From a virus: 44,736 nucleotides of DNA. A program made the position numbers and the translations under genes. The notes beneath the pieces were generated by a model that saw only the letters and a program-made list of their open reading frames with translations, ran no database searches and was not told where the DNA came from. Below, piece after piece: positions 1 through 44,736 of this stretch. Each line of letters begins with the position of its first letter. Positions within the stretch are counted from its first letter, which is position 1. Location of the stretch: IMG/VR virus record IMGVR_UViG_3300037466_001855, positions 1 to 44,736 of that record; one strand, written 5' to 3'.

Positions 1-127
1 GGGGGTGGGGTGGGGGACGAATTTGATTTAAAATATATCCATATACACATCCGCACATAATTTTTTGCTATTTTTTACGGCCTAATTCCAGACATTTAGG
101 GCTAGTGGCTATCTCAAATATATGCGT
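1..127. repeat. Terminal direct repeat copy 1, identical to 44610-44736
   Basis: Read directly: gggggtggggtgggggacgaatttg...ctcaaatatatgcgt occurs at both ends. Unique genome length is therefore 44609 bp. This could be assembler overlap of a circular or permuted genome, or a short physical terminal repeat. Confidence 0.95.
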
Positions 128-255
128 TTTAACGTATCTTATATATTGTGGCTAATCGTAGCTTTTGGGTTCCATTTTTCCGTTCACAGTTAACAATTTA
201 AGCAGATACACATAACTGTAATTTTTTCCCTTAGCGTACAATACGTTATCATTAT

Positions 256-267
256 TTTTCCGGTTTC
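256..267 (+). repeat. 12-bp exact direct repeat ttttccggtttc, copy 1 (copy 2 at 526-537)
   Basis: Exact 12-mer seen twice, 270 bp apart, inside the ORF-poor region upstream of terL. Confidence 0.8.
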
Positions 268-525
268 ACTGCTCTAGGTAGCACATAAGTGAGGACATAG
301 TCCTCTAGTCGACTGCTCACCTGTAAAAGACGATAAACCAGGTACGCGCCCAGGACGAAAGCTGGGACGGATCTATCATCCAGAGTTAGAGCGAGCCTCA
401 TAACCGGACTAGCGACCCAGAGGACGTGGACGCTTTGGATTAGATTTGATCGTGACGAGATAAGTAATCTTGGATAGTGCGCTAGGACTGGCTGGGAGTA
501 GCAACCCATCACATTCCAGGTCTTC

Positions 526-537
526 TTTTCCGGTTTC
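526..537 (+). repeat. 12-bp exact direct repeat ttttccggtttc, copy 2
   Basis: Same 12-mer as 256-267. Confidence 0.8.
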
Positions 538-699
538 TTTGACCAAAGCACATTGCAGGTTAGTCCTGCGTTAAGCCTGTGACTCAGGCAGTCCCTTCGG
601 TGGTTGGGATAGGCTATCAATCCAAGACGGCTACCTCTGAAGATTTCTAACTGTCTCCTTCTGTGCCTCAAAGCATGGTGGTTAGAGAAAGGGGTTGGT

Positions 700-828
700 G
701 TGTCTCGAAAACGAAAGATCGTCAAAGTCAGACGCAAAGGACGGACGGTGGACATCCCTTACCACGTCCATCAGTTCAATCAGCGCAAGAAGGCTGAGAG
801 AAAACTCCAAAAACAAGAAAAGAAGTGA
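700..828 (+). CDS. Possible 42-aa very basic micro-ORF (GTG start) just upstream of terL
   Basis: Hand translation gives (V/M)SRKRKIVKVRRKGRTVDIPYHVHQFNQRKKAERKLQKQEKK then TGA at 826-828. An SD-like gagaaagggg lies 5-6 nt upstream. There is no ATG in this frame after the in-frame TAG at 610-612. It is too short for the ORF track. Confidence 0.2.
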   Translation: MSRKRKIVKVRRKGRTVDIPYHVHQFNQRKKAERKLQKQEKK

Positions 829-840
829 CTTCTGTCAAAA

Positions 841-2352
841 GTGATTAATCTGAGCGACCTCTTCCCCGAAGCGGAAGACGGCAGTCGCTCACCCCTCCCA
901 AAACAAAAGCAAGCCCTCGATCTCTGCCTAACGCCAGGCGACGTTCCGCAGTATATCGCGTATTACGGCGGCTACGGATCGGGCAAATCTCTCATTCTTT
1001 GTATCATCAACATCATCTGGGGTGTCCTCCACGGCGGCGAATACGTTATCGCCCGTCAGTTCATGCCGGAACTTCGCAGAACTACATATCAGGTGTTTAA
1101 AGAAATCCTGCCAAAAGAGCTTCTCATTGAGGAACGCGTAGCAGACGCCCAGTTTCGCATCAAATCGCAGAACGGGGAGGCGAAGTTCCACTTCGTGGGT
1201 CTGGATGAGCCGGGAAAACTTGACTCCCTAAATCTCTCGGGCGTGTCTATTGACGAAGCATCTCAGACTTCAGAAGAAGCGATGCTGAAACTTCAAGGCC
1301 GTCTTCGTAATAAGAAGGGCCTCCGAAAGATGCTTCTTGTCGGAAACCCAAAAGGCCACGACTTCGTCTATAAATACTTTATTAAACAGGACTGCTTTAA
1401 AGACTTTGTCTGTCCTGTCCGAAAGCGCCTGGTAACTGCCGAAGAACAGAAGAGTTGGTACAAGATCATCATTGCACCTTCCACCGAAAATAAGCACTTG
1501 CCACCTAACTACGTGGCCGGGATGCTGTCGACCTATTCGAAAGAACGCATCGAGCGCGACATCATGGGCAGCTTTGACGCCTTCCAAGGTCAGGTCTATA
1601 CCGAGTTCAGGCGCGACACACATGTTGTGAAGCCCTTTAAGATCCCAGACGAGTGGCCGCGCTTCATTGGCCTTGACCAAGGCTTTACAAACCCAACCGC
1701 CGCAGTCTTTTGCGCTGTCGACTATGACGGAGCAATCTGGGTCTACAAAGAGTTCTACCACCGTGAGTGGATTATCCCCGAAATCGTCAACGGTCGCGAC
1801 GCCGAGGCTGGTTTAAAACAGCTTGTGGGCTCCGATAAGATCGAAGGCATCTGGATTGACCCGTCTACGAAGGCCAATCGCGGCAAAGACAGCGATTTTC
1901 AGACCTACCTTGACCATATCCCAAAGGATTGGTCCCTAATTCCCGCCAATAACGAAGTAAGTACGGGTATTGACCGGGTAAAGTCGTACCTCAAGCTCTC
2001 TGAGCGCCATAATAAACCCCGTTTATATATTTTTGACACCTGCACGAACCTGATCGACGAGCTCGTAAAGTACCGCTGGAAGGAATTAGCCCCCGGACAG
2101 GTCGCCACAGCCAATCAGAAGGAAGAACCCGTCAAAAAGGACGACCATGCCGCCGATGCCCTCAGATACGCGATTATGAGCCGTCCAGAGGCCCCGCGCA
2201 AAGAGGAGAGGGCTGCCCACCAGAGAAACGAATACGGCCTTTCTGGGGCATTACAGCGCGAATTACACGATCTCAAGACTGGCGGTAAAGCCGTCACTGA
2301 CCCTTGGGGTGATACGTACGGGCAGGATACCGGCGTAAATAACGAATATTGA
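841..2352 (+). CDS. terL: Terminase large subunit
   Basis: 503 aa with a GTG start. It has a Walker A-like YYGGYGSGKS, a Walker B-like VSIDEA, and C-terminal nuclease-type acidic motifs (IWIDPS, KKDDHAADALRYA). It is the first big gene of the virion operon and lies upstream of the portal. Confidence 0.85.
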   Translation: MINLSDLFPEAEDGSRSPLPKQKQALDLCLTPGDVPQYIAYYGGYGSGKSLILCIINIIWGVLHGGEYVIARQFMPELRRTTYQVFKEILPKELLIEERVADAQFRIKSQNGEAKFHFVGLDEPGKLDSLNLSGVSIDEASQTSEEAMLKLQGRLRNKKGLRKMLLVGNPKGHDFVYKYFIKQDCFKDFVCPVRKRLVTAEEQKSWYKIIIAPSTENKHLPPNYVAGMLSTYSKERIERDIMGSFDAFQGQVYTEFRRDTHVVKPFKIPDEWPRFIGLDQGFTNPTAAVFCAVDYDGAIWVYKEFYHREWIIPEIVNGRDAEAGLKQLVGSDKIEGIWIDPSTKANRGKDSDFQTYLDHIPKDWSLIPANNEVSTGIDRVKSYLKLSERHNKPRLYIFDTCTNLIDELVKYRWKELAPGQVATANQKEEPVKKDDHAADALRYAIMSRPEAPRKEERAAHQRNEYGLSGALQRELHDLKTGGKAVTDPWGDTYGQDTGVNNEY

Positions 2353-2546
2353 AAAAATTCGTCTATTAATACCGTACGTTAACTTAACTTTTCCTTTTTG
2401 ATGCCCCCAGGTCGCCCATTGGTAAGGGGTAACGCACCGATGACGCGTAAACACAAGTAGGGCGGGGCTGCCGATTGGCGCAGCCGAAGAAGCACCCCTC
2501 CCACCAACTCCCGCTAAGCGCCGGGTAAAGCGTAAAGGAAAAAATC

Positions 2547-2825
2547 ATGGCATTCGCAGCATCTAATCTTTCAGACGGTACTAGAGCACGCCCTCCAATT
2601 TCGATTGGACCAGTGAAACTTCAATTTATGAAGTACACGGTCGCATCGGGCGACACCTCAGGTACGATTACCGCCGACGGTCTTCACGAAGTTTCCGCAG
2701 TCATCATCGACGGCCTTCAACAATCCGCAGCAGCAACGTTTTCAGGCAACACCGCGACTATTTCGTTTCGCGATCCTAGCACCACGGGCGCCCTTGCTGG
2801 AACCATCATCGTCGTTGGCGTCTAA
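2547..2825 (+). CDS. Hypothetical small virion-module protein
   Basis: 92 aa with a Gly/Thr/Ala/Ser-rich beta-type composition. It is preceded by aaaggaaaaaatc. No motif recognised. Confidence 0.6.
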   Translation: MAFAASNLSDGTRARPPISIGPVKLQFMKYTVASGDTSGTITADGLHEVSAVIIDGLQQSAAATFSGNTATISFRDPSTTGALAGTIIVVGV

Positions 2826-3031
2826 TGGCTAACCCTTTCGACAAAGTCGCAAACGGATATTCGGCTGCTAAGGACTCGGCTTCTAAGAAGCCTAAAACCT
2901 GCCCTACGTGCGGACACACCGACGATGTTCCCGATCCAGACCAAAAGTCTGCTTCCGACTTTGTCAAAGGCATGAGCGAGCAGCCCGATTACATGGCGAA
3001 CATCAAGAAGGGCCTGGGGATTGGAAGTTAA
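2825..3031 (+). CDS. Hypothetical protein
   Basis: 68 aa. The start overlaps the previous stop (TAATG coupling). There is a single CPTCGH motif. Confidence 0.55.
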   Translation: MANPFDKVANGYSAAKDSASKKPKTCPTCGHTDDVPDPDQKSASDFVKGMSEQPDYMANIKKGLGIGS

Positions 3032-3309
3032 TGTTTATCCTGCGCAGCACTCACGAAAAGCTGATTCAAGCAGAAAGAGCACGCTGTGAAGCAGTTGTTG
3101 CGCAAATGCAGGAACAAATCGCGGATCTTCGCAAGTTGGTATTTGTGCCGACTCCGACGCAGATTGAAACGCTCCCTGTCCGCGTTGCTAACGCCATCCT
3201 CGATGGACAAGAAGTAATGCCTCAAGACGACGCGGCTAAAGAGGCTGAAATGCGCGAAGCGAACAGGATCTTATCCGGCGCGTACGATAACGTGGAAGAA
3301 AGCTGGTAA
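3031..3309 (+). CDS. Hypothetical coiled-coil protein (trimmed from track ORF 2908-3309)
   Basis: An ATG at 3031 overlaps the stop of 2825-3031 (TAATG). The product is 92 aa and contains the heptad-like QAERARCEAVVAQMQEQIADLRK. The 41 upstream codons of the track ORF overlap the previous gene out of frame. Confidence 0.55.
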   Translation: MFILRSTHEKLIQAERARCEAVVAQMQEQIADLRKLVFVPTPTQIETLPVRVANAILDGQEVMPQDDAAKEAEMREANRILSGAYDNVEESW

Positions 3310-5558
3310 TGAGTTTTAGCACTACCGACCAATCAGGAAAGATATCCTCAGCGGGTCAGTTCGACATCAGCGTTGTTTCCAACGATGATACCGACCAACT
3401 CGCCGAGATGATCGAGTCCTTCTATAAAAAGGACACGACTCAGAAGACACAACTTTCCTATAACTGGGAACGCAACAGCCTGATGATCGACGGCAAGCAG
3501 TGGCTTGTCTTCTCAAATAACGCCGCTTCCGGTGGTATGTGGACTCGTCTTGAGACGACGAAAAACAATGACTACATCCCGCGCCCAACGACGAACTACA
3601 TGTTCGACGTTTACCAGACGCTCAAAGCTTACGTTGGCAAGACCCAGCCTCGCTCCACCGTCTATCCAAACTCCGATACCCACGCTGATAAGGAAGCAGC
3701 AAAAATTGCAGACCTCTGCTTAGAAGCGAACTGGGCTCGCCTTAAAGAAGAAGAGAACTACGAGTACGCAGATGCGTGCTTGGTCATGTACGGCACTGTC
3801 TTTAAGAAGTCTTACTGGGACACCACCGAATGCGTGATGTCTAAAGTTCCTCGCATGATTCAGCAGCCTCAGTTTGATCCAAATTCAGGTGCTCTGATTG
3901 GCGTTGAGGAAGTTCCTGCTACCGATCCAGAGACAGGTGATCAGCTTTTTGACGAAATTCCTATCGGCGATGTAAACACGGAAGTTATAGAGCCCTTCCG
4001 TATCGCCCTCGATCCAAACGCGAACGACATTCATAAAATTCGCTGGATCATGGAGTACTCGGTTCAGCCTTTGTCTTGGATTAAAGAAGTCTACGGCAAA
4101 GACCCTGAAACGAGCCCAGGCTACACAGGCCTTGTTGACGAGGTCAAAGAAGAGACTGTGCTTCAGGGTGGCCTTAAGCGCATGCATCAGCTTAAGCAAT
4201 CGTCCGGTGTTAAGACCCAAGGCGTTGGTGCTTTTGTCAATTCCTCAGGCTCTGATGAGCATATCATTAACTCAGCCGTCGTTAAGGAATACTATGAACG
4301 CCCTTCACGAGACTACCCAAATGGTCGCATGGTTGTCGTCGCCAACGGGGTATGCCTCTATGCAGGAGATTCACCGTATAATGGCCCAGAGCTCGGCGAT
4401 TGGCACCCATACTCCGAGTGCCGATGGGAAATCGTCCCAGGAAGATTCTGGGGAAAATCCCCACTCGATGCAGCCGCTGAGATCCAAAAGCAAATCAACG
4501 CAATCGACTCCGTCATCGTCTTAAATCGTAAGACTATGGCCATCCCGCAAAAGCTGATCCCAATCAGCGCGGGTATTGCCCACGGCACATGGACAGGTCG
4601 TCCGGGCCAAGAAATTTTCTTCCGTGATGTCGGCGGCGGACAGCCTCCACAAGTCATTCAAGCGCATGGCGTTGATCCAACTGTTTTCCAAGAGCGTGCT
4701 CAGCGCGTGGAAGACATGAAGACGATTACAGGTGCTATCGACATTTTGAAAGGTGATCGTCCTGACGGCATCACCGCAGCATCTGCCCTTGAGATGCTCT
4801 ACGAAGTCGGTATGGGTAAACTCTTCCCGGTCCTCGGACGCCGTAAACGTTTCGTCACTAGCGACCAAAAGAAGCAGCTCAGAATTATCTCCAAGTATTA
4901 TAAAGAGCCACGCCCCGACTTCATTCGTCTTCTTCAACAGAAGAATAAAGAGCTCAGCTCCGAATCGATCAACAACTTTATTGGCACCGACCTTCTCGAT
5001 AACTGCAACGTCGTTGTTGAAGCAGGTGCTAACGTTACGAAGCTTCAGGCGGCTAAGAAGCAAGAACTCAGAGAAGCAGCTCAAAGTGGTGTCTTGAACC
5101 TTGCCGACCCACGTAATCGCGCAGAGTACATGCAGCAGATGGGTATTACGGGATTCGATAGCGATATTGGCCCGGATCAGAAGCGTGCAGAGCTTGAGAA
5201 TTCTCAACTCGATAACCTTCAGAATCAGCCGAATAAGAAGCCCATCGTTCTCCAATGGGATAACGACGAGATTCACATTCAAGTGCATGAGAAGCGCATG
5301 AAGGAAGCATCCTGGATGGAGCTCCCACCGCAGACGCAACAAGCTTACATGCAGCACTGGATGGAGCATCAACAAGCTGCTCAGCAAAAGCAGCTCCTTG
5401 CCAATATGCAGGCAGCCGCCTCAGGCCAACCTCCACAACCTGCGCAGCAGATGCCGCAGCCAATGCGTAAACAGCCTACAGGCCATGGCGCCCCACGCAA
5501 GGTTCAAGAAGCCCTTGCGACTGACACGATTCAAGGAGGAGGCCCAGGCGGTCTATGA
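3309..5558 (+). CDS. Portal protein
   Basis: 749 aa, downstream of terL in the canonical position and of typical portal size. The C-terminal tail is Gln/Pro-rich. The call rests on size and synteny only. Confidence 0.7.
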   Translation: MSFSTTDQSGKISSAGQFDISVVSNDDTDQLAEMIESFYKKDTTQKTQLSYNWERNSLMIDGKQWLVFSNNAASGGMWTRLETTKNNDYIPRPTTNYMFDVYQTLKAYVGKTQPRSTVYPNSDTHADKEAAKIADLCLEANWARLKEEENYEYADACLVMYGTVFKKSYWDTTECVMSKVPRMIQQPQFDPNSGALIGVEEVPATDPETGDQLFDEIPIGDVNTEVIEPFRIALDPNANDIHKIRWIMEYSVQPLSWIKEVYGKDPETSPGYTGLVDEVKEETVLQGGLKRMHQLKQSSGVKTQGVGAFVNSSGSDEHIINSAVVKEYYERPSRDYPNGRMVVVANGVCLYAGDSPYNGPELGDWHPYSECRWEIVPGRFWGKSPLDAAAEIQKQINAIDSVIVLNRKTMAIPQKLIPISAGIAHGTWTGRPGQEIFFRDVGGGQPPQVIQAHGVDPTVFQERAQRVEDMKTITGAIDILKGDRPDGITAASALEMLYEVGMGKLFPVLGRRKRFVTSDQKKQLRIISKYYKEPRPDFIRLLQQKNKELSSESINNFIGTDLLDNCNVVVEAGANVTKLQAAKKQELREAAQSGVLNLADPRNRAEYMQQMGITGFDSDIGPDQKRAELENSQLDNLQNQPNKKPIVLQWDNDEIHIQVHEKRMKEASWMELPPQTQQAYMQHWMEHQQAAQQKQLLANMQAAASGQPPQPAQQMPQPMRKQPTGHGAPRKVQEALATDTIQGGGPGGL

Positions 5559-6376
5559 AAAAGACTAAAGTATACCTTGGCATCCTCTCAACCGGAGATC
5601 GTACGGACGGACAAGTATACCGCTTGAACGAGCTCAAGGAACGCTACTTTGATGAAATCGAGATGGTGTTTCCCGATGATTGCGTTCATTACTTTGGACA
5701 TGACTACGCTCGAAACATGTATGTCGAGCGTTTTCTCGAAAGCGACTGCGACGTTCTTTGGTTTTTAGACTCGGACGTTGTTCCTCCCCAACACATTTTT
5801 GACCTGATCACGCTTCATGGCGATCAATGGCAAGCCGCAGGCGCACCGTATCCGCTGTGGCTCCCGGCTCAAGACGGCGACATGGCAGTGTCCTTGACCG
5901 CCTATAACGGAGTGTTCACGAATGACGACGGCTCTCCTAAGAGCCTTAAGATGGCGCCAGTTCCAAGCCAAGGCACCGAGTTTGTCGATGGTCTTGCTAC
6001 TGGCTGCCTCTTTATTAAACGCGAAGTATTTACGCAGCTTGAGAAGCCGTATTTTCAGTTTAAGCGTAACCCAGAGACGATGGCAGTCGTTGAAGGCGAG
6101 GACCTAGGCTTCGCCCTTAAGCTCTCTAAGCTCGGAATCAAGTTCTTTATCGATTACAGCATGGTGTGTCGCCACTTCAAGCGCGTGGATCTTTTAGAGG
6201 TCAATAACTACGCCATCAGCTTCGCCAATAACAAGCTCATGGAATATGACCGTACGATTCGCTCTCAAATTGAAGCTGCGTGCCGCGCTGCTTTTATGAA
6301 GGGCCGCGAAAGCGCCATGCAGCAGGTGAGGCCTCAGCCTCGTGTCACTGAATCAGGATTAATTTTACCCACGTAA
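5555..6376 (+). CDS. GT-A fold (family 2-like) glycosyltransferase
   Basis: 273 aa. ARNMYVERFLESDCDVLWFLDSDVV carries the GT2-style DxD context. A later VEGEDLGFALKL (ED motif) and ATGCLFIKREVF are also present. ATGA overlap with the portal stop. Confidence 0.55.
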   Translation: MKKTKVYLGILSTGDRTDGQVYRLNELKERYFDEIEMVFPDDCVHYFGHDYARNMYVERFLESDCDVLWFLDSDVVPPQHIFDLITLHGDQWQAAGAPYPLWLPAQDGDMAVSLTAYNGVFTNDDGSPKSLKMAPVPSQGTEFVDGLATGCLFIKREVFTQLEKPYFQFKRNPETMAVVEGEDLGFALKLSKLGIKFFIDYSMVCRHFKRVDLLEVNNYAISFANNKLMEYDRTIRSQIEAACRAAFMKGRESAMQQVRPQPRVTESGLILPT

Positions 6377-6505
6377 AAATACGACCTCGTGGCGTCGTGC
6401 CCAGACTGACGGAAGGTAGATCGTCGGTCTTCTAGGGATTAAATCGCACCTACCTCGGAATGCCAACCGACCCCTCGTCCGGGACAAAAGACGTACAGAG
6501 GCTAC

Positions 6506-7327
6506 ATGTTAGAAGTTGAAGGACAAGAATCAGTCGTAGAAACCAGCGAAAATCAGGAGTCGCAATCCTCAGCGGTCGATTCAAGTCAAGAATCATCGGA
6601 TCAGTCGGCGAAAGCTGCTGCTCCAAAACCCCAAGATGAAACTCCGTTTCACGAGCACCCCCGTTTTAAGGAACTCGTGGAGCAAAAGAACGCGGCGATT
6701 CAATCGACTCGCGCTCTTGAACTGAAATTAGCACAGCTCGAAGGCCGTCTTCAGTCTCAACCAACCTCTCAGGCGCAAGCCGAAAAGGATGAGTTGATCG
6801 AAGACTTAAAGAAGATCGACCCAAGGCTTGCGGCACGTCTTGAAGCATTTGGTTCTTCGTCTAAGACGATTGAACAGCTTCAAAAGAAGCTCGATGAGCT
6901 TGAGAACGGAACGAAACAGCGGGAAGAACAGACCCTCGCTCAGAATGCCATCTCAAGAGTGAATACGTTGCACGAGACAAACAAAGTTGCACCGGCTATT
7001 CGCGCAGCAATCGATGCTCAGCTTAACTCCATGTACTACCAAGGTAAGCTTGACATCCGCAATCAACAGGCCATCGAGAAAGCTTACAACGACGCAATGG
7101 AGCCATTCAAAGCGTACGCTGAGGAGCTAAAACGCGAGGCAACGAAAGGATACGTCCAAGCTAAAAAAGCGGACGCATCTATTCCGTCGTCTCAGCCTAA
7201 AGGCACCCCAGCCAAAGCAAAGGCTGCCCCTGCTCAACAGTTCAAGAGCAAAGAAGAGATGAAGCAAGCCATGGTTAAGGAGTTCGTCGCAAAACAGGCT
7301 GCGAAACGCGACGCGTCTCCAGTCTAA
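6506..7327 (+). CDS. Scaffolding protein
   Basis: 273 aa with an acidic Ser/Glu/Gln-rich N-terminus, a long coiled-coil-like middle and a Lys/Ala-rich C-terminus. It lies immediately upstream of the capsid gene. Confidence 0.6.
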   Translation: MLEVEGQESVVETSENQESQSSAVDSSQESSDQSAKAAAPKPQDETPFHEHPRFKELVEQKNAAIQSTRALELKLAQLEGRLQSQPTSQAQAEKDELIEDLKKIDPRLAARLEAFGSSSKTIEQLQKKLDELENGTKQREEQTLAQNAISRVNTLHETNKVAPAIRAAIDAQLNSMYYQGKLDIRNQQAIEKAYNDAMEPFKAYAEELKREATKGYVQAKKADASIPSSQPKGTPAKAKAAPAQQFKSKEEMKQAMVKEFVAKQAAKRDASPV

Positions 7328-7341
7328 GGCTTTAGGAAAAA

Positions 7342-8571
7342 ATGGCAGACACTAATCTTTCAAGTATCGCAGGCGGTTTAAAGAACGTCTACGACAGCTA
7401 TATTGAACGCGCTCAAAACTTGGCTCCCAAGACTGTTGAGCAATTTGCAAAGTCCCTTAAGAAGTACTCCCCAGGTGGTAACGGTTACTTCGGAGCAATT
7501 AATGACTCCGGTAACGAATCTGGTGGTGCGATTAACGAAGAAGAAGTCTTCCGCACTATCGATTCCGAATCGTATATCCAATGGAAAGTCATCCCAAAGG
7601 TCGTTGTGTGGCCGATCCAGTTCTCTGGACTCGTCGCTGCTGCGGCTCAAGGCGATGAAGAGTCGTTCGCTAACCTCGTTGTAGACGCACTTGATCGCGC
7701 TCGTGATCGTTTGCTCTCTGACGAAAATCGCCAATTCTTCGGATATGGCCAAGGCGTCATGGCTCAGCCTTCCGGCGCTGTGGCATCGAACCTGTTGTCC
7801 TTTACGGTCGCATCGGTTCAGTATCTCCGTAAGAATCAAGTGGTTGACCTCTATCAAACCGCTGGCGGAACGGCTATCACCACGGGCCTCCGTATTTCGT
7901 ACGTTGACCATGTGAACAGCGTTGTCGGTTTCAGCGTTTCTGTTGGAACGGCTTTGACCGCAGGTAACGTGATCTGTAAGCAGAACATGTACGTCAATGC
8001 TCCATCCGACGGTAAGGAAATGATGGGCCTTCGCGGCATCTGTGACGACGGTACGGATCTTGCGACCTTCCAAAACATCAGCGCAGCTTCTACCTACGAA
8101 TGGCGTGCTCGCCGTATCGCAGCAGGTGGCGCTAACTTGACGTCCGATCTTCTCCAGCGCTTGATCGACGATGTGGCAATCATGTCCCCAGAAGGCGATG
8201 AGCCAGACATGCTTCTTGCCCATACCGTCCAGAAGCGTAAGTACCTCGACCTTGTTGTTCCTCAAAAGCGTTTCGCTGACGGCAACTTGGACGCAGGTTA
8301 TTCGAAGATCTCGTTCAACGGCAAGGAATTCACCTTCGATAAGGATTGCCAAACCGACACGGTCTACGCCTTGAAAAAGGATAAGATCCGTAAGTTTGAG
8401 CTCGAAGCTATCGGCATGGGTAAGCACGAAGGATCGGATACGTTCCTCCGCGCGATTAACCAAGACGTGTTCCAGGCTTACTGGAGACACTATTGTAACT
8501 ACGGAACTTCTAGCCGTCTTTCCCACGGAAAGATCACCGGCCTGGCTGTTCCTGCTGGTATCGCTGGATAG
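7342..8571 (+). CDS. Major capsid protein
   Basis: 409 aa, directly after the scaffold gene. The absence of rare codons creates a long open antisense frame, consistent with high expression. The call rests on synteny and size. Confidence 0.7.
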   Translation: MADTNLSSIAGGLKNVYDSYIERAQNLAPKTVEQFAKSLKKYSPGGNGYFGAINDSGNESGGAINEEEVFRTIDSESYIQWKVIPKVVVWPIQFSGLVAAAAQGDEESFANLVVDALDRARDRLLSDENRQFFGYGQGVMAQPSGAVASNLLSFTVASVQYLRKNQVVDLYQTAGGTAITTGLRISYVDHVNSVVGFSVSVGTALTAGNVICKQNMYVNAPSDGKEMMGLRGICDDGTDLATFQNISAASTYEWRARRIAAGGANLTSDLLQRLIDDVAIMSPEGDEPDMLLAHTVQKRKYLDLVVPQKRFADGNLDAGYSKISFNGKEFTFDKDCQTDTVYALKKDKIRKFELEAIGMGKHEGSDTFLRAINQDVFQAYWRHYCNYGTSSRLSHGKITGLAVPAGIAG

Positions 8572-8582
8572 TGTATAAAAAG

Positions 8583-8617
8583 TTGACAATCGTACGTTAA
8601 TAGCGTACGCTAGTCAA
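8583..8617. promoter_or_regulatory. 35-bp near-palindrome TTGACAATCGTACGTTAATAGCGTACGCTAGTCAA (promoter/operator, readable on both strands)
   Basis: On the plus strand: TTGACA, 17 nt, TACGCT. On the minus strand: TTGACT, 17 nt, TACGAT. The core GTACGTTAATAGCGTAC (8592-8608) belongs to the GTAC-N9-GTAC family. Confidence 0.5.
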
Positions 8618-8649
8618 TAGATAAAGTTAGAGGTGTTACTGACCTTCGG

Positions 8650-8886
8650 GTGGGTGCAAGGCCCACCATCTCACAGAAAGCTTTTATGGCAAAATCTCCA
8701 ATCCAAATCGCCAACATCATGGCAGACGCTGCAAATAAGAAGTCTCAGCAGCCCGATGATGCCGACGAAATGCCTACGTCTAAGAAGAAGCCTAAGCAAG
8801 TAGCGGCAGCTAAAGAGCAAGAGAAGGCAAAGGGTAAGATGCCCCCAATTCCAGCTAAGAAGTCGATGCCTCCAAAAGGAATGTAA
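8650..8886 (+). CDS. Small Lys-rich protein
   Basis: The track ORF starts at GTG 8650, and an alternative ATG is at 8686. The tail is Lys/Pro/Ala-rich (KKKPKQVAAAKEQEKAKGK). Confidence 0.5.
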   Translation: MGARPTISQKAFMAKSPIQIANIMADAANKKSQQPDDADEMPTSKKKPKQVAAAKEQEKAKGKMPPIPAKKSMPPKGM

Positions 8887-9080
8887 TGAAAAGGGTTCTG
8901 ACCTTTCTCAACCTGCTCGATCATGACGGCAATCTTTCGATTACAAACGTCGCTGTGATCGTAGCCATCACCAAAATGGCTCTAGCAACTCAACTTGGCG
9001 GCGGTGACGTGGTAGCGCTTATCGGTGTTCTAGGAAACTACTGCCACAAGCGTTACGTCTCCGACGGTGCAGCAGAATGA
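8886..9080 (+). CDS. Small hydrophobic protein
   Basis: 64 aa with the hydrophobic stretch NVAVIVAITKMALATQLGGGDVVALIGVLG. TAATG coupling to the previous gene. Confidence 0.5.
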   Translation: MKRVLTFLNLLDHDGNLSITNVAVIVAITKMALATQLGGGDVVALIGVLGNYCHKRYVSDGAAE

Positions 9081-9592
9081 AAATCAGTTTAGGCCCGACG
9101 GGCAATATTATTCGAGGGCATGTCCTTGATTGCTCGAAAGTCCCCCTTGAGCGGAAGCTTCGCGAGTATGATTCCCAACTGTATTTGAAATGGAATCCTC
9201 GTAAGCTCAAGGGTTTCGGTGTGTGGGAGCTCCGGCGTAGACCGGAACTTAAAACGGCGAAGGATTTCGCTATTTACAAGGGCGATTGCTACACGCTCGT
9301 TGATTACGTCGAGAACGATATTGAGAACCACATTCTTGACGTTCCGTTTTTAAATTACAGCATCTTAAACAAGCTCAAAGAGATGGACACCTGGACAGTC
9401 AGCCGTGACAGCGAAAAGTTCGGTAAGGAAATGGAATACCGAGCTGACAAGTTTAAGAAGCAAGAAGAAGAGTCTGCAAAATCAGAGCGGAGATACGCGC
9501 TTAAACAGCAGCGATCCATGATCCGTGACCTGATGGATTACACGTTATCTGGCGGCGATCCTAGCGAGATAGCGCGTTACTGGCCGAAATAG
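9077..9592 (+). CDS. Hypothetical virion-module protein
   Basis: 171 aa. ATGA overlap with the previous gene. No motif recognised. Confidence 0.6.
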   Translation: MKISLGPTGNIIRGHVLDCSKVPLERKLREYDSQLYLKWNPRKLKGFGVWELRRRPELKTAKDFAIYKGDCYTLVDYVENDIENHILDVPFLNYSILNKLKEMDTWTVSRDSEKFGKEMEYRADKFKKQEEESAKSERRYALKQQRSMIRDLMDYTLSGGDPSEIARYWPK

Positions 9593-9621
9593 GATCTCAA
9601 TCTAGATACAGGAGTATCGCA

Positions 9622-10119
9622 ATGCCAAAAGTCTACAATCCGACTGAAGAGACAGTCGAAACGAGAGTCTTCGGAAGCTATTTTACGTTTAAACCGGGAC
9701 AGATGAAAAACATGAATCAGAATTTCTGTGACTTCATCTTGTCGAATCGCAAGGATACCGGCTTGGTCGTTCTTCCTGCTGAATTTGACCCAATGAATGA
9801 AGAACACTACATCGAAGGCTTTGAGAAAACCCCAGAAGGTAAGGCTATTCTTGCGGCTAAGCGTGAAGAGGGAATTCGTAACCTTATCGATTTCCACTTG
9901 GGCGTTATCCGCAACAATCAAGTATCACTGAAGAAGGATCTTGCTCGCCACGACCCATCTAATGACCCGGCTAAGCTTGCTGCCATCGAAGCAAGTAAGG
10001 GCGAGCTCGAAAGTATGCGTCTTGTCGCTAAATACAAGAAATTGAAACTCAACAACGAAGACAAGCGACTCAACGAAGTCGACAAGCTTCTTGAAGAAGT
10101 TGGACCAATCGGAAACTAA
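9622..10119 (+). CDS. Hypothetical virion-module protein
   Basis: 165 aa. SD acaggagt upstream. No motif recognised. Confidence 0.6.
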   Translation: MPKVYNPTEETVETRVFGSYFTFKPGQMKNMNQNFCDFILSNRKDTGLVVLPAEFDPMNEEHYIEGFEKTPEGKAILAAKREEGIRNLIDFHLGVIRNNQVSLKKDLARHDPSNDPAKLAAIEASKGELESMRLVAKYKKLKLNNEDKRLNEVDKLLEEVGPIGN

Positions 10120-10830
10120 ATGGCAACTCTTTCCTCGCCGACCCTCGGTAAACTCATTTTTAATGTCCGTAACATGCTCGGTCAACCAAATGCGGTTAAC
10201 TCGACATGGACGGATGCTGAGCTCACGGAATACCTCAACGAAGCGGTTCGTATGTATTTCGCTGAGGTCATTGCGAATGCCGAGGGATATTTCACCACGT
10301 CAACCGATCCAGGCTCGAATCTTTCGATTACGTCTGGAACGGAGACTGTCGCGTTACCTTCTGACTTCTTTCAAGCCAAGGCGCTCTATATTCAGCGTAC
10401 GAACGGCTGGGAGCTTCTTGAGTACCGCAACAATGTGACCACGGGTTTCGTATCGCAGGGTGGGGGTACAGGTTCAAACACCTATAGCCCTTATTATTAC
10501 TTCCAAGGCAACAGCATTGTCCTCCACCCAACCCCTAACTTCACGCAGACCGGAGTTCTTCGTCTCGATTATGTCCAGTTCCCTCAAACGATGATCAACG
10601 GTGGAGATGCGCTGACAAATCAAGTGTCACCAGTCTTCAAACAGCTCATTGAGAAATACGCAATCGTTCAAGCAAAGAAGAAACAGAGCATGGTCAACGG
10701 AACCGACCTTACAGCGATTGCAAAGGCGGATTTATCGGAGGCTTACATCTCCTTTAAGAACGCAATTAATAAACGATCTATCGCACCTGAGTACGTGGTG
10801 CCGTTCAATCCTGAAGGAGATATGTACTAA
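10120..10830 (+). CDS. Putative head-tail adaptor/connector-like protein
   Basis: 236 aa. The N-terminal WTDAELTEYLNEAVRMY resembles connector/adaptor N-termini. Its position between the head and tail genes fits. Low-specificity call. Confidence 0.35.
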   Translation: MATLSSPTLGKLIFNVRNMLGQPNAVNSTWTDAELTEYLNEAVRMYFAEVIANAEGYFTTSTDPGSNLSITSGTETVALPSDFFQAKALYIQRTNGWELLEYRNNVTTGFVSQGGGTGSNTYSPYYYFQGNSIVLHPTPNFTQTGVLRLDYVQFPQTMINGGDALTNQVSPVFKQLIEKYAIVQAKKKQSMVNGTDLTAIAKADLSEAYISFKNAINKRSIAPEYVVPFNPEGDMY

Positions 10831-11120
10831 TGGAAACACCATCAATTCCAAGCGCGGTTTTATCCGCTGGAACGACTACCGCAGTGACTGGCGCAGGTTA
10901 TCTCACCGCAATTATGCTTCACCCAGGTTCGGCTGCAAGTACTGTCACGTTTTATGACAACACCGCCGGCAGCGGCACCGTCTTGGCCATTCTCCAAGGC
11001 CCTGCAAGCGGTGCAACGGCTATCATCCCATTTGACAGTGCGATCCGCTTTAAGATCGGCATCACCGCAGTTGTTTCCGGCACCGGTGCTCAAGCTCAAG
11101 TCTATTACCAAGGCGCCTGA
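10830..11120 (+). CDS. Hypothetical small Gly/Ala/Thr-rich protein
   Basis: 96 aa. TAATG coupling. Confidence 0.55.
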   Translation: METPSIPSAVLSAGTTTAVTGAGYLTAIMLHPGSAASTVTFYDNTAGSGTVLAILQGPASGATAIIPFDSAIRFKIGITAVVSGTGAQAQVYYQGA

Positions 11121-11130
11121 GGTTAATTAG

Positions 11131-13221
11131 TTGTTACAACAGTCACAACAAAATAGAAATGGTCAGCTCATGCAGAGCGACTTCCCGAATAACGTCGGGG
11201 GGACGAATCTTGCTGACTCCGTTTTTAAGATTCAGGACACTCAAGCGGCAGGCGGCTATAATTTCGACTACATCCTGACGGGGGGTATTCGTAAGAGCCT
11301 AAAGCCATCTAAGATCAACTCTGTGGCGGACACTGCACTGAGAAGTCTTGGATTTGGTCTATATGCTCCGGCTTCTGGCGCTTCTAAGTCGGTGATTCGT
11401 GCTGCCGACCGAAAGCTTCAGCTCTTTGATACAGGTGCCCCTTCATTTACCGCTCTTACTGACGACACCGCAAGCGCTGGATCAAACCCCTTCGCACCCA
11501 ATACCACTCAACCAGTTGTTTTCTCTATGTTCAACAATGGTTCGAGTAACATTCTATGGGCAGCGGGTGGGGGAGCGACTCTGCCAGTTGGCGCATATTC
11601 CACGGCTAAATATACGACGAACGGTGTTGTAGCTCCTACGGGATCACTCGGCACCCCTACGGTCAATTCCCATGCTGGAGGCTCTTGGAGTGCAGCAGGA
11701 ACGTATTACTACGCGGTCGTTTACAGAAAGAAAAGCACACAGGCACTCTCAAATGCAGCGCTCGATGTATCGGTTACGACTGTTAATACTGATGATACCG
11801 TTACTATCAGTCTTACGGGACTCACAGGCCTTGACCAAACGCTTATTGATCAAATCTGGATCTACCGCTCAGCACGTTCCGGGGTCACTTCCTTTACGAC
11901 TGGTAATTTAATTGCGCAGCTCGCATCATCTGCCACGTCCTTTACGGATAAAGGCGATATTGGGAACCCTGACATCCTAACGTCTCAGAATATCCCTCGC
12001 TCCGGTAACATTGTTTTAGATAACTCCACGCTCCCATCCGGCCCCTACAACGTCATGACGATGTTTAAGCGTCGTCTGGTCACCTGCCAAAATTCCACAG
12101 TTTACTTAAGCGATCTCAACAAATCTGAGAGTTGGCCTGCAACGAACGTCATTACGATTCCGAGCGCAGGAAATATTACTGCCGCCGCCGTTATCTCGTT
12201 TACGTCGCCTCAGGCTCAGAGCTTAGATGAAATTCTCGTACTCTACAAAGAGCGTGAGATGTGGGTCATTACTGGCACCTCCTACACCGACTGGGCTCTT
12301 AAGTTCATCGATCAAGTGGGATGCCCTGCTCAAGATCTCGTAGTTCTTGCCAACGGCTTCCTGTCTTGGATTGATTTCCGTGGAATCTATCTTTGGGACG
12401 GTACTTCTAAACCTATCTACTGCTCACGCCTTCTAGAGCCGTTGTTTAATCGTGACGGCGATCTCGATAAGACGCAGCTTGCATTTGGGCAAGGGGAGTT
12501 CTTTCGCCGTGAGAATCAGATTATTTGGTATCTCTCGTCTAAAACTTTCGGGACTCAGAAATTTGAGATCCGGATGGATCTAAGACTTACGCTCCCTCAA
12601 ATTGAGCAGCAGTTGACGGGTCGTAACCTGGACGCAGTGCTCACTCAAGGCGTGAACGTAAACCCAGTTTACGCAGGCCTGTCTTACATTCCAACTGGTG
12701 GAAGCCAAGAGATGCTAGTTCTTGGCGATGCATCTGGCTACTGCTATTTTGCATCGAGTGCTTATTCTGATGGTGGCTCGGCCTATAACTTCAGATATCT
12801 TACTGCACCACTTTCGATGGGCGATCCTAATACGAAGAAGAACTTCGTATCCGTCATCGCTTGGGTTCAAGACGTCGGTAATTGGAACCTCAGTCTTGAC
12901 TACTGGACTGACTATCGGACTGGTGACAGCTACAAAACCACGCAGGCTGTGCCTTTAACCACGGAAAATCAACAGACTGCTGCCCTTTGGGACATTGCTG
13001 TATACGGTAATAGCGCTAACCCGACGCTTCCCGCTGCATACTGGGACGCCTATACCCCCAACGTGGTCCCTGTTGTCTTTAACCTTCAGGCTGGAAACAA
13101 TAACACGACACAAGGAAGTGCCATCCAGCTTCAGTTCAGAAACGATAACGCTAACCAGCCTGTGACCATTCATGGCTTTAGCGTTCTTTGGTCGCCTATG
13201 GGCGGATTGATGGCAAGCTGA
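11131..13221 (+). CDS. Large tail structural protein (nozzle/tubular-like)
   Basis: 696 aa with a TTG start and SD gaggt 8 nt upstream. It is the largest tail-region ORF. No tape-measure-sized gene exists in the genome, which suggests a short-tailed virion. Confidence 0.45.
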   Translation: MLQQSQQNRNGQLMQSDFPNNVGGTNLADSVFKIQDTQAAGGYNFDYILTGGIRKSLKPSKINSVADTALRSLGFGLYAPASGASKSVIRAADRKLQLFDTGAPSFTALTDDTASAGSNPFAPNTTQPVVFSMFNNGSSNILWAAGGGATLPVGAYSTAKYTTNGVVAPTGSLGTPTVNSHAGGSWSAAGTYYYAVVYRKKSTQALSNAALDVSVTTVNTDDTVTISLTGLTGLDQTLIDQIWIYRSARSGVTSFTTGNLIAQLASSATSFTDKGDIGNPDILTSQNIPRSGNIVLDNSTLPSGPYNVMTMFKRRLVTCQNSTVYLSDLNKSESWPATNVITIPSAGNITAAAVISFTSPQAQSLDEILVLYKEREMWVITGTSYTDWALKFIDQVGCPAQDLVVLANGFLSWIDFRGIYLWDGTSKPIYCSRLLEPLFNRDGDLDKTQLAFGQGEFFRRENQIIWYLSSKTFGTQKFEIRMDLRLTLPQIEQQLTGRNLDAVLTQGVNVNPVYAGLSYIPTGGSQEMLVLGDASGYCYFASSAYSDGGSAYNFRYLTAPLSMGDPNTKKNFVSVIAWVQDVGNWNLSLDYWTDYRTGDSYKTTQAVPLTTENQQTAALWDIAVYGNSANPTLPAAYWDAYTPNVVPVVFNLQAGNNNTTQGSAIQLQFRNDNANQPVTIHGFSVLWSPMGGLMAS

Positions 13222-13529
13222 TGGCTACATGTTCAATTACAGGCACTCTTGTTGACCCAACTGGAACCGCAATTAGCGGCGCAACCGTTGAACTTAGGGT
13301 TTCGACTCCGCAGTTTGATGCTGCGAATGCGCTCGTTGTTCCTTACACGTCGACGGTTACGACTAACGCATCGGGAGTTTTTACTCTTATTGCGGATCAG
13401 GGAATCTCAGCGATTTTAACCATCGTCTATCCACCGAATGCAACTGATTCGGGACGTAGGTACTCATACTCAATCCTAGTACCGACCGCCTCGTCAGCTA
13501 ACTTTAACACGCTAGCAACGGAGCTTTAA
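13221..13529 (+). CDS. Small beta-sandwich (carboxypeptidase-regulatory-like) tail accessory protein
   Basis: An ATG at 13221 overlaps the previous stop (TGATG). The product is 102 aa. ITGTLVDPTGTAISGATVELRV is typical of prealbumin-like beta-sandwich domains. Confidence 0.45.
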   Translation: MATCSITGTLVDPTGTAISGATVELRVSTPQFDAANALVVPYTSTVTTNASGVFTLIADQGISAILTIVYPPNATDSGRRYSYSILVPTASSANFNTLATEL

Positions 13530-13936
13530 TGCCATTACTTAGCTACTCAGCAATTACCAACTATCCGTTCCAGCCGTTTACGAAGATCTACTCTAGCGAC
13601 ATCAACTCGATGTTCTCAACGATTCAGACTCTTCTGAACTCGACCAAGCTCGACATGACGAACATGCAGTCTCATTCTCTGACTCGTCTTACATCATCGA
13701 GCGTTCTCGTCCCAGGAACTGCCAATTACGTCATCTACAACGACGCTAACGGCGATTTAATGGAGGCTGCTCAGCTTCCGATTGCTCAAGGTGGACTTGG
13801 AGCAAACCTTTCGCCCGCAGGTGTAGGCGATGCTGCGAAGGTCATCGCAGTGAACGCGGCAGGAACCGCATTTCAACTTCAAACCGTCCCATCAACACCT
13901 GGTGGAAATCTTTTTAACTATTATCAGTTTGCTTAA
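13529..13936 (+). CDS. Tail-fibre-like protein
   Basis: 135 aa. PIAQGGLGANLSPAGVGDAAKV resembles the conserved GG(T/L)GA fibre motif. Confidence 0.4.
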   Translation: MPLLSYSAITNYPFQPFTKIYSSDINSMFSTIQTLLNSTKLDMTNMQSHSLTRLTSSSVLVPGTANYVIYNDANGDLMEAAQLPIAQGGLGANLSPAGVGDAAKVIAVNAAGTAFQLQTVPSTPGGNLFNYYQFA

Positions 13937-13946
13937 GAGGTAATCA

Positions 13947-14363
13947 ATGGCAGCGAATACTACCCCAATTTTTATCGGTACCCCAAACGTTCAGTGGTCA
14001 GGAAGCATGACCGCCGCGAACACAGATACCAGCATGGCTACTGGTACGTCTTACGCTGTTTATACGGCGAGTGCCAATGGTTCTAAGGTTGAAGACCTTT
14101 ACATTACGTACCTAGGAACACTCGCGGGAGCAACGGTGTTGAGATTATTTGTCAACAACGGAAGTTCAACGGGAACGGCAGCAAATAATACGCTTGTAAC
14201 GGAAATCACTGTCCCAGCTCTTACCATCTCGCAAACGGCGGCTAATACCCCAATTGTTGTGCGTCTGAACTTGGTGCTGAAAGCCAATTATGTTCTACGC
14301 GCAACGCTTGGTACCGCTGCTGCGAATGGTATCGCTGTAACGGCTGTAGGTGGTGATTACTAA
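13947..14363 (+). CDS. Hypothetical tail/fibre-region protein
   Basis: 138 aa, Thr/Ala/Asn-rich. Confidence 0.55.
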   Translation: MAANTTPIFIGTPNVQWSGSMTAANTDTSMATGTSYAVYTASANGSKVEDLYITYLGTLAGATVLRLFVNNGSSTGTAANNTLVTEITVPALTISQTAANTPIVVRLNLVLKANYVLRATLGTAAANGIAVTAVGGDY

Positions 14364-14851
14364 TGGCTCATAGAGACTCAAGGGGGCTGCCGGAAGGGCA
14401 GCTTGGAAGCCCGATTAACTGCGTACTGTCTGCCTCAAGCGGAAGCTATACAAATGCTACGTCAACGCCTACGACCGTAGTTAGCTTGAATATATTTGCC
14501 TCGGGAGACTACCCGATCACTTTACGTCTCATGGGGGATGGTTCTGGAAACGCTGGTACAGTAGGCGTTACGACCACGAACGGAACAAGAACTTCGGTTA
14601 CGGCCACCCTGTATTTATACCGCGACAACGTACTGATTGATTATGTAACCACTAATATTGCGGCGGCTAATCCAGGTTCAGGTATTCAAGTATTTGATAT
14701 TCCATCCTCTTACTTTTTCATGGATTTCCCGTCTAAAGGTAACCACACCTACACGCTACAGGCATGGAGTCAAGCATCGGGCGGATATACGCAAACCATC
14801 ACCGCAGTAAAGCTTCTTGCCTATGAAGATCGCTCATTGATTTATAAATGA
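14363..14851 (+). CDS. Hypothetical tail/fibre-region protein
   Basis: 162 aa. TAATG coupling. Confidence 0.55.
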   Translation: MAHRDSRGLPEGQLGSPINCVLSASSGSYTNATSTPTTVVSLNIFASGDYPITLRLMGDGSGNAGTVGVTTTNGTRTSVTATLYLYRDNVLIDYVTTNIAAANPGSGIQVFDIPSSYFFMDFPSKGNHTYTLQAWSQASGGYTQTITAVKLLAYEDRSLIYK

Positions 14852-15177
14852 CGTTATACGCTCGCTATTTAAAGGAGCGCGAAGGGATCGAAACCCTCGA
14901 ATCAGAGCACGGTTTCGCAACTTATCTTCTTCGCCCCACCGATTGCTACATTATCGACATTTACGTAGTGCCTGAGCTTAGGCAATCGGGACTCGCAAAG
15001 CAATTAGCTGATCAGATCGTAGAGATCGCTAAGGAACGAGGAATCAAGCTTCTAACAGGCTCAGTAGATCGCAGAGATCCAAACGCACAACGTAATGAGG
15101 CAGTTCTTCTGGCTTACGGAATGCGCAAAGCTCGCGAAGACAACTTTATGAATTATTATTTGAAGGAGATCACCTAA
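14848..15177 (+). CDS. Small GNAT-family N-acetyltransferase
   Basis: 109 aa. IIDIYVVPELRQSGLAKQLADQIVEIAKERG matches the GNAT motif A pattern (Q/R-x-x-G-x-A/G). Confidence 0.55.
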   Translation: MTLYARYLKEREGIETLESEHGFATYLLRPTDCYIIDIYVVPELRQSGLAKQLADQIVEIAKERGIKLLTGSVDRRDPNAQRNEAVLLAYGMRKAREDNFMNYYLKEIT

Positions 15178-16121
15178 TGGGTGGCGTAGTAAAATCAGCA
15201 GGTGGTTTTTTAGGTCTGTCCGATGGACCTAGTGTTAACGTCCAGAACGGCAATTCGGCCCTTGATGCGTTAAATGGTCAGGCGGATCTGACGAATAACG
15301 TCAATACGCAAGGATTACTGAATTCTTACGCAAATGGTGGGATGTCCGCTAATGACGTTCTAGGTAGCCAGTGGGCGCACGGGTTGTCGGGCGGGGAGCA
15401 GTCGGCACTTGCGAATGAGCTTGCAACGGGTGCAACAACGGGCACTCGGTACGCAACCGATCAGGTGCAGAATAACCCAATCTTAGGCGGTCTCTTTGGT
15501 CAAAACGGCCAACTCAATAAAGCTGAGTCCAAACTTGACGATCTCAATAACCAGGGCTTTGAGCTTAAACCTGAAGACATGACCCTGTATGGTCAGACAT
15601 CTGGCAACATCGCACGCATGTTCGGGGCGCAAGGCAATCAGATGTCTCAAGACTTAGCTTCTCGCGGTCTTGCGGCAGCTCCAAGCGGAGCAGCAGGTGC
15701 CATGTTCTCAGGACTTGCTGGTAACCAGAATGAAATGCTTGCCCAAGCCCAACAGCAGATCATGCAGCAACGTTTTCAGAACACGCAAAATCAGATTGCT
15801 CAACAGCAGAACTTTATTGATCAGCTTGGTCAACAAGGCGCTAACGCCATTAACCAGCAGTATGGACGTCAGCTCGCGGGAGCTCAAAATCAGACAGGCC
15901 AGCTTGCTAGTACGGCTGGTCTTACAAACCAAGCGAACGCTCAAGCTAATGGCGCAAATCTCGGCGCGGCAAACTTCGCGCAGGAAAATAAGCCTCAGAA
16001 CTTCTTTGATATGGCTCAGGCAGGCGCTGCGAGTGGGATGGGTGCAGCAGGTAAGACGGGCGGTCAGAAAGCTGGCGCTAGCATGTTCGGTGCAGGCGCT
16101 ACACCTCCGCCTCCAGTTTAA
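15177..16121 (+). CDS. Gln/Asn/Gly/Ala-rich low-complexity virion (internal/ejection-like) protein
   Basis: 314 aa of strongly biased composition. TAATG coupling. Confidence 0.5.
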   Translation: MGGVVKSAGGFLGLSDGPSVNVQNGNSALDALNGQADLTNNVNTQGLLNSYANGGMSANDVLGSQWAHGLSGGEQSALANELATGATTGTRYATDQVQNNPILGGLFGQNGQLNKAESKLDDLNNQGFELKPEDMTLYGQTSGNIARMFGAQGNQMSQDLASRGLAAAPSGAAGAMFSGLAGNQNEMLAQAQQQIMQQRFQNTQNQIAQQQNFIDQLGQQGANAINQQYGRQLAGAQNQTGQLASTAGLTNQANAQANGANLGAANFAQENKPQNFFDMAQAGAASGMGAAGKTGGQKAGASMFGAGATPPPPV

Positions 16122-16351
16122 TCCTTAGGTTTTTTAACGCAGACGCCCTTAGCGTCGTACTGCGAAGCCTTATGGCAAAACTCATCAAACTTGCACTGCT
16201 CAGAAGAACTACACTCAGTTGTAACGACTTTTTTAGGTTTCTTAGCCATCACGGCGTTGACGTCCTCACCATCCATCAGCTGATTCATCTGGTCTTTGTT
16301 GATGGCATTGGCACTTGAAGTCAACAAAACTAATAGTAGTAGAAACCTCAT
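16118..16351 (-). CDS. Secreted 77-aa Cys-rich protein, antisense insert in the virion operon
   Basis: The internal ATG at 16351 is preceded by GGAGG (ttggaggacttaaaATG). MRFLLLLVLLTSSANA is a signal peptide. The mature part has 4 Cys spaced C-x5-C-x6-C-x13-C (ECSSSEQCKFDEFCHKASQYDAKGVC). The stop overlaps the stop of 15177-16121 on the other strand. Confidence 0.6.
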   Translation of the reverse strand: MRFLLLLVLLTSSANAINKDQMNQLMDGEDVNAVMAKKPKKVVTTECSSSEQCKFDEFCHKASQYDAKGVCVKKPKD

Positions 16352-16403
16352 TTTAAGTCCTCCAAGAATATTATCGGCACATTGTTTAGAAAGTTGAGAT
16401 TCA

Positions 16404-17411
16404 ATGAATAGGAAAGACCTTGCACAATATTTAGCCGCTGGTGCATCGGGACAAAACCAGTTTGTCGAACGCGACACGGAACTTGCCAAACAGGACCGAG
16501 ATGCTGCCCTTAAGAAGTATCTGCAAGCGCAAGAGCCTGTGATTGCGGGTCAGAAAGCCACGGCTGAGGACAACTCGCATCTTAATACGTTGCAGCGTCC
16601 AGAGCTTCAAAATTTGGTCAATGATGGGGGCTCCGTTAAGGCCGGTGATATCGCCGTTGGTGGAAGCCCTAAAGCACTCATGACGGCAGGGCCGCAAGAG
16701 GCGAACAAGTTCTTAAAGACTGCTCAAGGCGCTTATAAAGGGATCAATGACCAGTTAGATGCAGCGAAAGCTACTATTGATGCTCTCGATAAAGGTAACG
16801 CTGTTTCGGATAAGGTGGCCTTAATCAACGAAGCTAGAATTGCGGCGGGACAGGGTGGTTCAAGAGCGATCTCTCACCTAGTAGATCTCCTCTCTGGTGG
16901 TCAAACGGCGGCTAGTGACTTCCAAGGCAAGGTGAACTGGCTCATGAACACGCCAAATATCCCTACCTTACAACCTGCGCAACGTAATGCTATTCGTGAA
17001 GCAGTCCACGCCCGTCTGCCTCAACTCGAAGAACAACACAAGCAAACTGCGGCGCAACTCATGCAGCAAGGCCCAGTTATAGCGCCACACGCTGACTACG
17101 CCTCGTTGATTGGGTCATTGACCACACCGACCCAGCAAAAGCTCGACAGTCTTAAGAAGATGCAGGCGGACTACACCGCGCAACGTGGTCAGATGCAGCC
17201 TCAACCCCCGATTTCCCAACCTGCTCAAGCTAATGCCAACCCAACAACCTTGGATAAGCTTTTGTCCTTTTTTAAAGGGGGCAATCAACCCGCGCAGCCG
17301 CAACAAGCACCGGCATCGGGTACGATTCGAGTCAGACACAAAGCCAGTGGACAAACTGGAACATTACCGGCCTCTGAGTTTGATCCCGCACAGTATGAGC
17401 AGGTGCAATAA
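16404..17411 (+). CDS. Internal-virion-like protein
   Basis: 335 aa, Gln/Ala/Pro-rich. Confidence 0.55.
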   Translation: MNRKDLAQYLAAGASGQNQFVERDTELAKQDRDAALKKYLQAQEPVIAGQKATAEDNSHLNTLQRPELQNLVNDGGSVKAGDIAVGGSPKALMTAGPQEANKFLKTAQGAYKGINDQLDAAKATIDALDKGNAVSDKVALINEARIAAGQGGSRAISHLVDLLSGGQTAASDFQGKVNWLMNTPNIPTLQPAQRNAIREAVHARLPQLEEQHKQTAAQLMQQGPVIAPHADYASLIGSLTTPTQQKLDSLKKMQADYTAQRGQMQPQPPISQPAQANANPTTLDKLLSFFKGGNQPAQPQQAPASGTIRVRHKASGQTGTLPASEFDPAQYEQVQ

Positions 17412-18736
17412 TGCCATTTACTCCCGATAAACCATCAAGCGGATTTGTCCCGGATTCCCAGCCAAGTAGTGGCAATCCTATTAAAGACTACTACGCTCGT
17501 CATGAGAACGATAGCGTTGGTCAGAAGCTCATGGACATGGTGATCGCACCTAAGGATAACCCTATGACGGGTGATGACCTTGGGGCGGCCAATCTAGCGA
17601 TCCCTATGGAAGCTGCTCCAGCGGCATTACAAAAGCTCGCCGCTTATCTCGGTGGTTCTGGACTTGGAAACGCTGCTGCTAGAGTTGCTGCCAACACAGG
17701 AATAGGTGCCGCTCAGGGTGGCATGGCGGACGGTGCGGAGGGAGCAAAGAAAGGTGCTTTGATCGGTGGAGCTCTAAGCACTGCTGGCGAAGCTCTAGGC
17801 GGCCTTATGGGTCTTGCCAAGTGGGGTGGTCGTAATCTGTCGCGTATGACAGCTCCCCAAGCTGATGCCTATTTAGATGACCCTAGCGCGGTAGCTGAAA
17901 TGCGCAATGCGCTTGAAGATCCGTCTAAGATGCCAGCGCTCCAAGACCAGGCTGCGGACGCAATTAGAAATAGCCGTGCCGTATTAAAAGCACAAGGCCT
18001 TCAAAAAGCGTCACAGCTTCGGCAGGCCCTTGATGGTAAATATGTTCCTATTAACCCGCAGGAACTTTCAGGATTAAGTCCTGAAGCGGATAAAGAGTTA
18101 GCAGCTTTCTCGTATACCACGCCCGGAACTCCCGGTGAGGCGGTCATGGGTGATGATAACGTCATGACCCGAATTAACAGTACATCGCCTCAAACTTCAA
18201 TGAGTGACGCCGTATCAGTTCCTGCAAACGACGCTAATCAACTTAAGCGCTATCTCCAAGGCGCTGCTAAATACGTTCCGGGAAGCGTGACCGACCCGGT
18301 GCAAGCTGCTCGCGTTAAGGCCGCAGGACAGGCTGCTGCAAATCTCCGGGGCGGCATCGAAGGCGTGGCACCTGAAGCAGCAGATTTAAATAAACAGATG
18401 CAAGAGGGGATGCTTCTTCAAGAAGCACTCCGTAAGGGTGGTAAGAATTCACCGCTTGCTTTCATATCATCAGAATCCCCTGACCGTGTTGCAACTCTCG
18501 CTAGAGCTGAGAATGCTGGGGCAGGCGGACTTCTCGACTTCGGCAATAAGCTTGGTGCCGCTAAAACCATGGCTAGGCCTGATCAGGGTAGTGGTATCCC
18601 TACCTTCCTCAATAAGCTTGCCGGACGTACGATTATGCGGGGTGCGGATGCGGTTCAGAGCGCAGAAGACGCAAATCCTGCGGTAATTCAGTCCTTAATC
18701 GGAGGACTCTTTTCACCACCTGCTGAGAAGAAATGA
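17411..18736 (+). CDS. Gly/Ala-rich internal-virion-like protein
   Basis: 441 aa. TAATG coupling. GGxxG-rich segments are present. Confidence 0.55.
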   Translation: MPFTPDKPSSGFVPDSQPSSGNPIKDYYARHENDSVGQKLMDMVIAPKDNPMTGDDLGAANLAIPMEAAPAALQKLAAYLGGSGLGNAAARVAANTGIGAAQGGMADGAEGAKKGALIGGALSTAGEALGGLMGLAKWGGRNLSRMTAPQADAYLDDPSAVAEMRNALEDPSKMPALQDQAADAIRNSRAVLKAQGLQKASQLRQALDGKYVPINPQELSGLSPEADKELAAFSYTTPGTPGEAVMGDDNVMTRINSTSPQTSMSDAVSVPANDANQLKRYLQGAAKYVPGSVTDPVQAARVKAAGQAAANLRGGIEGVAPEAADLNKQMQEGMLLQEALRKGGKNSPLAFISSESPDRVATLARAENAGAGGLLDFGNKLGAAKTMARPDQGSGIPTFLNKLAGRTIMRGADAVQSAEDANPAVIQSLIGGLFSPPAEKK

Positions 18737-18742
18737 TGTAAT

Positions 18743-18979
18743 ATGAAAGATTGGGACTTGCTGGTAGAGGATGTAAAAGAAATCAAGGGGATGGTTAAGG
18801 AGACGAATCACGAGGTGAAAGAGCAAGCCATTACGCTCGCCAGGAACACCGAATCCTTAATCCACCATAGCGCTAGAACAAGCGCGAATGAGGAGCGGAT
18901 TAAGCAGGTGGAGCGTTACGTGATGGGTATTTTGATGGCCTTCCTTAGCGCCTGCCTCTACTACTTCCTAAGAAGATAG
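18743..18979 (+). CDS. Small tail-anchored membrane protein
   Basis: 78 aa. The N-terminal part is coiled-coil-like and the C-terminal TM segment is VMGILMAFLSACLYYFL. It is the last gene of the rightward operon, and its 3' end overlaps 18961-19284 on the other strand. Confidence 0.55.
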   Translation: MKDWDLLVEDVKEIKGMVKETNHEVKEQAITLARNTESLIHHSARTSANEERIKQVERYVMGILMAFLSACLYYFLRR

Positions 18980-19284
18980 GCTGTAGTTCCTGCACCGATT
19001 GCAAGCCAAAGCCACTTGGAATTATACCAGGCTTTGTCGGCGGCAATCTCATCCGCTTGGGATTTAGTCAGTCTTGCGTAATCGCCGAGCTGCGCATCTC
19101 TGGCCTTAATGGCCGCATCCTTATCCGCCAAGGCTTTATCGCAGGCCTTGATAATGCTACTGCACTTGATCGTCTGGGTGTTGCTTAAGGTATTCTCTGC
19201 GAAGCTGTTCGTAATCGTCAGTGGAAGCATGAGCAGCGCTATCAGCTTGGGTGACGGCTTGCTTGTCATCTTTAATTGTTTCAT
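18961..19284 (-). CDS. Membrane protein with N-terminal signal/TM and C-terminal TM
   Basis: The start was trimmed to the ATG at 19284, preceded by caggagaagg. The product is 107 aa with LIALLMLPLTITNSFA at the N-terminus and WLWLAIGAGTTAYLL at the C-terminus. The SD and first 43 codons lie inside 19157-19411 in another frame. Confidence 0.5.
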   Translation of the reverse strand: MKQLKMTSKPSPKLIALLMLPLTITNSFAENTLSNTQTIKCSSIIKACDKALADKDAAIKARDAQLGDYARLTKSQADEIAADKAWYNSKWLWLAIGAGTTAYLLRK

Positions 19285-19411
19285 TGGCCTTCTCCTGCTG
19301 TAACTCGAATTCCAGATCTTTCTCTTTCTTCCAAAAGTACAGGACACATCCGACTAGGAACAGAAACCAGAGGAACGTGTTGTTGAGGAAGTCTTTGATT
19401 TTTTGAATCAT
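19157..19411 (-). CDS. Single-pass membrane protein (holin or i-spanin-like)
   Basis: 84 aa. An N-terminal TM segment TFLWFLFLVGCVLYFW is followed by a charged coiled-coil-like tail. ATGA overlap with the exonuclease stop. Confidence 0.5.
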   Translation of the reverse strand: MIQKIKDFLNNTFLWFLFLVGCVLYFWKKEKDLEFELQQEKANETIKDDKQAVTQADSAAHASTDDYEQLRREYLKQHPDDQVQ

Positions 19412-20205
19412 GCACGCCTCTTAATCGAAAGCCTCTCGTCCTTTGAGAGCAAGTTTTCTCCCGACTTGCACCAAGAGCCGCAATCCGTACATTGAAACCG
19501 CTGTTGCTTTCCTGCCGCCGTATAATCGTATCCCCGTCGTTGTAGGTTCAATCCGCCACAGCTACGGCACCCCTCACCATCAAGCGTAATATTGACTGAC
19601 GTATCCCAGACGCGAAGCTTGTTATAAACAGCTTCAAGCGCAAGCACGTCTTGAATGTTGTATTTCTTCATTTCAGCCCAGGCAGCCTTATTTCCTGCAA
19701 GGCACTGACGCCAGAGTTCCATTCCGGGGAACTTGCTATGCTCAGACTTCTTCGTGACGCCTAATTTTTCAGTCAGATAGGCAAGGCCGTTTGACGTAAA
19801 GCCAAAGTTCTTCTTTGCGATCTGTTTGGTATCGATGTGTTTAGACGGAGAGGGGGGGTTCATCCCGTGGTAGATGAATCGTGCGTACACTTTCTTTTGA
19901 TCAAATGCCTTACCATTTTGAGTAATGACAATGTCAGCCTCATCGAGAAGGCTCCACAAGCGCTCCAAGAGCTTCTTATCATTTGTGATATCTTTTGCTT
20001 TACTCTGGTCGTGGTAGATAACACCCTTTTCACCCAGCCACTTTGCAGCGAAGGATAATAGGTGCCAATCCTTCTTGATCTGGTTAGGGGCCACATTTTG
20101 GTCGTAGATTCCCCACGTATACGTTTCAAGGGGACTCGTCTCAATGTCATAAATTAAAACCTTTGCTTTAGCCAAAACTGAACCCCTTTCGACGCAATTT
20201 CCCAA
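19408..20205 (-). CDS. DEDD-type 3'-5' exonuclease with C-terminal zinc ribbon
   Basis: LIYDIET is Exo I, QNGKAFD is Exo II and YNIQDVLAL is Exo III. The C-terminus has CRSCGG...CTDCGSWC. The track start is TTG 20205. An alternative TTG at 20175 has SD gaaagggg 7 nt upstream. Confidence 0.65.
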   Translation of the reverse strand: MGNCVERGSVLAKAKVLIYDIETSPLETYTWGIYDQNVAPNQIKKDWHLLSFAAKWLGEKGVIYHDQSKAKDITNDKKLLERLWSLLDEADIVITQNGKAFDQKKVYARFIYHGMNPPSPSKHIDTKQIAKKNFGFTSNGLAYLTEKLGVTKKSEHSKFPGMELWRQCLAGNKAAWAEMKKYNIQDVLALEAVYNKLRVWDTSVNITLDGEGCRSCGGLNLQRRGYDYTAAGKQQRFQCTDCGSWCKSGENLLSKDERLSIKRRA

Positions 20206-20590
20206 TTGCCTTCTTATACGCGTATGCCGCAGCGTCTACGCTTACCCACCCACATTTACGCACAATCTGTTTAAAATCGTTTTCTTCGTAAAACCTAAGA
20301 AGCATGAGCTCGATTTCGTGGTGATCTAAGCCGCACTCTTTAAGACGATTAATCCAGGCTTGCTTGGAAACTTCTTTTTTCTTCGTCCAAGCTTCAAGGC
20401 TCTGGCTGTATATTTCGATGACGTCGGTACTGTGGGCTTTGATGCTACTCTTAGAATTCTTCGGGAGCTTCGATTCCCAACAAGAACAATATGACCCATT
20501 GGCATTGATCAGGCTCCTATTACATTCTGGGCAGATGTCTGAGGACCTCTTCCCGTAGTTTTTCTTTTCCTTCGCCACAGTAAATCTCAT
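20168..20590 (-). CDS. Zn-ribbon plus sigma-70 region-4-like HTH protein (candidate transcription factor)
   Basis: Trimmed to the ATG at 20590, preceded by ggagaggg. The product is 140 aa with an N-terminal CPEC...CSC motif. The C-terminal HEIELMLLRFYEENDFKQIVRKCGWVSVDAAAYAYKKAIGKLRRKG follows the sigma region 4.2 pattern. Confidence 0.45.
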   Translation of the reverse strand: MRFTVAKEKKNYGKRSSDICPECNRSLINANGSYCSCWESKLPKNSKSSIKAHSTDVIEIYSQSLEAWTKKKEVSKQAWINRLKECGLDHHEIELMLLRFYEENDFKQIVRKCGWVSVDAAAYAYKKAIGKLRRKGFSFG

Positions 20591-21224
20591 TTGCATCCCT
20601 CTCCATGAGAACGATGGGAATGTGAGGGACTTTATTAAGTAGCAGACCTTTCGTATGGATAGCGGCCTCAGTTCCTGGGCCGTCACGATCCGTCTGTATT
20701 ATAACTGTACGGTAATAACGTACGAATGTCAATAGAGACTTACTGAACTTAGGGGTCTTGAAGTCAGACGCGGAGCCTGGGCTCATGACATCCCACTCTG
20801 GAAATGCCTCTGCCATGCTCAGTGAATTGGCCTCTCCTTCGACAAGTACCAACGTTCCGGACGTCCCTCGTCTGGCCCAGAAGACGGGCTTGGCGTGACC
20901 TGCAGGGCCACGGTACTTGTCCTTTGCGTCGGGGTTCCACACCCGGAGCTTATAGTAATCGCTATCAGGCCACACAAGATAATAGCCAAGATTGTCAAAT
21001 GGTAGATCGAATCCGCGTATCTTCTTTTTTGGCAGCGATCTAATGTACTCCATTTTCTCTTTAAGGTTCTCAACATAACGCTCCTTTGGCGCCATTTCCG
21101 CCACTTTCCCGCCAAGCTCGGAGAGCTCGATGCGTCCGCAACCGCCGTAGCAGTAAGCGTGCGTCTCGTAGACCACGAGACTTGGCGTAGACTCTTCGTG
21201 TTTAATGCAAAAGATTCGTTCCAT
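20520..21224 (-). CDS. DnaG-type DNA primase (CHC2 zinc finger plus TOPRIM)
   Basis: CIKHEESTPSLVVYETHAYCYGGCG is a CHC2-type zinc finger. LVEGEANSLS and IIQTDRDGPG are TOPRIM motifs (E and DxD). Confidence 0.75.
   Translation of the reverse strand: MERIFCIKHEESTPSLVVYETHAYCYGGCGRIELSELGGKVAEMAPKERYVENLKEKMEYIRSLPKKKIRGFDLPFDNLGYYLVWPDSDYYKLRVWNPDAKDKYRGPAGHAKPVFWARRGTSGTLVLVEGEANSLSMAEAFPEWDVMSPGSASDFKTPKFSKSLLTFVRYYRTVIIQTDRDGPGTEAAIHTKGLLLNKVPHIPIVLMERDANEIYCGEGKEKLREEVLRHLPRM
20701..20732 (-). promoter_or_regulatory. GTAC-N9-GTAC promoter/operator inside the primase gene
   Basis: The minus strand reads TTGACAttcGTACGTTATTACCGTACAGT. That is TTGACA, 17 nt, then TACAGT. It lies upstream of the sigma4-like gene. 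Confidence 0.5.
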
Positions 21225-21254
21225 ACACGCCTCGCCGTACTTGTTGCGAAACTG

Positions 21255-21617
21255 TCACCTAAGCCTCTTCAGCCCGCCCAATACGCCGCGCTGGTAAACT
21301 TCGGTTTTAGTAATTTCCCGAACGTGGTGTTCAACTCTGTCCGGCAGCTTCTTATCCAAAAGCTCGCGAGTCTTAGCCGCACCGTCGGCAATAACCAAGT
21401 TAGCAATAGCTACTGGGTCAAGCTTTGCAGCAATCTCTTGACCATGCTTTTCAATGAACTCGGCGGCGATGTGGTCTGAAACTTTTTCAATCGCTTGTTT
21501 TAAGACTTCCCGACCATAGGCTTCGGCAAGGTGAAATGAATCAACATTCACTGAGAATGTTTTTCCGCCACCCATGTAATTGTCGTATACAGAAACTTTA
21601 ATATCTGAATCATTCAT
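21255..21617 (-). CDS. Hypothetical protein
   Basis: 120 aa. No motif recognised. Confidence 0.6.
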   Translation of the reverse strand: MNDSDIKVSVYDNYMGGGKTFSVNVDSFHLAEAYGREVLKQAIEKVSDHIAAEFIEKHGQEIAAKLDPVAIANLVIADGAAKTRELLDKKLPDRVEHHVREITKTEVYQRGVLGGLKRLR

Positions 21618-21620
21618 AAA

Positions 21621-22106
21621 CTAACTCCAGTACCTAATGAAAAGGGGCTTCTTGCCGTTGTCACGAATGACAAGGAATTGGGCGCCCTTCAGTAGCACCT
21701 GAAGGCGAGTGATTCTCATGTGAGCAAGTGTCGCCTGAGAGCCATTCAGAGATAGACTCTCGAAATGCACGTCATGTGCTTTCTTCACTTCCTCAAAGTC
21801 TTCTCCAATCGCCACATAGAGTGGGGTAGGGGTCTGGGGTACTTGAAACCTATACACCCCGTTTGATTTGAGCTTATTGTAGAGCTCGTATATCGACTTA
21901 TACGCATCCTTGCGATACTTTGATTCGAATGTGTACTTTACAGCTCCATTCTCTAAGACTTCGACATCTGGGACCACATCGCCTGCGTAACCGCCAACGG
22001 CGCGAGTCCTGATGACGCGTCTTGCATCGTAGCCTAAAAGCTTGAGATGCATGACAAGCGACCTTTCGCCCCGTGCCCCTTTATCGCGTGACATTTTACC
22101 GCCCAT
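21621..22106 (-). CDS. Hjc-like PD-(D/E)XK Holliday junction resolvase
   Basis: DKGARGERSLVMHLKLLGYDARRV resembles the Hjc N-terminus (KG..ERELV). VPDVEV...FESKY supplies a PD...ExK signature. Confidence 0.45.
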   Translation of the reverse strand: MGGKMSRDKGARGERSLVMHLKLLGYDARRVIRTRAVGGYAGDVVPDVEVLENGAVKYTFESKYRKDAYKSIYELYNKLKSNGVYRFQVPQTPTPLYVAIGEDFEEVKKAHDVHFESLSLNGSQATLAHMRITRLQVLLKGAQFLVIRDNGKKPLFIRYWS

Positions 22107-22561
22107 TAAGTTGCTCCTAACAGATTCATTTCGCTGATCTTGAAATTGAGTGGCTCGCTGACGCTCCCAAGGCTCGCGTAGCCCCAGTCTTCCGCAGAGT
22201 AGAAGCCCTGTCCTTCAGAGGAGTGAATCTTGTCGTCACACTCCTTGTGTCTGAAGTAGCGGGACTGCGGGAGCCGCTTGTTACACTCAGTACACTTCCT
22301 GTGTGTAAGTGGGTCTAGGTTCCCTTCAGGGCCTAATAGAACTTCTTCTTTTGGAGGAGCTGCCTTCTTTTTTGCGTGGCGAACTGAGCGCCAGTATTCG
22401 CGGTAGTATGTGGCCTTGCAGGAATAGCACATCTTGCCAGCCCAAGGCCTACCCTTAGAGTCGACGTAAACCTTCTCCTTGGCTTTCGTGCCCTTTTTGT
22501 ACTCGCCGTTCCATTCCTTTACGACGAGCTTTTGGCAGGATCTGCAAAGAGATTTGTTCAT
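22106..22561 (-). CDS. Multi-CxxC zinc-binding protein
   Basis: 151 aa with CRSC, CYSC, CTEC and HKEC motifs. Confidence 0.55.
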   Translation of the reverse strand: MNKSLCRSCQKLVVKEWNGEYKKGTKAKEKVYVDSKGRPWAGKMCYSCKATYYREYWRSVRHAKKKAAPPKEEVLLGPEGNLDPLTHRKCTECNKRLPQSRYFRHKECDDKIHSSEGQGFYSAEDWGYASLGSVSEPLNFKISEMNLLGAT

Positions 22562-22851
22562 TACGCGCCCTCCTTGAACAAGATCCAGCGCACGCGATGA
22601 GGGCCGTCATAGATAATCTTCTCGCCCTCGGCGTCTTTGAACTGCCAACGGCCAGACTTGTTTCTCGTGACGTAACGTGCCTTCGTGGCAAGCCCTAAGC
22701 GCTCTAATCGGATGAGATCAGACTTGGTGATTCCGTGGGTATCGAGTAGATAAGCTGGATTGTGTCCAAATGTTTCAGTCTCTTTGCCACGCTCCGTATA
22801 GATCGTCTCGTCCTTCTCTGCGGCAGCTCTGACTTTTTCAATAGCGTTCAT
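22561..22851 (-). CDS. Hypothetical protein (trimmed)
   Basis: An ATG at 22851 overlaps the upstream stop (ATGA). The product is 96 aa. Confidence 0.55.
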   Translation of the reverse strand: MNAIEKVRAAAEKDETIYTERGKETETFGHNPAYLLDTHGITKSDLIRLERLGLATKARYVTRNKSGRWQFKDAEGEKIIYDGPHRVRWILFKEGA

Positions 22852-23060
22852 TTGGACTCCTTTTCCTTTCGCACAAGGCGTGTGAGTTGTTCGCGTTGAA
22901 AATATCGACGTCTTTTGTCGCAATCCATTAGGACGTAAACTTCACCGGGTTCAGCCATGAGCCCGTTGGGAACGACAGTTCCCTTTTCGCCTGTGTAATC
23001 AATTCGACTCCAAGACAATCCTTTTGCTCTAACTCGATCACCGACTTTTAAAGGTTTCAT
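22848..23060 (-). CDS. Small KVGDRVR-motif (SH3/KOW-like) protein
   Basis: An ATG at 23060 overlaps the upstream stop. The product is 70 aa and starts MKPLKVGDRVRAKG. Confidence 0.5.
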   Translation of the reverse strand: MKPLKVGDRVRAKGLSWSRIDYTGEKGTVVPNGLMAEPGEVYVLMDCDKRRRYFQREQLTRLVRKEKESK

Positions 23061-23389
23061 TTGTCGCCCTCCATATAATTCACAGTCTTCTTCGCATCGC
23101 ACCGTTCGCAGAAATCATAAGCCGCGTATGGAGCGGCTCCGTGGTAGCGTTTCCACATATGAAGGCAGCTTGGATTGCCGCCTTTCACCTTTTCGTTCCA
23201 CCCACCAACAAGCAGTCGTCCCTGTGCTCGTAGATCTCTCAGCTCCTCAGAGGATCTGAACACCGTGTGGTAGTAACCTGCGGGTGCGTTGCGCTCTTTC
23301 AGTAGGTAATGGTCGGTATTCTGGTAAACGGCTGTCACTTCAAACTCGACACCGTCGATAGTGAGGATCTCGCCTTGCTTAAAGGTCAT
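23057..23389 (-). CDS. Hypothetical protein
   Basis: 110 aa. ATGA coupling to the helicase gene. Confidence 0.55.
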   Translation of the reverse strand: MTFKQGEILTIDGVEFEVTAVYQNTDHYLLKERNAPAGYYHTVFRSSEELRDLRAQGRLLVGGWNEKVKGGNPSCLHMWKRYHGAAPYAAYDFCERCDAKKTVNYMEGDK

Positions 23390-24408
23390 AAGCCCACCTC
23401 GCCGGTCTGCTCATAACGTCCGTTATTGAAGGCGAGTGACACCTTCACACCTTGGCTTGCACCGAAACGCTGTTTATGGATGATGAAGTCGGTAAGCTTC
23501 GTCTCTTGGTTAGGTGCAATCTCAATGACGTTGAAAGCGTCGTTATAGATCGTCTTGTCATTCTGAACGCGAGACTGAAATTCGGCGCTGTCAGACTTCG
23601 GGCTTAATTGCACAAAGTCGACAACTGGAACCGGAGCTCTCTTTCCGTATTCCCGCATGAAGACGCCAAATTGCTTTAGGACTTTATAGGCTTCCATGTC
23701 CGGGTATTCGCGGCTTTGATTGACCGTCTGGTGATAGTCGATGATGACAAGCGATACGTTTTGAGAAGCGCTGCCTTCTAAGATCGATTTCACGTCTTCA
23801 AGGCACGCCGTATTCCACTGCGGGTCATTGACGACAATGATTCGGGAAAGTAGGCCTCTTGCGAACTCTCTGACTTCCTCTTGCTCGCGTCTAAACATGG
23901 AGCCCGTGTGAAAGCGCATGTAAGGCTTCTTAAGAAGTACACAGGCCGTACGGTGGATAATGGCATCCGTTGCCTCTTCGTTTGAGATGACGAGAGCCGT
24001 ACCCTCAGGCTTGTAAGTGATGAAGCCCGCAAGAAGGTTCGCGGCAGCAGTTGATTTACCCTTACCAGAGCATGCACCCACAAGAGTCAATCCCTGACTC
24101 ATGTAGAAGTCATCTTCCGGCGTGAAGTTTGGGAACATAAACGGGATCTTCGCCTGGTCGAACATCGCACGTTCTGCGCAGCTTCGGTCGTAAGCAAGCT
24201 CTCTTGATTCAGGTGAGGGGATAACGAATTTACGTCCTTGTTTCGCTGCCCACTCGGCCTCAGCGGCCTTGAGGGCGTCTTCTGGGGTAATCACACCGCT
24301 TTTGATTTGCTGAGCAATGCCACTGAGCGAAGACTTTCCGTGTATAGGCGTTATATCCGTCACTGTGGCTTGATCCTGTATTGTACGCTGCAACTGCTCG
24401 TCGGACAT
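23386..24408 (-). CDS. DnaB/RepA-like RecA-fold replicative helicase
   Basis: Walker A is GACSGKGKST and Walker B is VSLVIIDYHQ. It sits next to the primase module. The first roughly 50 codons overlap the SLT gene, so the true start may be internal (for example GTG near 24294). Confidence 0.65.
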   Translation of the reverse strand: MSDEQLQRTIQDQATVTDITPIHGKSSLSGIAQQIKSGVITPEDALKAAEAEWAAKQGRKFVIPSPESRELAYDRSCAERAMFDQAKIPFMFPNFTPEDDFYMSQGLTLVGACSGKGKSTAAANLLAGFITYKPEGTALVISNEEATDAIIHRTACVLLKKPYMRFHTGSMFRREQEEVREFARGLLSRIIVVNDPQWNTACLEDVKSILEGSASQNVSLVIIDYHQTVNQSREYPDMEAYKVLKQFGVFMREYGKRAPVPVVDFVQLSPKSDSAEFQSRVQNDKTIYNDAFNVIEIAPNQETKLTDFIIHKQRFGASQGVKVSLAFNNGRYEQTGEVGL

Positions 24409-24685
24409 TTCCGTGATACCTCCGAATTTGATAAGCCAAATACTTCCCGGCGTAGAGAATGTTAGTGGCCGGTTTCATCAATTCCTGTGTAGTGCCTTTG
24501 AAGCCCATGAAACGGGCTGTACGCATTTGCACCTGACAGATACCTAGGGAATCGGACCCTCCGTCATCTTTGTGGACAACGGAGGGCCGATGTGCCGACT
24601 CTACATAGCAGAGGGAAGCAAGCAGTCCCGGGGGAAGGGACAGAGAGCTTGATACTGCTAAGAATAGAGCGGCGAAGGTAGACAT
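24260..24685 (-). CDS. SLT-family lytic transglycosylase with SAR-like N-terminus
   Basis: An ATG at 24685 overlaps the upstream stop (TGATG). The N-terminus is MSTFAALFLAVSSSLSLPPGLLASL. The catalytic context is YVESAH, followed by GICQV and AAYNTGS motifs. Confidence 0.75.
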   Translation of the reverse strand: MSTFAALFLAVSSSLSLPPGLLASLCYVESAHRPSVVHKDDGGSDSLGICQVQMRTARFMGFKGTTQELMKPATNILYAGKYLAYQIRRYHGNVRRAVAAYNTGSSHSDGYNAYTRKVFAQWHCSANQKRCDYPRRRPQGR

Positions 24686-25326
24686 CAGATACCTGCCTTT
24701 TCGAGCGCAGCGAGAATCTTGTCGGCGTCGGACCACAGCATGCGATGGCCGTCCCATTCGATGCCGCTTCTAGAGCCCGTCATTGGAACTCCCGCCAACA
24801 CGCTCCTGTCAGTTATCAGGCCTGTTTCAGCACCTTTTACAGCCTTCTTAAAACTGGTTGCATTAAACTTCTGACAACCGATATGAAGCATGTCGCCTTC
24901 AAGCTTCACTTGCCACCCGGAACCGACAACAAAGGGTTCGAATTTTGGCTTTTGTTTAATGCGATATTCCGCCGTAGTGCCACTAAACGTTATTTCATGA
25001 CAAGGCGTCCAGTTCTTATAGCTGCCATTATTCTTAAACTCGATTTCATGCCCAAACTCGGTCCGTAAACGATAGGAGGCGAGCGCACCTTCGTTAGCAA
25101 CGCGCACCAGGCGTTCGAGTTCGGATTCATTGGAGGTGACGAGTTCAAAGTGTTTTTGGTCGTGTCCGTTACACGAGCCATTATCATCCGTCCACGTACC
25201 TAGACGTGCGAACTCTCCCGGCTTATCTACATATTGATCCGCAATATAAATCTTTCCTTTTGTGAACCCTCCGGAGGTAGGTCCTATGTATCGAACCCTA
25301 TCGCCAAGTTTAAACGTCTTATTCAT
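24685..25326 (-). CDS. Hypothetical protein with N-terminal KLGDRVR motif (trimmed)
   Basis: ATG at 25326 gives 213 aa. The N-terminal 68 codons of the track ORF overlap 25319-25573. Confidence 0.55.
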   Translation of the reverse strand: MNKTFKLGDRVRYIGPTSGGFTKGKIYIADQYVDKPGEFARLGTWTDDNGSCNGHDQKHFELVTSNESELERLVRVANEGALASYRLRTEFGHEIEFKNNGSYKNWTPCHEITFSGTTAEYRIKQKPKFEPFVVGSGWQVKLEGDMLHIGCQKFNATSFKKAVKGAETGLITDRSVLAGVPMTGSRSGIEWDGHRMLWSDADKILAALEKAGI

Positions 25327-25573
25327 CTTTGCCCCCTTCGAAGTTAAACTCACCCTGACCGTCGCTGTTGAATTTGAACTCTTGCGGCTTGTCCTTGCCG
25401 CGACGTGGAGTCGTTCCAAAGCTTCCGCGTGGGGTAGCGGTAGCGGCGATGATTCTGCGTGCAGCGTTTTCTTCTTCGCAGCGCGGACAGTCTTGCGTTT
25501 TAGGTGCATCATGCCCCTCGATTGCGTCAAATTCGTACATACAGCTATGGCAGAGATATGAATAACAAGGCAT
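25319..25573 (-). CDS. FmdB-family zinc-ribbon protein
   Basis: MPCYSYLCHSCMYEFDAI...CPRC matches the FmdB pattern (MPxYxYxCxxC...CPxC). Confidence 0.65.
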   Translation of the reverse strand: MPCYSYLCHSCMYEFDAIEGHDAPKTQDCPRCEEENAARRIIAATATPRGSFGTTPRRGKDKPQEFKFNSDGQGEFNFEGGKDE

Positions 25574-25584
25574 AAGTACTCCTT

Positions 25585-26106
25585 TCAGAATCTCAGTTCT
25601 AATCCGACAACATCGCGTCCAATATTTGGCATCTCAAGACCTGCGGAACTTAGGTGGCGATACATAATGCCGATGTAGTATCCGCTACGGTCTTGAATCC
25701 CGATATGTAGGTCATCCATAAACTGGAGGGGGCCGCCCAACAGTACGTCTGGATTGGAAATTAAAGCAGGACCTGTGAAAAGACCGGCAACAAGGCTGCC
25801 GTTATTCACTTCAAATCCGATTTGGCCCGCAACTACGGCGCTACTCGATCTTCCTCGTCCCGAATTATCAAACCAGCCGCCGATTACTGCTCGATCTTTC
25901 AAGGGTCCGAATACGCCTTCCTGAATGCCCAGAGTGAGCATCTTCGTCTCAGATAGGCTTTTCTTTCCGCTGTTGAAGATGCCGACTCCACCGTCCAGGA
26001 CTAAATCGTCAGCGTAGCTGTCTTCCATCAGGAGAGACACCGTGCAGGCAACGATTAAGCCTCCTGCGATGATTGCGACTAATTTTTCAGGTAACGACAT
26101 GCTCAT
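25585..26106 (-). CDS. PagL-like outer-membrane lipid A 3-O-deacylase
   Basis: 173 aa with an N-terminal signal/TM and a C-terminal ...GLELRF (terminal Phe, as in OMP beta-barrels). RHLSSAGLEMPNIGRD lines up with my recollection of the PagL active-site block HYSNAGLKQPNDGIE (His, Ser and an acidic residue). Confidence 0.6.
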   Translation of the reverse strand: MSMSLPEKLVAIIAGGLIVACTVSLLMEDSYADDLVLDGGVGIFNSGKKSLSETKMLTLGIQEGVFGPLKDRAVIGGWFDNSGRGRSSSAVVAGQIGFEVNNGSLVAGLFTGPALISNPDVLLGGPLQFMDDLHIGIQDRSGYYIGIMYRHLSSAGLEMPNIGRDVVGLELRF

Positions 26107-26111
26107 AAATA

Positions 26112-26141
26112 AAGCATGTACGATAATAACGTACGCGTCAA
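26112..26141 (-). promoter_or_regulatory. GTAC-N9-GTAC promoter/operator upstream of the PagL-like gene
   Basis: The minus strand reads TTGACGcGTACGTTATTATCGTACATG. The ATG at 26106 lies 8 nt after the TACATG element with no SD, so a leaderless mRNA is predicted. The spacer is 15 nt here. Confidence 0.45.
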
Positions 26142-26154
26142 GAATTAATGTACG

Positions 26155-27939
26155 CTAATCTTCCCATCTATTCATTGGGCCGCTGGACTCTGCTTTTAGC
26201 GGAATTTTAAGGCCAATTTCGACTCCCGCCTGTGTCATGAATGACAACATTTGAGCTTCTGCCTCTACGGCGTAGTCCCTTTTTACTTCAATAAGGAGCT
26301 CGTCATGTACGGTAAAAAGTCCGCGTCCTAGTCCCTTTTCCTTGAGCCATTCCGACGTGAGATAGAAGGCCCTGCTTGTGAGGTCCGCTCCAGTTCCTTG
26401 GATAAGGAAGTTGTAAGCCTGTCGATAGTCTCCATCGTACTCGGTCCGTCGACGTTTCTGAAATCGCCGTCTTCGTCCAAATGCTGTAACAAGCGCTTCA
26501 CCGTCGTCAACAGCCCGGTCAGTTCGAGCCTTAAGAGCCTTTGGTCCGGAGTAGACTTCCCAATACTTTTGCCAAACTTGTTCGCCTTCATTTTCCGATA
26601 CTCCTAAAAGCTTTGCGACCTTTCGCGCTGTACACCAGTATTGGAGAGCGAAATTCAGCGTCTTCGCCGTATGCCGGTCTACTCCAAGTTCTTTTGACGT
26701 GATGTCGTGTTTAGAAAGTCCTTCCGAAAAAATTCGTACAAGATTCGCATCTCCGGTGAGGTTGGCTTCAATACATACTTCGAGTTGTGAGTAGTCAGCG
26801 GAGATAAAAACTCGACCGTCATCTGGCCGGTAGATTCCTCGTACTCCACCCGACTTTGGAAGCTGCCCAAGATTTGGGTTTGAGTGAGATATTCTTCCTG
26901 TAGCTGTTCCAGCGACATTGAAGGAAGGGTAGATTCGTCCATTTTTCATCCTCTCTAAAGTGCCTTCAATATAAGACCCATAGACCTTTTGGAGTTCTCG
27001 GTTGTCCTGGATCATTCCGACGATAGGGTGATGGTCCCGGAGCTTTTCGAGACTTGCGTAATCCGTAGAGACTTGCCTGGTTTTTTCATTGTGCTGTGGG
27101 GGCAGTCCCAGATGATCATAGAGAAGGCTCTGAATCTGCTGACTCGATTCAAAGCTGAATTCAGGGCGCTTAACTCCTGCCCGTCCTTTATCAGTCTTTC
27201 GCTTGGACAGCTCTTTGCTCCACAGTTGCAGTTCCACCAGATCGGCTTCATATTTCACCATTTCCCGCATCTTAGGGCGCAGGTCTTCAATCTTTGCCTT
27301 GAGGTCAACGCCTAGGTTAGTGAGATAGTCGATGTCTACTTTGACGCCTTCGATCTCAGTTTTGAGGAGGGCGTACTGGAGTCTGTGGACGTGTTCAATA
27401 AGCGATTCAGGTACGCCCTGTGTGCCGCTAAGTGTCGCCTTAAGAGATTCATAGATCTTCGCAGTTTGTAGGATGTCTTTGGCGCCGTAGTCCCAGCGTT
27501 CTTCTTCTGGTGCGTCTTGGTAGTTTTTGTACTTCGCCCAGAAGGCTTCTTTGTGGCTTGCTTCCTCGCCATAAAACTCCTTAATTAAAGCTTCCAAAGA
27601 ATACGAGTCTCTGTTCTCGTTCTCCAGGTGCGCAAGCAGCATCGTGTCGTGGTACTGCCAGTGGGTTAGGTCTACGCCTCGGCGATAAAGGAAAGTAATG
27701 TCAAAACGACCATTGTGTAAAACAGGGCGGCAGGTAAGACTACGCAAAACGCCCACCAGAGCCCCACTAAAAATGCACACTGATTCGCTACTTTTACTGC
27801 TGATTTGAACATCGATTACCTCGTCTTTAAAGCCATCAAGTCCTGTCGTCTCAATGTCAACGACTACAAACTCGCTATTTACGTTGTGCCACTCGATGAG
27901 CTCTCTGACTTCTTGTTCGGAACGCAACACTTTGTACAT
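26155..27939 (-). CDS. Family A DNA polymerase with 3'-5' exonuclease domain
   Basis: VVDIETTGL is Exo I. ISADYSQLEV is motif A. RHTAKTLNFALQY is motif B. VHDELLIEV is motif C. Confidence 0.9.
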   Translation of the reverse strand: MYKVLRSEQEVRELIEWHNVNSEFVVVDIETTGLDGFKDEVIDVQISSKSSESVCIFSGALVGVLRSLTCRPVLHNGRFDITFLYRRGVDLTHWQYHDTMLLAHLENENRDSYSLEALIKEFYGEEASHKEAFWAKYKNYQDAPEEERWDYGAKDILQTAKIYESLKATLSGTQGVPESLIEHVHRLQYALLKTEIEGVKVDIDYLTNLGVDLKAKIEDLRPKMREMVKYEADLVELQLWSKELSKRKTDKGRAGVKRPEFSFESSQQIQSLLYDHLGLPPQHNEKTRQVSTDYASLEKLRDHHPIVGMIQDNRELQKVYGSYIEGTLERMKNGRIYPSFNVAGTATGRISHSNPNLGQLPKSGGVRGIYRPDDGRVFISADYSQLEVCIEANLTGDANLVRIFSEGLSKHDITSKELGVDRHTAKTLNFALQYWCTARKVAKLLGVSENEGEQVWQKYWEVYSGPKALKARTDRAVDDGEALVTAFGRRRRFQKRRRTEYDGDYRQAYNFLIQGTGADLTSRAFYLTSEWLKEKGLGRGLFTVHDELLIEVKRDYAVEAEAQMLSFMTQAGVEIGLKIPLKAESSGPMNRWED

Positions 27940-27955
27940 CTACGCTCCTATAAAT

Positions 27956-28004
27956 AAAAAAGCGGCGAGGGAGGGACTTGCACCCTCTATCTATTCCTCG
28001 CCGC
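27956..28004 (-). terminator. Rho-independent terminator between 28120-28437 and the polymerase gene
   Basis: On the minus strand, GCGGCGAGG...(inner GAGGG/CCCTC)...CCTCGCCGC is followed by TTTTTT. Confidence 0.7.
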
Positions 28005-28119
28005 CGCAGGCACCCGTTACATGAACCTTCACGGGGGCGCTCCCTGCTATATCCCCTTAGACTAGGTAAGGGGGATGACCGGGGCTAGGCCTAGTCGCTA
28101 GCTACTCCGGTTCAAGCTT

Positions 28120-28437
28120 TTATAAGCCGTTGCTTTCAAACTCGATGATATAGTTATTCACCGTACCGCCGCGCTTCGTGCGAGATTTGCCTTCAAACGT
28201 TACACGGGTAAACGAGCCTTGAGGAACCTTTGGGAGATCCTCGTTCAGCTGGTGAGAGCCTAGGATGGACAAGATCTTGCCGTCTTCACCCTTGAAGCGG
28301 TGCTTGGTCAGAGGCTTTCCTTTGTTGTCGAAAGTCTCAGAACCTTCGTAGTAACCTTCGATCATGTCGCCTTGCTTTTCAAGCTTTACGCGGGTTTCGT
28401 CGCCAAATGATTTACGTTCAATTCTTTGCATTGCCAT
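28120..28437 (-). CDS. Hypothetical 105-aa protein followed by its own terminator
   Basis: SD aaaggagtaaact upstream. No motif recognised. An OB-fold/SSB role is only a guess from context. Confidence 0.6.
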   Translation of the reverse strand: MAMQRIERKSFGDETRVKLEKQGDMIEGYYEGSETFDNKGKPLTKHRFKGEDGKILSILGSHQLNEDLPKVPQGSFTRVTFEGKSRTKRGGTVNNYIIEFESNGL

Positions 28438-28456
28438 AGTTTACTCCTTTGATTTG

Positions 28457-28684
28457 TTACCGATACACTTCTAATTTTTGAATCACCTGTTGTGGGGTTT
28501 CGTACACGTAAACGTCAGGCCCACACGAAATCTTAGTTAAGCCGTGAGCATACTGAGGATAGTCATGCTGGGCATTCTCGCAACTTCCAACGGTCTCAAT
28601 CTTATCGACGTTCAGGTAAATTTCTCTTTTTTCGAACCCGCCGCTACCGTTTTCAACTGCCTCTGTTAATCGAATAAACTTCAT
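28457..28684 (-). CDS. Hypothetical protein
   Basis: 75 aa. ATGA coupling. Confidence 0.55.
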   Translation of the reverse strand: MKFIRLTEAVENGSGGFEKREIYLNVDKIETVGSCENAQHDYPQYAHGLTKISCGPDVYVYETPQQVIQKLEVYR

Positions 28685-29238
28685 TGTAAAATCTCCTTCA
28701 ATTGCTCCAGCAGCTTCAATGCTTGCCCCTCGTTCAACTCTTCCTTCCGCTTCACCATGAACGCCTCAACCATCTTCACCAATTGATCTTGCGTTCGGAG
28801 CTTCTTTGCGAGGATGATTCTGCTGCATTCGCTGATTGAGTCGTTGATGACTTTTCTAGTTGGCTTAGGAGTTCCGGCGGATACGGCTGGCTTAGGTTCT
28901 CCTCCACCTTGCTCCACTCCAGCTCCTGAAGGAGCCACTGCGGGACTGTCTGTCCGTGGCGTAGCTTCTTGTGATCCCGGGCTGTCCACCGTCCGTTTTG
29001 CTTCGTTGCTTTGGGCATTCGTGACCTCCAAACCGAACATTTGTGCGGCTCCAATAAGGCAACTGGCTGCCCTTGATACGCTTAGGAAATGGCCTTCATT
29101 AACCTTAACGTTAACCTTAAGAGCCTTTCCGTCGTACTCCCAACCTAGCGGGCCAAAGGTGTCATTAAGAAGCTTTACCAGCGGATCTGAGGGAGCCTGC
29201 CGGTTTAGCAACTGGCTGATTTCTTCCATCGACTTCAT
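28681..29238 (-). CDS. Hypothetical protein, weakly Rad52/Sak-like annealase candidate
   Basis: 185 aa. LLNDTFGPLGWEY recalls the LN..FG..GW block of Rad52-family annealases. The linker is Pro/Gly/Ala-rich. It lies next to the Cas4-like nuclease. Confidence 0.25.
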   Translation of the reverse strand: MKSMEEISQLLNRQAPSDPLVKLLNDTFGPLGWEYDGKALKVNVKVNEGHFLSVSRAASCLIGAAQMFGLEVTNAQSNEAKRTVDSPGSQEATPRTDSPAVAPSGAGVEQGGGEPKPAVSAGTPKPTRKVINDSISECSRIILAKKLRTQDQLVKMVEAFMVKRKEELNEGQALKLLEQLKEILQ

Positions 29239-30070
29239 CTTTCACCTCTTTCTTAAACTGATCGCAAAATGGAGCTACATTGCAGTAATTGGCACATCTA
29301 ACGAGCTCGCCTGGACGCGTCTCTACCTTGAGATTCTTGCCCTGGTTGGCGTAGTCCTTAGCCTCTGACTGGACGTCAAAGAGTTTAACTGCTCGGGCTT
29401 GGCCCTCGCGCATGACGGCGTACTTGGTAGGGCGTGCCCAGCGGTCTTCATCGCTACACTCGGGCAGTGTAATTCGGGCCTGCTTGTGAAGGATTACGCG
29501 CTCCCGAATGAATTTCTGGGTGATCTCCCGAGTCCAGAAGGGGACTTGTCGTACGATCACTTGAGTTTGGGGATAATTCGCATCCCGTCTTGCTTCAAGT
29601 TTTGACCAGTCTCTGAGGATACCGACAATCTCCATGCGGTTGACTGGGTGACCGTGTTGCTGGAGGATCTCAGCGTAAACATTGAGTTGCTGTTCATATT
29701 CAATAGGTACGCCGCCATCCTTGAACTTGTAGGCCGTCACCACTTTGTAGTCTTGGAGCAGACCATCGATGTAGCGGTCCATAGAGCCGCTGACTGACCA
29801 GCCCTCGACGTTAATCGAGAGTCTGCGCTCTGCAACGCCCGTGTTGCTAGCACGCTCTAGAATCCCGTGGACAACTTGGCCCATAAGCGACCAAATACGG
29901 GTTGAGACGTCTTCCTCGATCTCATCCTTATGCTGCTTCTCAAGCGCTACCATCCTGGGGGGCTTTAAGAGCGTTGTAACACTGATGTCAGCGCCGCCGC
30001 TTGAGTAGCCGTCGTTCTTGACAGCGTCTACGAGAGGTTGGGGGAGGTTTAAGCGGTTAGTAAGCTTCAT
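29165..30070 (-). CDS. Cas4/RecB-like PD-(D/E)XK exonuclease with C-terminal Cys cluster
   Basis: GSMD...LLQDYKV gives the D...DxK signature and YEQQLNVYAEIL gives QxxxY. The Cys residues are C...CANYCNVAPFC. The 3' end overlaps 28681-29238 by 74 nt. Confidence 0.65.
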   Translation of the reverse strand: MKLTNRLNLPQPLVDAVKNDGYSSGGADISVTTLLKPPRMVALEKQHKDEIEEDVSTRIWSLMGQVVHGILERASNTGVAERRLSINVEGWSVSGSMDRYIDGLLQDYKVVTAYKFKDGGVPIEYEQQLNVYAEILQQHGHPVNRMEIVGILRDWSKLEARRDANYPQTQVIVRQVPFWTREITQKFIRERVILHKQARITLPECSDEDRWARPTKYAVMREGQARAVKLFDVQSEAKDYANQGKNLKVETRPGELVRCANYCNVAPFCDQFKKEVKDEVDGRNQPVAKPAGSLRSAGKAS

Positions 30071-30438
30071 ACGTGCTCCAAATCTTTGGAGCCGAAAGCA
30101 ACTTTCGCCGTACCGCTCCTTGCGCTCGTGACATAGGGAAATTCTGGGTAAAGGTCGATAATGCGCTCAATCTGGCACTCGGCCCCTCGAAGGTGTTCAT
30201 GAACCCCCGGATTGATAATTCTAACCCTATCCCCAACCTTGAACTCGCGCTTTGGAGTGGGTGCAACAGCGGCTGCCGCAGCGTTAACTGCGTACTGAAA
30301 CGCATGTAACATATCGGAGCTGTGGTTAATGGCAGGCTTTGTATTACCAGGACAATCCTTAGGCTCTACCTTGTGAGTCCGACAGTACTGAAACGACTGT
30401 CCGCAAGCAACGTTGTCTACGATTTCACAGTTATTCAT
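30067..30438 (-). CDS. Hypothetical protein with KVGDRVR motif (trimmed to ATG 30438)
   Basis: 123 aa starting MNNCEIVDNVACGQSF, with FKVGDRVRIINPG further in. Confidence 0.55.
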   Translation of the reverse strand: MNNCEIVDNVACGQSFQYCRTHKVEPKDCPGNTKPAINHSSDMLHAFQYAVNAAAAAVAPTPKREFKVGDRVRIINPGVHEHLRGAECQIERIIDLYPEFPYVTSARSGTAKVAFGSKDLEHV

Positions 30439-30547
30439 CGAAATAACTCTCCATCTTGCCACCGCACATAGGGCAGCTATCTGGCGTATCGCCGTTATCG
30501 AAGATCAGATGACCGCAGGTTCTGCATTCGTGAGTGCTACATGCCAC
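30431..30547 (-). CDS. 38-aa rubredoxin-like zinc-ribbon micro-protein (GTG start), not in the ORF track
   Basis: Hand translation gives VACSTHECRTCGHLIFDNGDTPDSCPMCGGKMESYFDE then TAA. The pattern is CxxC-x13-CxxC. An in-frame TAG lies 3 codons upstream, so GTG 30547 is the only possible start. It lies 6 nt after a -10-like TAGCGT. Confidence 0.35.
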   Translation of the reverse strand: MACSTHECRTCGHLIFDNGDTPDSCPMCGGKMESYFDE

Positions 30548-30550
30548 TTC

Positions 30551-30583
30551 TTGACGCTATCGTACAAAGCGTACGGTAGTCAA
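30551..30583. promoter_or_regulatory. Face-to-face TTGAC...GTCAA element with GTAC-N7-GTAC core in the divergent control region
   Basis: The sequence is TTGACGctatcGTACaaagcGTACggtaGTCAA. On the minus strand: TTGACT, 18 nt, TAGCGT, 6 nt, GTG 30547. Confidence 0.4.
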
Positions 30584-30847
30584 CATTAAAAAATACGATA
30601 ATAATGTACAAGCGGTATTTACGAACGGTTAAAAATATGCTAGTAGTTAAACGTGGTAACGTTGGGACTGGCAAGACATCAGCGTTATCATGGCGTGAAA
30701 TTTCCCTTAATTTAACGGTATAAGCGCTGTAAACGTTTATGCCGTTTACTTTATCTAAAGATAGGCAAGACATCTTCTTTCGGCGTGAACATCCCTTGAG
30801 ATGTTTCCTTATAGAATACATTTATATCATATAAGCATACACTAAGG

Positions 30848-30876
30848 TTGACTAGTGTACGTCATTAGTGTACATT
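30848..30876 (+). promoter_or_regulatory. GTAC-N9-GTAC promoter of the rightward accessory operon
   Basis: The sequence is TTGACTagtGTACGTCATTAGTGTACATT (TTGACT, 17 nt, TACATT). SD ggag and the ATG at 30895 follow. Confidence 0.55.
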
Positions 30877-30894
30877 AAGGGTAGGAGTATTCAT

Positions 30895-31122
30895 ATGAAG
30901 TACCTATCTGTCCTAGCCTTATTGGCCCTCTCAGCCTGCGACTCAGCGCCAAAGACATTTCTCTGCATGTCGGCACTCACGCCACTCGGCGGTATTCAAA
31001 TCGACACCTCGAATCCTGCTGTCAAAGAACATAGGGACAGCCTTGAGTTTACGACCCCTCAAGGAAACGTCCTTGTCGTTCCAAAGTCTCTTTGTGTCGA
31101 AGTTAGAGAGTCGGTGCAATGA
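30895..31122 (+). CDS. Small lipoprotein
   Basis: An internal ATG follows SD taggagt. MKYLSVLALLALSAC carries the lipobox LSAC. The product is 75 aa. Confidence 0.7.
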   Translation: MKYLSVLALLALSACDSAPKTFLCMSALTPLGGIQIDTSNPAVKEHRDSLEFTTPQGNVLVVPKSLCVEVRESVQ

Positions 31123-31844
31123 TGGTGAGATTCATTGATTTCCTTTTTGCCGTAGCAATCACGCTATTGTTTGCCTTGATCCTTGTAACCGCAAAAGCGG
31201 CACATGCTGACACCAAGTCTGCTATGGATCAGCTCAGAAAGACCGCCGTACGTATTGAAGGCGCAGGCTGTAGCGGGAGTGGCTCCGTTGTCCAAGGACG
31301 TTCAGGGCATCACTATCTGATTACGAATGCCCATGTCTGCCTTTGCGCAGGTTACCGTAAACATCTCTATGCCACTTACGAAGGTGGCGCGATGGTTCGC
31401 GGTGACGTCTCTAAAATTGACTGGAACGCCGATCTTTGCGCCGCAAGGGTTGATAATTCTTACCCAGCACTAAAGCTTGGCCCAATGCCCGTGCCTTACC
31501 AAGAGGTCAACACTCGGGGCTATCCAAGCGGACGGCTTGCCGAGAGTCACGGAATGCTTAAGGGCTCGGTGTCCTGGGAATATGAAATGGAGATCGGGAT
31601 TATCGGGGAGTGTCCGGCAGGAACTCAGGTGATGCGAGACATTAATGGTCGTGTCAGTGGGTGTGAACTCCATCATTTCTCGGTGCTTTCAAACCTCTAC
31701 GCACGTCCCGGATCTAGTGGAAGTCCTGTCGTTAACGATGACGGCGGATTGGTGGGTGTTATCTCGTCTTGGCATCCTGGCGATGACTACGACGCAGGTA
31801 GCGTCCCTTACGGACAAGTGCGGAGTTTCTTGGAGGGTTTATGA
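31119..31844 (+). CDS. Secreted trypsin-like (S1/Trypsin_2-type) serine protease
   Basis: There is an N-terminal TM/signal. ITNAHV supplies His, DLCAARV supplies Asp and GSSGSPV supplies Ser. Confidence 0.75.
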   Translation: MMVRFIDFLFAVAITLLFALILVTAKAAHADTKSAMDQLRKTAVRIEGAGCSGSGSVVQGRSGHHYLITNAHVCLCAGYRKHLYATYEGGAMVRGDVSKIDWNADLCAARVDNSYPALKLGPMPVPYQEVNTRGYPSGRLAESHGMLKGSVSWEYEMEIGIIGECPAGTQVMRDINGRVSGCELHHFSVLSNLYARPGSSGSPVVNDDGGLVGVISSWHPGDDYDAGSVPYGQVRSFLEGL

Positions 31845-32746
31845 ACACGAGTTGGCATTCGTATCCTAAAGTTTGGGCAATTGGACACGCAGCAGTTGCA
31901 GAGTTGTTCTATGACGATGTGATTGTGCAAGAGAAGGTGGATGGCTCGCAATTCTCTTTTGGCGTATTTGACGGCGTACTCAAGATGCGCTCTAAGGGCC
32001 AGGAGCTTAATATTGATGCTCCTGAGAAGATGTTCGAGAACGCTGCAAAAACCGTCTTCCGTCTGAAAGACAAGCTTGTTCATGGGTATACGTATCGCGC
32101 TGAATACCTTCAGAAACCCAAGCATAACGTACTCGCATATGACCGCACACCTGAATCGCATATCATGATTTTTGATATTAATTCGGGTCAAGAATCTTAC
32201 CTTTCCTACGAAGAGGTTGAGGCCGAAGCAAAGCGCCTGGGGCTCGAAGTGGTCCCTCTTTTATACTCTGGCAAAGTATCTTCGGCTGTTGACCTTGAGA
32301 AGCTTCTAGAAAGAACCTCGGTCTTAGGAGGTCAGAAAATCGAAGGCTTCGTTGCCAAGAACTATGCGCGTTTCGGCAAAGACAAAAAAGCTCTCATGGG
32401 TAAGTTCGTATCCGAAGCGTTCAAGGAAAAGCATAAGAAGACCTGGAAAGAAGAGAACCCAGGACAAAATGACATCGTACAACTTCTGATCGGTCAGTAC
32501 CGAACCCCGGCGCGTTGGGATAAGGCCATCATTCATCTCCGTGAGGCAGGGGCTCTTGAAGGTAGTCCTAAAGATATTGGAAAGATCATTAAGGAAGTTC
32601 CTAAGGATCTGTTGTCTGAGTGTGAGCAAGAGATCAAGGACCAACTATTTCAATGGGCGTTCCCCGACCTGATTCGCGGCGTGAATAGAGGTCTTGCTGA
32701 GTACTATAAAGAGCGATTGTTTAAGTCGCAATTTGAGGGGCGATAA
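31841..32746 (+). CDS. ATP-dependent RNA-ligase-like nucleotidyltransferase
   Basis: QEKVDGSQ is motif I (KxDG). EGFVAKN is motif IV. GKFVSEAFKEKHKK is motif V-like. The product is 301 aa. Confidence 0.55.
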   Translation: MNTSWHSYPKVWAIGHAAVAELFYDDVIVQEKVDGSQFSFGVFDGVLKMRSKGQELNIDAPEKMFENAAKTVFRLKDKLVHGYTYRAEYLQKPKHNVLAYDRTPESHIMIFDINSGQESYLSYEEVEAEAKRLGLEVVPLLYSGKVSSAVDLEKLLERTSVLGGQKIEGFVAKNYARFGKDKKALMGKFVSEAFKEKHKKTWKEENPGQNDIVQLLIGQYRTPARWDKAIIHLREAGALEGSPKDIGKIIKEVPKDLLSECEQEIKDQLFQWAFPDLIRGVNRGLAEYYKERLFKSQFEGR

Positions 32747-33270
32747 TGCACGACCAGCAACGTGAAGCCGGTAAAAAGCGGGGTGGTATCCGTCCTCCGA
32801 CAAACGACGCTCTCCACATCACGCAAATCGCAGGACTCTTAGCGATTGGTAAGTCCGCTACTGAGATCGCACGGCAGCTCAATCTCGGCTACCACACGGT
32901 TAAGCGCATCTCGAACAAGGATGAATGTAAAAGCGTTGTTGCGGAGATTACGTCAAGCTACAAGGAAACTGCGAAAGCAGTCGCCGCAAAGGCCGTAGCC
33001 GACATGACTGATCTTGCTGTTGAGGGGCTTAAGAAGGCTCTTAAAGAGGGCAATATCCAAGCCGTTCGAACGCACTTCCAGGTGCTTGGACTGATTGGTC
33101 AGGAAGAGTCCCAAACTAAGCAGCAGGGGACTGGAACGATCCAAGTGATTTTGCCAGGTGCTCATGCTGAGAAGCCTGCAATCGACGTGGATACGAGCAA
33201 CATTACTTTAGAAATGCCAGAGGTTTTAAATGGAGAACAAGAAGTGGACCTGGGACCCGGAGAAGCGTGA
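32746..33270 (+). CDS. HTH DNA-binding protein (regulator, or possibly TerS-like)
   Basis: IGKSATEIARQLNLGYHTVKRISNK is a helix-turn-helix. A coiled-coil-like segment follows. Confidence 0.5.
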   Translation: MHDQQREAGKKRGGIRPPTNDALHITQIAGLLAIGKSATEIARQLNLGYHTVKRISNKDECKSVVAEITSSYKETAKAVAAKAVADMTDLAVEGLKKALKEGNIQAVRTHFQVLGLIGQEESQTKQQGTGTIQVILPGAHAEKPAIDVDTSNITLEMPEVLNGEQEVDLGPGEA

Positions 33271-33397
33271 AGTCGTCATCCATGAGAACGGCGACTACAT
33301 GCTTGGAATTTCAGAGACTCAGTACGTGACGGTGAGGGTGGAGGTGGGGAATGGCAGTAAAGACGTATCCGAAAAAAGCGGGGGTGAAGCTCAGTGA
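33230..33397 (+). CDS. Possible 55-aa ORF bridging the HTH and peptidase genes
   Basis: Hand translation begins MENKKWTWDPEKREVVIHENGDYMLGISETQYVTVRVEVGNG. SD agagg is upstream. It overlaps both neighbours out of frame and is below the track size cutoff. Confidence 0.3.
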   Translation: MENKKWTWDPEKREVVIHENGDYMLGISETQYVTVRVEVGNGSKDVSEKSGGEAQ

Positions 33398-33773
33398 TCA
33401 TTTTACTAGCTCTGAATTCGATTGCCCTTGTGATTCTTGCACTGAAACTCTTATCGATGAGCGACTCATCGAACTGCTTGAGCCGACACGTCGAGCACTT
33501 GGAGCGCCTCTTAGAATTAATTCTGGCTACCGATGCTCACAATACCAAGAAGCTCTTAGACTCAGAGGCTATGAAACCGCCTGTGGAATATCTCAACACG
33601 AGCTCGGAAGGGCAGTGGACATCATGCTATCGGGCGACGGAGAAGCTACGGGCGCAGAGATCGAGCGAGCGGCTAGAGCGGCAGGATTTAAAGCAGTAGG
33701 AGTAGGGCACAACTGGTGCCATGTGGATTTACGCGACGATAAAGAACGGCGCTGGGAGTATAAATCAAGATGA
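33351..33773 (+). CDS. Peptidase M15 (D-Ala-D-Ala carboxypeptidase/endolysin-type) cell-wall hydrolase
   Basis: Motifs are LSDHFTSSEFDC, INSGYRC, SQHELGRAVD and WCHVDL. A strong SD ggaggtgggg is present. Confidence 0.8.
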   Translation: MAVKTYPKKAGVKLSDHFTSSEFDCPCDSCTETLIDERLIELLEPTRRALGAPLRINSGYRCSQYQEALRLRGYETACGISQHELGRAVDIMLSGDGEATGAEIERAARAAGFKAVGVGHNWCHVDLRDDKERRWEYKSR

Positions 33774-33967
33774 CACAACCTCGTCGCCAAGTAACTGTAC
33801 ATGTCGAGCTTCCCCAAGATGGTTCCATGAAAGCTATGCGGATTTATATCAAGAGTGATGACGGGAAAGATCTAACTTTTCAGGCCGTTCTTGATGCCGT
33901 TTCTGATGTTCTGATCGATGAGGTGGTTTTAGACTACGGCGAGGATGACCCCGTTTATGACGCCTAA
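33770..33967 (+). CDS. Small acidic hypothetical protein
   Basis: 65 aa. ATGA coupling. Confidence 0.5.
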   Translation: MTQPRRQVTVHVELPQDGSMKAMRIYIKSDDGKDLTFQAVLDAVSDVLIDEVVLDYGEDDPVYDA

Positions 33968-34310
33968 GTTTAAATTTCAGATTATGGGCAAGAACTGGAC
34001 TCTGCGTCTGATGAAGCGAAAGCGCTACATGAAGACGAATGGCGCCGATAGTGTGGCGATCACCGAGTGCTATAAGCGCCAGATCGATCTAAGTCCTTAT
34101 GGCCGTGATCTTGAGACGATCATTCATGAGCTCGTTCATGCGTATCTCTGGGAGATGGGGGTAGGTACGGCGACTCTCGATGCTGACGCTATCGAAGAGG
34201 TAATGTGTGAACTTATGGCTAAGCGTGGTCGTGAGCTCTTGGATATGGCAGATTCCCTTTATTCACGAATTCAAACGCTTTTTCCTGATTCCGAAACTGC
34301 GGGGTCGTAG
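33945..34310 (+). CDS. SprT/ImmA-like HExxH zinc metallopeptidase
   Basis: The motif is IIHELVHAYLWE, preceded by the ...ITECYKRQIDL... context typical of SprT-like domains. Roughly 110-121 aa. Confidence 0.45.
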   Translation: MTPFMTPKFKFQIMGKNWTLRLMKRKRYMKTNGADSVAITECYKRQIDLSPYGRDLETIIHELVHAYLWEMGVGTATLDADAIEEVMCELMAKRGRELLDMADSLYSRIQTLFPDSETAGS

Positions 34311-34379
34311 GAAACGGAGGGTGGGAAAGACGCCTCTTGCGCGAAAACCCACCACTCCTCTCTGATTTAGGTACTACGT

Positions 34380-34475
34380 CTAAATACCTTTAAGCTTCTT
34401 GATCACTTCCACCACAAAAGAAATTTCTTGGCAGACACGATCAACGATGCCTAAAATAGTTAGTAGCTTATCCAT
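34380..34475 (-). CDS. 31-aa amphipathic micro-ORF with strong SD in the convergent gap
   Basis: Hand translation gives MDKLLTILGIVDRVCQEISFVVEVIKKLKGI then TAG. SD gaggtg lies 3-5 nt upstream of the ATG. It is not in the ORF track. Confidence 0.35.
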   Translation of the reverse strand: MDKLLTILGIVDRVCQEISFVVEVIKKLKGI

Positions 34476-34591
34476 ACGCACCTCATGTGCGAAAGATTGG
34501 AAGGGGTCGATCCGTTGGAAGCGGTGACACCCCACATACCACGCGGTAGTGCTGGTACTTTTCCACTATCCCTGACCGATGAACGTGCTGT

Positions 34592-34620
34592 CAATTAGTA
34601 GAGCCGACTTTTGCTGTCAA
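34592..34620 (-). promoter_or_regulatory. Sigma70-like promoter TTGACA-17-TAATTG feeding the micro-ORF unit
   Basis: Read on the minus strand. It predicts a roughly 110-nt leader before the ATG at 34475. The octamer gctgtcaa occurs twice, 26 bp apart. Confidence 0.4.
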
Positions 34621-34630
34621 ATTTTGGACA

Positions 34631-34647
34631 CATGTAAATTTTACATG
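34631..34647. promoter_or_regulatory. Perfect 17-bp palindrome CATGTAAATTTTACATG
   Basis: 8-bp arms around one central base. It lies immediately after the stop of 34649-34963 and about 11 bp upstream of the -35 at 34615-34620. Confidence 0.5.
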
Positions 34648-34648
34648 A

Positions 34649-34963
34649 TCATTGAGAGCTCTTGTTAGACCTCTCCAGAACGGTTTGGAGCAGCGCCAAA
34701 GCTCTCCAAGCTAAGGCTTGTGCGTGTAGCGACTGCGTCTCGGGATCGATCGCATCCCAATTAGGCCCAATATCAATTAAGTGCCGTGCAATACAGTCGG
34801 CATGATCTTTTGACTTCTCTTTGGCCCAGTGCAGAGGCTGACCAGGATTGTGTTTGTCGTTTCCTCGTTTACTGTGCTCAGCAATCGCCATAAGAGCGTC
34901 AGGGAAGTACATCAGAACGCCTGAGAACACTGGCTTATTTTTGCGGGATTGGGAATCGCTCAT
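34649..34963 (-). CDS. Small helical protein resembling the dATP/dGTP pyrophosphohydrolase N-terminal (DUF5664-type) domain
   Basis: HADCIARHLIDIG...DPETQSLHAQALAWRALALLQ matches my recollection of that family's RHL...D.E.G..H...A.....L.LL pattern. Unverified. Confidence 0.35.
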   Translation of the reverse strand: MSDSQSRKNKPVFSGVLMYFPDALMAIAEHSKRGNDKHNPGQPLHWAKEKSKDHADCIARHLIDIGPNWDAIDPETQSLHAQALAWRALALLQTVLERSNKSSQ

Positions 34964-35163
34964 AGATCCTTCGGAGGCTGGGTGTTAATGAGAAAAATCA
35001 TTGCGCGTTTTGCTCTAATGAGCTGAGTGTGGATAAGCTCTAGCGCCTTTAACTTCTGCTCAAGTGTTGCCTTCTGATCCTGCTGAATTCCTGCAACGGT
35101 TTGAGAAACAGCGAATAGCCAATTATTGAACTCTCGCTTGTACTGGTCCCTGATATTAGACAT
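34960..35163 (-). CDS. Small coiled-coil hypothetical protein
   Basis: 67 aa. ATGA-type overlaps on both sides. Confidence 0.5.
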   Translation of the reverse strand: MSNIRDQYKREFNNWLFAVSQTVAGIQQDQKATLEQKLKALELIHTQLIRAKRAMIFLINTQPPKDL

Positions 35164-36148
35164 TAAGCAGCCTCCTCCATGAAGCGATCACACTAGACAG
35201 TCGGAACTTTGGATTAGCTTTTACCTTAGGGCGATTACCGCTGTGCCACGCCATGACTCTGTCAATGACGGAGCGTACGTTACGGCAGTCCAATGTTTCA
35301 GACGGATGAAAGAGGACTTCGCGAGCGGCCCCGATAGGGTGAGTTAGGACTGGTGTGCCTACTGCGTTGGGCTCTGAAAAGCACAGGCCGAATGTCTCGG
35401 GAAAAACTATGTTAGGATAAAATAAACAAAGGCTGTTTCTAAGGTGATGTATGACATCAGCGTGAGGTAAGGCACCCAGCGTGGTAACTCCTTGCTGAAC
35501 TCCTTCATAGTTCGGAAGGTAGCCGGGATTCGCGATATACAATCGAAAGTCAGGATTGAAGCTAAGAAGATTTTTAAAAACAGCAAGAGCATAGTCGATC
35601 CCTTTATGCGGCGAACTAATCCACAAGAGTTTGTTAGGGTCTACCGGTGTACTGTCCGGCGCCAAGTCGTCTGAAATCGGATTGTAAATTACTTTGACCG
35701 GAAACTGGCCGGAGTAGCCTTGCGGGTAGAGAGTGTCTTGAATTTGGGTCTTGTGGAAGTTCGACACGGCAATAGTCGTGAAATCGCTTTGTTTGACCAT
35801 GTCCCGCGCTGTCTCAGCAGAGCAAAGGTCATGATTCCAGAGGTAGTGTCGAGCTCTGGGGAAGCGCTCCTTAGCTTTACGTAGCGTTTCGGGAGAGCGT
35901 AGGGAGATGACGTAATCCGGAGGAGACATGGTGTCCCCAATCGGCCTGTAGACTACATCGCCTTCATCAAAATAAAGAACCCTACAGTGCTGTTGTACAG
36001 CTACAGAAAACAGTCCTGTTGCAGCAAGTCCCTCGGCAACTCGTACAACGGTCGCTTCTGTGCCGCCTAGCGCTTGTGTAGCTAGAACGTGAGGATCATA
36101 AGGCTTATTACATACTTCATCGATAAACAGGACAACAGGTAATGCCAT
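35156..36148 (-). CDS. GT-B fold (GT4-like) glycosyltransferase
   Basis: The N-terminal LGGTEATVVRVAEGLAATG and the C-terminal PETFGLCFSEPNAVGTPVL (E-x7-E motif) fit the family. The product is 330 aa. Confidence 0.6.
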   Translation of the reverse strand: MALPVVLFIDEVCNKPYDPHVLATQALGGTEATVVRVAEGLAATGLFSVAVQQHCRVLYFDEGDVVYRPIGDTMSPPDYVISLRSPETLRKAKERFPRARHYLWNHDLCSAETARDMVKQSDFTTIAVSNFHKTQIQDTLYPQGYSGQFPVKVIYNPISDDLAPDSTPVDPNKLLWISSPHKGIDYALAVFKNLLSFNPDFRLYIANPGYLPNYEGVQQGVTTLGALPHADVIHHLRNSLCLFYPNIVFPETFGLCFSEPNAVGTPVLTHPIGAAREVLFHPSETLDCRNVRSVIDRVMAWHSGNRPKVKANPKFRLSSVIASWRRLLNV

Positions 36149-36151
36149 CCT

Positions 36152-36184
36152 GTACAGTGTACGTTATTAACGTACAAGCGTCAA
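36152..36184 (-). promoter_or_regulatory. Promoter with perfect 17-bp palindrome GTACGTTATTAACGTAC (36159-36175)
   Basis: The minus strand reads TTGACGcttGTACGTTAATAACGTACACT (TTGACG, 17 nt, TACACT). The ATG at 36148 is 7 nt after the -10 with no SD. Confidence 0.6.
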
Positions 36185-36186
36185 GC

Positions 36187-36666
36187 TTAACGTGCTCGGC
36201 GCATGATCATCTTACAAAGTGCTTGTGCGTCTTCTTGAGATAGATCATTAGGTAGTGATAGGGGAACTTCGCGTCCTGAAGGCAACACTGCTACAACACC
36301 AGCATGATGGTTAGTAGAAGGCTGCTTCGAAGATTCAGCGTGGGTTACTGTACCGCCAGTGACAAGAGCCATTGCAGCTACGTCTTTCATGCTGGTGTGC
36401 CACTTAAAGGTCATCGGTTTACCTTTTTCAGTGATCAGCTTACCAACGCCTGCTTTTTCGAGATTCTTAAATACCTCGACGAACTCCTGTGGCACAACTT
36501 TCACGCCCTCTTGTTCGAGTTCGTAGCGTACGCGACGTGTGTCCATCATACCCTCACGTGGGTTACGATCACGTTCTTTAAAGACCTTGAATACGGCCTT
36601 AGCAGTAGCGTTTAAGTTTGCGATCTGGGAAAGCTTCTTCTCGTCCATATGTAATTCACCTTTCAT
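36187..36666 (-). CDS. Hypothetical protein, possible winged-helix regulator
   Basis: 159 aa from the ATG at 36666, which lies 6 nt after a TATAAG -10. An alternative ATG at 36648 has SD aaggtga. It is a stand-alone unit between two promoters, next to int. Confidence 0.55.
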   Translation of the reverse strand: MKGELHMDEKKLSQIANLNATAKAVFKVFKERDRNPREGMMDTRRVRYELEQEGVKVVPQEFVEVFKNLEKAGVGKLITEKGKPMTFKWHTSMKDVAAMALVTGGTVTHAESSKQPSTNHHAGVVAVLPSGREVPLSLPNDLSQEDAQALCKMIMRRAR

Positions 36667-36672
36667 GCGCTG

Positions 36673-36701
36673 CTTATAGTGCAGCTAACGTACCACGTCA
36701 A
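36673..36701 (-). promoter_or_regulatory. Sigma70-like promoter TTGACG-17-TATAAG with a GTACGTTA half-site
   Basis: The minus strand reads TTGACGtgGTACGTTAgctgcacTATAAGcagcgcATG. Confidence 0.55.
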
Positions 36702-36851
36702 GTATTAACGTATGAGAGATGGCACAGGTTTTCTGTATATAGATTATACGACTGACAAGATGGGTGAGAAGTGAAAAGCATGACCCAGTCAATATTCTCT
36801 ATGTAATTTATTTAGTTAAATTATACACTTATGCGATTTAGACTGAACCCG

Positions 36852-37988
36852 CTAGGCAGCTTTTTTGCGACGCTTAGCGACGGGCTTCGTGAAATGTACC
36901 TTATCGCGACGCTTATAGTCTGCCCACGTACGATCAAGCGTTGTGTGACCCATCCACTGCGATATGTCTTCAAGCCTCTGCCCAAGTCCTAGCATTAAGT
37001 CAGTGAAGCTCTTACGACCGGAATAAGTATCGACATGCGGTTTATTAAAATACTTCTGAAGCGTCTTAGGTAGAGGACGGTCAAACTTGCCGCTACGAAT
37101 TATTTTTAACGCGTCTCCTTGCTCGGGGTAGAGAATTGGAATGAGCTTCCAGCGATCCTCTTCATCGACAGACTCTTGAAGTTTAGTCTGATAGACGTGA
37201 AGGATTTGTACACCGTCCTGAGTCTCCACTCGGTAGGGGTACTCTGCGTTAGGATCTTTTAATGCGTCTACTTCCTCGGGACGAAGGCCAAACCATAGGG
37301 AGATAAAGACCCAGTTGTATTGCTCTATTTTAAGATTACTCTTAACGACTTCGAGCTCAGCAGGTGAGATAGGATCACTCTTATGTCTACGGTCAGGTTT
37401 TGAACGATAAGCGTTAACCTGCTTAATCCTAAGCTTCCCTTTAAGAGGCGGTAGTGGAAAGAAGGCCTTCTTATACTTTCGGCAATAGAAGTAACCGTAC
37501 AGGTTCATTAACGCGATAATGCGTTCGGTGTATCCTGGGCTAAATTTTTGCTGGATGAAGTAGTTGTAGAACATGAATGGCTTCTCAGCCCATTCAGATG
37601 GGTCCAGTTTTACTGCTCCCATTGTAATGATCGCAGCTCTCCATTTCACGGCAAGCTTATGCTTATGGTCCCAGACCATCGTACCTAAGAACTTTGGCGC
37701 CAAGACTCCATTCTCGAACTCTTCAATGTCGAGCTTAGGTAGGAAGGCTAGGGCCTCAAGCCTTTCAGTCTCCATGCGCTCGGCAATTTTTAAGCGCTCT
37801 TTGGATCTGAGCTCTAACTTATTCTGTGCGTTGAGTTGCGCTGCTCTCGCTTTGGCCTGCTCAAACGTGAGGTCAGGTGAAAAGCCTGCTGCAACAAGGC
37901 CGGACTTCTTGACGTTCTTTCCATCTATATAGATGTACCAGGACGTGGTACCGTCTTTCTTCTTATAGGGTCTTACTTCAATTGCCAT
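36852..37988 (-). CDS. int: Tyrosine integrase with arm-type N-terminal DNA-binding domain
   Basis: The ATG at 37988 follows SD aaggaga. The N-terminus is VRPYKKKDGTTSWYIYIDG. Catalytic signatures are LRPEEV (Arg), YSGRKSF and MGHTTLDRTWADY (His...Tyr). Confidence 0.8.
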   Translation of the reverse strand: MAIEVRPYKKKDGTTSWYIYIDGKNVKKSGLVAAGFSPDLTFEQAKARAAQLNAQNKLELRSKERLKIAERMETERLEALAFLPKLDIEEFENGVLAPKFLGTMVWDHKHKLAVKWRAAIITMGAVKLDPSEWAEKPFMFYNYFIQQKFSPGYTERIIALMNLYGYFYCRKYKKAFFPLPPLKGKLRIKQVNAYRSKPDRRHKSDPISPAELEVVKSNLKIEQYNWVFISLWFGLRPEEVDALKDPNAEYPYRVETQDGVQILHVYQTKLQESVDEEDRWKLIPILYPEQGDALKIIRSGKFDRPLPKTLQKYFNKPHVDTYSGRKSFTDLMLGLGQRLEDISQWMGHTTLDRTWADYKRRDKVHFTKPVAKRRKKAA

Positions 37989-38031
37989 CGATTCTCCTTT
38001 CGGAGTCATCGGCCAGCACCTTAAGTAAAAA

Positions 38032-38046
38032 CCACAAAATTTGTGG
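38032..38046. promoter_or_regulatory. 15-bp palindrome CCACAAAATTTGTGG upstream of int
   Basis: 7-bp arms around one central base, about 45 bp upstream of the int start codon. Confidence 0.45.
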
Positions 38047-38165
38047 AGATTTGAAAGCTAAATATGTGAAATTACATAGGAATAAGCTTAAATTGGAGGT
38101 GCGGGTCGGACTCCGACCATCACAAAATACGACGGCACCTCTAACATTTCAAGAAGATTTCAATT

Positions 38166-38369
38166 TTAATCGACCTTCTTTAAGACGGCGCGTGAGGGGG
38201 AGAGGACGTAACTCGCCTCGGTTTGCGAAGGGACAACGCGGAACGTGGCACGGAGTTGCTTAATGAGGCTGTTGTACACAGTGAGGTGTATAGCCTCGTC
38301 GGGATAACTCGACACAAGGTCACGAGTGTAGGCTAGGGCTTTGATGAGAACTTCTTGTTCAACAGTCAT
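38166..38369 (-). CDS. Hypothetical 67-aa protein
   Basis: SD aaggag upstream. Confidence 0.55.
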   Translation of the reverse strand: MTVEQEVLIKALAYTRDLVSSYPDEAIHLTVYNSLIKQLRATFRVVPSQTEASYVLSPSRAVLKKVD

Positions 38370-38387
38370 GTGGTACTCCTTGACTGA

Positions 38388-38795
38388 TTATTCTTTTGCG
38401 GCGCTCTGTAGGGCTTGCTTGGCGATGTTACAATATTGCCATTGGTACTTATCCCGAAGCTGGTCCCAGCTACCGGCATCGTAGGCTATTTGTTTCAGCG
38501 CCTCAACTAGCCGCGCATTCCGTTCGCGCTCTTGCTTGAGTTCCAGCCTGAACTCGTCACGTTCTTTAGAGCAAACGTTAGCAGTGTCTAAATAACCCTT
38601 AATCTCAGCTTGATAAGCCATCACGTCTTTGCGCCAGTCGTCTCTCATGCGCTTGACCTGTTCCAATTCGACCTTGAGCGCGTCAGCGTCGGCCATCCAA
38701 GACATTGCGGCTTTCTTCCACATACGCTCACGCCATTTCGAGGCAGCGAGTTCTACGCGCAACCGTTCCACTTCTTTTTGCAGGTCGGTGCTCAT
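38388..38795 (-). CDS. Coiled-coil hypothetical protein
   Basis: 135 aa, rich in heptad-like E/K/R/L repeats. Confidence 0.55.
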   Translation of the reverse strand: MSTDLQKEVERLRVELAASKWRERMWKKAAMSWMADADALKVELEQVKRMRDDWRKDVMAYQAEIKGYLDTANVCSKERDEFRLELKQERERNARLVEALKQIAYDAGSWDQLRDKYQWQYCNIAKQALQSAAKE

Positions 38796-39094
38796 GTGCC
38801 ACCCTCACTTCCATCGGTGCCATCGTGTCCGTCATGCCCATCTTGTTCACCGTGGTTACCGTTGCCGTCGGTGAAGCTGACCTCTTCAGACATCAGGCTA
38901 ATCACATAGTGCTCGGTAGCGCGTAGAGCGGCTCGCATCTCGTCGAGTTTACGTGTTTTAATAGCGTACGGTATCGTATCGTCCGCCCAGACCTCAAGGA
39001 TCTTAGCCTTCATATCCTCAATAGCCTGTAGTAATACTTTAATCTGGCTCATTGTAGGTGACATAGGTACTCCAATTTCTAATGCATAGGCCAT
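38792..39094 (-). CDS. Hypothetical protein with Gly/Asp/His-rich tail
   Basis: Strong SD aaggaggg lies 7 nt upstream of the ATG at 39094. The C-terminus reads DGNGNHGEQDGHDGHDGTDGSEGG. Confidence 0.6.
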   Translation of the reverse strand: MAYALEIGVPMSPTMSQIKVLLQAIEDMKAKILEVWADDTIPYAIKTRKLDEMRAALRATEHYVISLMSEEVSFTDGNGNHGEQDGHDGHDGTDGSEGGT

Positions 39095-39285
39095 ATAATG
39101 ACCCTCCTTGGGGTTACGTATTGCGCATCCTGCGCCATCACCAGAACCACTTTAAACGCCTAACGGACGTAAAAAGTCATAACGGACACCAGTAAGTTAA
39201 GACATACCTAACTTACTAGCGACACACTTACGATAATAGAGTACGCGTACGCTAATGTACAGAAAACAATTGTTAACGTACTAGC

Positions 39286-39813
39286 CTATGCTAAGATTGC
39301 GGCGTCAACTTCGTCCTGTCCGATAGAGAGATAATGCGTAGTTGAGGCTAAAGATGCATGACCTAGCGCTTTTTGTGCAGCTACAACGTTCTTTTCGGTC
39401 CTGAGGTAGACGTTCATGCCAAAGGTCTTACGCATGGAATGGGTCGATACAGTACCGGACAGACGGGCCTTACGGGATGCCTCTTTAATGACACGCCAAG
39501 CGTGCTGCCTGGTCATGGGGAATAGTTTACCCACAACGCCTGTTTTGAGGTAACTTTGTAACGCCTGCTTAGCGAGAGGGTGTAGGGGAATGGTGCGACT
39601 CTGGCGCTTACCCTTCATGTTTCGGCGGTGTACGGTAAGCGTGTCCCGAATGCTACCGTCCTCTTGTGACACATCCTCGATACGCAAAGAGAGGAGCTCT
39701 GAAATACGAAAGCCGGTTTTAATGCCAACAATGAACAAGGCACGATCTCGTAAAGAGGTCATTTGATCTAGGATTAAGGTCAACTCCGAGTCTTTAAGAT
39801 CTCTCGATTTCAT
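39286..39813 (-). CDS. Compact (175-aa) tyrosine recombinase, catalytic domain only
   Basis: RDRALFIVGIKTGFRISELLSL supplies Arg, HSMRKTF supplies HxxR and LGHASLASTTHYL supplies His...Tyr. There is no N-terminal core-binding or arm domain. Confidence 0.7.
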   Translation of the reverse strand: MKSRDLKDSELTLILDQMTSLRDRALFIVGIKTGFRISELLSLRIEDVSQEDGSIRDTLTVHRRNMKGKRQSRTIPLHPLAKQALQSYLKTGVVGKLFPMTRQHAWRVIKEASRKARLSGTVSTHSMRKTFGMNVYLRTEKNVVAAQKALGHASLASTTHYLSIGQDEVDAAILA

Positions 39814-39843
39814 ACACACCTCTAGTTACAAATCTTTGAATTG

Positions 39844-40080
39844 TCACTTCTCAGCTTCTAAAGCCTCTGTTGCTTCCATGCAGGCAATGCAGTGCGGTCG
39901 AGATGGTTCCTGCATGCAGCAGGCGTTGTGAATGTCATCGCGAGCCTTCTCAAGTGCAACGATTAGTCGCTCGACTCTATTCGGCCCTTCTTTCGACCTA
40001 ATGTCCGCGCATTTGGTGCAAAGTACACGCGTACTCGTCCCATCAAAGTTAATTGTTTGCCAATCGTGGTCGCAGTTCAT
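39844..40080 (-). CDS. Cys-rich small protein (trimmed to ATG 40080)
   Basis: 78 aa beginning MNCDHDW, with CTKC and CIAC further in. Confidence 0.5.
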   Translation of the reverse strand: MNCDHDWQTINFDGTSTRVLCTKCADIRSKEGPNRVERLIVALEKARDDIHNACCMQEPSRPHCIACMEATEALEAEK

Positions 40081-40103
40081 AAAACAAACTCCATTCAATT
40101 GTC

Positions 40104-40475
40104 TCATTTGCGAACCCGCTTCACTTCATCTCGAATAGAGAGCAGGCCCTGCATTGGATTATCTCCGCTGTTTCCAGCGATGTTGTTGATGCGCTCAAGC
40201 GCAGCGCGGAGCTTGTCTCGCTCTTTAACAATGGGCCATTCAAGGTCCAACCGGGCATTAGCGATGTTCTTTTTTGCTTCGTCTAACTCAGCGCGGAGTT
40301 GCATGACCTCCATTTGAAACCGATTTGAGTTCTCGCGGGCGTCGTCACGCTCAGCTCGCAGATGTTTGTTTTCGTTTTCCAGTGCTTCAATGTCTTCCCA
40401 ATCAGATGAATAATCGTCACCTTTCGGAAGAGGACCCCAATCACTTGGTTTTCCAGACAAACCGTCTCTACTCAT
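40104..40475 (-). CDS. Coiled-coil hypothetical protein (trimmed to ATG 40475)
   Basis: 123 aa. The leader tgaatggagtttgttt is shared with the gene at 40080. Confidence 0.55.
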   Translation of the reverse strand: MSRDGLSGKPSDWGPLPKGDDYSSDWEDIEALENENKHLRAERDDARENSNRFQMEVMQLRAELDEAKKNIANARLDLEWPIVKERDKLRAALERINNIAGNSGDNPMQGLLSIRDEVKRVRK

Positions 40476-40508
40476 AAACAAACTCCATTCAATTCGCGCT
40501 CAATGAAT

Positions 40509-40692
40509 CCTGCGGGCCGTTGACCGCTACGTTTACCCCTTGCGCTCGGACTTAGGCTTTCGCCGCAGCAGGGCACCCGCAGGCTTGTTTCCTCTGGGCC
40601 GGGCTTGATACCGGCTGGACCCTAAACAGCGCGGGCATCCGGGTCCTGGTTATTCGCGCTAAACCATGCGTGCCCTTCCACGCCGCCAGAGG
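40509..40692 (-). ncRNA. Candidate structured RNA (unclassified), GC-rich and ORF-free
   Basis: No ORF of 60 aa or more lies on either strand across 40482-40709. Nested GC helices can be read directly: 40509-16/40576-83 (8 bp), 40591-97/40686-92 (7 bp), 40598-602/40611-15, 40668-72/40679-83. Helices 40617-22/40641-46 and 40628-33/40655-60 interleave in a pseudoknot topology. A GGC-GAAA-GCC hairpin (minus sense) lies at 40555-64. Confidence 0.4.
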
Positions 40693-40709
40693 TTACAATT
40701 TAATTTGTC

Positions 40710-40895
40710 TCATCGACCTAAACTCTCAGTGTTTCGTTTAGACCAATCCCATTCATAAAGTGCGATAGGCTTTAACATCGCCCGATAACGTTCGTTCTGC
40801 CAAAGCCACCTATTGAAGCCGAATCTAAACCGACCGTAAGCGGTGTATTGAAATGACCACCACAAAACCCTTAAATTAATCACACAATCACTCAT
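40710..40895 (-). CDS. Trp/Arg-rich 61-aa protein (trimmed)
   Basis: The ATG at 40895 follows aaggagttttt. The sequence begins MSDCVINLRVLWWSFQY. Confidence 0.5.
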   Translation of the reverse strand: MSDCVINLRVLWWSFQYTAYGRFRFGFNRWLWQNERYRAMLKPIALYEWDWSKRNTESLGR

Positions 40896-40935
40896 AAAAA
40901 CTCCTTCGATTTCGGCCTCACGAGACAATTTGTGA

Positions 40936-41151
40936 TTATGTAACCTTCTGGCTTTCTCGGCACTCATGATTTCCGTTCGCACGCTGAAACCTTGCTGAAA
41001 CAGAGCGGACGCCGTCGATATAGCCTTCTAACCACTTGTAGGCTGCGTCGTTAGTAACGCTTCCGGAACGAAGTCGGTCATAAGCGTTCATCAGGTCACC
41101 AACGGCGTTGTACCAATTTGTGCAGCACTTACATGCTTTGTTGTCACTCAT
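40936..41151 (-). CDS. Hypothetical 71-aa protein
   Basis: It has the same aaggagtttttATGagtga initiation cassette as 40895. Confidence 0.55.
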   Translation of the reverse strand: MSDNKACKCCTNWYNAVGDLMNAYDRLRSGSVTNDAAYKWLEGYIDGVRSVSARFQRANGNHECRESQKVT

Positions 41152-41188
41152 AAAAACTCCTTTAAAATCAGCTACAGGTTACAGTTGC

Positions 41189-41587
41189 CTAATTAGTAAT
41201 CTGACAGTTAACGCTCACGTTGAAATCACAACGCGAGTTAATACCATTACTGGTATACGCGCCGGGCGGTAGCAGCGCCGTGAATCCTCCATTTGCAGAA
41301 TAAGTTGCATATAGTTTGTTATTCACGCAAAACGCATATTCAATAAACGTCGTAGGATAAACGGGACTGCCGGGGCAGAGCTTAACCATTGTGACAGGCG
41401 TTGCATCCACACCTGCTGGACCTCTATCACCAGTCGGGCCAGTTGATCCTGTTGCACCTGTAGGGCCTTGAATGCCTGGAGCTCCGTTCAAGCCATCAAC
41501 GCCAGGATCGCCCTTTTCGCCTCTCATCTGTCCACAATTTGATACTGCAAAGAGAGTCAGCACTAATAATGAGATTGGGTACTTCAT
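41189..41587 (-). CDS. Secreted collagen-triple-helix-repeat protein
   Basis: The signal is MKYPISLLVLTLFAVSNC. It is followed by 12 uninterrupted G-X-Y triplets (GEKGDPGVDGLNGAPGIQGPTGATGSTGPTGDRGPAG). Confidence 0.75.
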   Translation of the reverse strand: MKYPISLLVLTLFAVSNCGQMRGEKGDPGVDGLNGAPGIQGPTGATGSTGPTGDRGPAGVDATPVTMVKLCPGSPVYPTTFIEYAFCVNNKLYATYSANGGFTALLPPGAYTSNGINSRCDFNVSVNCQITN

Positions 41588-41596
41588 ACTACTTCC

Positions 41597-42481
41597 TTAC
41601 TGATTTACAGACACACCGTCTTTGTTGATGGCGATTAGAATCGACTTAAAAGGGCTGTCAGGCTTTACGGTTGACACGTTGTATGCTGAGACGTGAGGCA
41701 TGGTAATTGGCGCGTCGTGCTCCTCGTAATCACCACTAAAATACTGCAAGTTGGTTAGGCCTGGATTGAAAGTGTCGAGCATAACTGGGATAGAACCGAG
41801 CTCACTCGTTGCATTCATTCTCATGCCGCCAAACATAAGAGTGTTATCGTACTTAGGGAAGTTTGCTGCCATTCCAGCAACACAACCCGCGTCTAAGTAG
41901 AAGTCTCCGGTGTACACGAAGTCTAGGGCGACAGAGCGGCCACCGACCGAGAAGCCCAGGCCAAAGTTAGTCAGGTTCACGGACTTAAAGTAATCCTTCG
42001 CCATGTCTTGATAGCGTAGGTCGTAACTCCAGCCGTCGTGATTACCTGCAACTTGAATCACCTTGGCATTGATCTGTGCAATGAACGCATTCAAGTGAGC
42101 CCAATCGGCGTGGAACGTTTGAGCACTCGATTCGTCTTGAGCGCCGTAAATGCTATCGCCACCTAAGACCACAATGTCAGCGTTTTGCGCGTTGATGTAA
42201 GCTGCAAGGCTTGGAATCTGGCCAGGATTATTGCTAATAATCTCGTATAAATGGCCTACAACCAAGATCTTGAGCTCTGGTCCATCAAACGCGACGTCAA
42301 AGAAAGTGTTGTCACCGTACGGACGAAGGTCTTGAGTGATGTTGTGACCCAGTGCTCTGAAGTCAGCGGAAGTGCGTTGCAGAGGTACGGTGATGTAAGA
42401 TACGCCGCCTTTGTGCTTACCGCATGACTGCGTAAGAGCTGCAAGTACGACTAACAGGCATGAGGTGATTAAGGTTCGCAT
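41597..42481 (-). CDS. Calcineurin-like metallophosphoesterase, probable lipoprotein
   Basis: The signal is MRTLITSCLLVVLAALTQSC. Motifs are VVLGGDSIYG (GD) and VAGNHDGW (GNHD). Confidence 0.6.
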   Translation of the reverse strand: MRTLITSCLLVVLAALTQSCGKHKGGVSYITVPLQRTSADFRALGHNITQDLRPYGDNTFFDVAFDGPELKILVVGHLYEIISNNPGQIPSLAAYINAQNADIVVLGGDSIYGAQDESSAQTFHADWAHLNAFIAQINAKVIQVAGNHDGWSYDLRYQDMAKDYFKSVNLTNFGLGFSVGGRSVALDFVYTGDFYLDAGCVAGMAANFPKYDNTLMFGGMRMNATSELGSIPVMLDTFNPGLTNLQYFSGDYEEHDAPITMPHVSAYNVSTVKPDSPFKSILIAINKDGVSVNQ

Positions 42482-42675
42482 ACACTCCTCCTTTGTCCGT
42501 TGTTATGAGGGTAACGTAGACTGACGTTGACTCATATTACTTTTAGAATTATATTTAACTTAAGTACGCTAACAGTCCATCTGAGGTTCATCAGTGATGA
42601 GCATTGCAGAGCCATCGCTATAGACGAACCACCATTCGTTGTTGTCCATTATGGTTATGTAAAGATCTTCGTTGA

Positions 42676-42921
42676 TCACGCTGCCTCCAGTTGAGATTCA
42701 AGCCATGCCTTTGCGATGATGACCATACAGCGCTGGTACACGCGTTCGCAGTACTCGCTCAGTGGGTGACATTCGTGGTCGTTGCCGTCTTGATCAACTT
42801 CCACAATGAAAGCGTTCTCGGCCAACTCTTGTGGACTTGATCCGCCTGTCATGAGCTCGAATTGGCGGAATTCTCCGGAGTCATTGCAAAGGCCTGTGTC
42901 TTGAGTGATCTCGATGTACAT
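42676..42921 (-). CDS. Acidic 81-aa hypothetical protein (trimmed)
   Basis: The ATG at 42921 follows aaggagg. The longer track ORF overlaps the HNH gene. Confidence 0.55.
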   Translation of the reverse strand: MYIEITQDTGLCNDSGEFRQFELMTGGSSPQELAENAFIVEVDQDGNDHECHPLSEYCERVYQRCMVIIAKAWLESQLEAA

Positions 42922-42922
42922 A

Positions 42923-43372
42923 TTAAGCAACCTCCTTCGCCTTACGGCGATAATAGGTCTTTCGGTTACTCTCTCGGTTGCACACCTTACACTGTCTGCC
43001 TCCGCCACGATCCTTACGAACGTAAGTATTCTCTTCGTTGTATTCGTGGCCCTTTGAACAATGTGTCTTGACTTGGTTAGCGTGACGGCCTTTAGCAACC
43101 ATATCGCTAACATTGTCTTGCTGTGTCCCGATGAACAGGTGCGAAGGGTTTACACAGAGCTTGTTGTCGCAAGTGTGGCAAACAGTCCAACCATCTGATA
43201 GCATGCCTACGAAGAACACGACGGCCAATCTATGCGCTAGCTTGTATTCACCGTTAACCCACAACACTCCGTAACCCGAACCGCTAACTGTGCCAGTCCA
43301 TTGCCAACATCCGTTAGCTAACTTGTTAATCCGACTGTCGAAGCGTTCGCGTGCTGGAATTGACTTAGGCAT
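42923..43372 (-). CDS. HNH homing-type endonuclease
   Basis: The core is WTVCHTCDNKLCVNPSHLFIGTQQDNVSDM. C-terminal HCSKGH...CKVC zinc knuckles follow. Confidence 0.85.
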   Translation of the reverse strand: MPKSIPARERFDSRINKLANGCWQWTGTVSGSGYGVLWVNGEYKLAHRLAVVFFVGMLSDGWTVCHTCDNKLCVNPSHLFIGTQQDNVSDMVAKGRHANQVKTHCSKGHEYNEENTYVRKDRGGGRQCKVCNRESNRKTYYRRKAKEVA

Positions 43373-43373
43373 A

Positions 43374-43481
43374 TTAAACTCCCATCGCTAACAATCGAGC
43401 CAAGGTCACACGGCGCGAGCGCATATGAGCACGGCCATGGTAGTCCATGACGTTGATTAAGAAGCGTTTGTAGAACCACAT
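43374..43481 (-). CDS. 35-aa micro-ORF, not in the track
   Basis: The sequence is MWFYKRFLINVMDYHGRAHMRSRRVTLARLLAMGV. SD aaaggagc lies 5 nt upstream. The stop is arranged TAAtATG with the HNH start. Confidence 0.45.
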   Translation of the reverse strand: MWFYKRFLINVMDYHGRAHMRSRRVTLARLLAMGV

Positions 43482-43482
43482 A

Positions 43483-43650
43483 TTAAGCTCCTTTGCGTTT
43501 CATCAGTTCGTAAGTAACCCAGTCACGATAGAATCCGTCTTTACAGAGCACCCAACCAGCTAAGGCGTTGTGCTCTAGGTCTGGGTGATTAGCTTCATTT
43601 GGGAACTCTGCTAACCAGATCTCGATTAATTGTGCTTTGGTGTACTTCAT
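43483..43650 (-). CDS. 55-aa micro-ORF, not in the track
   Basis: The sequence is MKYTKAQLIEIWLAEFPNEANHPDLEHNALAGWVLCKDGFYRDWVTYELMKRKGA. SD gggagtga is upstream. TAAtATG junction with the next ORF. Confidence 0.5.
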   Translation of the reverse strand: MKYTKAQLIEIWLAEFPNEANHPDLEHNALAGWVLCKDGFYRDWVTYELMKRKGA

Positions 43651-43652
43651 AA

Positions 43653-43742
43653 TCACTCCCAAACTGCTGCTACAGCTAGCGCTGCAAGGCTCATGTATCC
43701 AATCCAGACAAGGACAGACGTGGTGAAGTAAAGGGTTAACAT
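43653..43742 (-). CDS. 29-aa hydrophobic micro-ORF, not in the track
   Basis: The sequence is MLTLYFTTSVLVWIGYMSLAALAVAAVWE. SD aaaggagc is upstream. It is tightly packed between neighbours. Confidence 0.45.
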   Translation of the reverse strand: MLTLYFTTSVLVWIGYMSLAALAVAAVWE

Positions 43743-43743
43743 G

Positions 43744-44043
43744 TTAGGCTCCTTTCACTTGAGCGGTAACGATCAGATGTGGGTTACGACAGCCATTGCA
43801 AAGACCATCCTTGAGGAAATACGACTTCATTTGGATGCCGCATTGACCGCATTCTTGGTTATTAGTAATCGGAGCTTTCAGGCCCGCATCACACAGCGCG
43901 TGGACCTTCTTAGACTTCGATACAGTTTTAGCCCGCTCAAACTTAGAGTCGTAAGTCATCGGGCATCCCATCGTCTGTCTGAATTGGGAGAGATTTAAAA
44001 GCTTGGTAACTTCTTCCCAGATTTCACGCTTAGTCTTAGTCAT
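43744..44043 (-). CDS. Cys-rich 99-aa protein, first gene of the leftward operon from the junction region
   Basis: Motifs are CGQCG and CNGC. SD taggagttctta is upstream. Confidence 0.6.
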   Translation of the reverse strand: MTKTKREIWEEVTKLLNLSQFRQTMGCPMTYDSKFERAKTVSKSKKVHALCDAGLKAPITNNQECGQCGIQMKSYFLKDGLCNGCRNPHLIVTAQVKGA

Positions 44044-44179
44044 AAGAACTCCTATTACCGAATCACGACTGTGTAACCGAGAGCTATGAGCTTGTTTAGG
44101 GCTTTCAGGCTAATCTTGGTTACTATTACCGTTCGCTGCATACGGTAATACATAGTAGCATACGTTATGCCAACAAATA

Positions 44180-44196
44180 GTACAATAATATCGTAC
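44180..44196. promoter_or_regulatory. GTAC-N9-GTAC element GTACAATAATATCGTAC upstream of the 44043 operon
   Basis: It has the same spacing and AT-rich centre as the other family members. No clear TTGAC is correctly placed on the minus strand. Confidence 0.35.
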
Positions 44197-44599
44197 GTGG
44201 TGCAGATTGACTCATGTAGAACTTATAGGCAGTTTTGAAATAAGAGCAGTTTAAAATGGCGGATTGGGCCGTGGGAACGTGGGGATATGTGCAGTGTAAA
44301 ACTTATAGTGACACACTGAGGCTGGTATCGCTGCCTGGACGTAATAACGAGAGCTCCGCCGTTAGCCCTATTCCAATAGCGTACGAGAGCTCGTAAAGCC
44401 TGCTAAACGCGGCTAATGGGCAGGCTAGGTTATAACGTATTAGAGACGATAGAGAGCACGTTACAATTCCTACAAATGTAACATCGCTATGTAATCATTA
44501 AACAATCACTAGCTAATACTGTGGTCTAGGCATGCTATGAGCTACGTTATAGCTAGGGCTTAGACCACGCCCTGCCTTGCCCTTGCTATGCCCCTAGAC

Positions 44600-44625
44600 G
44601 GGGCGGTGAGGGGGTGGGGTGGGGG
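44600..44625 (+). other. Canonical G-quadruplex motif GGGGcggtgaGGGGGtGGGGtGGGGG
   Basis: Four G-runs of 4 or more with loops of 6, 1 and 1 nt. It straddles the start of the terminal repeat, and three of the runs recur at 1-16. Confidence 0.6.
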
Positions 44626-44736
44626 ACGAATTTGATTTAAAATATATCCATATACACATCCGCACATAATTTTTTGCTATTTTTTACGGCCTAATTCCAG
44701 ACATTTAGGGCTAGTGGCTATCTCAAATATATGCGT
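44610..44736. repeat. Terminal direct repeat copy 2, identical to 1-127
   Basis: See copy 1. Confidence 0.95.

Follow-up and report, generated by a model that had tools for sequence, protein, structure and literature searches.

Operators that overlap promoters are exemplified by the 17-bp sites of lambda OR and OL and by LexA boxes, while the boxes bound by Fur-family regulators have a 7-1-7 layout. In the Streptomyces phage phiC31, the work of Ingham, Wilson and Smith in 1994-95 reportedly described 17-bp conserved inverted repeats that are bound by the repressor, occupy many intergenic sites and are tied to conserved early promoters. Cluster A mycobacteriophages such as L5 and Bxb1 carry dozens of short operator or 'stoperator' copies across the genome, oriented with transcription (PMC6550527, PMC9283540). 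Stoperators are asymmetric, lie mostly outside promoters and block elongation, and related Cluster A phages possess distinct consensus sequences that track their repressors (PMC6550527).

The DNA analysed here, called the window, is a stretch of 44,736 nucleotides that represents the complete genome (~44.6 kb) of an uncultured phage, in which a 17-bp dyad recurs inside promoter sequences. The promoters that carry this repeat are most likely a set under the control of a single DNA-binding regulator. Megablast of 10 kb of the window against GenBank phages gave no match, and the capsid, DNA polymerase and terminase proteins match cultured phages at less than 30% identity throughout; therefore, there is no literature on this clade. 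The clade is known from metagenomes alone and is large, with thousands of DNA polymerase homologues at E ≤ 1e-20; the best 120 listed are 49-100% identical, and many lie on ~44 kb contigs. Scans of IMG/VR with the capsid and with the winged-helix alignment introduced below returned no match, nor did two metagenome scans, and neither tRNA genes nor Rfam families were found in the window. The phage encodes a PagL-like outer-membrane barrel, with the C-terminal end LELRF, and a 140-aa single-domain endolysin, which together point to a Gram-negative host.

The preliminary description of this DNA had reported a recurrent GTAC-N9-GTAC core, and the recurrence is real: seven matches occur against 0.29 expected, a count reached in 0 of 100 shuffles. 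The 17-mer GTACGTTAWTAACGTAC, allowing up to three mismatches, also gives seven matches (0.06 expected), and the composite pattern TTGAC-N{2,4}-GTAC-N9-GTAC, proposed at the same time, gives six matches at five sites against 0.00 expected (0 in 100 shuffles). When the spacing in GTAC-Nk-GTAC is varied, a peak appears at k=9 only, and GTAC is not avoided as a restriction-type word (162 observed, 175 expected). Shorter elements are overrepresented as well, including the half-site GTACGYTA (19 against 1.7 expected, 14 of the 19 intergenic) and the heptamer TACGTTA (18 against 3.5 expected, 14 of the 18 intergenic). Six of seven full sites lie in intergenic DNA, which makes up only ~12-12.5% of the genome. 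The positions first listed, at 36159, 26118, 20707, 8592, 30857, 44180, 30593, 39228, 36686, 2374 and 39272, are correct, while the short version at 30562, described as N7, is actually GTAC-N5-GTAC. The GTAC-N9-GTAC match at 37935 is unrelated, having a GC-rich centre and lying within a coding region. A reading of the repeats as RNA signals was also rejected, as their hairpins are weak (0 to -8.2 kcal/mol) and lack a U tract; no intrinsic terminator was recognised among them, a T run following the hairpin at 30593 alone. The sites and the candidate regulatory genes are collected in Table 1.

Table 1. Dyad-bearing promoters, related sites and cassette genes in the window.
Feature	Coordinates	Strand	Elements
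Perfect-dyad promoter	36156..36184	-	-35 TTGACG 36184-36179; GTACGTTAATAACGTAC 36175-36159; -10 TACACT 36161-36156
Dyad promoter, DNA polymerase / PagL-like gap	26113..26141	-	TTGACG, c, GTACGTTATTATCGTAC; spacer 15 nt to TACATG or 17 nt to CATGCT
Dyad promoter within primase ORF, upstream of zinc-ribbon/sigma4-like ORF	20704..20732	-	TTGACA-ttc-GTACGTTATTACCGTAC-AGT
Dyad promoter after capsid gene	8583..8617	+	TTGACA-atc-GTACGTTAATAGCGTAC-GCT
Dyad promoter heading lipoprotein / protease / RNA ligase / endolysin operon	30848..30876	+	TTGACT-agt-GTACGTCATTAGTGTAC-ATT
Leftward control region, replication operon	30554..30609	-	degenerate full dyad 30593-30609 upstream of -35 TTGACT 30583-30578
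Short dyad GTACGCTTTGTAC	30574-30562	-	in 18-nt spacer; then -10 TAGCGT 30559-30554
Dyad upstream of 44043 operon	44177..44196	-	GTACGATATTATTGTAC then TACTAT; no recognisable -35
Winged-helix gene promoter	36673..36713	-	TACGTTAATAC-TTGACG-tg-GTACGTTA-gctgcac-TATAAG
Degenerate dyad and half-sites, gap between short recombinase gene and 38792-39094	39228..39281	.	dyad 39228-39244; half-sites GTACGCTA (39247), TAACGTAC (39274)
Degenerate dyad after terminase gene	2361..2381	+	GTCTATTAATACCGTAC overlapping GTACGTTA half-site
159-aa protein, undescribed family, predicted winged-helix N-terminal domain	36187..36666	-	
385-aa gene, cassette partner of winged-helix gene	36852..38009	-	

The arrangement of the repeat relative to promoter elements is regular. 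A -35 hexamer is followed by a 17-nt spacer that the dyad fills, and the dyad's last three bases begin a -10 of the form TACnnT, so that the dyad spans about -26 to -10 and the TAC is common to both. Spacers range from 15 to 18 nt and are mostly 17, and the -35/-10 frame holds five of seven full sites. The frame of a -35, 17 nt and TAnnnT recurs at 8592, 20707, 30857 and 36159, with TACGCT, TACAGT, TACATT or TACACT as the -10; the original proposal of 17 nt to a TAC-type -10 applies to these four sites and fails at 26118, where 15 nt separate the -35 from TACATG. Likewise, TTGAC(A/G/T), said to precede most sites, is present at 8592, 20707, 26118, 30857 and 36159, while none lies at the usual distance at 44180 or at the 30593 dyad itself. 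Scanning with a generic sigma-70 consensus gives 22 matches where 18.2 are expected, no enrichment, and therefore carries no information by itself.

The dyad heads most transcription units, and the earlier view that these are accessory and regulatory units rather than core ones is only partly true: 8592 precedes genes downstream of the capsid gene, and the sites at 30593 and 30562 head the replication operon. Promoter 36159 sits upstream of the glycosyltransferase gene 35156-36148. Site 8592 is flanked on both sides by TTGAC, with a mirror TTGACT on the minus strand, and the promoter at 8583..8617 thus looks bidirectional. The winged-helix gene promoter lacks a full dyad; two half-sites in direct orientation are present instead, the first directly adjoining the -35 and the second within the spacer.

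Conservation within the repeat has a direction. Read along transcription, the consensus is TTGACN, 1-3 nt, GTACGTTAWTAnYGTAC(A/G)nT, in which the left half GTACGTTA is nearly invariant and the right half is TA-N-Y-GTAC. Comparison of 18 sites from four phages shows 11 invariant positions (18/18) and three nearly invariant ones (16-17/18), besides the -35 and -10; variation is found at position 12, fully degenerate, and at position 13, either C or T. Symmetry extends to the outer GTAC and the central TAWTA, but the GT at positions 5-6 is not mirrored at positions 12-13, and only 36159 is a perfect palindrome. The initial picture of an operator-like dyad filling the spacer survives in its placement, including the supply of the first three bases of the -10, although the site is not conserved as a symmetric palindrome. 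The right GTAC also belongs to a -10 context common to the whole phage clade, and this, together with the asymmetric conservation, weakens the case for recognition by a symmetric dimer. We know of no comparable spacer conservation in ordinary sigma-70 promoters.

Related phages were compared over roughly half of each genome. The search for the same dyad in relatives, suggested with the first description, was productive: it is found at equivalent promoters in three of them, L011, L015 and L020. Counterparts of 36159 lie at 1964 in L011 and 1904 in L015, and those of 30857 at 6526 and 6607, respectively; site 26118 is identical in L011 and similar in L015, the two-site layout of the 30554-30609 control region reappears at 6871-6925 in L015, and the 44180 dyad with its flanks is invariant in L020. 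In relatives whose DNA polymerase is 55-80% identical, promoters occupy the same places with other spacer sequences. At the position equivalent to 20707, L011, L012, L013, L014, L016 and L061 keep the -35 and -10 and differ in the spacer, and at 26118 other relatives have a promoter with a different spacer. The spacers of L012, L016 and L061 are direct repeats of TTAYTGTA, that of L013 is a non-palindromic block, that of L018 is a different dyad (TAGCGTAWTAnCG), and the promoters of L014 share no spacer sequence. The promoter therefore exists without needing this particular dyad, and such replacement is what a regulator site laid over ordinary promoters would look like. An exact search of IMG/VR with the 17-mer gave nine single-copy matches, about the number expected by chance, with a second copy in no locus.

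We judge it somewhat more probable than otherwise that the dyad acts as an operator, a protein-binding site set within a family of phage promoters of the host (sigma-70-like) type. The comparison also bears on two other readings. One is that the repeats form a phage-specific promoter class whose spacer is read by a phage-modified RNA polymerase, for instance through the clade-wide zinc-ribbon/sigma4-like protein of 20168-20686, so that the element would activate. Each phage having its own spacer at equivalent promoters is as expected for phage-specific polymerases or sigma factors, the conservation is oriented with transcription, and the 20168 protein, present in all eight relatives examined, has a C-terminal helix-turn-helix weakly resembling region 4 of the ECF sigma factor SigX (E = 0.028). 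However, this sigma4-like helix-turn-helix is about the same in the window, with its dyads, and in L012, with its direct repeats, and differs between L012 and L016 despite their common spacer type. No ORF in the window fits a phage RNA polymerase gene, the largest non-structural product being the 594-aa DNA polymerase; good -35 and -10 elements at 17 nt are already present, and L014 has plain promoters at the same places. We regard this class as rather improbable.

The other reading dispenses with a binder: one promoter cassette would have been homogenised within each genome by duplication or gene conversion, its near-palindrome being an accident of the founding copy. Each phage having its own version, some of them non-palindromic (L013), agrees with such spread, as does the copy after the capsid gene at 8592, which looks like a unit gained or lost, ~40 nt with the -35 and dyad being missing at the equivalent place in L020 and L019. 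Against it, similarity does not extend past the promoter into the flanks, which are unrelated; one copy persists within the coding sequence of the primase; half-sites standing alone are likewise overrepresented between genes; and the variation described above is confined mainly to two positions across four phages whose proteins differ by 15-50%. Homogenisation without a binder is thus an improbable account.

If the repeat is an operator, its binder should change with the spacer, and three proteins had been put forward. The comparison among phages speaks against two of them as the source of specificity: dyad and direct-repeat phages have nearly the same helix-turn-helix in 32746-33270, and the sigma4-like helix-turn-helix of 20168-20686 (first delimited as 20168-20590) behaves as stated above. 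The third, 36187-36666, alone tracks the motif, if imperfectly, and is the best candidate for binding the dyad. The protein has no match in Pfam, PHROG, NCBIfam or PDB sequences, either alone or as an 80-member alignment, and its family comprises 419 clusters at 50% identity. Its predicted model follows the helix-strand-helix-helix-strand-strand order of a winged helix at low confidence (pLDDT 60), and the Foldseek list consists mostly of winged-helix regulators or domains (Fur, MarR, PadR, ORC), all with E-values >0.1. Identity of this protein is 83-93% among dyad-bearing phages and falls to 24-30% in homologues from phages without the dyad.

A two-gene cassette accompanies the dyad: the winged-helix gene and the neighbouring 385-aa gene. 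L015 and the window share 68% identity in the polymerase, 48% in the PagL-like protein and 57% in the glycosyltransferase, compared with 84% in the winged-helix protein and 93% in the 385-aa protein. The dyad-bearing phages L011 and L015 carry the latter at 93-94% identity; L012 lacks it and has a Pfam-recognised integrase in its place. By eye, its sequence motifs suggest that it is possibly a divergent tyrosine integrase; BLASTP, profile comparison and a PDB search detected no integrase homology, and its single-sequence AlphaFold model is unusable beyond residue 80.

Motif and protein do not track each other perfectly. Between L012 and L061, whose direct-repeat spacers are similar, the winged-helix homologues share only 22% identity, and of the L012 proteins encoded within 10 kb of the polymerase, none resembles L016 or L061 more closely than it does the dyad-bearing phages. 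With about half of each relative's genome read, the binder may therefore be encoded elsewhere. L012 also has a promoter similar to that of the window's winged-helix gene.

The dyad has a counterpart outside phages. In ~20 Clostridia genomes, the 17-mer fills the spacer of TTGACAA-dyad-TATAAT promoters, and 20 of 40 exact matches in bacterial genomes adjoin a conserved 70-aa XRE-family gene. These loci, which are among L022-L060, are divergent promoters beside the XRE-family gene in Christensenellales-like genomes; we know of no description of such promoters with this 17-mer. An identical 17-mer in a promoter spacer next to an XRE-family gene indicates that this sequence at this promoter position serves as an operator in another setting. 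As in the phage, the Clostridia 17-mer lies between TTGACA and a -10, and a second, partial site abuts the -35. The winged-helix promoter resembles in layout the Clostridia promoters adjoining XRE-family genes, and it shares with locus L060 the order TACGTTAATACTTGAC, 1-3 nt, GTACGTTA. The Clostridia loci differ in their cellular setting, with one locus per genome in nearly all, in an 18-nt spacer with the -10 placed after the dyad rather than overlapping it, and in the neighbouring regulator.

This counterpart raises the possibility that the sites are bound by a host transcription factor, such as a small XRE-type repressor, through which the phage would couple its promoters to host state. The shared promoter position, the extra half-site and the adjoining XRE gene favour such a factor, and searches of every reading frame of the window with the 70-aa protein, by tblastn and phmmer, detected no XRE-family homologue (E >1). 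However, the genomes carrying the 17-mer are gut Clostridia, whereas the barrel and endolysin suggest a Gram-negative host; outside Clostridia the matches are dispersed and no more numerous than chance would give, and among close relatives the motif type and a phage cassette change together. We consider a host factor very unlikely.

A further proposal treats the sites as targets of a site-specific recombinase, replication protein or nuclease instead of transcription signals. Degenerate sites adjoin the gene at 39286-39819, whose 177-aa product is a tyrosine-recombinase catalytic domain (Pfam E = 9e-21), and half-sites cluster in a conserved non-coding region of ~1.4 kb. Nevertheless, the 8-1-8 dyad lacks a 6-8-bp crossover spacer, and at least nine copies occupy fixed positions relative to the -35 and -10 and at operon heads, making this proposal scarcely credible.

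Returning to the operator reading, we infer that the promoters are active and that a protein on the dyad, covering about -26 to -10, would keep RNA polymerase off them. With its centre near -18 and a spacer of 17 nt, the dyad is placed as a repressor site would be, not as an activator site, and a MerR-type activator site was rejected, as this needs the dyad in a 19-20-nt spacer. One regulator, acting as a dimer or through the strong left half-site, could shut or throttle most transcription units together, including the early leftward, replication, lysis/accessory and glycosyltransferase operons and the internal promoters that follow the capsid and DNA polymerase genes. The regulator would most likely be the 159-aa predicted winged-helix protein, whose own promoter has half-sites only. 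A bolder version, which we hold to be unlikely, is that this protein founds an undescribed winged-helix repressor family and forms, with the recombinase-like gene, an exchangeable immunity cassette that sets the spacers of ~ten otherwise ordinary promoters, so that this widespread clade is split into immunity types legible from the spacers themselves. If that version were true, the identical Clostridia operator would represent two unrelated folds converging on one DNA site.

For a clade known only from metagenomes, these results place promoters and probable operators on a regulatory map and narrow the regulators to a short list. Should the winged-helix protein bind the dyad, an unannotated protein family would gain a function, and spacer sequences would offer a simple sorting of relatives into immunity groups. 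The compact promoter-operator units, ~32 bp in length, might be used as repressible parts when their binder has been identified.

The candidate binder matched no described family in the databases searched (Pfam, PHROG, NCBIfam, PDB), repressors included; sequence searches revealed no homologue of CI, Cro, LexA or Fur, and the Fur-like fold matches are not significant. Like classical operators, the repeat is an odd-length dyad with an AT-rich centre that overlaps the -10 and spacer, where a bound dimer would exclude RNA polymerase. Its 7-1-7 layout TACGTTA-W-TAACGTA matches Fur-family architecture, and the possession of consensus and non-consensus half-sites is shared with lambda operators; unlike lambda, the operators are many, single and dispersed instead of forming a tripartite switch. 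With stoperators, the motif shares oriented conservation and a type that changes among relatives, but the window sites are dyad-like and nearly all inside promoter cores. For this reason, with five of seven full sites in the -35/-10 frame, assignment to the stoperator class was rejected. The likeness to phiC31 lies in the 17-bp inverted repeat, the many highly similar intergenic copies, the near-identical phage promoters and the proposed control of many transcription units by one phage-encoded regulator. The window repeat differs from that of phiC31 in filling the sigma-70 spacer and supplying part of the -10, in its unrelated sequence, and in a candidate binder from an undescribed family whose binding is predicted. 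The system is most likely a familiar kind of phage control, here in an unstudied group of phages.

The 17-bp dyad is a real and strongly non-random feature of the window. Paired tetramers of the form GTAC-N9-GTAC occur seven times against 0.29 expected by chance, with spacing 9 as the sole peak among GTAC pair spacings, and GTACGTTAWTAACGTAC with up to three mismatches is found seven times against 0.06 expected. The half-site GTACGYTA (19 found, 14 intergenic, 1.7 expected) and the heptamer TACGTTA (18 found, 14 intergenic, 3.5 expected) are enriched as well. The preliminary description had named shuffled sequence as a control, and against it TTGAC-N2-4-GTAC-N9-GTAC gives six matches at five sites and none in 100 shuffles; its site coordinates are all correct, and the element at 30562, described as an N7 version, is actually GTAC-N5-GTAC. 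In a weight-matrix scan, seven strong sites stand apart and two further sites are degenerate; six of the seven are intergenic, compared with about 12.5% of the genome. The seventh GTAC-N9-GTAC match is unrelated to the motif, having a GC-rich centre, and a similar sequence lies at the same place in the 385-aa gene of the related phage L015. The dyads are predicted, with somewhat better than even confidence, to mark sigma-70-type promoters that carry a regulator's operator set in their spacers.

In the direction set by the flanking TTGAC, the sites have the form TTGAC(A/G/T), 1-3 nt, then GTACGTTAWTAnYGTAC(A/G)nT. The -10 hexamer (TACGCT, TACAGT, TACATT or TACACT) starts with the dyad's final three bases, 17 nt from the -35 at four sites, and the dyad therefore spans about -26 to -10. 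The TTGAC claimed upstream is present at most sites but missing at 44180 and 30593, and the claimed 17-nt spacing is 15 nt at 26118. Reading the element as a dyad is sensible, while its symmetry needs refinement. Among 18 sites of the window and three relatives, the left half G T A C G T T A is matched at 16, 18, 18, 18, 17, 14, 17 and 18 sites respectively, followed by W and by T and A (18 of 18 each); then come a position without base preference (5/4/4/5) and another with C or T, and the right end consists of G, T and A at all 18 sites and a final C at 15. The dyad is thus strongly conserved yet lopsided, being strict in its left half and relaxed in its right. This pattern of invariant and free positions, together with the half-site enrichment, makes it unlikely that the sites are simply homogenised promoter cassettes to which no factor binds, and the site geometry renders a role in recombination or replication highly improbable. 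At the RNA level the elements fold into weak hairpins that lack U tracts, which rules out terminators; neither a MerR-type site nor a promoter for a phage polymerase fits the dyads.

In two control regions there is more than one site. At the leftward replication promoter, a full dyad lies 5' of the -35 and a short dyad in the spacer, a layout shared with L015; the promoter of the 159-aa gene has a good -10, TATAAG, and two half-sites in direct orientation, of which one adjoins the -35 and the other lies in the spacer. With TTGAC on each strand, the after-capsid site might drive leftward transcription as well, in antisense to the capsid gene (TTGACT-17 nt-TACGAT). The hairpin just beyond it is kept in the relatives L020 and L019 with or without the dyad promoter, and may be an RNA structure or weak terminator.

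Coordinates of promoter elements, gene blocks and individual genes in the window
Feature	Position	Strand	Content
Strong dyads (start)	8592, 20707, 26118, 30593, 30857, 36159, 44180		
Degenerate dyads (start)	39228, 2361		
Unrelated GTAC-N9-GTAC match	37935-37951		GTACCAGGACGTGGTAC; inside 385-aa gene
Leftward replication promoter	30554-30609		
After-capsid site	8583-8617		TTGAC suitably spaced on either strand
Hairpin	~8626-8680		GGTGGG...CCCACC, just 3' of capsid gene
Gene block	~840 to 18,979	rightward	terminase, 749-aa protein (taken to be the portal), capsid gene, further virion genes; assignments mostly putative
Gene block	30,462 to ~19,000	leftward	DNA polymerase A, DnaB-like helicase, primase, nuclease
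Gene block	30,868 to 34,310	rightward	lipoprotein, trypsin-like protease, RNA ligase, M15 endolysin
Gene block	44,043 to 34,380	leftward	small early-type genes, short tyrosine recombinase, 385-aa gene, 159-aa gene, glycosyltransferase
159-aa gene	36187-36666		
385-aa gene	36852-38009		
Sigma4-like ORF	20168-20686	minus	zinc ribbon, C-terminal helix-turn-helix
PagL-like protein	25585-26106	minus	hydrophobic N-terminal segment; C-terminal end GLELRF
Tyrosine-recombinase domain	39286-39819	minus	177 aa
Collagen-like-repeat protein	41189-41587	minus	early region; Pfam E = 6e-7
HNH endonuclease	42923-43372	minus	early region; E = 9e-10
Non-coding region, ~1.4 kb	44044-44736 and 1-840		between early operon and terminase gene
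ORF, looks spurious	252-755	minus	

Bases 8-127 recur as the final ~127 bases of the window, which indicates that a complete phage genome of ~44.6 kb was assembled as a circle. No close cultured phage was found, a DNA search giving no match and protein identities staying below 30%. The clade is large in metagenomes, with thousands of DNA polymerase homologues at E ≤ 1e-20, of which the best 120 listed are 49-100% identical and many lie on contigs of ~44 kb. The PagL-like protein, with its typical outer-membrane barrel terminus (LELRF), and the single-domain endolysin of 140 aa point to a Gram-negative host, whose outer membrane the phage probably modifies or uses. The non-coding region is 71% identical to that of L020 across 1,300 nt, holds a G-rich tract (GGGGCGGTGAGGGGGTGGGGTGGGGG) straddling the assembly junction and contains several isolated TACGTTA half-sites, only two of them conserved in position; it could be a packaging site, an origin or a control region. 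The marked units had been thought accessory or regulatory rather than core virion, a view that needs refinement. A regulator occupying about -26 to -10 would obstruct RNA polymerase, and with the site at the head of nearly every transcription unit, the entire genome could be silenced or timed by a single protein.

Ten further loci from relatives, fetched via DNA polymerase or terminase, were compared, along with L010, a second instance of the window phage obtained from a different sample. L011, L015 and L020 carry the dyad as in the window at equivalent promoters, namely those 5' of the glycosyltransferase gene and of the early operon, downstream of the polymerase, within the primase gene and in the divergent control region. 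L012, L016 and L061 have direct repeats of TTAYTGTA (TTGAC-TTATTGTA...CTTAYTGTA), L013 has GCGTACAYAACAWCTGTACGCT, the inside of which is not a palindrome, L018 has a different dyad, TAGCGTAWTAnCG, and L014 has plain promoters without shared spacer sequence. Relatives with other spacer types keep TTGACN-17 nt-TAnnnT promoters at the equivalent places, and because (T/C)GTA(C) right at the -10 recurs in most types, the right-hand GTAC is partly a clade-wide promoter feature. The 8592 copy is absent from L020 and L019, so copies are gained or lost as promoter-plus-dyad units. Taken together, the shared promoters, differing spacers and this loss indicate that the promoters are ancestral and host-type, with the spacer sequence as an overlay peculiar to each phage lineage.

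Among the three binders proposed earlier, the 159-aa product tracks the dyad, imperfectly, and the products of 32746-33270 and 20168-20590 do not. In the 20 kb surrounding the polymerase, just two window genes combine high conservation in all phages that carry the dyad with divergence or absence in L012: the 159-aa gene (81-84% identical, against 34% in L012) and the adjacent 385-aa gene (93-94%; absent from L012). L015 matches the window at 84% and 93% for these two, compared with 68% for the polymerase, 48% for the PagL-like protein and 57% for the glycosyltransferase. The 159-aa family comprises 419 clusters at 50% identity; searches of Pfam, PHROGs, NCBIfam and PDB sequences gave it no match. 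Its AlphaFold model (pLDDT 60) shows the helix-strand-helix-helix-strand-strand order of a winged helix, and winged-helix proteins (Fur, MarR, PadR, ORC) dominate its Foldseek list, all at E above 0.1. The case for this protein as the binder is weak: L012 and L061 have similar spacers yet 159-aa homologues only 22% identical, and no protein tracks the direct-repeat spacer type within the region covered, which takes in the early region of only a minority of relatives. If the dyads form a regulator's operator set, the chance that the 159-aa protein binds it approaches even.

Dyad phages and direct-repeat phages hardly differ in the helix-turn-helix of 32746-33270. That of the sigma4-like protein is common to the window and L012 and differs between L012 and L016 despite their same spacer type; this, with the plain promoters of L014, leaves little likelihood that the dyads define a promoter class read by a modified RNA polymerase. 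The 3' end of the primase gene overlaps with the sigma4-like ORF, whose helix-turn-helix bears a weak likeness to sigma region 4 (SigX, E = 0.028). A counterpart of this ORF lies directly downstream of the primase-internal promoter in all eight relatives; the ORF's product may be a clade-wide transcription factor.

The promoter of the candidate regulator gene is the only one with half-sites alone, and the gene adjoins a recombinase-like gene; such a layout is expected of a lysogeny or immunity module, here a putative one. The 385-aa gene is integrase-like only by eye (GLRPEE, GRKSF and GH...DY motifs; modelled N-terminus strand-strand-helix). The 177-aa protein is a tyrosine-recombinase catalytic domain alone (Pfam E = 9e-21, XerD/XerA-like), and its length falls short of that of a normal integrase. 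At the matching position, L019 (181 aa) and L020 (170 aa) encode similarly sized proteins with this Pfam domain. Pfam recognises integrases in L012 and, faintly, in L017.

In species-representative bacterial genomes, the exact 17-mer occurs 40 times, about the chance number, and 20 of these loci belong to gut Clostridia (Christensenellales-like; L022, L024, L026, L028, L032, L034-L037, L041, L042, L047, L049, L051, L052, L054-L056, L059 and L060). Nearly all 20 share a stereotyped setting, GTACGYTnnnAC-TTGACAA-GTACGTTAWTAACGTAC-TATAAT, while a few have a second dyad just 3' of the -10 instead. The dyad adjoins a divergently transcribed 70-aa gene of the XRE family of helix-turn-helix regulators (70-84% conserved) and often lies 5' of a membrane-protein gene resembling the DUF975 family, as judged by eye; the HAN095 genome holds five exact copies, most in other sequence contexts. 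This divergent control region looks like an undescribed, conserved cellular regulatory unit. The phage 159-aa gene promoter and one Clostridia locus share TACGTTAATACTTGAC, then 1-3 nt, then GTACGTTA, and the window has no homologue of the 70-aa regulator. The parallel is read here as independent use of the same DNA site, and it lends support to the view that the sequence acts as a protein-binding operator when located in a promoter spacer. It also keeps open a site for a host factor, which is nevertheless quite unlikely given the probable Gram-negative host and the dyad's link to the phage cassette.

Three systems come closest in function to the predicted operator set. In phiC31, 17-bp inverted repeats are multi-copy repressor operators tied to conserved phage promoters, and ordinary dyads that overlap a promoter, as known for lambda, LexA and Fur, offer another likeness. 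Cluster A mycobacteriophages possess genome-wide operators and stoperators whose consensus changes with the repressor (PMC6550527; PMC9283540). Membership in the stoperator class is rejected, because the window sites are dyad-like and lie within promoters. A multi-promoter operator set is of an already familiar kind; this one would lie in an unstudied phage clade, where the regulator likely belongs to an unannotated protein family.

Follow-up and report, generated by a model that had tools for sequence, protein, structure and literature searches.

A tRNA-shaped domain within a mobile, ORF-free module: a candidate non-coding RNA from the accessory gene region of a phage

Two small genes of the phage examined here are separated by 234 nucleotides in which no ORF of at least 60 amino acids is found, and the question raised by this locus is what, if anything, the intervening DNA specifies. 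The window, the whole stretch of DNA that was analysed, is 44,736 nucleotides long. It holds a complete phage genome (approximately 44.6 kb) whose ends carry a direct repeat of 127 bp and whose ORFs include a family-A DNA polymerase, a DnaB-like helicase, a PD-(D/E)XK nuclease, an RNA ligase, an HNH endonuclease and a 177-aa tyrosine recombinase, and whose terminase is less than 30% identical to any GenBank phage counterpart. The interval (40476-40709, minus strand) lies in an array of small accessory genes, all of them on the minus strand. Upstream it adjoins the TGA stop codon (40710-40712) of a 61-aa gene (40710-40895, minus strand), and downstream the ATG, at 40475, of a 123-aa coiled-coil gene (40104-40475, minus strand) with an ERDxLRA motif, to whose family PHROGs and Pfam assign no function. 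The original prediction, made from the sequence alone, held that this ORF-free, GC-rich gap is followed directly by the SD and ATG of the coiled-coil gene and that, read as minus-strand RNA, it folds into two helix-closed domains, the first with an H-type pseudoknot and the second with a GNRA hairpin, possibly representing a riboswitch-like leader, a ribozyme or a stable phage ncRNA. We confirmed the boundaries, the GC content (0.615, versus about 0.48 in the surroundings) and the SD (GGAG, 40483-40486), and found each of the listed helices where it had been placed.

The MFE fold yields a closing helix for each domain, P1 (40686-40692 with 40591-40597) and P2 (40576-40583 with 40509-40516), together with both short hairpins and the GGC-GAAA-GCC hairpin. 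Judged on energy alone, the segment is unremarkable: the minus strand as a whole has a z of -1.40, with 15 of 200 shuffles equally good, and the plus strand a z of -0.44. Dinucleotide shuffles of the interiors, made with the closing helices kept, fold as well as the real interiors in both domains (z from -0.5 to +0.8 in the three alleles first available), and the nine stems of at least 5 bp, against 6.1 +/- 1.4 in shuffles, are only mildly unusual. The loop-loop pairing claimed as a pseudoknot is not in the MFE fold, and a 6-bp loop-loop complement appears in 17 of 400 shuffles. The conserved scaffold alone, its arms replaced by GAAA, folds into the expected junction with a z of -7.3, a value that none of 1000 shuffles equalled. 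The comparison with shuffled controls proposed in the original prediction thus went against the whole segment and its interiors and in favor of the scaffold. G-U pairs and A-rich unpaired stretches are confined to the minus strand.

Seven close copies and one diverged copy were recovered from contigs of uncultured phages. Scanning viral, metagenome and genome collections for exact patterns returned L005 only, plus chance matches inside coding DNA, and IMG/VR scans with neighbour proteins returned no relatives bearing the element. Related contigs were reached via neighbour proteins, first L001/L002 and then L005/L012; a covariance model together with homologues of the small recombinase led to L042, L043, L044/L045, L048/L052 and the diverged L039. 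The flanks of L001/L002 are 99.9% identical to this genome. L005/L012 is an unrelated phage of 37% GC within which the element remains GC-rich; its upstream-gene slot is filled by a gene unrelated to the 61-aa gene, and within +/-10 kb L012 has a coiled-coil fragment alone in common with this genome. In every phage context the module has the orientation of the flanking genes, and in every genome it is single-copy. The L012 copy lies among genes resembling counter-defence genes (macro domain, NAD salvage; putative).

Common to all seven close copies is a core element (40508-40700, minus strand), delimited by covariance-model hits, alignments and parsed blocks, that runs from AAAUUGUAA to CCCGCAGGA and comprises domain 1, a linker and domain 2. 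It is about 190 nt long here and 190-340 nt across copies. Its invariant scaffold consists of AAUUGUAA, P1 (CCUCUGG/CCAGAGG), AAACAAG, P2 (CCUGCGGG/CCCGCAGG) and usually UGCC, and the helix interiors are unrelated inserts of 20-165 nt (V1, 40-165 nt; V2, 36-82 nt). Domain 1 (40590-40692), delineated by homologues, covariation and folds, is a tRNA-shaped RNA that extends from the 5' strand of P1 (CCUCUGG, 40686-40692) through its 3' strand (CCAGAGG, 40591-40597) and the next A; P1, an acceptor-like stem, rests on the MFE fold and on covariation. Two nucleotides past the 5' strand stands hp1 (GCGUG-GAAGGG-CACGC, 40668-40683), a D-arm-like hairpin recognised by its invariance and by compensatory pairs, and then a hypervariable centre (40616-40667), which holds hairpins 2 and 3 and the loop-loop pseudoknot in this allele and is swapped for unrelated inserts of 20-130 nt in other copies. 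The invariant, T-arm-like hp4 (GCCGG-UAUCAAGC-CCGGC, 40598-40615) abuts the 3' strand of P1. The linker AAACAAG (40584-40590), seen in the scaffold fold and the alignments, pairs through its ACAA (40585-40588) with UUGU (40695-40698) to form P1a, and the two domains are separated by one G. Domain 2 (40509-40583), restricted to this phage lineage, consists of P2 closing a variable interior of 36-82 nt, with UGCC after the P2 5' strand and a loose GGUAAA motif.

The conserved parts of the element are P1, hp1, hp4, the linker and P2. The pseudoknot helices, the GNRA hairpin and hairpins 2 and 3 are limited to this allele and its near-identical counterpart in L044. The predicted H-type pseudoknot is absent from all other homologues, and the GNRA hairpin, present as predicted in the MFE fold, has the same narrow distribution; the pseudoknot and inner hairpins of this allele are incidental. 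The tRNA-like geometry is not universal either, because hp1 and hp4 are lost or altered in L001, L005 and L042, which retain P1 and P2. Within this lineage P1 and P2 are nearly invariant; L048 supplies the departures, a compensatory C-G to A-U exchange and a single mismatch. This lack of covariation fits recent spread or DNA-level recognition equally well. L039, which was recovered by a structure-aware model and whose alignment is uncertain, keeps both helices despite several changes and G-U pairs. Several ideas were discarded: the inserts of different copies are not mutual reverse complements, as an inverton would require; they have no genome match or complement beyond chance 11-12-mers that would mark a guide RNA; and a DGR or retron finds no reverse transcriptase among the ORFs scanned, and the segment is not repeated.

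One gene downstream of the element lies a paralogous "empty" junction in which ATGAGACAA is directly followed by TTGAATGGAGTTTGTTTTATGA (40078-40108, minus strand; a weak model hit covers 40076-40108). It corresponds to the left and right flanks of the element joined, and the 35-nt junction is present on both sides of the coiled-coil gene. This paralogue shows that the element of about 190 nt is a discrete insertion. The 3' flank (40476-40507, minus strand) comes from the generic gene junction and holds a hairpin, AUUCAUU..AAUUGAAU, the SD, and GUUUGUUU, which pairs with AGACAAAU (40703-40710). Since the empty junction has them as well, the AGACAAAU/GUUUGUUU helix and the 3' strand of the SD-proximal hairpin belong to the junction. 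The flanks of the L042, L043 and L048 copies differ from those of this genome, and the 3' flank is not conserved in them.

Cultured phages carry domain 1 as well. When GenBank phages were searched by permissive blastn, the hp4 region matched unannotated DNA in Caulobacter phage DMCA and in Komagataeibacter phages phiKX1/2, each with a domain 1 homologue, and follow-up searches located domain 1 in Pseudanabaena phage Pan3 and at a Roseomonas mucosa prophage end. In these genomes the unit is closed by a stem of 7 bp, inside which come CG or CA, GCGUG-GAUGGA-CAYGC, 85-130 nt of non-homologous centre and then GCCGG-UAUCAAGY-CCGGC, which abuts the 3' strand of the stem; in phiKX1 it lies about 120 nt downstream of tRNA-Met. 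Positions 40590-40692 of the window have every part that defines this wider family, namely the covarying 7-bp closing stem, the CG/CA connector, GCGUG-GAWGGR-CAYGC, the variable centre and GCCGG-UAUCAAGY-CCGGC abutting the 3' strand.

The closing stems of the family read GUUGCGG/CCGCAGC, GCUGCGG/CCGCAGC and UGCGCGG/CCGCGCA, versus CCUCUGG/CCAGAGG here. When seven trimmed cores were aligned by sequence and without gaps, 97.5% of cells paired, a share that fell to 20-44% in controls with slid partners; five of the seven P1 pairs have changes on both sides, giving four different stem sequences. In the core alignment hp1 and hp4 are invariant and their pairing is never lost. The Roseomonas hp1 has two compensatory pairs (AUGUG/CACAU), and that of phiKX1 one G-C to G-U change. 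Covariation is present in an alignment of small size (about 8-12 members), where distant phages preserve the closing helix of domain 1 through compensatory changes. MFE folds of this genome's unit and of phiKX1 give P1, two nucleotides and hp1, with hp4 abutting P1; those of DMCA and Roseomonas reproduce P1 and hp4 with a different hp1 region, the Roseomonas fold leaving one spacer nucleotide between hp4 and P1. The corresponding z values are modest (-1.9, -2.6, -2.25 and -1.4 for the units of this genome, phiKX1, DMCA and Roseomonas).

The scan called one terminator-like hairpin, that of Pan3, which has a U-rich tail and stands 24 nt beyond domain 1, and comparable hairpins read by eye follow domain 1 in phiKX1, where there is a U-rich tail, and in DMCA. 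With these hairpins the three copies look like stand-alone genes; the intrinsic terminator visible by eye in phiKX1 was not called by the scan and is not counted as one. A TnpB omega-RNA was rejected, the "transposase" beside the DMCA copy being an ISL3 DDE enzyme. Family models in Rfam 15 match none of the domain 1 loci, and the domain 1 sequences have no occurrence in the searchable literature. As far as sequence comparison can tell, domain 1 is a member of an RNA family undescribed so far and absent from Rfam 15.

Is domain 1, then, a tRNA? Read from alignment A5 (columns 4-10/52-58, 11-12, 34-38/47-51 and 59) and from the MFE folds, it has the geometry of one: a 7-bp acceptor stem, a 2-nt connector, an abutting 5-bp T stem and a discriminator base. 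The hairpin at the D position, hp1, has GG in its loop. The canonical T-loop consensus is UUCRANY; the hp4 loop, UAUCAAGY, has 8 nt, and reading it as a T-loop requires one extra nucleotide (A). An anticodon arm and a canonical T-loop were not found in domain 1, the centre of which is non-homologous among copies. No CCA is encoded, the bases past the stem being AAAC, AAGU or AAUA, and in the Roseomonas copy the base after the stem is G instead of A. ARAGORN detected no tRNA gene with default or -ps settings, its -ps70 calls use pairings other than the proposed cloverleaf, and the Rfam tRNA model RF00005 has no match at E <= 10 (116 nt). For tmRNA, ARAGORN -m returned nothing and no Rfam tmRNA match covers the element; position 3 of P1 is U-A, not G3-U70, and there is no tag-like ORF. 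By these models, membership in the tRNA and tmRNA classes fails on every test. Pieces of tRNA-like sequence do occur inside the inserts, with D-arm and T-arm pieces in Pan3, the tRNA-like GGGUUCGAUUCCC in L039, a T-arm-like piece in L043 and, in L048, about 100 nt with 77% identity to a portion of a tRNA/tmRNA-like cluster of Klebsiella phage phi1_146050.

Other known classes fared no better. Rfam 15, the search of which was proposed in the original prediction, returned nothing relevant for the whole window at the gathering score or, for the region and the homologues, at permissive thresholds (E <= 10), including self-cleaving ribozymes and group I/II introns at the gathering score, and the flanking ORFs are unrelated genes, not exons. 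Resemblances to HDV-like, hammerhead and group I RNAs were rejected by eye against the known consensus and by covariance model. The ribozyme proposal finds no matching model: the best permissive match, to twister-P1, scores 12.4 bits versus a cut-off of 67.2. Here hp4, CCGG-UAUCAAGC-CCGG, resembles the P4 hairpin of twister (RF03160), CCGG-UCCCAAGC-CCGG, but the hairpin alone aligns; P2 and the UAA cleavage loop of twister are missing and the pseudoknot CC is changed. C4/CI antisense immunity RNAs gave no match to RF01695 or elsewhere in Rfam, and the variable parts have no complementarity of at least 12 nt to the genome beyond chance 11-12-mers, shorter pairings still being possible. An 11-nt identity, ACCTCTGGCGG, that the segment presumably shares with lambda OR1 was judged coincidental.

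Non-tRNA RNAs that are tRNA-like include the TLD of tmRNA and the module of the bacterial Y-RNA YrlA, and the C4 (phage P1/P7) and CI (P4) RNAs arise from RNase P-processed precursors. Domain 1 resembles such domains in its end-closed stem stacked on a 5-bp T-like arm, its 2-nt connector to a D-like arm with GG in the loop, its replacement of the anticodon region by other, variable RNA and its occurrence in phages, with a tRNA gene nearby in phiKX1. It differs from them in its non-canonical UAUCAAGY loop, in having no CCA, G3-U70 or tag ORF, in matching none of the Rfam 15 models for tRNA, tmRNA, Y-RNA and C4 RNA and, in this lineage, in being followed by a second stem-closed domain. With phage tRNA genes it shares the 7-bp stem, 2-nt connector and 5-bp T-like stem followed by A, and the element is, like them, GC-rich relative to the genome and ORF-free; unlike them, it is negative in ARAGORN and Rfam, has no conserved anticodon arm and has a D-like stem of 5 bp with a 6-nt loop.

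The PeSLs of T4-type phages, mobile regulatory cassettes, are described as composite promoter and stem-loop (promoter-terminator) motifs present many times per genome (PMC2839356, PMC4122927). Like those cassettes as described there, the element is a conserved intergenic unit at a gene boundary in a hyperplastic accessory region subject to modular shuffling. It is unlike them in its length (190-340 nt), its single copy, its covarying helices and its lack of any promoter motif that we could find.

Several explanations compete for these data. A selfish, non-autonomous DNA insertion, MITE-like or spread by homing or gene conversion, would have its blocks recognised as DNA and its folding would be incidental. 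Such an insertion would account for the presence/absence polymorphism, the element being absent from the phage relatives L046, L047 and L056-L064, for the empty-junction paralogue at 40078-40108, for a position relative to the recombinase gene that differs in L048 and L039, for an identical scaffold in an unrelated phage, for the sequence invariance of P1 and P2 inside the lineage and for short AATTG-like direct repeats at both edges in two contexts. We nevertheless consider it unlikely: terminal inverted repeats are absent and target-site duplication is not consistent, the AATTG-like edge repeats being inconsistent, each genome has one copy, no transposase or endonuclease co-occurs (the L012 neighbourhood shares the coiled-coil fragment only), P1 and hp1 covary in the wider family with strand-specific G-U pairs, and the copies in Pan3, phiKX1 and DMCA, each with its hairpin, have a stand-alone look. 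Mobility of a more directed kind is at issue if a tyrosine recombinase acts on domain 1, or on a part of it, as an attP-like or target site, given that integrases use tRNA and tmRNA genes as sites. In this lineage a small tyrosine recombinase gene (170-186 aa) is found 0.7-1.8 kb from the element, the DMCA copy is about 300 nt from an integrase gene, the Roseomonas copy is at the prophage end and adjoins a lysozyme gene, and a tmRNA-like T-arm and acceptor sequence occurs nearby in L039. Against these associations, no recombinase is found within +/-10 kb in L012 or 1.5 kb in Pan3, phage relatives with the same recombinase are without the element, the copies are complete RNA units rather than 3' fragments, and some variants are explicable only by RNA-type pairing (G-U). 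A recombination site is thus very unlikely.

Alternatively, the element could act in cis as a leader or intercistronic element that controls translation, processing or stability of the coiled-coil gene or protects the upstream mRNA, a possibility that includes the riboswitch-like leader of the original prediction. A member of the mosaic ERDxLRA coiled-coil family follows in six of seven contexts, including the unrelated phage L012, an association that may reflect a cis-acting or partner-protein role. In this genome's context type, pairing of the flanks (AGACAAAU/GUUUGUUU) and a hairpin abutting the SD would structure the RBS region and bring stop and start codons together, and a scan of this genome found no promoter-like or terminator-like site flanking the element. 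That flank pairing, however, is also in the empty junction and hence is not the element's; the 3' flank and the distance to the ATG vary (15-131 nt) in L042, L043, L044 and L048; 26 other loci with relatives of the coiled-coil gene have no element; and in DMCA, phiKX1 and Pan3 domain 1 is followed by a hairpin, of which the scan calls only that of Pan3, and not by a gene start. A riboswitch-like leader in particular fails, as the stretch that leads from P2 to the start codon shows no conservation from copy to copy, and its link to the downstream gene is partial; a leader of any kind is quite unlikely. It would be most improbable that the segment is a decayed remnant of a tRNA, tmRNA or protein-coding gene, functionless at present. 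The tRNA-like topology, the T-arm-like pieces in the Pan3, L039 and L043 inserts and the homology of the L048 insert to the phi1_146050 cluster speak for such a remnant. Against it, hp1 and hp4, loops included, are invariant across phages of alphaproteobacterial, cyanobacterial and unknown hosts and P1 is compensated, which points to purifying selection rather than decay, and the element is GC-rich even within a 37%-GC genome. A protein-coding origin was rejected, since frames are not conserved among homologues: the small ORFs of the interval fall in differing frames, and length differences are not multiples of three.

The explanation that we favor, and to which we give an even chance, is that the segment is an ORF-less structured-RNA module, a horizontally mobile, co-transcribed ncRNA that mimics tRNA. 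Conservation, covariation in P1 and hp1, the geometry, the insertion polymorphism and the horizontal spread are each apparent from the sequence comparisons, which show an RNA-type structure under selection. We infer that the module would also be transcribed as RNA and processed, and that it may have a function. It would be read on the minus strand within the accessory-gene operon, inside an ordinary stop/start junction, and its domain 1 would mimic the acceptor/T-arm minihelix and elbow of a tRNA. Through this mimicry, host tRNA-handling enzymes, RNase P first, would recognise the module and release it from the polycistronic transcript as a stable small RNA, possibly a decoy or adaptor for a tRNA-binding factor. 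The module would spread between phages through recombination. Of the three options originally offered, the stable phage ncRNA is thus the one that appears to fit best, and the case illustrates that an observation made from sequence alone can get the object right and the details wrong.

A more ambitious proposal, which we regard as tentative and rather improbable, is that domain 1 represents a new class of phage tRNA mimics. The docking partner of the invariant hp1/hp4 elbow would be a tRNA-binding machine that is conserved universally; examples are RNase P, a modification enzyme, the ribosome and a defence nuclease directed at tRNA. The swappable centre, plus domain 2 in this lineage, would be exchangeable cargo. 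The module would then be an RNA platform traded horizontally, possibly as a counter-defence decoy. The combination of hairpins invariant across diverse hosts, a closing stem free to vary in sequence and a swappable centre points to a conserved cellular partner and a modular architecture.

Should domain 1 prove to be a functional tRNA mimic, it would constitute a phage ncRNA family new to Rfam 15 and to the searchable literature. The putative counter-defence-like neighbours of the L012 copy make an anti-defence role worth testing, and because cultured phages of Caulobacter, Komagataeibacter and Pseudanabaena carry domain 1, the family is directly testable.

An exact direct repeat of 127 bp occupies the two ends of the window (positions 1-127 and 44610-44736). 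The window is a complete phage genome, either terminally redundant or circularly assembled. Distributed along this genome is a palindromic motif, GTACGnTAATAnCGTAC, with eight strong sites that together represent both strands (8592-8608, 20707-20723, 26118-26134, 30593-30609, 30857-30873, 36159-36175, 39228-39244 and 44180-44196). When up to three mismatches are allowed, the window holds 19 matches against 0.6 expected. Part of the sites are preceded by TTGACA, and the motif looks like a phage operator or promoter placed at operon boundaries.

Two adjacent small genes near the structured RNA element possess a near-identical ribosome-binding site and start region, AAGGAGTTTTTATGAGTGA (40888-40930 versus 41144-41186), and a 35-nt junction, also repeated, lies at 40078-40108. 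The common start region and the repeated junction suggest that small genes are shuffled in a cassette-like manner at conserved boundaries. A tyrosine recombinase of 177 aa comprising the catalytic domain only is encoded at 39286-39819 on the minus strand. It has 686 homologues at E <= 1e-20; the 120 of these that were listed are 169-207 aa long, and many reside on phage contigs of 41-48 kb.

In the uncultured phage contig L044, the element contains an extra insert of 115 nt, within which the direct repeat CTAGAAGTTA(G/A/C)TGCA occurs as two copies about 21-22 nt apart (508-545). This repeat, which may represent a protein-binding site, recurs in L014 at about 9940-9990, upstream of an unrelated Zn-ribbon/coiled-coil gene. 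The insert of the L048 element, from another uncultured phage, is homologous to one piece of a 1.7-kb region of Klebsiella phage phi1_146050 (PP889499.1, ~33.1-34.7 kb). Annotated as tiny hypothetical proteins, this region is in fact an RNA cluster rather than a set of tiny protein genes, and contains tRNA-Asn, tRNA-Gln, additional tRNA-like units and a permuted-tmRNA-like match that scores 33 bits, below the cut-off, with a tag-like ORF, ANDDVVLMAA*. At the end of L039, a contig bearing a diverged element, positions 6768-6875 hold a T-arm and acceptor-like sequence, GUCGGUUCGAGUCCGACCCGCACCUC, that is truncated by the contig end and shows a weak resemblance to the acceptor segment of permuted tmRNA. 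Candidate identities for this sequence are a phage tmRNA and an att site. Around the element of L012, a 37%-GC phage unrelated to the window, reading of the translations suggested macro-domain-like, ribose-phosphate pyrophosphokinase-like, HNH endonuclease-like and nicotinamide phosphoribosyltransferase-like genes (8637-13173), in what looks like an NAD-salvage or counter-defence neighbourhood.

Elsewhere in the window, a gene for a dATP/dGTP diphosphohydrolase N-domain adjoins a glycosyltransferase gene (the pair at 34649-34963 and 35156-36148). Among the related contigs L047, L048 and L056 there are also GHMP kinase, NTP transferase, SIS and pyrophosphatase genes, and the locus may constitute a DNA hypermodification or sugar-nucleotide module. 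Finally, the window encodes on its plus strand an RNA ligase of 301 aa (31841-32746; Pfam RNA_ligase and RNA_lig_T4_1), which may be relevant if the phage is confronted by tRNA-cleaving defences.
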